This document shows, piece after piece, positions 1 to 64,000 of a DNA stretch of 64,000 bases. This DNA is from Macrostomum lignano (lineage: Eukaryota), in contig NIVC01000526.1 of the NCBI GenBank assembly GCA_002269645.1, positions 1 to 64,000 of the forward strand, given 5' to 3'. Within the stretch, counting starts at the first letter, position 1; each line of letters begins with the position of its first letter. The notes beneath the pieces were generated by a model. The model was not told the DNA's origin. It saw only the letters and a program-made list of their open reading frames with translations, and did not search any database. Made by a program: the position numbers and the translations under genes.

Positions 1-437
<437 letters not shown>

Positions 438-505
438 CGAACGGATACGAAGATACGAACAGACAGGCAATAAATTTCCTGTAACATTCTCCCTCAAACG
501 CGCAG

Positions 506-2941
506 ACGCCTGACCACCATCAACCGCTGGCTCGAATCGAATGGCTACGACTTGCAGCAAATCTGGGCTGACATCGACGACGCGATTATCAAGACGGTGC
601 TGTCAGCGCACTCAGTGCTGAAGCACAATTATCGCACTTGCTTTCCGACTCACATGCGCGGCTCGGCCTGCTTCGAAATCCTCGGCTTCGACGTCATTCT
701 GGACAGGCGAATGAAACCCTTCGTGCTGGAGGTCAACCACAGCCCGTCATTCGCCACGGACTCCAGGCTCGACCGGGAGATTAAAGAGGCTCTAATCACT
801 GACACTTTTGGCCTCATTAACCTGGGCGCGGTGGATCGGCGGAAAATTCTGGAAGAAGAACGGCGACGCGTTCGCGACAGATTGACCCAGCGAAACAACA
901 AGAAAGAGTCCCGGTGAGTTTACATACAGTCTGTCTATTAGTGTGCTGCTCAGACGCAGAAACAATAAGCTGCAGACTGACAGTGTTCATTTTATTAAAC
1001 TTAATTAAACTAGTACCTTAGCGTCTGTGCGTGTCTAAAGAGCGACTTATGCATTGTTTATTTGTAGTGTAGTCTTCTTATTCCTTAATTTTAGTGTCCT
1101 TGGTGTGTATGGCTGTGTCTGCCTGTGTGTCTTAGTGTCTATCTGCATAGGCCTGAGCAATTCGCCATCGCCAGTGAGGATCAGGAGCGGGAGGCGGCCA
1201 AATTCGCCGAGTCACAGGAGCGCTACGAGCTGCAGCACCTCGGCAATTATCGGCGCATCTACCCGGGCCCGGACACGGACGCGCGATACCAGCCCTACCT
1301 GGCCCAGGCGGCCAGTCTGTATCAGGAGACCACGGCCACCAAGGCCAGAGCCGAGTGCGCGAAGCAGCAGCGCGAGAAGCTGACGAAGAAGCAGGAGAAG
1401 CCGCTCGCTGCGCCCGCAGCAGCTGCTGGTGGAGTCCGACGGCCGCAGAGGGCGCGTGCTCGAGTTCCAGGAGTGCAGGGTGGCGACTCCCGGACGCCAG
1501 TCGGAGGCGGTCAGGTGAATATTGATGATGATATGTAAGCATTTTTAACTCCGCCTTTGATCAGTTAAATCAACTAAGTGGCAAGAAATATATACTAGTA
1601 CAAGTAGTGCGATCACACATAAAATGGCTTTGTTCAATGGCAGTTTAAACGAGTCTTTTGTCTGAGTCAGGTACCAAAATAATGTAATATAAAGATTACT
1701 TCTTCCATTTCCCCTCGGCCACTTCTTTCCTACATTCAACTGCATGTGTCAAACTACAATTCGAATGAATAAAAACATTTGAGCCAACCCAAAAAAGCAA
1801 TTGCTTGACTTCGCTCAAGCAAGGGGGCTCCGGGCATCCGGGTACAGCGTGGAGGTACCCACACCCGCTCCGCTAACCCCTGGCGACCACGGGCAGCTAA
1901 TGCTGTGGTTACCTTAAGGGACAGTTAGGGGTGCAGAACGAGACAATGAGAAAAACAGTTCAATATTCTATTAAACTCCCAGCAGACATCACCGGCATCC
2001 GAAGAGTTGGTAGTTGGTAGTGGCAGCGGCTGGGAGCCGGAGTCAATTACTGACTCCGAGGAAATCGAACGGCTCTCCGGGCTACTTCAGCGGGACAGCC
2101 TGGTCCGCGGCCTCGGCGTGGCCGATCAGCTCAGACGCCTGCTGCTTCTGCGACAGCAGTCTTCTTCTTTTAATAGATCCGCCACCCGAGATGATGAAGA
2201 TGATGGAGGTGCGTCGGGAGTCTGGGGACGCCGATACCTGGACGAACTGTCCGTGCGGCTGGGCGCCGCAGCAATTGCCAATGGGCCGCAGCTCAGGCAA
2301 TCGAAAAAGCAGCAATCTCAAACTGGGTTCCGGAAGCAGAGTCAGCAAGGTCGTGGACTCGAATCCGCTGAGCAGCTCCGATTCGCATCGGCGTTTGTGC
2401 AGCCGCTGCCAACGCAGCAGGTTCTACAGCAGACTGGGAGCCGACGCGGAGGTGGTGAGTTGTTTAAATACGATTTTTAATCCTATATACTAAAAAATTA
2501 TTGATGAATCAATACTAATAGAATCATAGAATATCGCCACTGAAGATCTATTCAAGACGGATTAAGTGATTTACAGCTGTAGATTACACTGCTCAATGAC
2601 CGTTTCTGTTCATAACATAATTCATGTATTCATCAAATGAGATTCTTTTTCCTAGAAAATTCACTTGAAAATAAACTGGCTAACACTTACACCGCTCAAA
2701 AAGGCTTCTCCTCCTTGATTCAGGCGTAGGCAAATATTCAACGAATTCAAGACCGCCTCTGCCGCCACCGCCGCCGTCGGAGTTTCAATGGCAATTGGAA
2801 GCGTCGCCACCTGGACTTTCAATTATTTCAGCGCCAATACTCCATGGGAGTCAGAAACGAAAGCAGCAGCAACAGCAGCAGAGAGGCCGTCGAAGTTCCA
2901 ACAGTCCGACTATTGATAGAGGCCAAATATATTTTGGTTAG
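506..2941 (+). CDS. TTLL6: Tubulin polyglutamylase TTLL6/TTLL13-like, 3' part (5' exons lie upstream of the window). Exons 506-913, 1151-1514, 1986-2454, 2724-2941
   Basis: Translation gives IWADIDDAIIKTVLSAH..CFEILGFDVILDRRMKPFVLEVNHSPSF (TTL ATP-grasp motif), then GNYRRIYP and ERLSGLLQRDSLVRGLG, as recalled for TTLL6/13. Canonical ag/gt junctions with compatible phases (2,0,1). Stop TAG at 2939-2941. The last exon is less certain. Confidence 0.9.
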
Positions 2942-3329
2942 CCAGTTTCTTCAATAACTTGTCAAATGGGTTGAGAGAATCGAATCATCCTTTCAGTTTC
3001 AGCTAGTCACTGCAAACAGGCATGCTAGAATAATTTCTTTGAAGCAATCCATTTGGATTGGAATAAAGACTGAATAAAGATTACCTCCTAATTGCAGAAT
3101 GATAACTAAGGGCGGGGCGCTTTCGCAACACCAAAATTTCAAAAACATTGAAAATCCAAAAGTCAGCTGCATAGGGAGTACTTCACAATGCCGAAATTTC
3201 ACATCGAATTTGTGACATCTCATATAGACGCTCGTAACTAGAGTGCAATTCGGCGTGAAAATCCGGTGTTTTTGATAAAGGCTTATCAATTTTTTCGTCG
3301 GCAATCAAGCCCGCCAATCACCCTCTCCA

Positions 3330-3965
3330 ATTTCGTGGCGCTGTTATAGCTAGCGACTTCCAATCAACCTTCCGCGCGGGTAAGAGATGGTTTAGCTTAT
3401 CTATTGTCTCATCGACCGTCAACCCCACCAGCCACCCCCCCTCAAATTGAGTGGCGCTGTTAGCTAGCGACTTTCAGCCAACCCTTCTGCGCGGGTAAGA
3501 GATGGTTGAAGCTTATCGATTTTAGTGGCGCTGTTAGCTAGCGACTTTCAGCCAACCCTTCTGCGCGGGTAAGAGATGGTTGAAGCTTATCGATTTTAGT
3601 GGCGCTGTTAGCTAGCGACTTTCAGCCAACCCTTCTGCGCGGGTAAGAGATGGTTGAAGCTTATCGATTTTAGTGGCGCTGTTAGCTAGCGACTTTCAGC
3701 CAACCCTTCTGCGCGGGTAAGAGATGGTTGAAGCTTATCGATTTTAGTGGTGCTGTTAGCTAGCGACTTTCAGCCAACCCTTCTGCGCGGGTAAGAGATG
3801 GTTGAAGCTTATCGATTTTAGTGGTGCTGTTAGCTAGCGACTTTCAGCCAACCCTTCTGCGCGGGTAAGAGATGGTTGAAGCTTATCGATTTTAGTGGCG
3901 CTGTTAGCTAGCGACTTTCAGCCAACCCTTCTGCGCGGGTAAGAGATGGTTGAAGCTTATCGATT
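3330..3965. repeat. 74-bp tandem repeat (about 7 near-identical copies plus a degenerate one)
   Basis: Unit ttttagtggcgctgttagctagcgactttcagccaacccttctgcgcgggtaagagatggttgaagcttatcga; period 74 (gtggcg at 3525 and 3599). Confidence 0.95.
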
Positions 3966-4882
3966 TTTTCGTCGGCGTCAACCCCAACCCTCTATTTTTT
4001 GCAAACGCCGCTAACCCATACTTAATTACCCCTCGGTTTTGCATGGTGGATTCGCCTTATCTATTTTAAAGGCTAAGCCTCTATACGAGTTTTCCTACCC
4101 CTGACGATCCCTGGAATTAATGTGATGCCTGTCCTGCCAAAATATATTTGAGATTGAGACTAGGAGCGAATAATACTTCTAAGAGTATGCATAGCAGGGC
4201 GCATGATTTTATCTCTGGCAGATTTGCAATGGTTTTTTGTTGTTGGAATGAGTCAGAAATGTACTACAAATTGACTGTTCATATTATGCTTGAATATACA
4301 TGCTACGTGAAAAGAAAATCGAATACTTGTCTCATGGTTGTTTTGTAACTAAATGCTTTATACTTCTAACTCGCTACGTTTTCTCATGTAGCACTGTAGC
4401 ATTGGTTGTAGCTCGTAATTTTATTAAACAAAAAAATAGCAACGTAACGCAACACAACGTAATGCGCCACTGTAAAATATGTTGGACTTCATTTCACCAA
4501 TACCTTTTCAATGGATGTTTGAAATGACTAACGTTTACTGTTGTTGCTCTTTCACTTTTGCAATGTAAATGCTGATTAGTTGGTTCAGTGTATTCTTATG
4601 CAGAATTTTTTCAATCAACAAATAATAATACAGGAATCAAGAAACATAAACGCCTAAAATTATTAATATCAAAAAATTTCTGAAAATTCTGAAACAAAAT
4701 AAGGAAGGTTGCATAAGGGTTGTTATTCATTTTGTCTATGGCTTTAAACTGATAGCAGGGCTCTATTAAAAATGACGTTGTGCTCAAGCCGCTACTATGA
4801 GAGACTCGGCTCTTTTTCTATTTGTGAAAATAAAAAACGGCGTTATAGAAGATATACGACGTAGATAAAGAAAGCAGAAAGC

Positions 4883-5080
4883 ATGAGCTATCCCCACAGC
4901 CTTGCTACAGGCGACTTCGGACCAGTCAAAGAACCTGGCAACGACGTGGAACAGTTCGACGGACGTATTGAGGTGGCAGCATTTGTGTTCACCTGCCTAG
5001 TCATGGCCTTAGTGTTCGGCCTTGTGTACTGGAATCGAGCCCGGCAGACTGCGCGAACAACTCTTCCAATTGGCCTTTGA
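4883..5080 (+). CDS. Possible small single-pass membrane protein (65 aa)
   Basis: ATG-initiated ORF with one hydrophobic segment (VAAFVFTCLVMALVFGLVYW) followed by basic residues (RARQTAR). AATAAA signals near 5550-5570. No homology recognised. Confidence 0.3.
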   Translation: MSYPHSLATGDFGPVKEPGNDVEQFDGRIEVAAFVFTCLVMALVFGLVYWNRARQTARTTLPIGL

Positions 5081-5835
5081 TTGGCCTGTACGTAAGCCTT
5101 GAGCCATGGAGCGTTGTTTTGTCAATTTAATCTTGCGTTGGCTCATTACTGTACATTTAATATACGCTCGTACAGAGTTGAACTTTATCTCACTTCAAAC
5201 TATGTTGTTAATCCAGGAAACTGTGCCATATGCCTTACCTATAGTTCTGGAGAAATGCATTTAATCCGTGACAATTTTTTCCGCGAACCTGCATGTATAT
5301 GAAGCAACGCATGCAAGTGAATGAAGTTCAATAATAGCGGTGCCTTGCTGAGGCTTTTGCCAGAGCGATATTGCGATGCTTCCCTGAAGTTAAAGATCTT
5401 TAGATATCTGCTTTTTGTTGCTATTGGAGATGTATATTTATCACAATGTCCCCAAAAACTACCAACAACAGACGCAGTCCAAAAGGGTCTGAAAGTTCAA
5501 GGGAAATTCGGCCTCATCTGGTGGTGTCGGTATGAAAAAATCTAAAAATAAATTCATCCAACGGCTAATAAACTCTGTGATGCTATTAAACAAACTACAA
5601 ACTCGTATATATGATGCTAGTACATGCATAATAACTGTTGTTCCTTAGCGACGATTCAATTCAAATTGAATAACACAGAGCCCAAGCACATGACTAATTT
5701 GAATGCGGAACAGTGACGCTTTCAGCTGTTATTGATAAAGCGTGCCGAAATACTGCGGAACAGATGGGATAAATCAGATACACAACAAAAGTGTATTTTG
5801 CAATCCGATTTATTCAAGAAGTTTACAACAGATCA

Positions 5836-6277
5836 CAAATACGAGAATAACTACATGGGCCACTCAGCACATTTGCATGCAAGCTACTTTCAGTTCAGTA
5901 GTAAGGTAAACAGAAGCATTTTATGCATTTTTAAAACCAACTTGGCTCTTACCCCAGCTTAAACCCTCCAACTGCTCCTTTCCATTCTACCCCCGCCCCC
6001 CGCCTGCCCCAATTTTTATTGCCTTTCTCGGAATTTCAGCATAAAGCTGCTATATACATTTCAGTGGACTGGCTAATGTACATTACTCCTGAACCAATTA
6101 GCAAGTTGTTTACGCCTGCAAGCTTGGCTTCTAAACCTATCAAAGTCATTTCAGCTGCCTTTCTTATATATTTTTAAAAATAGCTTATGCATTCTTATTT
6201 GCTACTGAACTGAAAGTAGAAAGCTGTTTTACTAAGCATATATGCCTGTGCAGCCCATCTAGTTATTTTTGTATCTG
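5836..6277. mobile_element. MITE-like element, copy 1 (about 440 bp, about 25-bp TIRs)
   Basis: Ends caaatacgagaataactacatgggc ... gcccatctagttatttttgtatctg are imperfect inverted repeats. The whole element is homologous to 61534-61982. Confidence 0.75.
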
Positions 6278-6904
6278 TACAACACAAAACATTTGACAAT
6301 TAGACACAAGCAAAGAGGAAAAGGGGATTGATTGAAAACGGTATCTAAAAGCTTTAGGTTTGACACACTCAAAGACAGATTTAGTAGTTCAAGCCAGTAC
6401 ACTAATGAGAATAAGTTCGACTAGCTGTTTATTACGGTACGAGCGTAAAGACAAAATCTCACAAATGCGTTTTTTAAATTGCAGTATTTTTATGAGAAAT
6501 CTAAATTGCGAAAATATGAAACACAATAAACACTGAATTATTTGGATTGTGGATTTTGATATTTTGTAAACCTTTGGACCAGAGAAATTTTCGAATGAAT
6601 TTATCGGTTATAACTAATTTATCTTGAGACAAACAATAGTAAAACAACAACTATTGGATATTGAATAGAAAGCGAAACATCAAATAAAACAATTAGAAAA
6701 CTTAAGGGCGCGACTCCCCTTTATTTGTGTTATTTAACGCTGATAAGAAGACGTCGCAGATGCTCGTCAATCACTCAATCAGGGGCCAGTTTGTTGGGAA
6801 TTCTGAAATTCACATTTACAAATTGCTTTTTCGGTAGATCAGGAGTCGGAAAACTTTATTTACCCCGAGGGCCAGATAGGGAAGCTAGCGCATGACTGCA
6901 GGCT

Positions 6905-7477
6905 AGAGGAGGGGAAAAGAGGAGAGGGAATAAAGGAGAAGAGAGGAGTGGAAAGATAAATAAGAGAGGAGAAGGGAGAAAAGGGAGAGGAGAGAAGAGA
7001 GGAAAGGAGAGAAGAGGAGAGGAGAGAGGAAAGGGGAGAAGAGGAGAGGAGAGAAAAAAGGAGGATAGGAGAGAAGAGGAGAGAGGAAAGGAGAGAAGAG
7101 GAGGAGAGGAAAGGAGAGAAGAGGAGAGAGGAAAGGAGAGAAGAGGAGGAGAGAGGAAAGGAGAGAAGAGGAGAGAGGAAAGGAGAGAAGAGGAGGAGAG
7201 AGGAAAGGAGAGAAGAGGAGAGAGGAAAGGAGAGAAGAGGAGGAGAGAGGAAAGGAGAGAAGAGGAGAGAGGAAAGGAGAGAAGAGGAGGAGAGAGGAAA
7301 GGAGAGAAGAGGAGAGAGGAAAGGAGAGAAGAGGAGGAGAGAGGAAAGGAGAGAAGAGGAGGAGAGAGAAAAGGAGAGAAGAGGAGGAGAGATGAAAGGA
7401 GAGAAGAGGAGAGGAGAGAGGAGAGGAGAGAAAAAGGAGGAGAGGAGAGAAGAGGAGAGAGGAAAGAAGAGAGGAGA
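6905..7477. repeat. Purine-rich (GGAGA/AAGAG) low-complexity tract
   Basis: Almost only A and G on the + strand. Confidence 0.95.
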
Positions 7478-7740
7478 TTCGACTAGGGATCTGAGAAGAG
7501 ACACCAACCTCGAGCGGGCCGGATTGCTATTGTGAAGTTTAAAATAACCCGAGAGCCGGATGGAGAGGCTTCGCGTAGATCAACATCAACCTCAATAAAG
7601 AATACTCAAAACACCCTTAGTCTGGAGCACTATAGTTCACAACTTTAAAGCAAAAATTATAGCTATATTACATGCTGCTTAATAACTATTAATTGTCACG
7701 ACAGCATTAAACTAAGCAAGTAACCATGCATTCGACAGTT

Positions 7741-10700
7741 TCAACTCACATCGATGCCTTCATCCGGGTGCTCCCTGTTGTACTGCTCCTCGAACTGTCT
7801 GAGCTCTTCCTCGTTGAACGGCTTGTCTTCATCACTCTCTTCCGCAGTCTGTTGATTAACAAGGGCATTGGTGCGGTTTTATATAGTTTGATTCGGGATA
7901 GTTTCGGTTTCAGATAAACAGATTGGGATAGTTTTGGTTTCAGATCATCAGATTCGGGATGGTTTCGGTTTCATATCATCAGGTTGGGGATGGTTTCGGT
8001 TTTAGATCATCAGATTCGGGATAGTTTTGGTTTATATTAATCAGATTCGGGATAGTTTCGGTTTCAGATCATCAGATTCGGAATGGTTTCGGTTTCATAT
8101 CATCAGGTTGGGGATGGTTTCGGTTTCAGATCATCAGGTTGGGGTTGGTTTCGGTTTCAAATCATTGGATTCGGGACGATTTTAGGGTAAAAATATTGAA
8201 AATCTGCAGCACAAAGGCTCTCAGACTCACCTTCCATTCTTCATCTTTGTTCGCCTCTTGGCTGCTAATCCAGGCATTAAACTCCTCCCAACTGACCATC
8301 CTATCCTTGTTCTTGTCCAGTCTCATGAGCACAGCCCGGCGCATCCGCTCCATCTCGTGCTGCCGTTCCACCCGATCAACCGTTGTGTCATTCTCCTTGC
8401 TGTACACTTTGTCCAGCTGTAGGGTCGAAAAATGATTTAGCAGAGTGAATTTTATCTCTATATCTATCTAATCTATCTACCTCAGCTCCCTCCTTCTATC
8501 TACCTCAGTTCCCTCCTTCTATCTACCTCAGCTCCCTTCCTCTATCGACCTCAGCTCCCTCCTTCTATCTACATCAGTTCCCTTCATCTATCTACCTCAG
8601 TTCCCTTCCTCTATCTACCTCAGCTCCCTCCTTCTATCTACCTCAGTTCCCTCCCTCTATCTACCTCAGCTCCCTTCCTCTATCTACCCCAGTTCCCTTC
8701 CTCTATCTACCTCAGCTCCCTCCCTCTATCTACCTCAGCTCCCTCCCTCTATCTACCTCAGCTCCCTTCCTCTATCTACCTCAGCTCCCTCCTTCTATCT
8801 ACCTCAGTTCCCTCCTTCTATCTACCTCAGCTCCCTCCTTCTATCTACCTCAGTTCCCTTCCTCTATCTACCTCAGCTCCCTTCCTCTATCGACCTCAGC
8901 TCCCTCCTTCTATCTACATCAGTTCCCTTCATCTATCTACCTCAGTTCCCTTCCTCTATCTACCTCAGCTCCCTTCCTCTATCTACCTCAGCTCCCTCCT
9001 TCTATCTACCTCAGTTCCCTCCTTCTATCTACCTCAGTTCCCTCCCTCTATCTACCTCAGCTCCCTTCCTCTATCGACCTCAGCTCCCTCCTTCTATCTA
9101 CATCAGTTCCCTTCATCTATCTACCTCAGTTCCCTTCCTCTATCTACCTCAGCTCCCTTCCTCTATCTACCTCAGCTCCCTCCTTCTATCTACCTCAGTT
9201 CCCTCCCTCTATCTACCTCAGCTCCCTTCCTCTATCTACCCCAGTTCCCTTCCTCTATCTACCTCAGCTCCCTCCCTCTATCTACCTCAGCTCCCTCCCT
9301 CTATCTACCTCAGCTCCCTTCCTCTATCTACCTCAGCTCCCTCCTTCTATCTACCTCAGTTCCCTCCTTCTATCTACCTCAGCTCCCTCCTTCTATCTAC
9401 CTCAGTTCCCTTCCTCTATCTACCTCAGCTCCCTTCCTCTATCGACCTCAGCTCCCTCCTTCTATCTACATCAGTTCCCTTCATCTATCTACCTCAGTTC
9501 CCTTCCTCTATCTACCTCAGCTCCCTTCCTCTATCTACCTCAGCTCCCTCCTTCTATCTACCTCAGTTCCCTCCTTCTATCTACCTCAGTTCCCTCCTCT
9601 ATCTACCTCAGCTCCCTCCCTCTATTTACCTCAGTTCCCTCCCTCTATCTACCTCAGTTCCCTCCTTCTATCTACCTCAGCTCCCTCCTTCTATCTACCT
9701 CAGCTCCCTCCTTCTATCTACCTCAGCTCCCTCCTTCTATCTACCTCAGCTCCCTCCTTCTATCTACCTCAGCTCCCTCCTTCTATCTACCTCAGTTCCC
9801 TCCTTCTATCTATTTCAGCTCCCTCCTTCTATCTACCTCAGCTCCCTCCCTCTATCGACCTCAGCTCCCTCCTTCTATCTACATCAGTTCCCTTCATCTA
9901 TCTACCTCAGTTCCCTTCCTCTATCTACCTCAGCTCCCTTCCTCTACGAGTATCTACCTCAGCTCCCTCCCTCTATCTACCTCAGTTCCCTCCTTCTATC
10001 TACCTCACTTCCCTCACTCTATCTACCTCAGTTCCCTCCTTCTATCTACCTCACTTCCCTCCCTCTATCTACCTCAGTTCCCTCCCTCTATCTACCTCAG
10101 CTCCCTCCCTCTATCTACCTCAGTTCCCTCCTTCTATCTACCTCACTTCCCTCACTCTATCTACCTCAGTTCCCTCCTTCTATCTACATCAGTTCCCTCC
10201 TTCTATCTACCTCAGTTCCCTCCCTCTATCTACCTCAGTTCCCTCCTTCTATCTACCTCAGTTCCCTCCTTCTATCTACCTCAGCTCCCTCCCTCTATCT
10301 ACCTCAGTTCCCTCCTTCTATCTACCTCAGCTCCCTCCCTCTATCTACCTCAGCTCCCTCCTTCTATCTACATCAGTTCCCTCCCTCTATCTACCTCAGC
10401 TCCCTCCTTCTATCTACCTCAGTTCCCTCCTTCTATCTACCTCAGCTCCCTCCTTCTATCTACCTCAGTTCCCTCCTTCTATCTACCTCAGCTCCCTCCC
10501 TCTATCTACCTCAGCTCCCTCCTTCTATCTACATCAGTTCCCTCCCTCTATCTACCTCAGTTCCCTCCTATCTACCTCAGCTCCCTCCCTCTATCTACCT
10601 CAGCTAACTCCCACTATCTACATCAGTTCCCTCCTTCGATATACCTCAGTTCCCTTTCTCTATCGACCTCAGTTCCCTTCCTCTATCTACATCGACGAGG

Positions 10701-13700
10701 CCAACCTCTTTCCAAAACAAGGCTTCGATTTCGTTCACATCCATGTGTCCATCGCCATTGATATCTGTAAGAGATCGAAAGACAGATTTAAGTTAAAATA
10801 GTTGGTGAATTAGCAATAAACTTCAAATTTAATAATCAGTTTGGGTGCTATTGACTAACCGTGTAGCATAAAGAACGCCTTTGGATCAAAGGAGTCTCGA
10901 TCCATTCGATCGCCCTTCTCCCAGGCTTCTTTTAGTTGTTCGCGACTGCCCTGAAATTTATGAATATGTATAGTAAAAGTAAGAATGTGAGCGCTATCAT
11001 TTTTGGCAAAGATAGAGTCAAATTCATGGAGGAAACAATAGAATGGAGTGCTAATCTGAGCCAGTTATTTCTGTCTCGCTTGATGTTCACTTTTCGGATC
11101 CCTTCCCCCCCGTTCCTTCCTATTGGCTCGTGACTGTCATAGACAACCCCCCGTTCCTTCCTATTGGCTCGTGACTGTCATAGACAACCCCCCGTTCCTT
11201 CCTATTGGCTCGTGACTGTCATAGACAACCCCCCGTTCCTTCCTATTGGCTCGTGACTGTCATAGACAACCCCCCGTTCCTTCCTATTGGCTCGTGACTG
11301 TCATAGACAACCCCCCGTTCCTTCCTATTGGCTCGTGACTGTCATAGACAAAGTCATTTTCGTTTTCGCCCCCGTCTGAAAGGTCTGTCCCTGCCATAGA
11401 TCTTATATTTCCTAGATAGGCCACTCTCAATGAATTCAATTGGAAAAGACCGATCACGCAAATTGCAAGAAAATCTATTTAAGCCGACAGCGCCTGAGAC
11501 AAGTCTGAGGTCAGTAGCTTAAGGGACATGTATTTCATTTGCATGTTTAACTGTTTTGTTTGACTAACAATTTTCCATTCGTTGGCTTAAGTGAAATATA
11601 CATCATTATACATCATTTGCAAGCATTATACTGAAAATAGCTAAATATGCCTTTAAAAAACTCTTGATACGCGCACAAGCTACTGACCTGGTACCGTGGT
11701 CGTAAAAACTGTCAAGAAATACAATTCGGCCCTATATGGGCATGCTTGTGGTCGCTGAGTGGCTTATCTAGGAAATATAAGATATATGGTCCCAGCATAG
11801 TACGAGCTCACATCAAAATATGCTTTCAGCCAATAGGAAGGACCGGGGAAAAGGGATGCTAAAAGTGAAGAACGAGCGAGACAAAAATAACTGACTCAGA
11901 TTAGCACTCCATTCTATTCTTTCCTTCATGGTCAAATTCCACTCCAGACACTATTCGATTAGAGCTTCACTGCTCACCGGTTGATGCACCCGCTCGTGCC
12001 TGCGGTGCCGTTCCCTCTCAGCCCGCATCTGCTGTTCGGCCGCTTCCCGCGCTTTCTTATCCTTGATGCGGCGCAGTCTGGCCCGCCGGCTGTGCTCCTT
12101 GCCCATCTCGTAGCGTTTGTACTCGGCCTCGCGCGCCTGGTCCACCTGGTCAATGTCCTGCGTCACCTGGTTAATTAGCTTCTGCAGGTCAGCTATTTCG
12201 AATGTGTGCGGTTTCGAATGGTCCAGATGAGCCCGTTTGATTGTAGCCTCGTCCAGGCTCTGCAGCCCAAAGCGGAACTTGGCGCGGGACGCTTTGCCTG
12301 GGTTGGCCTGAGAGCGCAAGCGGTGTTGAGATACTTGGCAATTGCTTCGTAAGCAGAGAGGAAGATTGAGAAACAAGAGAGAAATTAAAACTTGCTATTA
12401 GCCCAATGAAAACAATACCTAGGCCAAGAAGCCTCCCAGAGTCACGTGCGTCGCCCAGGGTCGTTTCAGAATCGTTGCAGATGACACAGGTAAAATTAGC
12501 AAACCAGTTGAAAACTTTACTGTGACAATGATCGCTAAAAAGTCGTTACAAACAACTCACTAGTGACTCTAGCGACTCTAGGGCGACTCTAGTGACTTCT
12601 TACTGACTCAAACGCATCTAATGCGACTGTTGCGTCACAAGCGTGTCACGTGAGTTTTAGAATTGTAAAAGAGTCGCGAAAGAGTCGTCCAAGAATCGTT
12701 GTGTTCGCGCTTAACTTCTTTCCTATTTTACCTGTGTTACCTGCAACGACTCTGAAATGACTCTGGCCGGACGATCCCGTTTTTATCGGGAAAGAATTGG
12801 CTTTAAACGACTCTAAAACGACGGGATGTTACGGCACAAGTGGCCTAAAAGTCGTCAAAGAGTGAAGCGTTTTGTTGTCTGCGACTATGAAACGATTCTG
12901 GGGCGACGGTATAACGACTCTGGGGTCCGTAGAGTTGCAATTGAGGCATGTTAGAAACGCTGTAGAGTCACCGAGTTGTGTTTGAAGCGCATTCACATCG
13001 CTTCATTAACCAGAGTCACATCTCTAGAGAAAGTCAGCGCCAACACATCGATTCTTGGACGACTCTTTCGCGACTCTTTTACGATTCTACAACTTACGTG
13101 ACGCGCTTGTGACGCAACAGTCGCCTCTCCGTCACATTAGACGCGTTTGAGTTGTTAAAAAGTCACAAGAGTCGCTTCAAAGTAGCAACAGTCACTAGAC
13201 AGTTGTTTCCAAAGACTTTTTAGCGATTCTTGTCACGGTAACGTTTTCAACGGGTGGACAGAGGTCAGCTGGAGGATGGTGATAAATGTGACTAAAAATA
13301 GTTAAGAACTGCTCAAGACGTAAGCGATTCAATTACTGAAGTCCAAGAAGTTCAGGCTAGTTGAATATCGAGTAAACAAAACAGAAATAAATTCACACCT
13401 TTAAGGCCAGCTTGTCTTCAAGCGCTTTTTCAAGCTCATTGAGTCGTTCCACCTCCTGTCGTTTGATCTCGTCAAGGCGGTTGCGCACGGAGTGGCTGGC
13501 GAATTCAAGCTGGTTAGCCATTTCGTCGGACTGATGGATTGAGATTTAGGCAATACACATTGAAGCTGGTGAATTTAGTCATTTATTATACTGGTGTTAA
13601 TTGAAAGTCCAAAGATCATTCCAACACTCACATCATTCATACTTCGAAGTCGATTGGCGAATTCTTTGTCGCTCTCCATGGCGCTAATCACTTCGGACAG

Positions 13701-13937
13701 ATACTGTCTGTACGAGACATCCGGCTGAGATGAGTGTTAAATGGACAATTATGCTAGTTAGAATTTTATATGCTGGCTTTTATTTCAACTACATGTACAT
13801 AAAATATAACTTACCAAAACATTATCAGGCAATCTGTCTGATTCAGCTTTCTTTTCCTCTTTCGAAACTGGGACACTGTGGGTGCAGCTAATTAGTAAGA
13901 AAGCGCTGGTCAGAAACAGTTTAATGGACAGTGTCAT
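7741..13937 (-). CDS. NUCB2: Nucleobindin (NUCB1/NUCB2-like, EF-hand Ca2+-binding secretory protein). Exons 13937-13815, 13724-13632, 13530-13399, 12307-11978, 10950-10860, 10764-10706, 8416-8231, 7848-7750 (or reading through to a stop at 7741)
   Basis: Signal peptide MTLSIKLFLTSAFLLISCTHS|VPV; YRQYLSEVISAMESDKEF; SHSVRNRLDEIKRQEV; RYEMGKEH; HQP-GSREQLKEAWE..FDPKAFFMLH; EF-hands DINGDGHMDVNE and DKNKDRMVSWEEF. All junctions are gt/ag and phase-compatible. The 3' end is ambiguous: ..EGIDVS* at 7741, or a further exon. Confidence 0.93.
7890..8180. repeat. About 31-bp degenerate minisatellite in a NUCB intron
   Basis: gattcgggatagtttcggtttcagatcatca-like units. Confidence 0.85.
8455..10692. 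repeat. About 23-bp pyrimidine-rich minisatellite (2.2 kb) filling a NUCB intron
   Basis: Units ctatctacctcag(c/t)tccctcctt and variants. Confidence 0.97.
11024..11931. mobile_element. Foldback/MITE-like element with about 105-bp imperfect inverted arms spanning almost a whole NUCB intron
   Basis: 11024-11128 (catggaggaaacaatagaatggagtgctaatctgagccagttattt..cctattggct) is the approximate reverse complement of 11828-11931. Confidence 0.65.
11105..11350. repeat. 41-bp tandem repeat x6
   Basis: ccccccgttccttcctattggctcgtgactgtcatagacaa; overlaps the inner end of the left inverted arm. Confidence 0.95.
12455..13255. mobile_element. Palindromic MITE-like element with nested inverted repeats in a NUCB intron
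   Basis: About 12500-12720 is an imperfect reverse complement of about 13027-13255. A second pair lies at about 12455-12495 and 12725-12765. Confidence 0.65.
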
Positions 13938-16900
13938 TTCAAGACATAAATGATATTTTTACAGGTAAGTATGTATGCTTATTATGATATTAAATCTTTT
14001 GAAAGCTATCAACAAAAAAAATATATACACCTTTGCTTCACTAAAAGTAGAAAACTCTAACCCTTTAATGTTAGTCACGATTACACATCTTACAAATTAT
14101 TTAGGTCCTAGTGTTTATTAATTATTAGAGACAGACAGTTTTTACTTAATATTTTTCGACTAAATTATTATATGATGCTCAGATGTTTAGATGACTCTAT
14201 AGAAATATAGTAGTTAATTTATTATATAATTTATTATATTTGACATACTTGTATACCAAATGTTCAATAAAATATAGCTTATAAAAATTTTAAGCAAGTC
14301 AAATATTTACAAAATATAAAAATACACTAAAAACTTATATGGTTGAGAATTTTGTGATTTTATATATTACATTAAGAACATTTACAGATGAAAATCATGA
14401 TGAATTATTAGTTTTCTAACATTATAAAAAATAGAAAACTATAAGCTACAAGTATATATGCCCCGACTAAAATTAAAGACAAGGTAGCTTGTATATAAAT
14501 GTTGCTCTTCGACTCATGAAACAACTCATGCATATACCTTTGATTTAGTAAACTGATAAAACACGAAATGTCATAATTATATGAAATGAGATCAAGTGTG
14601 TAAATTGTGTCACCAGTTTTTACTTAATCAATGGTTAGCAAGCACTTTATTGAATAAATTAGGCAGAGGTATTGCACTATTAGTATTAATATAATGTCAG
14701 TATCTACTGTCACCATATAGTAAACCAACATACATTAATATACACAGAAACTGGTGTCATGCACACAAAAACATAACACTTTCCTATCAGAAATGGGACA
14801 GTGTGTTAATAAAAAGAAAATTTGAATAATATTACTGAAGTAAATATTGTTTACATTTGGCTTGGCTGTTGATGAAAAGCATCAGTAAAATAGTAAAATA
14901 TTAATGCTCGTGTAAACATGCTAATAAATTTAAATAATAAACTTAATAATTAATATCAAAATCTTCACGAAAGCAAGACTAGTATGAACAGATCACTGAA
15001 AAAATCAAACGACATTATTCAAACTACGTATCTAATAAATGCCTTAATGATAACTACTGTAAAACTCGTTCAAGATTATAGGATACGATCTAAGTGTCAG
15101 TCCAACCAGGGATAGTACAGTGGTAAATGGTACTAGTTACAGTACAGTGGTTTCAATGCACGACGTGCGTTGAAATGTTGATATCTATAGCGTTAACTAA
15201 AACTATTTTTTAAAAATTAGCGCGAAATAGGCCAATTTCTCTCAGTATAACAAATTTCTGACTATCATAAAGATTTTTAAGAATACCTCTGCACAAAATA
15301 AAAGAAGTAGCTTTTGTACATGTGTTTTTTAGAACAGTAGCTGCTACTAAAAATAATTTCTGAAAACAGTGGTAATAAAGTACTCGTAATATCCTGCGCT
15401 ACCTGATTTAAATTATTATAGAATTATTTTATTACATGATCGTGATAGAATTAAAAAGTCATGCTTTGACTTCAGTGAAAGAATAAAATTTATGCATAGT
15501 ATAGCTATCATAGAGATCTGAAGAATGAGATCGGGTTTTAGTTTAAGAACTTAAGCTAGATTTGAGATTATTTGGGAAAAAGGAGGGACAAACTGCATGA
15601 TTGGGTTTTTATTCATTGAGTTTTCGTCTTGTTTGAAAAAATATCATTTCAAGAGGGCCAGCTATCGATAAGGGCACATTCAAAAAACCCACAAGGACCG
15701 CAGAACAGTCATGTCTGATGAATATATATGATATATATATATGAATATGAATATATAAATAGATGACAAGCACAATGTGGGGCGATGCTTGTGAACGAAT
15801 CTTCTTCCAGTATACTGTTTAAAATTTTACTCTGTAGCCTCGTGGATCCAGATTGTATGATTGCTATATAAAGTATAAAATGATACTAGATACTACCCCG
15901 AAGAGTATGCAGAAAGCACTGACTGGAATTGTTGACTATGACAAAAAGCTAAAAAGTGCTCGATTTTGAAAAATCCATTTCGTGATTTTTGGTTGCATAT
16001 AGTCCACTTATCGCTTGTACTAGAATAGGTCTTTAAAATTAAAATAATTGTCATCTTGCCGTGCACCTTATTTATAGCTATAAAATACCAACCAAACACG
16101 AAAAACAGCCACTAGCTGCACTAAACCCATGCTACACTTAACAAAAGATACTTTTTAAACCATTCTTGCTATTCAGTTTGACAAAAAATCGAAACTTCTG
16201 AATCAAAACAACAGCGACCTTATGCCTGTCTCTTTTAATACAGCAACATTTAATTTATTTTCCAATAACAAACACTTAAACACTTCTATATAGCAAATTG
16301 GTAACACAAGGAAAATACAAGGCAGTACATTCAATGACAAAATTCAGTCACTAAATAATAAGTAACGTGTCAGCACTCCACATGTAGAATAAAACTTTAT
16401 TTTGTTTGAAAAAAACTGGATATGAATTGCAGTTTGAATTAAATTTGATAGAGTTTCTGGGTTTATTACTCGTAACTTTGTCAGGTCAGAACAGAAAAAA
16501 AATAAATATTCAAAAGCTGCAAATCCCAAACAGGCTGACTACAAACGGAAGTACATGTAACAGGGATTATATTTAATTGACCAAGACCAGACCCAGGCCA
16601 CGAAGCCGTCAGCATGCATACATTGTCCCCCCCCCAAGATAAACTTAGGCCTATGATCAAGACGGTTGTCAAGGTTGTCAAGACGGCCAGCTGTGACCCA
16701 AGTGGCCCATACCGGGTACTTTTACAAGCGTAAGAAGCTGAATCAAATAATCAAATAGTAATTTATTTTGTCATAATCTTTTCTTGAGTTAATTAATAGC
16801 AATAGAGATATTGGGGGGGGGGGGCAAAAAAAAATTAGCCACTTTATTGATCGTTACGCCATTAACTAATCGTCACTCCTTAGTTGGCCTCTCCTTCCCA

Positions 16901-17047
16901 TCACCATAAAATCCATCACAACGCCCCTGATAAGCTTAGACCCTTTTGAGTCGCTGCCTAATTCGAAAAATATCTAGACTAATTCGCGGAAGACTGCCTG
17001 CCTGCATAAATGCACAGAAAAAGTTAAACAAAAAAACACACTTTTTT

Positions 17048-20000
17048 TCACAACTGCCTAAGCAGCCAGGCGGTTAGTAAAACCAGTTGCCATAGTAACA
17101 GGCCGCGCTTGTCCGGACGGCTCTGATTAGCCAAGTTCTCGCCATCTTTCTGCTGATGCCCGCCAGGACGCGGCGGCTGCGGCGGCTGCGGCGGCTGGAC
17201 TGTCGAGCTGGGAATCGCCACCTCGCTGACCAGCGTCACTGTGGAGTTGACGGACCCGTCAGTGCCGGCGGCTGTCGCTGAGCAGGTGAGCCGCATTCTG
17301 CGATTCAGCATCTGCGACTGGTGGACGAGCAGCACCAGTCGGCTGGTGGGGCGCTGCTGAATGCCGATGGACGAAGCCGATTGAAAGCGCGGCGCGCCGG
17401 CCTGCTTCAACAGGTCATCCTGCCAGAGCCATCGAAGTGTCGGCGCGGGATCGCCGTCGGAGCTGCAGATGAGCTGGGCCGTGGACCCGGCTGGCAGCTG
17501 GTGCTGCTGCACATCCGAAAGTGGATCCGCCTGCAGGTTATTGAAGTTTTATCTTTACTAAAGTGGTGCCATTCGCCAGGGGTTAGCGAAATGGGCGGCA
17601 ACGCCTCCTCGCTGTTTCCCGACGCACGGAGTCCCCTGTAGCTAAGTCAAGTAAGTCAAAGTGGTGCCATACTAATAGTAGATACCTAATGTGGGTGGCG
17701 CCATCGATACCTAATGGGTGGCGCCATCGATACCTTATGTGGGTGGTGCCATCGATACCTAATGGGTGGCGCCATCGATACCTTATGTGGGTGGCGCCAT
17801 CGATACCTAATGGGTGGCGCCATCGATACCTTATGTGGGTGGTGCCATCGATACCTAATGGGTGGCGCCATCGATACCTTATGTGGGTGGTGCCATCGAT
17901 ACCTTATGTGGGTGGCGCCATCGATACCTTATGTGGGTGGCGCCATCGATACCTAATGGGTGGCGCCATCGATACCTTATGTGGGTGGCGCCATCGATAC
18001 CTAATGTGGGTGGCGCCATCGATACCTAATGGGTGGCGCCATCGATACCTTATGTGGGTGGCGCCATCGATACCTTATGTGGGTGGCGCCATCGATACCT
18101 AATGTGGGTGGCGCCATCGATACCTAATGGGTGGCGCCATCGATACCTTATGTGGGTGGTGCCATCGATACCTAATGTGGGTGGCGCCATCGATACCTTA
18201 TGTGGGTGGCGCCATCGATACCTTATGTGGGTGGCGCCATCGATACCTTATGTGGGCGGCGCCATCGATACCATATGTGGGTGGCGCCATCGATACCTAA
18301 TGGGTGGCGCCATCGATACCTTATGTGGGTGGCGCCATCGATACCTTATGTGGGCGGCGCCATCGATACCATATGTGGGTGGCGCCATCGATACCTAATG
18401 GGTGGCGCCATCGATACCTTATGTGGGTGGAGCCATCGATACCTAATGTGGGTGGTGCCATCGATACCTAATGGGTGGCGCCATCGATACCTTATGTGGG
18501 TGGCGCCATCGATACCTAATGGGTGGCGCCATCGATACCTTATGTGGGTGGCGCCATCGATACCTAATGTGGGTGGCGCCATCGATACCTAATGGGTGGC
18601 GCCATCGATACCTTATGTGGGTGGCGCCATCGATACCTTATGTGGGTGGCGCCATCGATACCTTATGTGGGTGGTGCCATCGATACCTAATGTGGGTGGC
18701 GCCATCGATACCTTATGTGGGTGGCGCCATCGATACCTTATGTGGGCGGCGCCATCGATACCATATGTGGGTGGCGCCATCGATACCTAATGGGTGGCGC
18801 CATCGATACCTTATGTGGGCGGCGCCATCGATACCTTATGTGGGTGGCGCCATCGATACCTTATGTGGGTGGCGCCATCGATACCTTATGTGGGTGGCGC
18901 CATCGATACCTTATGTGGGCGGCGCCATCGATACCATATGTGGGTGGCGCCATCGATACCTAATGGGTGGCGCCATCGATACCTTATGTGGGCGGCGCCA
19001 TCGATACCTTATGTGGGTGGCGCCATCGATACCTTATGTGGGTGGCGCCATCGATACCTAATGTGGGTGGCGCCATCGATACCTAATGGGTGGCGCCATC
19101 GATACCTAATGTGGGTGGCGCCATCGATACCTTATGTGGGTGGCGCCATCGATACCTTATGTGGGTGGCGCCATCGATACCTTATGTGGGTGGCGCCATC
19201 GATACCATATGTGGGTGGCGCCATCGATACCTTATGTGGGTGGCGCCATCGATACCTTATGTGGGTGGCGCCATCGATACCTTATGTGGGTGGCGCCATC
19301 GATACCTAGTGTAGGTAGCGCCCCGATACCTAATGCGCGTGGCGCCATCGACTCCGCAAGTGGCGGAAGTAGATCTTGCAGAGATGTCAATGGCATTCGT
19401 TAATTACTACAAGGGAGGCAATATTCATATCATAGTGAACTCATTAAGCGAAATCTTTCAACAGCGTCAACTCCCTCTAGACTGATGTGCAATCAGTCTA
19501 AAGTTGGCAGGCTTACATGTAGGCCTCTGACTGCCAGCCTCTCCCACCACAGCCATTAAGGGAATTCCAGATCGTAGGGTTCATTTCCTCCAGTTTCCAT
19601 CATCATTAAACCGAGAGGGAACTCGAGTCGTCAAGAAAACGTGACCAGCTGTTGGCTGCATGATTCTCCGCCCTCTTAGCGCCATCATCGAGGCGCTCAG
19701 GGACCTCAAAGGCTGCAGCTACTGTTATACATAGTGCAGCATTATACTCTGGCATGACTGACTCACTGATGAAGATGATGAGTAGTGCTAGCTAAGGAAA
19801 AGTAGAAAGAGCTTGACTACAAGTAATTTTCTACGTTTTTATTCTCCGCATCTTTTCATCGTCGGAGCGGCCCGGCTCAGCCTCAAATCATCATCAACTC
19901 GAATATTCGCGTGCAAGCCTCAAGCCGATCCCTCTTGGCCTGCCTCCATCATTTCGAGTGCCGAACTCCTAGCCTTTTAGCCTTAATATTTCTTCTAAAA

Positions 20001-22234
20001 TTATTCTCAATCCAGATTATGTCCGATCCGAGCTGAAAGCTGAAACTGAACTTAGAAATTATGGCTCACAAGCTCGAAATTATGGCTCACAAGCTCGAAT
20101 TATGGCTGACTCTCCCACTGTCCTCTGACTCCCCCACTGTCCTCTGACTCCCCCACTGTCCTCTGACTCCCCCACTGTCCTCTGACTCCCGCAATGTCCT
20201 TTGACTCCCCACTGTCCTTTGACCCCTCTCCCCACTGACCTCTGACTGATAAACTGCTCGAAATAAAGGCTCACAAGCTCGAATTATGGCTCACAAGCTC
20301 GAATTAAGGCTCACAAGCTCGAATTATGGCTCACAAGCTCGAATTATGGCTCACAAGCTCGAAATTAAGGCTCACAAGCTCGAACTTATGGCTCACAAGT
20401 TCGAATTATGGCTCACAAGCTCGAATTATGGCTCACAAGCTCGAAATTAAGGCTCACAAGCTCGAAATTTCACAAGCTCGAAATTAAGGCTCATAAGCTT
20501 GAATTATGGCTCACAAGCTCGAATTAAAGCTCACAAGCTCGAATTATGGCTCACAAGCTCGAATTTAAGTTCAAAAGCTCGAAATTTCACAAGCTCGAAA
20601 TTCTAAAAGTTCAAAATTTCATATCATCGAAAAGCCTTGATTAGCCACTTCCGTCAGCTAGCAGCGCGAACAATTTGAAAGTACACTCTGGGACTCTTCG
20701 CTAATGCAATTTTTCTATTTATTTTGCATAATATCCAATACACTAAAAATATCTTTCAAAAGCTATTGGTAGCATCTGACAAGAACGAATGACTTTCGGA
20801 AGCGCCAAGAAGCCCGGATTCCAGGCTCAGCTCAGCATGCTGAGAGAACCCATTCTTCTTCTTCTTTAAATTTGCCTGGAATTTCCCGATGAAGCGGGAG
20901 GGGAAGCTGGACGAAGCTTTTTCTTTTCCTCTATACTCCGCAATTTCTCCCTTTTCCGGCCGGAGTACCCCCGTGTCAAATCAGCAGTGAGGATTCTTCT
21001 TAGATCCAGCCGCGGAGGGACTTCTATACTGTAGCTGACCGGCCAGTGTCTTCATCAATCTAACGATTCTGCTTCCGCAAAAACTTTACCTTTGTTGTCT
21101 TGGTTAATTTGGTGTCTTGCACTTTCATGCCCCATAGTTGAGATTTTCTAAATTATCGTAGACGGCAGGAGCAACTATACCTGTGTGTTAAAAGCAACAT
21201 TCCTCGCCATCTAGTTAGTAAAACTTTAGACTGCATTTTGTCGTTGCTCACCCCATTGCCAACTGGTTGAAAGTTCAACATATCGAAGGTTGGCTTCTTC
21301 GACTTTGACACGGCAATGTGCACCTGGATGCTGGGCTTTGAGGGCGGCAGGCAAAGCAGCTGGTGCGGCTGCGCCCAAATCAGCAGCTTCCCGCCCAGCT
21401 CACCGCCGCTGGCGCACAGGACATTCTTCGGCAGGCTATTGTGCAGCACAGCGCTGTCAAATATCCAGCTCAGCTCGCAGTTGCAGTGCACCGGGTTGTC
21501 GGCCAGGTACACGTGGCCTTTGAATCTGTCCCGGTACAGCAGCGCTAGCATCGCCGGCTTCAGCTCGCTGCCCAGCCGGCGGATCTGATTGGAGCCGACA
21601 TCCAGCTGGGTGAGGCGCTTCAGGGCCAGCAGCGGCTCGGCCGGCAGCTCCTTGATGACGTTGTTGGCCAGCAGCAGCTCCTGTAGCGCCGGGAAGGCGG
21701 TCTCAACGCCCAGAGGGAATCGCTGCAGGCCGGCGTGGTTCAACTCGAGCGCCTGCGGCCGCCAGTTCGGCCGCAACCCGGCGAAGCTGAGTTCGCCAGG
21801 CCAGCCAACCGGATTGTAGCTGAGCAGCAGCCGTGACGCGCTGACGCCTTCAAGGAAGCCGAAGTCTGTCAGCTGGTTGTTGGACAAGTTCAGCTCCTCC
21901 AGAGAGCTCGTGTTGTTGAAGGCGCCAGCCGGCAGGCGCAGCGGTCCTGCGAGGCTGGCGCGGTTGTTGAAGCTCAACTTGTGAAGGCGGCCTGCGATAG
22001 GCGCGATCAGGTCCAGCAGGCCGGCGCCGTCCAGGCCGGTGCCGGTCAGACGCAGGTCGGACACGATCGTGTTGGCCAGCGGCCGGCCAGACTGGCGGGA
22101 GTAGTGAGGAGTCTGGGTCAACCACAGCGTCCGCAGGCTGGGACTGTCGCGGAACAGGCGCGGCGGCAGGGTGGCGAAGGGCAGATTTCCTGCAGGCGGT
22201 GGATGGGGCAACTTTTAGTAGTAGTAGTAGTAGC

Positions 22235-22271
<37 letters not shown>

Positions 22272-23505
22272 ATAGGTAGTAGTAAGTAGAAGAATTTTGG
22301 TTAAAAATCGATCTTTGCAGCATACAATAGGCAAACCCTGAGCAAATAAAACCTTAGCTAAAAAGTACAACTTCAACTTTGTCCTAGATAATATATACTA
22401 TATACAGAATTCAGAACAATAAAAAAATAGAAATAGCCTACTGAGAATGACGCTGCTGAGCAGTGGCAGGTAGGCAAACAGTTCGTCTGGCAGCTCGACA
22501 ATGGGGCAGTTGTGCACCGAAATCTCCCTGGCGTCCAACAGGTGGCGAAACGCGTCCGGCCTGAGTGACAATGGGATGGAGGAGCCTCGCTGCGGTGCGC
22601 ATAGCACGACCAGGCTGGCGGTCCACAGGGGCACCTGTTTGACTGGCAGCGGCGGGATTGGTGGCTTGCCAGGCTGTTCTACAGACACTCAGTCACTCCA
22701 CTGATCACTCAGTCACTCCACTGATCACTTAGTCACTCCACTGATCACTCAGTCACTTCACTGAATCATCCAGTCACTCCACTGACCACTCAGTCACTTC
22801 ACTGATCACTCAGTCCCTTCACTGATCACTCAGTCACTTCACTGTATCATCCAGTCACTTCTCTGAATCACCCAGTCACTCCCCTGAATCACCCAGTCAC
22901 TCCACTGATCACTTAGTCACTCCACTGATCACTCAGTCACTTCACTGAATCATCCAGTCACTCCACTGATCACTCAGTCACTTCACTGATCACTCAGTCC
23001 CTTCACTGATCACTCAGTCACTTCACTGTATCATCCAGTCACTTCTCTGAATCACCCAGTCACTCCCCTGAATCACCCAGTCACTCCACTGATCACTCAG
23101 TCACTCCACTGATCACTCAGTCACTCCACTGATCACTCAGTCACTTCACTGAATCACCCAGTCACTCCCCTGAATCACTCAGTCACTTCACTGATCACCC
23201 AGTCACTCCCCTGAATCACCCAGTCACTCCCCTGAATCACTCAGTCACTCCACTGAATCACTCAGTCACTCCACTGAATCACTCAGTCACTCCACTGAAT
23301 CACTCATTTACTCACTAAAGCTGTTGAACTCCTGACCATTAGGATTGCACTGCACATGCTTGCTGTCCCAGGAACAGTAGCACTGGCTGGGACAGGGCGA
23401 GCTGTCTCCGGTTGTCAATGGCAACACCGTGTAGTTCAGAGCAGCAACCAAAGCCGGACAGGTGGCCAAAATCAGAGCAGTTGAGATGTGCCAGAAGCAG
23501 GACAT
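17048..23505 (-). CDS. Secreted/GPI-like LRR + Ig-domain protein. Exons 23505-23316, 22678-22442, 22189-21252 (alternative donor 21324), 17530-17048
   Basis: Signal peptide (MSCFWHISTALILATCPALVAA); LRRNT (CPSQCYCSWDSKHVQC); LxxLxLxxN repeats (LEELNLSNNQL, LQELLLANNVI, LTQLDVGSNQI); LRRCT (NPVHCNCELSW..C); Ig domain (LICSSDGDPAPTLRW..LTCSA); hydrophobic C-terminus. Junction phases 1,1,0 are compatible. An in-frame upstream ATG exists at 23535. Confidence 0.88.
17680..19350. repeat. 23/25-bp minisatellite (1.7 kb), intronic
   Basis: (gt)gggtggcgccatcgatacct(t/a)at units containing GGCGCC and ATCGAT palindromes. Confidence 0.97.
20060..20600. repeat. 20-21-bp minisatellite interrupted by a 19-bp minisatellite
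   Basis: aattatggctcacaagctcg units; ctcccccactgtcctctga units at about 20108-20245. Confidence 0.9.
22217..22285. repeat. (TAG)n microsatellite, intronic
   Basis: Direct reading. Confidence 0.95.
22688..23305. repeat. About 20-bp minisatellite, intronic
   Basis: cactcagtcactccactgat and variants. Confidence 0.95.
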
Positions 23506-23546
23506 TATCTGAGTAGATTTGAATATCATAAGCATGCTGAGTCACT

Positions 23547-24062
23547 TGAGGGGCGATTTGGGGGGTGATTTGAGGGGTGATTTGAGGGGTGATTTAAGGG
23601 GTGATTTGAGGGGTGATTTGATGGGTGATTTGAGGGGCGATTTGAGGGGTGATTTGATGGGTGATTTGAGGGGCGATTTGAGGGGTGATTTGAGGGATGA
23701 TTCGAGGAGTGATTTAAGGGGTGATTTGAGGGGTGATTTGATGGGTGATTAGAGAGGTGATTTGAGGGGTGATTTGAGGGGTGATTTGATGGGTGATTTG
23801 AAGGGCGATTTGAGGGGTGATTAGAGAGGTGATTTGAGGGGTGATTTGAGGGGCGATTTGAGGGGTGATTTGAGGGGCGATTTGAGGGGCGATTTGAGGG
23901 ATGATTTGAGGGGTGATTTGAGGGGCGATTTGAAGGGCGATTTGAGGAGTGATTTGAGGGGTGATTTGAGGGATGATTTGAGGAGCGATTTTAGAGTTGA
24001 TTTGAGGGGTGATTTGACGGACGATTTGAAGGTTGATTTAAGGGTTTATTTAAGGGGCGATT
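23547..24062. repeat. 12-bp G-rich minisatellite (continues at 26138-26255 after an insertion)
   Basis: gatttgagggg(t/c) units in the same orientation on both sides of the 24063-26137 element. Confidence 0.95.
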
Positions 24063-26137
24063 GGGTCTACGACGTTTGCCAGCCGACGTTTGCCTGCGGG
24101 ACGTTTGCCAGCCGACGTTTGCCAGCCGACGTTTGCCTGCGGGACGTTTGCCAGCCGACGTTTGCCTGCGAGAGTTTTGCCAGCCGATGTTTGCCAGCCG
24201 ACGTTTGCCTGCGAGACTTTTGCCAGCCGACGTTTGCCAGCCGACGTTTGCCTGCGAGACTTTTGCCAGCCGACGTTTGCCAGCCGACGTTTGCCTGCGG
24301 GACGTTTGCCAGCCGACGTTTGCCAGCCGACGTTTGCCAGCCGAAATTTGCCTGCGAGAGTTTTGCCAGCCGATGTTTGCCAGCCGACGTTTGCCTGCGA
24401 GACTTTTGCCAGCCGACGTTTGCCAGCCGACGTTTGCCTGCGAGACTTTTGCCAGCCGACGTTTGCCAGCCGACGTTTGCCAGCCGACGTTTGCCTGCGA
24501 GACTTTTGCCAGCCGACGTTTGCCAGCCGACGTTTGCCTGCGAGACTTTTGCCAGCCGACGTTTGCCAACCGACGTTTGCCTGCCGGACATTTGCAGGCG
24601 GCAATTGGTTAAAGAATTATGCCCTCTCTAGGCTTACATGTACTTGCATTTGAAAACTGTGGACACAGCACAGGACACAGGAATCTAATTCCAGCTCGCT
24701 CCCTACTACTGCTATTAAATATACAGGTTACTAACAAACTACTGTTCAGGCTTATTGAAGTTATTGCTCTTTTCTGCCTAAATAGGAAGGTAAAAATACA
24801 AAATAGGAGTTTCCATCGTCACAGTTGATGTCCATGTATGCCATGGAATGGCCCTTTCCATCTCAGTGGCCAAACAAGCTAAGTATTTACAAGCTAAATG
24901 GGAAAATACTGAGAAATCCACAATGGTATTGGCCTATAGTCTCGCCTATATTACTTAACTCAAAAGCCAAACTCTGCTTAACGGAGTTTGGCCATGACAG
25001 CGTGCACTTGACAAGCTGCATTGGAATTAATTCGCTTACTTTTGGATCTCCCAATGAACTGGGAAATATATAAGCCAGAATTATCGTTCAGCAGGTCTTT
25101 TGTTTGCTCAAAACTTGGCTCGCTGGAGATTCCCGAATAAATTTGCGTGTCTTCATTCGCAAATCAGAAATCAAACATCTCAAACTGGGAAAAGCGATAC
25201 AAAACTGTCAGAAGTAAACTTTATAATATTTTCACATTCAAAGAAATTGTTGTTAAACTAGATGCTAGATTGATGAACTGCATAATTTGTATAGATTTTG
25301 TTTTCGAACTTTTATGCATGCGAATAACCGTCAAAAAGTTGGACTAAAAAAACTTTTTTTCAATCCGCTAAAGTGCGAATATTTCAGTATCAAATTTTTC
25401 ACTCACTGACTTAATGTTGGCTGGCAAACGTCGGCAGGCAAACGTCGGCTGGCAAACGTCGGCTGGCAAACGTCGGCCGGCAAACGTCCCGCAGGCAAAC
25501 GTCGGCTGGCAAACGTCGGCAGGCAAACGTCGGCTGGCAAACGTCGGCTGGCAAACGTCGGCTGGCAAACGTCCCGCAGGCAAACGTCGGCTGGCAAACG
25601 TCGGCTGGCAAACGTCCCGCAGGCAAAACGTCGGCTGGCAAACGTCCCGCAGGCAAAAGTCTCGCAGGCAAACGTCGGCTGGCAAACGTCCCGCAGGCAA
25701 AACGTCGGCTGGCAAACGTCCCGCAGGCAAAAGTCTCGCAGGCAAATGTCGGCTGGCAAACGTCTCGCAGGCAAACGTCGGCTGGAAAACGTCCCGCAGG
25801 CAAACGTCGGCTGGCAAACGTCGGCTGGCAAACGTCCCGCAGGCAAAACGTCGGCTGGCAAACGTCCCGCAGGCAAAACGTCGGCTGGCAAACGTCCCGC
25901 AGGCAAAAGTCTCGCAGGCAAACGTCGGCTGGCAAACGTCCCGCAGGCAAAACGTCGGCTGGCAAACGTCGGCTGGCAAACGTCCCGCAGGCAAAACGTC
26001 GGCTGGCAAACGTCGGCTGGCAAACGTCGGCTGGCAAACGTCGGCTGGCAAACGTCCCGCAGGCAAACGTCGGCTGGCAAACGTCCCGCAGGCAAACGTC
26101 GGCTGGCAAACGTCCCGCTGGCAAACGTCGCTATCCC
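24063..26137. mobile_element. Foldback/MULE-like non-autonomous element (2075 bp) with TIRs built from 14-bp tandem units and a 9-bp TSD
   Basis: Left arm (tttgccagccgacg)n at 24063-24590; right arm (cgtcggctggcaaa)n at about 25418-26137. Termini GGGtctaCGACG and CGTCGctatCCC. ggggcgatt is duplicated at 24054-24062 and 26138-26146. No internal transposase. Confidence 0.8.
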
Positions 26138-26984
26138 GGGGCGATTTAAGGGGCTATTTGAGGGGTGATTTGATGGGTGATTTGAGGGGTGATTAGAGAG
26201 GTGATTTGAGGGGTGATTTGAGGGGGTGATTTGAGGAGGATCTGGGGGGTGATTTCACTGAGATAATGTTTAATATTATTGCTTAGCATCAAGGTTCTAG
26301 AATCGGTAACGGAACCCGATGACTGCAGACCCGGCCGGACAGACAGTGTTACGTAGATTGTTCAACAGCGGCTGAGAAAAAACGGTTGCAAAGTTTTGAC
26401 GCTATAGCGTTCGGTGTTCCTCTAAGCATGCGCACAGTTCAGCCAGTGCTGCTGTCTCTGCCCCTGTCATTAATCAATATTTAGCATTTTTACAGCTCAG
26501 TGTTAACTATACACAGACTGGAACGCTGCAGGTTACCCACCCCCACCCCCTCTAGCGATCCGCTCTCTCTGACTCTGACCAACTCACAGGTCCGGGTGCC
26601 GACAAAGGCTTAGTTAGGGGAGGGGCAGCAAGGCGCTTCACCTCTCACGCGATCGGGCCCTTCAATGCGACTCACATTGGCATGATTGATAATTACCCTA
26701 CGACTGCTCTTTGCTGAAATGCACCGGGCCGCCAGCCTCCGGGATCCTCAGTTGCTTGAGCCTTAGTTTGAGGGTTTGCAGAGGGGAGGAGGCAAGCAAG
26801 TCATGCTAATATTAGGAGGATGGACAATCAGAAAGTTCTCTATCACTTTCCTGATCAGAGACAAAAAATGAACACTGTTAATCGTCCTCTCAACAAAGTT
26901 CCCACGCAAAGTGACGCGCACTTGACCCCTTCGCAGCGAGTCTGGCGAATGAGCAGAGTGAGGGAGCTGCTCGAACCTCAGCTC

Positions 26985-27480
26985 GCGGCAGGCAGTTGTC
27001 ATGGAGCAGTCGGATGGCCCTGGTGACCTTGTCACGCCTCTTGTCCTTGATTGCTTCCTTCAGCTGGCGCAATGTATTGTAGCAACGTAGGACTCTCCCG
27101 TGACCCGTCTGCTTCTCAGGCAACCACTCGATCAGCAGCACCCTTTGATGATTCCAGAAGATGGTAACCATCCGATTCTTCATTGACGGCACGATTGCAC
27201 GCTGAATCTCAGGATCGAGTTTTGGCACCCATCTGGCAAAAACCTTCGACATTCCCAGCTGGACCGTCAGGATGGACTGCGCGCTGCCATAACTGATGCC
27301 ACAGGCCTCTGCTTTCTCAGCAACAGTCACTCATTTGTCCTCGTCAAGGAGGTTCTATACGTTGTCGATGACACTCTGGCTGGTGGAGGTCCTGGGTCTG
27401 CCACTGCGAGGTTCGTCTTCGAAGTCACCTATTTGTGACACGACTTTGCTCATAATGGATGCACGAATGGCTTCGCTTGA
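26985..27480 (-). pseudogene. Degenerate mariner transposase (stop codons, internal deletion)
   Basis: FEDEPRSGRPRTS, GISYGSAQSIL, GMSKVFARWVPKL, MVTIFW, LRQLKEAIKDKRR, LLHDN. In-frame stops; the region carrying the first catalytic Asp appears to be missing. Confidence 0.88.
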
Positions 27481-27789
27481 AACTGACACAGTCGCTCAAG
27501 GGTGGTGAAGAAACAGCAATGCTGCAGATTCTCGTGTGCTCAATCAGATGTTATTACTGGTCAAGTGCAGTGTGTGAGCCAACCATGGCTGCACTCTTGG
27601 CAACCGTGATTGACATCTACGCCTGACTCCGTGATTCTCTGCAGTACCATGGAACCCCAGGTCCTCTGTGGATTGATTTTGTCAAGTGGACAAAATTTTT
27701 CTCTAAATTAACCTGCTCTGCGTCTTAAATTCAATGCTCTGTGCCATAGACGGTGTTTTTACCATAGACGAAAGTAAAAACATTGGTTG

Positions 27790-30700
27790 AATAGAATTTG
27801 GACATTCAAGCCAGGTCACAGACTCGGGCTGCTTGGGAATGTACAACCATAGAATGTAGAATGGACATTCAAGCCAGGTCACAGACTCGGGCTGCTTGGG
27901 AATGTACAACCATAGAATGTAGAATGGACATTCAAGCCAGGTCACAGACTCGGGCTGCTTGGGAATGCACAACCATAGAATGTAGAATGGACATTCAAGC
28001 CAGGTCACAGACTCGGGCTGCTTGGGAATGCACAACCATAGAATGTAGAATGGACATTCAAGCCAGGTCACAGACTCGGGCTGCTTGGGAATGCACAACC
28101 ATAGAATGTAGAATGGACATTCAAGCCAGGTCACAGACTCGGGCTGCTTGGGAATGCACAACCATAGAATGTAGAATGGACATTCAAGCCAGGTCACAGA
28201 CTCGGGCTGCTTGGGAATGCACAACCATAGAATGTAGAATGGACATTCAAGCCAGGTCACAGACTCGGGCTGCTTGGGAATGCACAACCATAGAATGTAG
28301 AATGGACATTCAAGCCAGGTCACAGACTCGGGCTGCTTGGGAATGCACAACCATAGAATGTAGAATGGACATTCAAGCCAGGTCACAGACTCGGGCTGCT
28401 TGGGAATGCACAACCATAGAATGTAGAATGGACATTCAAGCCAGGTCACAGACTCGGGCTGCTTGGGAATGCACAACCATAGAATGTAGAATGGACATTC
28501 AAGCCAGGTCACAGACTCGGGCTGCTTGGGAATGCACAACCATAGAATGTAGAATGGACATTCAAGCCAGGTCACAGACTCGGGCTGCTTGGGAATGCAC
28601 AACCATAGAATGTAGAATGGACATTCAAGCCAGGTCACAGACTCGGGCTGCTTGGGAATGCACAACCATAGAATGTAGAATGGACATTCAAGCCAGGTCA
28701 CAGACTCGGGCTGCTTGGGAATGCACAACCATAGAATGTAGAATGGACATTCAAGCCAGGTCACAGACTCGGGCTGCTTGGGAATGCACAACCATAGAAT
28801 GTAGAATGGACATTCAAGCCAGGTCACAGACTCGGGCTGCTTGGGAATGCACAACCATAGAATGTAGAATGGACATTCAAGCCAGGTCACAGACTCGGGC
28901 TGCTTGGGAATGCACAACCATAGAATGTAGAATGGACATTCAAGCCAGGTCACAGACTCGGGCTGCTTGGGAATGCACAACCATAGAATGTAGAATGGAC
29001 ATTCAAGCCAGGTCACAGACTCGGGCTGCTTGGGAATGCACAACCATAGAATGTAGAATGGACATTCAAGCCAGGTCACAGACTCGGGCTGCTTGGGAAT
29101 GCACAACCATAGAATGTAGAATGGACATTCAAGCCAGGTCACAGACTCGGGCTGCTTGGGAATGCACAACCATAGAATGTAGAATGGACATTCAAGCCAG
29201 GTCACAGACTCGGGCTGCTTGGGAATGCACAACCATAGAATGTAGAATGGACATTCAAGCCAGGTCACAGACTCGGGCTGCTTGGGAATGCACAACCATA
29301 GAATGTAGAATGGACATTCAAGCCAGGTCACAGACTCGGGCTGCTTGGGAATGCACAACCATAGAATGTAGAATGGACATTCAAGCCAGGTCACAGACTC
29401 GGGCTGCTTGGGAATGCACAACCATAGAATGTAGAATGGACATTCAAGCCAGGTCACAGACTCGGGCTGCTTGGGAATGCACAACCATAGAATGTAGAAT
29501 GGACATTCAAGCCAGGTCACAGACTCGGGCTGCTTGGGAATGCACAACCATAGAATGTAGAATGGACATTCAAGCCAGGTCACAGACTCGGGCTGCTTGG
29601 GAATGCACAACCATAGAATGTAGAATGGACATTCAAGCCAGGTCACAGACTCGGGCTGCTTGGGAATGCACAACCATAGAATGTAGAATGGACATTCAAG
29701 CCAGGTCACAGACTCGGGCTGCTTGGGAATGCACAACCATAGAATGTAGAATGGACATTCAAGCCAGGTCACAGACTCGGGCTGCTTGGGAATGCACAAC
29801 CATAGAATGTAGAATGGACATTCAAGCCAGGTCACAGACTCGGGCTGCTTGGGAATGCACAACCATAGAATGTAGAATGGACATTCAAGCCAGGTCACAG
29901 ACTCGGGCTGCTTGGGAATGCACAACCATAGAATGTAGAATGGACATTCAAGCCAGGTCACAGACTCGGGCTGCTTGGGAATGCACAACCATAGAATGTA
30001 GAATGGACATTCAAGCCAGGTCACAGACTCGGGCTGCTTGGGAATGCACAACCATAGAATGTAGAATGGACATTCAAGCCAGGTCACAGACTCGGGCTGC
30101 TTGGGAATGCACAACCATAGAATGTAGAATGGACATTCAAGCCAGGTCACAGACTCGGGCTGCTTGGGAATGCACAACCATAGAATGTAGAATGGACATT
30201 CAAGCCAGGTCACAGACTCGGGCTGCTTGGGAATGCACAACCATAGAATGTAGAATGGACATTCAAGCCAGGTCACAGACTCGGGCTGCTTGGGAATGCA
30301 CAACCATAGAATGTAGAATGGACATTCAAGCCAGGTCACAGACTCGGGCTGCTTGGGAATGCACAACCATAGAATGTAGAATGGACATTCAAGCCAGGTC
30401 ACAGACTCGGGCTGCTTGGGAATGCACAACCATAGAATGTAGAATGGACATTCAAGCCAGGTCACAGACTCGGGCTGCTTGGGAATGCACAACCATAGAA
30501 TGTAGAATGGACATTCAAGCCAGGTCACAGACTCGGGCTGCTTGGGAATGCACAACCATAGAATGTAGAATGGACATTCAAGCCAGGTCACAGACTCGGG
30601 CTGCTTGGGAATGCACAACCATAGAATGTAGAATGGACATTCAAGCCAGGTCACAGACTCGGGCTGCTTGGGAATGCACAACCATAGAATGTAGAATGGA

Positions 30701-33700
30701 CATTCAAGCCAGGTCACAGACTCGGGCTGCTTGGGAATGCACAACCATAGAATGTAGAATGGACATTCAAGCCAGGTCACAGACTCGGGCTGCTTGGGAA
30801 TGCACAACCATAGAATGTAGAATGGACATTCAAGCCAGGTCACAGACTCGGGCTGCTTGGGAATGCACAACCATAGAATGTAGAATGGACATTCAAGCCA
30901 GGTCACAGACTCGGGCTGCTTGGGAATGCACAACCATAGAATGTAGAATGGACATTCAAGCCAGGTCACAGACTCGGGCTGCTTGGGAATGCACAACCAT
31001 AGAATGTAGAATGGACATTCAAGCCAGGTCACAGACTCGGGCTGCTTGGGAATGCACAACCATAGAATGTAGAATGGACATTCAAGCCAGGTCACAGACT
31101 CGGGCTGCTTGGGAATGCACAACCATAGAATGTAGAATGGACATTCAAGCCAGGTCACAGACTCGGGCTGCTTGGGAATGCACAACCATAGAATGTAGAA
31201 TGGACATTCAAGCCAGGTCACAGACTCGGGCTGCTTGGGAATGCACAACCATAGAATGTAGAATGGACATTCAAGCCAGGTCACAGACTCGGGCTGCTTG
31301 GGAATGCACAACCATAGAATGTAGAATGGACATTCAAGCCAGGTCACAGACTCGGGCTGCTTGGGAATGCACAACCATAGAATGTAGAATGGACATTCAA
31401 GCCAGGTCACAGACTCGGGCTGCTTGGGAATGCACAACCATAGAATGTAGAATGGACATTCAAGCCAGGTCACAGACTCGGGCTGCTTGGGAATGCACAA
31501 CCATAGAATGTAGAATGGACATTCAAGCCAGGTCACAGACTCGGGCTGCTTGGGAATGCACAACCATAGAATGTAGAATGGACATTCAAGCCAGGTCACA
31601 GACTCGGGCTGCTTGGGAATGCACAACCATAGAATGTAGAATGGACATTCAAGCCAGGTCACAGACTCGGGCTGCTTGGGAATGCACAACCATAGAATGT
31701 AGAATGGACATTCAAGCCAGGTCACAGACTCGGGCTGCTTGGGAATGCACAACCATAGAATGTAGAATGGACATTCAAGCCAGGTCACAGACTCGGGCTG
31801 CTTGGGAATGCACAACCATAGAATGTAGAATGGACATTCAAGCCAGGTCACAGACTCGGGCTGCTTGGGAATGCACAACCATAGAATGTAGAATGGACAT
31901 TCAAGCCAGGTCACAGACTCGGGCTGCTTGGGAATGCACAACCATAGAATGTAGAATGGACATTCAAGCCAGGTCACAGACTCGGGCTGCTTGGGAATGC
32001 ACAACCATAGAATGTAGAATGGACATTCAAGCCAGGTCACAGACTCGGGCTGCTTGGGAATGCACAACCATAGAATGTAGAATGGACATTCAAGCCAGGT
32101 CACAGACTCGGGCTGCTTGGGAATGCACAACCATAGAATGTAGAATGGACATTCAAGCCAGGTCACAGACTCGGGCTGCTTGGGAATGCACAACCATAGA
32201 ATGTAGAATGGACATTCAAGCCAGGTCACAGACTCGGGCTGCTTGGGAATGCACAACCATAGAATGTAGAATGGACATTCAAGCCAGGTCACAGACTCGG
32301 GCTGCTTGGGAATGCACAACCATAGAATGTAGAATGGACATTCAAGCCAGGTCACAGACTCGGGCTGCTTGGGAATGCACAACCATAGAATGTAGAATGG
32401 ACATTCAAGCCAGGTCACAGACTCGGGCTGCTTGGGAATGCACAACCATAGAATGTAGAATGGACATTCAAGCCAGGTCACAGACTCGGGCTGCTTGGGA
32501 ATGCACAACCATAGAATGTAGAATGGACATTCAAGCCAGGTCACAGACTCGGGCTGCTTGGGAATGCACAACCATAGAATGTAGAATGGACATTCAAGCC
32601 AGGTCACAGACTCGGGCTGCTTGGGAATGCACAACCATAGAATGTAGAATGGACATTCAAGCCAGGTCACAGACTCGGGCTGCTTGGGAATGCACAACCA
32701 TAGAATGTAGAATGGACATTCAAGCCAGGTCACAGACTCGGGCTGCTTGGGAATGCACAACCATAGAATGTAGAATGGACATTCAAGCCAGGTCACAGAC
32801 TCGGGCTGCTTGGGAATGCACAACCATAGAATGTAGAATGGACATTCAAGCCAGGTCACAGACTCGGGCTGCTTGGGAATGCACAACCATAGAATGTAGA
32901 ATGGACATTCAAGCCAGGTCACAGACTCGGGCTGCTTGGGAATGCACAACCATAGAATGTAGAATGGACATTCAAGCCAGGTCACAGACTCGGGCTGCTT
33001 GGGAATGCACAACCATAGAATGTAGAATGGACATTCAAGCCAGGTCACAGACTCGGGCTGCTTGGGAATGCACAACCATAGAATGTAGAATGGACATTCA
33101 AGCCAGGTCACAGACTCGGGCTGCTTGGGAATGCACAACCATAGAATGTAGAATGGACATTCAAGCCAGGTCACAGACTCGGGCTGCTTGGGAATGCACA
33201 ACCATAGAATGTAGAATGGACATTCAAGCCAGGTCACAGACTCGGGCTGCTTGGGAATGCACAACCATAGAATGTAGAATGGACATTCAAGCCAGGTCAC
33301 AGACTCGGGCTGCTTGGGAATGCACAACCATAGAATGTAGAATGGACATTCAAGCCAGGTCACAGACTCGGGCTGCTTGGGAATGCACAACCATAGAATG
33401 TAGAATGGACATTCAAGCCAGGTCACAGACTCGGGCTGCTTGGGAATGCACAACCATAGAATGTAGAATGGACATTCAAGCCAGGTCACAGACTCGGGCT
33501 GCTTGGGAATGCACAACCATAGAATGTAGAATGGACATTCAAGCCAGGTCACAGACTCGGGCTGCTTGGGAATGCACAACCATAGAATGTAGAATGGACA
33601 TTCAAGCCAGGTCACAGACTCGGGCTGCTTGGGAATGCACAACCATAGAATGTAGAATGGACATTCAAGCCAGGTCACAGACTCGGGCTGCTTGGGAATG

Positions 33701-36700
33701 CACAACCATAGAATGTAGAATGGACATTCAAGCCAGGTCACAGACTCGGGCTGCTTGGGAATGCACAACCATAGAATGTAGAATGGACATTCAAGCCAGG
33801 TCACAGACTCGGGCTGCTTGGGAATGCACAACCATAGAATGTAGAATGGACATTCAAGCCAGGTCACAGACTCGGGCTGCTTGGGAATGCACAACCATAG
33901 AATGTAGAATGGACATTCAAGCCAGGTCACAGACTCGGGCTGCTTGGGAATGCACAACCATAGAATGTAGAATGGACATTCAAGCCAGGTCACAGACTCG
34001 GGCTGCTTGGGAATGCACAACCATAGAATGTAGAATGGACATTCAAGCCAGGTCACAGACTCGGGCTGCTTGGGAATGCACAACCATAGAATGTAGAATG
34101 GACATTCAAGCCAGGTCACAGACTCGGGCTGCTTGGGAATGCACAACCATAGAATGTAGAATGGACATTCAAGCCAGGTCACAGACTCGGGCTGCTTGGG
34201 AATGCACAACCATAGAATGTAGAATGGACATTCAAGCCAGGTCACAGACTCGGGCTGCTTGGGAATGCACAACCATAGAATGTAGAATGGACATTCAAGC
34301 CAGGTCACAGACTCGGGCTGCTTGGGAATGCACAACCATAGAATGTAGAATGGACATTCAAGCCAGGTCACAGACTCGGGCTGCTTGGGAATGCACAACC
34401 ATAGAATGTAGAATGGACATTCAAGCCAGGTCACAGACTCGGGCTGCTTGGGAATGCACAACCATAGAATGTAGAATGGACATTCAAGCCAGGTCACAGA
34501 CTCGGGCTGCTTGGGAATGCACAACCATAGAATGTAGAATGGACATTCAAGCCAGGTCACAGACTCGGGCTGCTTGGGAATGCACAACCATAGAATGTAG
34601 AATGGACATTCAAGCCAGGTCACAGACTCGGGCTGCTTGGGAATGCACAACCATAGAATGTAGAATGGACATTCAAGCCAGGTCACAGACTCGGGCTGCT
34701 TGGGAATGCACAACCATAGAATGTAGAATGGACATTCAAGCCAGGTCACAGACTCGGGCTGCTTGGGAATGCACAACCATAGAATGTAGAATGGACATTC
34801 AAGCCAGGTCACAGACTCGGGCTGCTTGGGAATGCACAACCATAGAATGTAGAATGGACATTCAAGCCAGGTCACAGACTCGGGCTGCTTGGGAATGCAC
34901 AACCATAGAATGTAGAATGGACATTCAAGCCAGGTCACAGACTCGGGCTGCTTGGGAATGCACAACCATAGAATGTAGAATGGACATTCAAGCCAGGTCA
35001 CAGACTCGGGCTGCTTGGGAATGCACAACCATAGAATGTAGAATGGACATTCAAGCCAGGTCACAGACTCGGGCTGCTTGGGAATGCACAACCATAGAAT
35101 GTAGAATGGACATTCAAGCCAGGTCACAGACTCGGGCTGCTTGGGAATGCACAACCATAGAATGTAGAATGGACATTCAAGCCAGGTCACAGACTCGGGC
35201 TGCTTGGGAATGCACAACCATAGAATGTAGAATGGACATTCAAGCCAGGTCACAGACTCGGGCTGCTTGGGAATGCACAACCATAGAATGTAGAATGGAC
35301 ATTCAAGCCAGGTCACAGACTCGGGCTGCTTGGGAATGCACAACCATAGAATGTAGAATGGACATTCAAGCCAGGTCACAGACTCGGGCTGCTTGGGAAT
35401 GCACAACCATAGAATGTAGAATGGACATTCAAGCCAGGTCACAGACTCGGGCTGCTTGGGAATGCACAACCATAGAATGTAGAATGGACATTCAAGCCAG
35501 GTCACAGACTCGGGCTGCTTGGGAATGCACAACCATAGAATGTAGAATGGACATTCAAGCCAGGTCACAGACTCGGGCTGCTTGGGAATGCACAACCATA
35601 GAATGTAGAATGGACATTCAAGCCAGGTCACAGACTCGGGCTGCTTGGGAATGCACAACCATAGAATGTAGAATGGACATTCAAGCCAGGTCACAGACTC
35701 GGGCTGCTTGGGAATGCACAACCATAGAATGTAGAATGGACATTCAAGCCAGGTCACAGACTCGGGCTGCTTGGGAATGCACAACCATAGAATGTAGAAT
35801 GGACATTCAAGCCAGGTCACAGACTCGGGCTGCTTGGGAATGCACAACCATAGAATGTAGAATGGACATTCAAGCCAGGTCACAGACTCGGGCTGCTTGG
35901 GAATGCACAACCATAGAATGTAGAATGGACATTCAAGCCAGGTCACAGACTCGGGCTGCTTGGGAATGCACAACCATAGAATGTAGAATGGACATTCAAG
36001 CCAGGTCACAGACTCGGGCTGCTTGGGAATGCACAACCATAGAATGTAGAATGGACATTCAAGCCAGGTCACAGACTCGGGCTGCTTGGGAATGCACAAC
36101 CATAGAATGTAGAATGGACATTCAAGCCAGGTCACAGACTCGGGCTGCTTGGGAATGCACAACCATAGAATGTAGAATGGACATTCAAGCCAGGTCACAG
36201 ACTCGGGCTGCTTGGGAATGCACAACCATAGAATGTAGAATGGACATTCAAGCCAGGTCACAGACTCGGGCTGCTTGGGAATGCACAACCATAGAATGTA
36301 GAATGGACATTCAAGCCAGGTCACAGACTCGGGCTGCTTGGGAATGCACAACCATAGAATGTAGAATGGACATTCAAGCCAGGTCACAGACTCGGGCTGC
36401 TTGGGAATGCACAACCATAGAATGTAGAATGGACATTCAAGCCAGGTCACAGACTCGGGCTGCTTGGGAATGCACAACCATAGAATGTAGAATGGACATT
36501 CAAGCCAGGTCACAGACTCGGGCTGCTTGGGAATGCACAACCATAGAATGTAGAATGGACATTCAAGCCAGGTCACAGACTCGGGCTGCTTGGGAATGCA
36601 CAACCATAGAATGTAGAATGGACATTCAAGCCAGGTCACAGACTCGGGCTGCTTGGGAATGCACAACCATAGAATGTAGAATGGACATTCAAGCCAGGTC

Positions 36701-37133
36701 ACAGACTCGGGCTGCTTGGGAATGCACAACCATAGAATGTAGAATGGACATTCAAGCCAGGTCACAGACTCGGGCTGCTTGGGAATGCACAACCATAGAA
36801 TGTAGAATGGACATTCAAGCCAGGTCACAGACTCGGGCTGCTTGGGAATGCACAACCATAGAATGTAGAATGGACATTCAAGCCAGGTCACAGACTCGGG
36901 CTGCTTGGGAATGCACAACCATAGAATGTAGAATGGACATTCAAGCCAGGTCACAGACTCGGGCTGCTTGGGAATGCACAACCATAGAATGTAGAATGGA
37001 CATTCAAGCCAGGTCACAGACTCGGGCTGCTTGGGAATGCACAACCATAGAATGTAGAATGGACATTCAAGCCAGGTCACAGACTCGGGCTGCTTGGGAA
37101 TGCACAACCATAGAATGTAGAATGGACATTCAA
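27790..37133. repeat. 63-bp satellite, 148 near-identical copies (9.3 kb)
   Basis: Unit tggacattcaagccaggtcacagactcgggctgcttgggaatgcacaaccatagaatgtagaa. First unit at 27799, last start at 37123; (37123-27799)/63 = 148. I saw variation (c>t) only in the first two units. Confidence 0.99.
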
Positions 37134-37595
37134 AACGGGAATTTGTCCAATTTAATGTATTTTTTCTGGCAGTTTCTAGCATCTAGCAGTTCCGATAATT
37201 CCTTGAGCGTCAGGAAAGGATTTTCATCGAGTTTCTCAACCAATAATTCTCCCATTTCCAGTCGGCCTTACACAATCCTGTCTTTCCGACCACCGCGGGG
37301 AAGGGATTCCGCACTCTGCCATCGAGTCGAAAGTTGGCAGCGATTCGGAATGCGGTTGTTTTCTTGATTTGCAAGATTCTTGCAGCTGCTGCGATGGATG
37401 ACCCTTGTTCAATCATCGCATCAATCAGCCGCTGGCGATTTGCTGCAGGAATTGGTGGCGCCATTGGATGGGGTCGCTTTCAGGCCAAAGATGAGCAAAC
37501 AGGGGAGGGAGGGACCGAGAGCGATAAAATCCCAGTCCAATTCCCGTTTTGAATGGCTTTTTCCCATATTGAATGTCCAAAGTTATAGTCTATGG
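37108..37595 (-). mobile_element. Deleted Tc1/IS630-like element (about 490 bp) with an HTH-only, frameshifted ORF
   Basis: Ends ccatagaatgtagaatggacattcaaaacgggaatt and ttcccgttttgaatg..ttgaatgtccaaagttatagtctatgg are imperfect inverted repeats. ORF 37464-37210 reads NRQRLIDA..AARILQIKKTTAFRI..GRV; a shifted frame continues PRGG..LVEKLDENPFLTLKELSELL. Confidence 0.7.
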
Positions 37596-37636
37596 CCAAG
37601 CCTCCCTTAGTAGACTTTGCTAAACTGCTTAAGTCC

Positions 37637-37833
37637 ATGGGCCGTATGCAGAAAGCCTAGTCCAGACTAGCTAGTCCGGACTTGGGTAGTTCAGTCTATA
37701 GTCTATGGTCTAGCTAGCCTAGTTCTGCTATAGTAGACTGGTCTAACTTTGTGTTTCTGCATACCAAATCCAAGTCTAGACTAGCTTTTCAAGACCGGAC
37801 TACCCTAGACAGAGCTTTCTGCATACGGCCCAT
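37637..37833. mobile_element. MITE (197 bp) with a perfect 20-bp terminal inverted repeat
   Basis: atgggccgtatgcagaaagc (37637-37656) and gctttctgcatacggcccat (37814-37833). Confidence 0.8.
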
Positions 37834-38919
37834 TGTGTGATCTGCGGCCTGCCTTGAATGTCAATATGACGTCCCGTTTTGACTATCTAAATTCCCATTT
37901 ACTTTTTATCTGCAACGAGTTTTCTAAGAAGGTCACGAGAGCCACTTGCCACTTGCACTGCAAATATTGGTGTTTTTTTCAATTACTGAACTTCATTCCA
38001 AGCGTTGAGAATTTCTCTACGTAGATTCTGGAACTCACAGTTTGAGGAAGCAGAACTACTCCACAATCAGTATATGCTTTACGCAGCTCGATAAGACGGA
38101 GTCAGTGAGCATAGGCCTGTTACACGCCAGGGTAATAATTCGGGTGCATTTGTTCCGGTCTAGCGATAACAGCGAGTCATTCTATGACATTTGTTGCAGC
38201 GCAGGGAGATAAGAAGCTGTCCCAGCACTTTAACTACCACAGGGTTAAAAACAGCTTGTCACAATGCGCCTGAGACAAAGAGATTTGATTGACTTAATTT
38301 TCTCCATCTAAATGACAGTCTTTGGCTCAAAATCCTGACAAGCTGAATCTTCTGATCGGCAGGTGAACTAGTCAATACTACAGTATATACACTTGGGCTA
38401 GTTATTATTCAATACGAGTACCACTAGTGCAAACACACAAGGCTGTGCTGGTCGTACAGGACAAACACGATACCAGTGGGATCGCGGCTCACTTGTTTGC
38501 TCACCCCGGTGCAGTGGGGGACTTCGGCTGGCCAGGAGCTTGAGGGGGGGGCGCTTTTCAAATTGGCCGCAGATTTCCCGATCTCTGTTGAATCCGATTT
38601 TGAAGTGGGCCGCTTGTCTGCGCTGTAGTGTGAGAGAATTGCAGCTCAAGTCGTTCTCCCGTTTCTCTCTCTGAGCAGTGCGCTTTTCGTAGGAGAAAAA
38701 GAGAGAGAGAGACCTTCTGGACTCAACTGGATTTTATGGCGGCTCTGTGGCCAATCACAGGCCGGACAGCCTGTTAGCAAACAGGCACTCCTACGGGGGG
38801 GACACGCACTTGCAGCATGCGCCACTGCGTTAAATTTTATTTCCACTATCGCACTATACGAGCGTATTGTATGATATCGTTGGATTGAACAACTGTTTGT
38901 GACTTACTGAGTCCCTACA

Positions 38920-39553
38920 TTGTCCCTTCAGTGTCCCTTCAGTGTCCCTACAGTGTCCCTTCAGTGTCCCTTCAGTGTCCCTCCAGTGTCCCTTCAGTGT
39001 CCCTTCAGTGTCCCTACAGTGTCCCTTCAGTGTCCTTTCAGTGTCCCTTCAGTGTCCCTTTCAGTGTCCCTTCAGTGTCCCTACAGTGTCCTTTCAGTGT
39101 CCCTTCAGTGTCCCTTCAGTGTCCCTTCAGTGTCCCTACAGTGTCCCTACAGTGTCCCTTCAGTGTCCCTACAGTGTCCCTTCAGTGTCCCTTCAGTGTC
39201 CCTTCAGTGTCCCTTCAGTGTCCCTTCAGTGTCCCTTCAGTGTCCCTTCAGTGTCCCTTCAGTGTCCCTTCAGTGTCCCCTCAGTGTCCCTTCAGTGTCC
39301 CTTCAGTGTCCCTTCAGTGTCCCTTCAGTGTCCCTACAGTGTCCTTTCAGTGTCCCCTCAGTGTCCCTTCAGTGTCCCTTCAGTGTCCCTTCAGTGTCCC
39401 TTCAGTGTCCCTACAGTGTCCTTTCAGTGTCCCCTCAGTGTCCCTTCAGTGTCCCTTCAGTGTCCCTTCAGTGTCCCTTCAGTGTCCCTTCAGTGTCCCT
39501 ACAGTGTCCCTTCAGTGTCCCTTCAGTGTCCCTTCAGTGTCCCTTCAGTGTCC
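38920..39553. repeat. 11-bp minisatellite
   Basis: (cagtgtccct[t/a])n. Confidence 0.97.
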
Positions 39554-39568
39554 AATTGCAGCGTCCCC

Positions 39569-40023
39569 CAGGGGTGTCGCCACCTGGAGGGGACAGGGGG
39601 GACATGTCCCCTAAAGTAAAAGCAGCTATGGGGGGGCATGCGAATGTTTGGTCCCCCCATCTAACCCTATGACCTGTTTTGGAAATCAATAATTTTGCTT
39701 CCAGGCGACAAAATATATAGCACCTGTGGCACTAAAACGAGTGCCTACGGCGCCAAAGCGAGTGCTTGCGGCGCTAAAAATGAGTGCCTGCGGCGCTAAA
39801 AATGAGTGCTTGCGGCGCTAAAAATGAGTGCTTGCGGCGCTAAAAATGAGTGCTTGCGGCGCTAAAAATGAGTGCCTGCGGCGCTAAAAATGAGTGCCTG
39901 CGGCGCTAAAAATGAGTGCCTGCGGCGCTAAAATGAGAGCTGCCAACACAGATTCTGAAAAAAATGTACATGTAGAATTCTAGGCTTTGTCCCCCCATCA
40001 TAAAATCCATGGCGACGCCCCTG
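39569..40023. mobile_element. hAT-like non-autonomous element (455 bp) with an 8-bp TSD
   Basis: TIRs caggggtgtcgcca and tggcgacgcccctg (13/14 match). gcgtcccc is duplicated at 39561-39568 and 40024-40031. Internal 22-bp tandem repeat at about 39745-39935. Confidence 0.85.
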
Positions 40024-40714
40024 GCGTCCCCTACAGTGTCTGGCAGTCTCTAAAATGTTTCTTTTATGTCCTCTCAGTCTCAGTGCCGTCCCCAGGAAGT
40101 TCCACACTCGGCAGTCGGCACCATCGTGTGATCATTAAACAGTAAAAATTTGCTGAAGAGCTGTGTAACTGCTTCCTAAGCGAGCGGCAGTCAATTCTCG
40201 ATTATTCTTGACGATGTTTGTTAGCCAAAGACGAGGCTGAGAGAGTTTTGTTTGCCGCTATTTTTAAAGCAATTTTGTCGGTTTTCCAGCCATTCAGATG
40301 AAAATTGATGAACTTCCGGAAAAACGTCCGGTTCACTTTTTTTCAGGGGAGGGGATTCCTTCTGGCGGCTCAAGAAGAGCACTTTTATACTGGGATTTGA
40401 TGGGAGCAGCAAACTTCCTTATAGTATGAGCTGGACTTCTCAACGCTTTACCGCACTCAAGGAGACAGGCTGCTAGCTTTTTAATATCGCTTACCATATT
40501 GAAACTGTCTGATCCCCCAGTCTGGCAGCCTCCAGATTCCTCATCCCAAATGGATTCCTCATCATTGGCATCATCAAATATCCTCAGTTGCTCAGCTGCC
40601 CAACGCTCTCTTCAATTCAGCACTCGCTTCCTCTCTCGTCACATCTTTTACCTCAAATTCAACAGCTGACACGTCAGGCCAGTCAATGGGATGCTGTGGA
40701 GAATTGTACGGACA

Positions 40715-42711
40715 TATTATGAGGGAATATTCTGTAGCGGGGTATTTTGAGGGAATATTCGGTAGCGGGGTATTTTGAGGGAATATTCTGTAGCGGGGTA
40801 TTTTGAGGGAATATTCTGTAGCGGGGTATTTTGAGGGAATATTCTGTAGCGGGGTATTATGAGGGAATATTCTGTAGTGGGGTATTATGAGGGAATATTC
40901 TGTAGCGGGGTATTTTGAGGGAATATTCTGTAGCGGGGTATTTTGAGGGAATATTCTGTAGCGGGGTATTTTGAGGGAATATTCGGTAGGGGTATTATGA
41001 GGGAATATTCTGTAGTGGGGTATTATGAGGGAATATTCTGTAGTGGGGTATTATGAGGGAATATTCTGTAGCGGGGTATTTTGAGGGAATATTCGGTAGC
41101 GGGGTATTTTGAGGGAATATTCTGTAGCGGGGTATTTTGAGGGAATATTCTGTAGCGGGGTATTTTGAGGGAATATTCGGTAGCGGGGTATTTTGAGGGA
41201 ATATTCTGTAGCGGGGTATTTTGAGGGAATATTCTGTAGCGGGGTATTTTGAGGGAATATTCTGTAGCGGGGTATTATGAGGGAATATTCTGTAGTGGGG
41301 TATTATGAGGGAATATTCTGTAGCGGGGTATTTTGAGGGAATATTCTGTAGCGGGGTATTTTGAGGGAATATTCTGTAGCGGGGTATTTTGAGGGAATAT
41401 TCGGTAGGGGTATTATGAGGGAATATTCTGTAGTGGGGTATTATGAGGGAATATTCTGTAGTGGGGTATTATGAGGGAATATTCTGTAGCGGGGTATTTT
41501 GAGGGAATATTCGGTAGCGGGGTATTTTGAGGGAATATTCTGTAGCGGGGTATTTTGAGGGAATATTCTGTAGCGGGGTATTTTGAGGGAATATTCTGTA
41601 GCGGGGTATTATGAGGGAATATTCTGTAGTGGGGTATTATGAGGGAATATTCTGTAGCGGGGTATTTTGAGGGAATATTCTGTAGCGGGGTATTTTGAGG
41701 GAATATTCTGTAGCGGGGTATTATGAGGGAATATTCTGTAGCGGGGTATTTTGAGGGAATATTCTGTAGCGGGGTATTATGAGGGAATATTCTATAGCGG
41801 GGTATTTTGAGGGAATATTCGGTAGGGGTATTATGAGGGAATATTCTGTAGTGGGGTATTATGAGGGAATATTCTGTAGCGGGGTATTATGAGGGAATAT
41901 TCTATAGCGGGGTATTTTGAGGGAATATTCGGTAGGGGTATTATGAGGGAATATTCTGTAGTGGGGTATTATGAGGGAATATTCTGTAGTGGGGTATTAT
42001 GAGGGAATATTCTGTAGCGGGGTATTTTGAGGGAATATTCGGTAGCGGGGTATTATGAGGGAATATTCTGTAGCGGGGTATTTTGAGGGAATATTCTGTA
42101 GCGGGGTATTTTGAGGGAATATTCGGTAGCGGGGTATTTTGAGGGAATATTCTGTAGCGGGGTATTTTGAGGGAATATTCTGTAGCGGGGTATTATGAGG
42201 GAATATTCTGTAGCGGGGTATTATGAGGGAATATTCTGTAGCGGGGTATTATGAGGGAATATTCTGTAGCGGGGTATTATGAGGGAATATTCTGTAGCGG
42301 GGTATTATGAGGGAATATTCTGTAGCGGGGTATTTTGAGGGAATATTCTGTAGCGGGGTATTTTGAGGGAATATTCTGTAGCGGGGTATTATGAGGGAGT
42401 ATTCTGTAGCGGGGTATTATGAGGGAATATTCTGTGGCGGGGTATTTTGAGGGAATATTCTGTAGCGGGGTATTTTGAAAGAATGAGGGATTATATATGG
42501 TGGAGCGGGGTATTATGAGGGAATATTCTGTGGCGGGGTATTTTGAGGGAATATTCTGTAGCGGGGTATTATGAGGGAATATGGTGGAGCGGGGTATTTT
42601 GAGGGAATATTCTGTAGCGGGGTATTATGAGGGAATATTCTTTAGCGGGGTATTTTGAGGGAATATTCTGTAGCGGGGTATTTTGAGGGAATATTCTTGA
42701 GTGGGGTATTA
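40715..42711. repeat. 28-bp minisatellite (2 kb)
   Basis: gagggaatattctgtagcggggtatt(t/a)t units. Confidence 0.97.
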
Positions 42712-42713
42712 TA

Positions 42714-43437
42714 CCTTTTTGCGATCTAGTTTGCCAAAACTGCAATCAATTTTGCCCGCGGAAAAAATATCACTTACAATTTTGCTGTCTAGGCCAAGTC
42801 TGCTCAGTCATGACCAGAGTTTCAGCCACAGACAACTCTAAAACTGCAATCAATTTTGCCAAAACTGCGACCTAGCTTGCCCATAGCAAAGAAAACACCA
42901 CAGACATACATAGCAAGATCAAAGAATGGCCCAGCGTGGACCTTATAACACGATTTCAGCGAAGGACCGGCAGCGATTGATTCAAGTATATCAGGATGGA
43001 GAGGACTGGCAAGATTTCGGTAGGCTGTTGGGCATCTCACGAAGAACCGTGACTTACATAGTTGGACAATTCAACTCAACCGGTCGTATAGAGTCTCTGC
43101 CTCGCGGAGGTGCCTCGCGGAGGTGCCTCGTGGAGGTGCCTCGCGGAGGTCCCTTAACAATGCTATGATTGAGAGCATTTGTGCCTACGTCTACCATTAT
43201 AAACTCGCTGTTTATTGTTCACTGTTACAGTTTATTTCGTTACACTTCCGAATTGATTCTCAATAAAAATTCTTCTTCGCTTGCTATGGGCAAACTAGGT
43301 GGCAGTTTCAAAGAGTTGTCTGTGGCTGAAACTCTGGTCATGACTGAGCAGACTTGGCCTAGACAGCAAAATTGTAAGTGATATTTTTTCCGCGGGCAAA
43401 ATTGATTGCAGTTTTGGCAAACTAGATCGCAAAAAGG
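42714..43437 (+). mobile_element. Tc1/IS630-like non-autonomous element (724 bp), 126-bp perfect TIRs, TA TSD, HTH-only ORF 42926-43168
   Basis: 42714-42839 is the reverse complement of 43312-43437; TA at 42712-42713 and 43438-43439. ORF MAQRGPYNTISAKDRQRLIQVY..GRLLGISRRTVTYIV..GRIESLPRGG; AATAAA at about 43262. Confidence 0.9.
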
Positions 43438-43779
43438 TAAATTAGGGAGTATATCGAGATGAAAAGTACCTTAGACTAATTTAGGCCTGACTAATTCGAG
43501 CAGAGAACGAACTGAGGGGTTGAGTGCAGCTTTCAGCACTCGAAGACCGCAGCTCGAAGTGGCGCTCTGCCTCCTGGGAGTGAGGGGTTGCAGCAGACCT
43601 ATGTGGTGCTGATGACTGGCCACGGATGAGCTTGTTTGCACTGAGGGCTCTTGAAAGAAATTTTGTTTAAAGAAGAGAGAGAAAGTCAGCGTAACTTTTC
43701 TTCAAAGTCTAAGAAAAGATTTCTGCCCATCAAAGAGGAGTTGCATTGCCTGTAACACCCCATTCCCTCTTCTCATTCC

Positions 43780-46700
43780 CAAAATTCCCCAAAACTCACA
43801 ATATTCAAACTTCACATTCCTAAACCTCACATTCCTTAAACCTCCCATTCCCCAAATCTCATATTCCCAAATCTCACATTCCCAAATCTCATATTCCCAA
43901 ATCTCACATTTCCAAATCTCACATTGCCGAATTTCACATTCCAAAATCTAAATCCATCAAATCTCACATTCCTAAATCCCAGATTCCCAAATCTAAAATT
44001 CCCCGAATCTCAAATTCCCAAATCTCAAATTCCCAAATCTCAAATTCCCAAATCTCAAATTCCCAAATCTCAAATTCCCAAATCTCACATTGCCGAATTT
44101 CACAGTCCAAAATCTAACCTCCACCCCAAATCTCACATTTCCAAATCTCAAATTCCCAAATCTCAAATTCCCCAAATCTCAATTTCCCCAAATCTCAATT
44201 CCCCAAATATCAAATTACCAAATCTCAAATTCTCAAATCTCAAATTCCCAAATCTCACATTGCCGAATTTCACATTCCAAAATCTCACATTCCCAAATCT
44301 CAAATTGCCGAATTTCACAGTCGAAAATCTAAAATCCCCCAAATCTCACATTCCCAAATCTCAAATTCCCAAATCTCAAATTCCCGAATCTCAAATTCCC
44401 AAATCTCAAATTCCTAAATCTCACATTCCCCATATCTGACATCATTAAATCTGATGATATTCCCAAATTACATATTCCTGAATCCCACTCTCGGTAATGA
44501 AAATATAGTTTTTATGGAAAATCAAGTTTTCGACCATTCAAGTTCTTGTAACGATAAAAGTCATACACTACTTTAGTTACTAATGGTGAGTAGTGTGCTA
44601 TGAATTCGATAAGATGCCAAGGGAGCAGAAAAGAGAACTATAAGTACGAGAAGCATGCTAAGCACGCACATCTTGCAATTTTTTCTCCGCTGAAGACCAC
44701 TTTCTGCTGCTGGAATGTGAGATTTGGGAATGAGTTTTGGGAATGTGAGATTTAGGAATGTGAGATTTGGGAATGTGAGATTTAGGAATGTGAGATTTGG
44801 GAATGTGAGATTTGGGAATGTGAGATTTGGGAATGTGAGATTTGAGGAATTGGAGATTTGGGAATGCGAGATTTGTGAATTTGAGATTTGGGAATGTGAG
44901 ATTTGGGAATGTGAGATTTGGAAATGTGTGTTTGGGAATGTGAGATTTGGGAATGTGAGATTTGGGAATGTGAGATTTGGGAATGTGAGGTTTGGGAATT
45001 CAAGATTTGGGAATGGGAAATTTGTGAATTTGAGATTTGGGAATGTGAGATTTAGGAATGTGAGATTTGGGAATGTGAGATTTGAGGAATTGGAGATTTG
45101 GGAATGCGAGATTTGTGAATTTGAGATTTGGGAATGTGAGATTTGGGAATTAGTTTTGGGAATGTGAGATTTAGGAATGTGAGATTTGGGAATGTGAGAT
45201 TTAGGAATGTGAGATTTGGGAATGTGAGATTTGGGGATGTGAGATTTGGGAATGTGAGATTTGGGGATGTGAGATTTGGGAATGTGAGGTTTGGGAATGT
45301 GAGATTTGGGAATGTGAGATTTAAGGGGAATGTGAGATTTGGGAATGTGAGATTTGGAAATGTATGATTTGGGAATGTGAGATTTGGGAATGTGAGATTT
45401 GGGAATTCAAGATTTGGAGAATGTGAGATTTGGGAATTCAAGATTTGAGAATGTGAGGTTTGGGAATTCAAGATTTGGAGAATGTGAGATTTGGGAATGT
45501 GAGATTTGTGAATTTGAGATTTGGGAATGTGAGATTTAGGAATGTGAGATTTGGGAATGTGAGATTTGAGGAATTGGAGATTTGGGAATGCGAGATTTGT
45601 GAATTTGAGATTTGGGAATGTGAGATTTGGGAATGTGAGATTTGGAAATGTGTGTTTGGGAATGTGAGATTTGGGAATGTGAGATTTGGGAATGTGAGAT
45701 TTGGGAATGTGAGGTTTGGGAATTCAAGATTTAGGAATGTGAGATTTAGGAATGTGAGATTTAAGAATGTGAGATTTGGGAATGTGAGATTTGGGAATGT
45801 GAGATTTGGGGATGTGAGGTTTGGGAATTCAAGATTTGGAGAATGTGAGATTTGGGAATGTGAGGTTTGGGAATTGAAGATTTGGGAATGGGAAATTTGT
45901 GAATTTGAGATTTGGGAATGTGAGATTTAGGAATGTGAGATTTGGGAATGTGAGATTTGAGGAATTGGAGATTTGGGAATGCGAGATTTGTGAATTTGAG
46001 ATTTGGGAATGTGAGATTTGGGAATGTGAGATTTGGAAATGTGAGATTTGGGAATGTGAGATTTGGGAATGTGAGATTTGGGAATGTGAGATTTGGGAAT
46101 GTGAGGTTTGGGAATTCAAGATTTGGGAATGTGAGATTTAGGAATGTGAGATTTAAGAATGTGAGATTTGGGAATGTGAGATTTGGGAATGTGAGATTTG
46201 GGGATGTGAGGTTTGGGAATTCAAGATTTGGAGAATGTGAGATTTGGGAATGTGAGGTTTGGGAATTCAAGATTTGGAGAATGTGAGATTTGGGAATGTG
46301 AGATTTGGGAATGTGATATTTAAGGGGAATGTGAGATTTGGGAATGTGAGATTTGGAAATGTATGATTTGGGAATGTGAGATTTGGGAATGTGAGATTTA
46401 AGGGGAATGTGAGATTTGGGAATGTGAGATTTGGAAATGTATGATTTGGGAATGTGAGATTTGGGAATGTGAGATTTGGAAATGTATGATTTGGGAATGT
46501 GAGATTTGGGAATGTGAGATTTGGGAATGTGAGATTTAGGAATGTGAGATTTGGGGAATTTAAGATTTGGGAATGCGAGATTTGTGAATTTGAGATTTGG
46601 GAATGTGAGATTTGGGGATGTGAGATTTGGGGATGTGAGATTTGGGAATGTGAGACTTGGGAATGTGAGATTTGGGAATGTGAGATTTGGGAGATTTTAG

Positions 46701-46860
46701 ATTTTTGAAAGTGAAATTCGGCAATGTGAGATTTCGAAATATGAGATTTGGTAATTTAAGATTTGGGAATGCGAGATTTGTAAATTTGAGATTTGTGACT
46801 GTGAGAGTTTGGGAATGTGAGGTTTTGAGGAATGTTAGTTTTGGGGATTCTGAGGATTTT
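43780..46860. repeat. Two inverted 15-bp arrays (foldback-like arrangement)
   Basis: (attcccaaatctcac)n at about 43780-44440 and (gtgagatttgggaat)n at about 44715-46860, separated by about 280 bp of unique DNA. Confidence 0.85.
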
Positions 46861-47000
46861 AAATTTTCTTCAACGTTGAAATGCAGCGAGCATTATAGAA
46901 TGAAAATTTTGATTTAATATTTTATCCATGAATTTTAGCACTTCACATTGAAGTGGTCATTCACAAGACCATTGGGGTTAACGTAGTGTACAGTGACATT

Positions 47001-47100
47001 GTGGCTGTGCGGGACCTGGTGGACTCAGATCTATGATCCATGCACGAAAATCTTGGCCTTCGCAAGGTCACTACCCTCTGGGTGCCTCACGCACTCCTAC
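47001..47100 (+). pseudogene. Short mariner transposase fragment
   Basis: 47040-47096 translates to MHENLGLRKVTTLWVPHAL, matching the mariner WVPH(E)L motif. Confidence 0.6.
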
Positions 47101-47924
47101 GACTGGCTAATATCGTAGATCCAAGTCTGATATATTCTGCGGGAATAAAATCAAGTTCACAATGTCATTAGAACTGTCATCCATTCGCGTGTCAAACAGA
47201 GATTGCGTACCACTAGACTGTCACACAATGTCACACACGCCAGTGCCTGCCAACTTTCTTCACTGCCAACAAGCCAGCTAGAATCCGAGCTGAACTCTAT
47301 GCACATTTTTGAGTCCAGACTCATGCAGCTCCCACTGCGCCCAGCAACCATTTCTCATCAGCCTCCTTCATCCTTCAGTTTGCACTCATTCCACCCAATC
47401 TTCCCAAATCAGCTGCATCTCATTGGGAGGCCCGCGAGGACCGAGAAAGAAAGAGGAGATTCGATTTGGTGTTTCTGTTCTCTTCCGCCCCCGCCTCTGA
47501 GCTCTCTGCCTCTGAGCTCCCTGCCTCTGAGCTCTACCGGTTGCCACGGGCAACTTGGCTACGTTTGATTACTAAGCCTTTCTCCCAGCAGCTTCCCTGT
47601 TCCCTGAATTTCACTCCCCATCTTTCGCAATGCCCTTTAGTTGACCGCGGGGATCCACAGCCCTCTCCCGCTGCCCCCCTTCACCGCAGTGCCCTGAAGT
47701 TGGGCCCGCACTCCAGCCCATGGAGTGCTAGACTGAGCTATCTGGAGTGGAGACTGACTGGTCAAGCCTATTCCCCAACACAGAGTGATGCTTGGGCGAT
47801 TCTAAATTGAATCTAATATACTAAATAGGCTTTCCAATGTGCGCTTCTGACTGGTTTGTGGGATGGGGCGGCTGCAGCCTAGCGGTAAACGCGTTGACGT
47901 GACCATTATGACAGAGATTCATCC

Positions 47925-48872
47925 TAAAACAACGGTAGATTCATCCATCAACCATGGTAGATTCATCCTTCAACAATGGTAGATTCATCCTTCAACAATG
48001 GTAGATTCATCCTTCAACAATGGTAGATTCATCCTTCAACAACGGTAGATTGATCCTTCAACAATGGTAGATTCGTCCTTGAACAATGGTAGATTCATCC
48101 TTCAACAATGGTAGATTCATCCTTTAACAATGATAGATTCGTCCTTGAACAATGGTAGATTCATCCTTCAACAATGTTAGATTCATTCTTCAACCATGGT
48201 AGATTCATCCATCAACAATGGTAGATTCATCCATCAACAATGGTAGATTCATCCATCAACAATGGTAGATTCATTCTTCAACCATGGTAGATTGATCCTT
48301 CAACAATGGTAGATTCATCCTTCAACCATGGTAGATTCATTCTTCAACCATGGTAGATTGATCCTTCAACAATGGTAGATTCATCCTTCAACCATGGTAG
48401 ATTCATCCTTCAACAATGGTAGATTCATCCTTCAACCATGGTAGATTCATCCTTCAACAATGTTAGATTCATCCATCAACAATGGTAGATTCATCCTTCA
48501 ACCATGGTAGATTCATCCTTCAACCATGGTAGATTGATCCATCAACAATGGTAGATTCATCCATCAACAATGGTAGATTCATCCATCAACAATGGTAGAT
48601 TCATTCTTCAACCATGGTAGATTCATCCATCAACAATGGTAGATTCATTCTTCAACCATGGTAGATTGATCCTTCAACAATGGTAGATTCATCCTTCAAC
48701 AATGGTAGATTCATCCTTCAACAATGGTAGATTCATCCATCAACAATGGTAGATTCATCCATCAACAATGGTAGATTCATTCTTCAACCATGGTAGATTC
48801 ATCCATCAACAATGGTAGATTCATCCTTCAACAATGGTAGATTCATCCATCAACAATGGTAGATTCATCCTT
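47925..48872. repeat. 22-bp minisatellite
   Basis: caacaatggtagattcatcctt and variants. Confidence 0.96.
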
Positions 48873-49486
48873 GCAGTTCAAAATCAATATTTCGTGATTT
48901 GAAATCGGAACCTCTCTAGATGTGATTTTCTAGTACTCCGTGGCCCTGTCCCTGCTCATGCGCAGACAGACAGACACTCCCTATCCCCATTCAAAGCACT
49001 AATCGGGACTCTCAAAGGACGAAGCGATGCACTAAGGCTGGGCAACCTGCAGTTGGAATTCTTCGGGGTGGATGAGAATTGCAGAGCTTGTGGAGGGAAG
49101 GAGTGAAGGCTGGGAGGGAGGGTTACTGTGGGAAGAGTGCGGCTGCGTTGGGGTGTACTCTGTGCGCACAGGGGCTCTCCTCTCCCCCCCCTCTCCCCCT
49201 CGCTCTATTTTATTCCAACACTTCCTGAACTGCAGTTTGGCAAAGCCGTTTGTCAACCAAATAAGGCTTCCACTGCCAAGCCGATCTTCCTTTTAGGATT
49301 AGTACTATATCGCCAAGTAGAAATTTATACAGTTCAACTGACACTGTTTATACCGGTGCCTATTGACTAATTTGGCGTAAGTTTTGATTTATTGATAAAT
49401 TTCAGTAACGCGTGAGAAAGTTACCAAAACCAAGTTGTTCCTGTGTGTGTGTGTTGCACCGTTTTGCTGCACTTTATTTCTCATGG

Positions 49487-50480
49487 CGTCCTTGATTTCT
49501 CATGGCGTCCTTGATTTCTCATGGCGTCCTTGATTTCTCATGGCGTCCTTGATTTCTCATGGCGTCCTTGATATCTCATGGCGTCCTTGATATCTCATGG
49601 CGTCCTTGATATTTCATGGCGTCCTTGATTTCTCATGGCGTCCTTGATATTTCATGGCGTCCTTGATATCTCATGGCGTCCTTGATTTCTCATGGCGTCC
49701 TTGATATCTCATGGCGTCCTTGATATCTCATGGCGTCCTTGATATCTCATGGCGTCCTTGATATCTCATGGCGTCCTTGATTTCTCATGGCGTCCTTGAT
49801 TTCTCATGGCGTCCTTGATATCTCATGGCGTCCTTGATATCTCATGGCGTCCTTGATATTTCATGGCGTCCTTGATTTCTCATGGCGTCCTTGATATCTC
49901 ATGGCGTCCTTGATTTCTCATGGCGTCCTTGATATCTCATGGCGTCCTTGATATCTCATGGCGTCCTTGATATCTCATGGCGTCCTTGATATCTCATGGC
50001 GTCCTTGATTTCTCATGGCGTCCTTGATTTCTCATGGCGTCCTTGATATCTCATGGTGTCCTTGGCTTGATTTCTCATTGGCACGCTTGATTTTTCATGG
50101 GAATGCTTGATTTCTTATGGTGTCCTTGATTTGTCATGGTGTCCTTGATTTCTCATGGTGTCCTTGGCTTGATTTCTCATTGGCACGCTTGATTTTTCAT
50201 GGGAATGCTTGATTTCTTATGGTGTCCTTGATTTGTCATGGTGTCCTTGATTTCTCATGGTGTCCTTGGCTTGATTTCTCATTGGCACGCTTGATTTTTC
50301 ATGGGAATGCTTGATTTCTCATGGTGTCCTTGATTTCTCATGGTGTCCTTGATTTCTCATGGTGTCCTTGATTTCCCATGGTGTCCTTGGCTTGATTTCT
50401 CATGGGCATGCTTGATTTCTCATGGGCATGCTTGATTTCTCATGGGCATGCTTGATTTCTCTTGGGCATGCTTGATTTCT
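49487..50480. repeat. 19-bp minisatellite that degenerates towards its 3' end
   Basis: ctcatggcgtccttgat(t/a)t units. Confidence 0.96.
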
Positions 50481-50837
50481 CATTTCAGATTACCCACAAA
50501 CCTTGTCTATATATGAAAATTTGTCTATTTGCATTGCGTACGGCTGTATACTCGTACATTGTTAATCATAAATGCAGGATTTCGTTGGCGACTTCAATGA
50601 CTCAACCAAAAATATGTTTCTTCTCTCATTTCACTCTAAAGTTCAAAAGAGTTGAAAATGATCGGACCAGAAAATGTGCACTTTTGCCTCGAACTTAATG
50701 CGAGTTACCTTGGTTTGACCCACTCGCAGCTGTTTACATTGCGTTAGCTAGTTTATACTTTGTTTTACAGTCACGAGAATTGGTTGGCGAAGACAGACCA
50801 ACAGTGACGGTGGCTGCACTGCGCACAGTGAGCCTTC

Positions 50838-50872
50838 TATAAATAGAAAGCCAAATGACGCACTGAGCTCAG
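50838..50872 (+). promoter_or_regulatory. Candidate TATA box and initiator of the GRDP-like gene
   Basis: TATAAATA at 50838-50845, TCA 31 nt downstream, ATG at 51038. Confidence 0.4.
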
Positions 50873-51037
50873 ACTAAACACACGCAGGCTGTATGCCTTA
50901 CCCCTCTGACCCGCTGCATTCTACGAGTATATAGAGTTCCACACCCCACCAGTCCGCAGCAACTGCCAGTTTCTCTGTGAGATCGCAGCTCCCAGGGCGA
51001 AAACAACAACAGCAGCAATTGACAATAGAAGAAAATA

Positions 51038-59482
<8,445 letters not shown>

Positions 59483-60699
59483 GCTGAGCTGTCAATCAAA
59501 ATTAAAAAAGAGCGCGGAACTTTGCGGAGAGTTATTTCGACAAAAAAACACTTTTTTAATCTTATTGTTCTTACTTCTTATATATGAGTCACTTTTGTGT
59601 CTCCGATATAAATACAGATACAAGTTAGAGTTTCTCTTCTGCTCTGTCTATCACTGTGTCCCGGAGATCTAGTATCCTAAATCATCGCAGCCATTAATTG
59701 AAGAAATCTGCTTTCGCGGCTTTGTTATAGTCCTCGTGTAATTATTCAATAAATTTCTGAATTGAAAAATAAGAAACATCACTTATTGTCTTATTGACAA
59801 AGCTTTGCTATCCTGCATATCAATACTGATATATAAATTGTTTTATTGCACGCATCTGAGAGTTGCACAAGCTGCTGTAGTGATATAGTTGAACTATTAA
59901 TTCATATTTATATACACTGTAGATGGTGTTGTTCACAGTTTAGACAATGCAGGGTCTTGATCGTCTGTTGTCTGTCCGTCTGTCGCTATTTAGTTTTTTC
60001 TGCTGATATAAAAAGATCAAGTTGTTTATTCTTTATCCGTTTGTGAATCTTAACTGCACAGGCCCCACCTGCACAGTTAACTCTCTATAAAAATTGGTCC
60101 ATTTTGTCTATTAGCACCTGCTTACATGATGTCATACTCAGCTGTTATCTAGGCATTTTTGTATGTACTTGTAATTATGTTCATATTCTGCTATGAGCTC
60201 ATCTCTGTGCTCATATATTTCTCCCCAATTATCCTGCAGCTCCGTGCTTAACTTGAATAATCACCAATATTTTAATATCAACAAATTTCAATGCAGATTT
60301 ACAGAGAGGCGAAGCCTTGCGAGCAGTTCGAAGGAAGTTGATACCCAGCCAAGTACTACTCGATCAAAGAGCCTGACAGATCGAATGCAATAAAAACTTT
60401 CTCTCGGTACAAAATACTTTTTTTCGTAAGCCTGTCTAGATATGAATTTCTCAATCTGTGCTTCATTTATCGATTATTTCAATACTGTTTTTCCTAGGGA
60501 CAATGCCTGACTGCCTGATTATTTATAGTCAGCAGAAATATTCAGTAGTATTCAGCAGGCCAGTAGTATATCAAAGGACCTAGATTATGAAACTGCGTAC
60601 GGACCAGTCGGTAGGTAGGGACTGTGCAATCTGATTCCGCTAATTAGATTTCGTTATCTAATATATCTAACCTCAGATGTGCGCAACCGACAGCTCAGC

Positions 60700-60940
60700 C
60701 GCAGCTATTGCGCGGCGCATCTGAAGGCTGCGTACGGCTGTTCAGTCCAAGGACTGGGGGGTCGCCACACACAGCCTCAATTACCCCAGCTAATGCTGGC
60801 ACCCATTTTACAGCTAAGTGAACTGAAGCAATGCAGAGTTACATGTAAGTGTCTTGCTCAAGGACATAAATGTTCCGAGTGGGATCGGAAATCGAACCCC
60901 CGACCTTCCAGTCGTGAGTCTGACGCTCTGACCACTAGGA
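60700..60940 (-). mobile_element. tRNA-derived SINE with a V-SINE-like central domain
   Basis: On the minus strand: A-box-like TAGTGGTCAG (60937-60928), B-box-like GGTTCGATTTCC (60898-60887), then ccttgagcaagacac..ttcagttcacttagctgtaaaatgggtgcc, resembling my recollection of the V-SINE central domain. Confidence 0.65.
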
Positions 60941-61533
60941 TAAAACCTCTAACCGCTTGTTATAGAGCTTGACTGAAAAGATGAAGTATGCATATTAACC
61001 GACTACCTGTTTCCTAACTTCCTGCGTTGAGGGATTAATTAACGAGCTTTTGTTTCTCAAGCTCTTTGAGAAAATATAGGGGGTATGCGTAAGTTGAGCT
61101 GTAAATTTGATATCAACCTTTATCTTTATTCTGGATCTACATCGCGCGTTTTTGTTCCATGTTTAGTCATCTCTGATTACAGAAGCGCGCAGTCGAGTTT
61201 GCGGACAAACAGAGGAAGCAAATCAGGATTTCTGAATTCCTTTTTGTATGTCAAAACAAGCGCAGAAAGTGTGAGTCTTACTGAGACTCTGGCCGACTGA
61301 AAACTGGAGCGGCAGTTTCTGGTTCACTTTCTAGACACTTCTACAGTGAGTTTGCTCAGTTTTTAATAATCAACTAAGCCTAATATTTCCATTTGGAGAT
61401 GATCCGCACTCGATAGTGTAGTGTGGGAGATGATATTTGTGTCTCAATCAAGAGTAAGAACAGTACATATTTGAACTTAATTTTACGCGTAGGCGTAATT
61501 AACATGAAGTAGCCAGTCAGACAGAGGCACGTG

Positions 61534-61982
61534 CAGATACTAGAATAACTAGATGGGCCACTCAGAGCATTTGCGTGTAAACTACTTTCAGTTCAGTAGC
61601 AAGTTAAACAGAAGCATTTTAATGTATTTTTAAAGCCAATGCTCTTTTATTGGCTCTTACCCCTCAGCCAAAACCCCCCAACCGCGCCTTTCCACACTAC
61701 CCACCGCCCCGCCCGCCCCAATTTTTATGGCCTTTCTCGGAATTCTAGCTTAATGCTGCCATGTACATTTCAGTGGACTGGCTAATGTACATTATTGTTG
61801 AACCAATGAGCAAGTTGTTTACGCCTGCAAGCTTGGCTTTTAAACTTATCAAAGTCATTTCAGCCGCCTTTATTTTTATACTGAAATTTAATCTTCTTTG
61901 CTACTGAACTAAAAGTACATGTAAAAAACTGTTTTACTGAGTATATATACCTGAGCGGCTCATCTAGTTATTTTAGTATCTG
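61534..61982. mobile_element. MITE-like element, copy 2 (about 450 bp, about 25-bp TIRs)
   Basis: cagatactagaataactagatgggc ... gctcatctagttattttagtatctg; homologous throughout to 5836-6277. Confidence 0.8.
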
Positions 61983-63089
61983 TGGCCTGAGGAGGCTGAT
62001 ACATTTGTTTGTTTGATTTATCGGAGCATACAAGCATGACATTTTTATTGAATTTCGATAAGACGTCTGCCTCAATCTGTCATGCTGGCTGTCAAAGTTA
62101 ACAGAAAACCGGCAGGTACACTGCGCAATACTCGCCAACTCTGACTGAGTTTAGTGTAAATAATTGGGATGGATTGAATTCATCTGATCAGGTCGTGTTG
62201 CTGCATCAATGATGTAGCATGAGCAGGATCCGGTAAAGTCTGGTGAATGGCAAATGTAAGTTGCAAGTTAGAATTGGAACAAGCATCTGTTAGACTCAGC
62301 AAGATACTCGTATTTCCGAAATCATCAAAGATTAAAGTCGCCGCAAATACGAGTACATTTATTACGAGCTCGCACAAAAAACTTGGGATTATCTAACAAG
62401 TTTGAGCACACGATCTTTTAAGTCTTTAAGAAACACCTCTAGAAATCTTGCTTAGCCATGTTCATGGGCTACACTCGGGGAAACATGGCTTATGTCGAAG
62501 AACTAGCAGAATCACCCATGAATACCGTAGGAAAGTGTCTGCCCAAGATTTTCAAAAAGATGGCTCCTACGAGTTCTATATCCTGCAGTCCATCGAACCC
62601 TTCCTTATTGTGACCGAAATCCAATAATCTTTATCTACCGAGACCGTGACTGAGTCAATGTCAATGTCTTTGATCTGGTATGTGGAGGACTGGAAGTCCA
62701 ATTGAAACGGACAGATGCCGGTCATATAAGTTACACCCAGCATAAAGAACATAAGACGGATTATCCGGTGTCGAATTACCTGAATAAATGTAATTTAGCT
62801 CGTATCTTCTTTGCAGCTAACGCAAACTGGTTAAAACTATATCGATTCCATTCAGGTCAATAAGTTCTGCATTGCCGGCAGCAGAATTTCGCATTGGTTG
62901 GGAGCACTCCTATACCCGAACTGGCAAGTTGTGGAGGAGACTGCTCAAGGTGTTCGGAGATTGGTTAAGGACCTATACCAGCTGCTTAAAATAAGCTAGC
63001 AGAAACTAAGAAAGCAAACCCAAGATACGGAACGACACCAGCTGTTTAATTTATTGTTGTTGATTTCAACCAAGCAAGGCCCAACAGCT

Positions 63090-64000
63090 ATGGCGCAACC
63101 AGGCATGTAAGTCGTACAATGTGGATTTTACAAATCACATCTTGCTGGCGATTTACTCGGGTAGTTTTATTTAAAAAGACTTGCAACAAATTGCAATTGC
63201 AATTGATCGTTTTGAAAGCTGAAAATTATGTAAGGCGAATTTTGCTAGTAAAAATACGAGCTGTCAAAGAACCGAAAAGCTGCTTGTACGAGAGCCAGTT
63301 CAGTTGGAAAGTACACCTAACTGTACGAATAAGATTAGCCAATTCGCTATGAGTCGATAGAGGCATACCTTGTCATGCAATGACTGCAAGGAACAGCCAT
63401 CAATAAGTTGCTTAGATCAGTATCAGCCGAAGTAAAAGCAACTAAGCCTATAAGTTATCAATTGCAAACTTCGAGCAGAAATCTGCATTTCAGACTATTT
63501 AAACGAAAAAACAAAATCTACCTCGTGCTACAGGCTAATCAGTGTCAGCTTTGCCATCCTGGTTTTGATGCTAGTGACAAATGGCACTCACGGACTATTC
63601 AATGAGGACAAGAGAGGCTACTACTGGCCTCGCATGTGGAAATTCAGGAACGCTGACAAGAGAGGCTACTACTGGCCTGGCATGTGGAACTTCAGGAACG
63701 CTGACAAGAGAGGCTACTACTGGCCTGGCATGTGGAAATTCAGGAACGCTGACAAGAGAGGCTACTACTGGCCTGGCATGTGGAACTTCAGGAACGCTGA
63801 CAAGAGAGGCTACTACTGGCCTGGCATGTGGAACTTCAGGAACGCTGACAAGAGAGGCTACTACTGGCCTGGCATGTGGAACTTCAGGAACGCTGACAAG
63901 AGAGGCTACTACTGGCCTGGCATGTGGAACTTCAGGAATGCTGACAAGAGAGGCTACTACTGGCCTGGCATGTGGAACTTCAGGAACGCTGACAAGAGAG
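63090..64000 (+). CDS. Multi-copy neuropeptide/secreted peptide precursor (runs off the window). Exons 63090-63106 and 63534->64000
   Basis: ATGGCGCAACCAGGCAT|gtaagt...gctacag|GCTAATC gives MAQPGMLISVSFAILVLMLVTNGTHG-LFNED-KR, then 8 complete 48-bp units (GYYWP[G/R]MW[N/K]FRNAD-KR) in one uninterrupted frame. Confidence 0.85.

What the first reader, a model, noticed from the sequence alone, without database searches (positions are those of the whole stretch)
63090..64000. Unannotated multi-copy prohormone: spliced signal peptide plus at least 8 KR-flanked GYYWPGMWNFRNAD peptides
The ORF track omits this gene because it has a 17-nt first coding exon and runs off the window. Seen in sequence: exon 63090-63106 (ATG GCG CAA CCA GGC AT|gtaagt) joins in phase to the acceptor gctacag|63534. 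This gives a classic signal peptide, MAQPGMLISVSFAILVLMLVTNGTHG, with a likely cleavage at THG|LF, followed by a short acidic piece LFNED. Lys-Arg codons then recur every 48 nt (63610, 63658, 63706, 63754, 63802, 63850, 63898, 63946, 63994). The 8 complete peptides are 1x GYYWPRMWKFRNAD, 1x GYYWPGMWKFRNAD and 6x GYYWPGMWNFRNAD. There are no indels, unlike most non-coding minisatellites in this window. Established knowledge: signal peptide plus tandem copies between dibasic convertase sites is the architecture of FMRFamide-type neuropeptide precursors and yeast alpha-factor. Inference: I do not recognise this Trp/Tyr-rich 14-mer as a known family. It has no Gly before KR, so it should not be amidated. 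The internal Arg might allow trimming to GYYWPGMWNF. It could be a new neuropeptide, a pheromone or seminal peptide, or an aromatic antimicrobial peptide.
Basis: partly seen in the sequence, partly recalled or inferred. Interest (0 to 1): 0.92.

Follow-up and report, generated by a model that had tools for sequence, protein, structure and literature searches.

The report
Unnamed flatworm multi-copy WPGMW peptide precursor
The end of the window holds the start of a real, spliced gene for a secreted precursor that carries at least eight tandem copies of a Trp/Tyr-rich peptide between Lys-Arg cleavage sites; it belongs to a small, unnamed family seen so far only in the flatworm Macrostomum and one related transcriptome, and is most likely a new signalling peptide of an ordinary kind.

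Summary
A 17-nt first coding exon (63090-63106) joins in phase to 63534. This gives a signal peptide, LFNED, and eight 48-nt KR-GYYWPGMWNFRNAD units that run off the window.

The open frame and the absence of indels are weak evidence on their own, because other non-coding minisatellites here have both. The support comes from relatives:
- A UniRef product (P0001, 97% identical) is spliced at exactly this junction.
- A Macrostomum lignano paralog (P0002, three loci) has the same 17-nt exon and phase-2 intron, and three YWPGMW units.
- An intron-free RNA-seq contig from a divergent genome (L004) has four units.

In all 15 units a dibasic site lies exactly three residues before an invariant WPGMW, and an Arg or Arg-Arg follows 3-6 residues later. 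Spacers diverge in length and sequence. No unit has a Gly amidation signal. The P1 Arg is kept through four different codons. The three homeologous P0002 copies differ only at synonymous sites.

Exhaustive HMMER, Pfam, PDB and literature searches found no named family.

Verdict: a real prohormone-type precursor and a new member of a known kind. Tissue, receptor, total copy number and stop codon remain unknown. Interest is moderate.

The parts
62723..62730 (+). TATA-like element CATATAAG (possible core promoter; inference only)
   Evidence: Sequence read. It lies about 30-40 nt upstream of the 5' end of the region covered by P0001. No functional test was done. The resemblance to the paralog's promoter is not above shuffled controls.
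62768..62949 (+). 5' untranslated exon (minimum extent)
   Evidence: P0001 residues 4-62 map here, with a 6-nt indel, a frame-shifting indel and substitutions. This is the pattern expected of non-coding leader diverging between alleles or homeologs. In the window the leader has an in-frame TAA at 62818 and only a 1-codon uORF at 62788.
62950..63002 (+). Leader intron, 53 nt, GT...AG
   Evidence: Absent from P0001. The boundaries are CAAG|GTGTTC and GCTAGCAG|AAACTA.
63003..63089 (+). 5' untranslated part of the second exon
   Evidence: Covered by P0001 residues 63-91. There is no in-frame ATG before 63090.
63090..63106 (+). First coding segment, 17 nt (MAQPG + 2 nt of Met6); start codon in context ACAGCTATGG
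   Evidence: The paralog P0002 has a first coding exon of the same 17 nt.
63107..63533 (+). Phase-2 intron, 427 nt, GTAAGT...CTACAG
   Evidence: It is removed in P0001. The intron position and phase are shared with the P0002 gene (introns of 559 and 405 nt).
63534..63594 (+). Rest of the signal peptide (residues 6-26, ...LISVSFAILVLMLVTNGTHG)
   Evidence: Hydrophobic core ISVSFAILVLML has a Kyte-Doolittle mean of 2.81. Thr at -3 and Gly at -1 fit the (-3,-1) rule. The cleavage site is inferred, not predicted with SignalP.
63595..63609 (+). Short pro-piece LFNED ending in an acidic residue before the first KR
   Evidence: The same layout occurs in P0002 (LPASASLME-RR) and L004 (SPTGWAVE-RR).
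63610..64000 (+). Coding tandem array: eight complete 48-nt units KR-GYYWP[G/R]MW[N/K]FRNAD plus the start of a ninth; continues beyond the window
   Evidence: The unit is closest at the DNA level to unit 2 of the paralog (35-36 of 42 nt). The stop codon and total copy number are not in the window.

Best explanation
This is the 5' part of a real protein-coding gene, almost certainly from Macrostomum lignano or a very close relative. It encodes a secreted, prohormone-type multi-copy peptide precursor.

Shown here:
- The gene has a leader exon and a 53-nt leader intron.
- A 17-nt first coding segment is followed by a 427-nt phase-2 intron.
- The next exon completes a signal peptide and then encodes LFNED and at least eight tandem KR-GYYWPGMWNFRNAD units.
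- It belongs to a small family, called here the WPGMW peptides. In this family a dibasic site always lies three residues before an invariant WPGMW core.

Inferred mechanism:
- The signal peptide is removed on entry into the ER, probably after THG.
- A prohormone convertase cleaves after each KR. A neural PC2 homolog is known in M. lignano.
- A carboxypeptidase removes the basic residues. This releases many identical, non-amidated, aromatic peptides: the 14-mer GYYWPGMWNFRNAD, or the 10-mer GYYWPGMWNF if the conserved Arg is also used.
- These most likely act as signalling peptides (neuropeptide or hormone) on a receptor that is still unknown.

The window gene looks like a recent minisatellite-style amplification of one unit, resembling unit 2 of the older, heterogeneous paralog P0002. 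That fits a genome which makes tandem arrays very readily.

My rough probabilities: real secreted, dibasic-processed multi-copy precursor about 0.85; its products are internal signalling peptides about 0.55-0.6.
For: - Anatomy.
- Splicing: P0001 (UniRef, 97% identical) maps as 62768-62949 | 63003-63106 | 63534 onward.
- Paralog: P0002 is M. lignano BOX15_Mlig013514g1/Mlig027226g1, present at three loci. It has the same 17-nt first coding exon and phase-2 intron.
- Second genome: phmmer of P0002 against 1.84 billion representatives finds only P0003 besides P0001 and itself. Its 926-nt Logan contig L004 is intron-free. It encodes a complete precursor with a signal peptide, four units and the same Cys-loop tail as P0002.
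- Conservation pattern typical of peptide precursors: 15 of 15 units are [KR]R|xx[YF]WPGMWx[FYH] followed by R or RR after 3-6 residues. Spacers of 3-22 residues diverge and are often acidic.
- Selection at the protein level: the P1 Arg is encoded by AGA, CGA, CGC and CGG, and the core Pro by CCT, CCG and CCC. The three homeologous P0002 genes differ at four CDS sites, all synonymous. Divergence is 0.6% in the CDS against 4.5% plus 162 gapped columns in the intron.
- Start codon: ATG 63090 is the first usable start.
- Processing enzyme: a PC2 homolog with neural expression and an RNAi phenotype is reported in M. lignano (PMC4490696).
- No folded domain: P0002 has mean pLDDT 47.5.
Against: - There is no direct expression, localisation or peptidomic evidence for this gene. 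The paralog IDs were not found in the supplements of three M. lignano expression papers.
- P0001 is a database gene product of untraceable origin, so the window gene's junction rests on that model plus comparative structure, not on reads I could inspect.
- The array's units are 98% identical at the DNA level, so the window array itself says nothing about selection. Its four variant positions across the eight units comprise three non-synonymous changes and one synonymous, and unit 1 breaks the otherwise invariant core (WPRMW).
- The 3' end, stop codon and copy number are outside the window.
- AF2 gave the repeat region a beta-stack with best-model pLDDT 76.
- P0002 has Gly/Tyr-rich stretches that could suggest a structural protein.
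- The family was found in only two genomes, so constraint is sampled thinly.
Confidence: 0.6

Rival explanations
1. Same precursor and same dibasic processing, but the peptides are released to the outside or into a mating partner. They would be a water-borne pheromone, or a seminal-fluid or gland 'allohormone' in this reciprocally mating hermaphrodite, rather than an internal neuropeptide.
For: - Recent, rapid amplification to at least eight near-identical copies, with the array content differing from the allele or homeolog P0001. That is the kind of fast turnover often seen in reproduction-related secreted products.
- The family is restricted to two genomes.
- The peptides are non-amidated.
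- M. lignano has many uncharacterised, prostate-limited secreted transcripts (PMC5977470, listed but not read in detail).
Against: - There are no tissue data either way.
- The older paralog is conserved between divergent genomes with strictly synonymous differences among homeologs. This fits a housekeeping signalling role at least as well.
- Dibasic processing with acidic spacers and a C-terminal Cys-loop peptide is the classic layout of the neuroendocrine regulated-secretion pathway.
Confidence: 0.2
2. It is an uncleaved secreted structural repeat protein, for example eggshell, adhesive or rhabdite material rich in Tyr and Trp for cross-linking. The KR pairs would be incidental.
For: - AF2 stacks the repeats into a beta-rich solenoid-like model with best pLDDT 76 and pTM 0.66.
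- P0002 has Gly/Tyr-rich stretches (GGGYGERYYDYYGG, NNYYYYYD). From my own knowledge, these recall Tyr-rich flatworm eggshell precursors.
Against: - The five AF2 models range from 42 to 76 pLDDT.
- Foldseek finds only weak generic beta-solenoids (E of 0.08 or worse, TM below 0.4).
- The irregularly spaced paralog has no confident fold (pLDDT 47.5).
- Conservation is confined to a 10-residue core plus the dibasic sites. Those sites are kept through codon turnover, while spacer length varies from 3 to 22 residues. That is incompatible with a regular structural repeat.
Confidence: 0.08
3. It is a precursor of Trp-rich antimicrobial or defence peptides of the indolicidin or tritrpticin type.
For: The peptides have a high aromatic content (0.36-0.50) and a W-P motif. 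Multi-copy dibasic-flanked precursors are also used for some invertebrate defence peptides (my own knowledge).
Against: - The predicted products are near neutral or acidic. Net charge at pH 7 is -0.24 for GYYWPGMWNFRNAD and GYYWPGMWNF, and -1.2 for the P0002 units ending in D.
- Trp-rich AMPs are strongly cationic (my own knowledge).
- There was no Pfam match.
Confidence: 0.04
4. The array is just another non-coding minisatellite, or a decaying pseudogene copy, that happens to keep a frame open downstream of a short exon.
For: - The window is packed with minisatellites. Several have open frames and no indels.
- Three of the six frames through this array are open.
- Unit 1 carries a core-breaking G>R change, and most variant positions in the array are non-synonymous.
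- The 3' end is unseen.
Against: - The array is in frame with an intact start codon, signal peptide and pro-piece. Both introns have canonical sites.
- A second copy of the gene (P0001) keeps the same frame and structure, while its leader has diverged by indels.
- The unit is homologous, including its KR, to units of a paralog under demonstrable purifying selection.
Confidence: 0.03

Closest known systems
Clade-specific multi-copy peptide (MCP) precursors of invertebrates, e.g. the non-amidated LWDY and AWDF peptides of acoelomorphs (PMC6188537) and the non-amidated W[I/L] peptides of Platynereis (PMC3890597)
   Same: Signal peptide, several paracopies of a short aromatic peptide between dibasic sites, conserved cores with divergent spacers, restricted taxonomic range, and no amidation signal.
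   Different: The motif xx[YF]WPGMWx[FYH] does not occur in the main text of those papers (their supplementary sequence files were not searched). Conservation sits at the N-terminal side of the unit, directly after the cleavage site, rather than at the C-terminus. The window gene's copies are near-identical at the DNA level, i.e. a very recent array.
FMRFamide-type and planarian prohormones processed by PC2 (Collins et al. 2010, PMC2953531; M. lignano PC2 homolog, PMC4490696)
   Same: The general architecture and the presumed processing route: signal peptidase, prohormone convertase at KR or RR, then carboxypeptidase.
   Different: There is no Gly-basic amidation signal. No sequence relation was found: WPG, GMW, YYW and YWP strings are absent from the text and supplements of the planarian catalogue. 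Neural expression is not shown.
Wamide / myoinhibitory peptide (allatostatin-B) family
   Same: Two Trp residues in a short multi-copy peptide.
   Different: The spacing is W-x3-W, not W-x6-7-W. The second Trp is not C-terminal, and there is no Gly for amidation.
Fungal alpha-factor-type pheromone precursors
   Same: A signal peptide followed by tandem KR-separated copies of a Trp-containing, non-amidated peptide.
   Different: This is an animal gene with spliceosomal introns. There is no long glycosylated pro-region and there are no X-Ala/X-Pro (Ste13) dipeptides after KR. No homology was detectable. The comparison of features draws on my own knowledge of alpha-factor.
Pedal peptide / orcokinin-type precursors (my own knowledge; not searched specifically)
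   Same: Many copies of a 12-20-residue non-amidated peptide between KR sites in spiralians and arthropods.
   Different: No shared motif, and no hit in the HMMER or Pfam searches.

Membership tests
Multi-copy secretory peptide (prohormone / MCP) precursor | N-terminal signal peptide | tested here: met
   A hydrophobic core with Kyte-Doolittle mean 2.6-3.1 is present in all three precursors. The window gene has T at -3 and G at -1. SignalP was not available, so the cleavage site is inferred.
Multi-copy secretory peptide (prohormone / MCP) precursor | Several paracopies each bounded by dibasic convertase sites | tested here: met
   Eight units in the window gene, three in P0002 and four in L004, all preceded by KR or RR.
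Multi-copy secretory peptide (prohormone / MCP) precursor | Peptide cores and cleavage sites conserved between paralogs and orthologs while spacers diverge | tested here: met
   WPGMW is kept in 14 of 15 units. The P1 Arg is kept in 15 of 15 through four codons. Spacers vary from 3 to 22 residues. The homeologs show only synonymous changes.
Multi-copy secretory peptide (prohormone / MCP) precursor | Processing enzymes present in the organism | tested here: met
   Literature only: the M. lignano PC2 homolog RNA815_2403.2 has neural expression and a lethal RNAi phenotype (PMC4490696).
Multi-copy secretory peptide (prohormone / MCP) precursor | Mature peptides detectable; expression in neurons or endocrine cells | not testable with these tools
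   No peptidomic or in situ data could be reached. The paralog IDs are absent from the three supplements searched.
Wamide / MIP (allatostatin-B) | W-x6-7-W with the C-terminal Trp followed by Gly and a basic site (amidated) | tested here: not met
   The spacing is W-P-G-M-W (x3). The Trp is followed by x[FYH], and no unit has Gly before a basic site. The family definition is as quoted in PMC3890597.
Trp-rich cationic antimicrobial peptides | Strong net positive charge | tested here: not met
   Net charge at pH 7 is -0.24 for the main 14-mer and 10-mer. The range across family units is -1.2 to +1.8.
Any curated protein family (Pfam-A) or solved structure | Significant profile match | tested here: not met
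   There is no Pfam hit above the gathering score. The single row (PF09292, 23.9 bits against a cut-off of 25, 0 significant stretches) is repeat noise. The best PDB E-value is 0.31.
Structured beta-solenoid repeat proteins | Regular repeat length and a reproducible, confident fold across family members | tested here: not met
   The window array gives pLDDT 76 in one of five models (range 42-76) with no significant Foldseek match. P0002 gives pLDDT 47.5. Unit spacing in the paralogs is irregular.

The most novel reading that the evidence does not exclude
The WPGMW peptides are a Macrostomum-lineage signalling invention whose dose evolves through minisatellite-style copy-number change. On this reading, an old, constrained three- or four-copy precursor (P0002 type) spawned a daughter gene in which one unit has been amplified to eight or more near-identical copies, and the array differs between alleles or homeologs. 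The amplified product might serve as an externally acting or partner-directed peptide (pheromone or seminal 'allohormone') in this hermaphrodite with known sexual conflict. That would link the genome's extreme propensity for tandem repeats directly to the evolution of a behavioural or reproductive signal.
Probability: 0.15. Interest if true: 0.7.

Novelty: new member of a known kind. Interest (0 to 1): 0.45.

Why it matters
Macrostomum lignano is a transgenic, transparent flatworm model used for regeneration, ageing and sexual-selection research. Its peptide signalling repertoire is barely charted, and the large flatworm neuropeptide surveys I could check did not cover it.

A cleanly defined, unnamed peptide family gives an immediately testable candidate ligand. 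It has a conserved 10-residue core, a heterogeneous conserved paralog and a recently amplified multi-copy daughter gene. It can be followed up by in situ hybridisation, RNAi, peptidomics and receptor deorphanisation.

It is also a tidy example of a coding minisatellite in a genome full of non-coding ones. That makes it useful as a warning for annotation pipelines, which miss the gene because of its 17-nt first coding exon. It is also useful for studying how peptide copy number evolves.

It does not change any general principle. Lineage-specific multi-copy peptide precursors are found routinely when under-sampled phyla are mined.

Tried and rejected
1. Extending the gene past the window end. 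P0001 could not be traced to a contig. An exact-match look-up of the neighbouring GRDP-like ORF found nothing. No database protein carries the 3' end of the window-type gene. The stop codon and copy number therefore remain unknown.
2. Identifying the organism through a neighbouring gene. The GRDP-like ORF has only about 40-53% identical relatives, the named ones from molluscs, a coral and a krill. This is uninformative beyond 'metazoan'. The attribution to Macrostomum rests on P0001 and P0002.
3. Expression data. Mlig013514 and Mlig027226 are absent from the supplements of PMC5816591, PMC5946080 and PMC12896417. No M. lignano cell atlas with neuropeptide data was found. The run SRR30276804 is not mentioned in any held paper, so the species of L004 is unknown.
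4. Literature string searches for GYYWP, WPGMW, YWPGM and others. The only hit was one irrelevant human paper. The planarian catalogue and its supplements, and the main texts of the Platynereis, nemertean/brachiopod and xenacoelomorph papers, lack the motif. McVeigh 2009 and Koziol 2016 are not held. According to PMC11196405, Koziol 2016 covered 12 parasitic species and not Macrostomum.
5. An apparent promoter resemblance between the window gene and the paralog. The local alignment score was 21 against 19 +/- 2.2 for shuffles, so I rejected it.
6. A structural-repeat reading from AF2. I rejected it as a perfect-repeat artefact.
7. Rfam scan of the window: no RNA family.
8. Further copies of the unit elsewhere in the window or in the paralog loci: none.

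Full report
**1. What is in the sequence**

TRF reports a single array at 63607-64000 with a 48-nt period, 8.2 copies, 98% matches and no indels. I joined 63090-63106 (ATGGCGCAACCAGGCAT, followed by GTAAGT) to 63534 (preceded by CTACAG). This gives MAQPGMLISVSFAILVLMLVTNGTHGLFNEDKR, followed by eight complete 16-codon units and the start of a ninth.

Unit 1 is GYYWPRMWKFRNAD, unit 3 is GYYWPGMWKFRNAD and the other six are GYYWPGMWNFRNAD. Unit 7 has one synonymous change.

**2. Why the window alone does not prove a gene**

The window is eukaryotic and extraordinarily rich in minisatellites, with about 30 arrays. Many of them also have 0% indels. Five of 18 other arrays have two or more completely open frames, and the 63-nt x 148 array yields ORFs of more than 3000 codons. 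Three of the six frames through the 48-nt array are open. The case has to rest on the signal peptide, the splice and relatives elsewhere.

**3. Relatives**

A search of 5.8 billion proteins with the spliced product found two hits.

- **P0001** (194 aa; sources UniRef and MetaClust, name withheld) is 97% identical. It contains ...TAMAQPGMLISVSF..., which is the exact exon-exon junction. Mapped onto the window it covers 62768-62949, 63003-63106 and 63534 onward, so it also lacks a 53-nt GT...AG intron in the leader. Its leader differs from the window by a 6-nt indel, a frame-shifting indel and substitutions, and its first four units are all the N-form. It is therefore an allele or homeolog rather than this exact locus. 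I could not trace it to a contig.
- **P0002** is Macrostomum lignano hypothetical protein BOX15_Mlig013514g1/Mlig027226g1 (PAA81773.1, PAA82422.1, PAA89280.1). It is encoded at three loci of assembly GCA_002269645.1. It has a signal peptide, then RR|ASYWPGMWQFDR..., KR|GYYWPGMWNFDR..., KR|AYYWPGMWRYQQRR..., and a Cys-containing tail. Its gene has a 17-nt first coding exon (ATGACAACTCTTGGAAA|GTAAGC) and a phase-2 intron of 559 or 405 nt. These match the window gene in exon length, intron position and phase.

An exhaustive phmmer search of P0002 against 1.84 billion representatives found only itself, P0001 and one more protein, **P0003** (E 7.5e-23).

P0003 comes from a 926-nt Logan contig of run SRR30276804 (L004). 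Read from its true ATG, the contig encodes a complete 166-aa precursor with no intron. The precursor has a signal peptide, RR|ASYWPGMWHFNR..., KR|GYFWPGMWHFSR..., KR|GYFWPGMWQYRR..., KR|ATFWPGMWRHR..., and RR|SSYMYERYWLGKACGETGDLYACSVLNGIFDY. It is most simply a transcript from a second, divergent genome. Its species is unknown to me.

A profile of P0002 plus L004 found nothing further.

**4. Evidence for selection on the peptide**

Across all 15 units in the three genes, the dibasic site lies exactly three residues before WPGMW. The core is invariant except for unit 1 of the window. An aromatic residue or His follows two residues later, and an Arg or Arg-Arg follows 3-6 residues after the core. 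After that come spacers of 3-22 residues that differ in length and sequence and are often acidic. No unit has Gly before a basic site.

At the codon level the invariant P1 Arg is written as AGA, CGA, CGC or CGG. The core Pro is written as CCT, CCG or CCC, and the core Gly as GGC or GGA. The cleavage site and the core are therefore maintained as amino acids, not as a DNA repeat.

The three homeologous P0002 genes differ at four CDS sites, all synonymous third positions. CDS divergence is 0.6%, against 4.5% plus 162 gapped columns in the intron and about 3% upstream.

This is the signature of a processed peptide precursor. In the window gene, however, that Arg also lies at P6 of the next KR site, where a basic residue favours convertase cleavage (my own knowledge). 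Both readings stay open.

**5. Gene model details**

In the spliced leader the nearest in-frame stop is TAA at 62818. There is no in-frame ATG before 63090, and the only upstream ATG (62788) opens a one-codon uORF. The start context is ACAGCTATGG.

A TATA-like CATATAAG lies at 62723-62730, about 30-40 nt upstream of the region covered by P0001. This is inference only. All three precursors have a strong N-terminal hydrophobic core.

The window unit is closest at the DNA level to unit 2 of P0002 (35-36 of 42 nt). The window gene therefore looks like a recent tandem amplification of one unit of an older heterogeneous gene.

**6. Rivals tested**

- **Structural repeat protein.** AF2 stacks the perfect repeats into a beta-rich model (best pLDDT 76). 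However, the five models range from 42 to 76. Foldseek finds only weak, generic beta-solenoids (E of 0.08 or worse, TM below 0.4). This is a documented AF2 artefact for perfect repeats (PMC11795689). The irregular paralog has no confident fold (pLDDT 47.5).
- **Antimicrobial peptide.** The products are near neutral.
- **Chance minisatellite or pseudogene.** This is contradicted by sections 3-5.
- **Exocrine, pheromonal or seminal peptide versus neuropeptide.** This cannot be decided, because I found no expression data.

**7. Comparison with known families**

No Pfam family reaches threshold and no PDB sequence matches. The motif strings are absent from the searchable literature. They are also absent from the planarian prohormone catalogue and its supplements, and from the main texts of the Platynereis, nemertean/brachiopod/phoronid and xenacoelomorph surveys. 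The big parasitic-flatworm survey did not include Macrostomum.

The architecture is that of clade-specific multi-copy peptide precursors, a well-known category that includes non-amidated aromatic peptides (PMC6188537, PMC3890597). It is not a Wamide/MIP, because the Trp spacing is wrong and there is no amidation. M. lignano has a neural PC2 homolog that could process it (PMC4490696).

**8. Verdict**

It is a new, unnamed, lineage-restricted peptide family in a standard prohormone architecture, so a new member of a known kind. The amplification as a coding minisatellite is a neat feature. Tissue, receptor, function, copy number and the 3' end are unknown. Interest is moderate (0.45), not the 0.92 first assigned.

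Noticed in passing
window 27799-37133: A 63-nt minisatellite of 148 copies, 99% identical with no indels. It spans 9.3 kb and has open frames of more than 3000 codons on both strands. It is almost certainly non-coding and is a useful negative control for 'open frame' arguments.
   Followed up: partly
window 23546-26255: A mirror-image arrangement of arrays. 24070-24595 (GACGTTTGCCAGCC-type) and 25419-26130 (GGCTGGCAAACGTC, its reverse complement) are flanked outside by 23546-24062 (TTGAGGGGTGAT) and 26138-26255 (GGGGTGATTTGA). Together they form a large palindromic minisatellite structure centred near 25000.
   Followed up: no
window 43812-46845: A second inverted pair of arrays: 43812-44442 (TCACATTCCCAAATC) and 44712-46845 (GGAATGTGAGATTTG, its reverse complement).
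   Followed up: no
window 26890-27330 (-): An ORF fragment matching the mariner/Tc1-type transposase DDE domain (PF01359, E 2.4e-8). It lies next to the palindromic arrays.
   Followed up: no
window 552-917 (+), 11951-12376 (-), 17048-22211 (-), 51038-51883 (+): Neighbouring gene fragments: a tubulin-tyrosine-ligase-family exon, a NUCB1-like exon, Ig and LRR exons, and a GRDP-like (PF07173) ORF. The closest relatives of the GRDP-like ORF are only about 40-53% identical, and the named ones come from molluscs, a coral and a krill.
   Followed up: partly
L001 20360-21042 (-) and L003 15985-17863 (-): At two of the three loci, the M. lignano paralog P0002 has a peptidase M13 (neprilysin-family, peptide-degrading) gene 5-10 kb downstream on the opposite strand. 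This may be coincidence.
   Followed up: no
L001 10018-10576 vs L003 10018-10422: The phase-2 intron of the P0002 gene itself contains a minisatellite (GTTGCTATGCGGTTTCCATGCA-like). Its copy number differs between homeologs, giving introns of 559 and 405 nt, while the CDS differs only at synonymous sites.
   Followed up: partly
P0002 residues 119-160; L004 ORF residues 135-166: A second conserved product follows the last dibasic site. It is a Tyr-rich peptide with a C-x8-C loop (YWLGKACGETGDxxACSxLNG) that is nearly identical between the two genomes. Whether the window gene ends in such a tail is unknown.
   Followed up: partly
L004 1-7: The Logan contig begins with CCGATCT, which looks like the end of an Illumina adapter (my own knowledge). 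The contig probably reaches the 5' end of a cDNA fragment.
   Followed up: no
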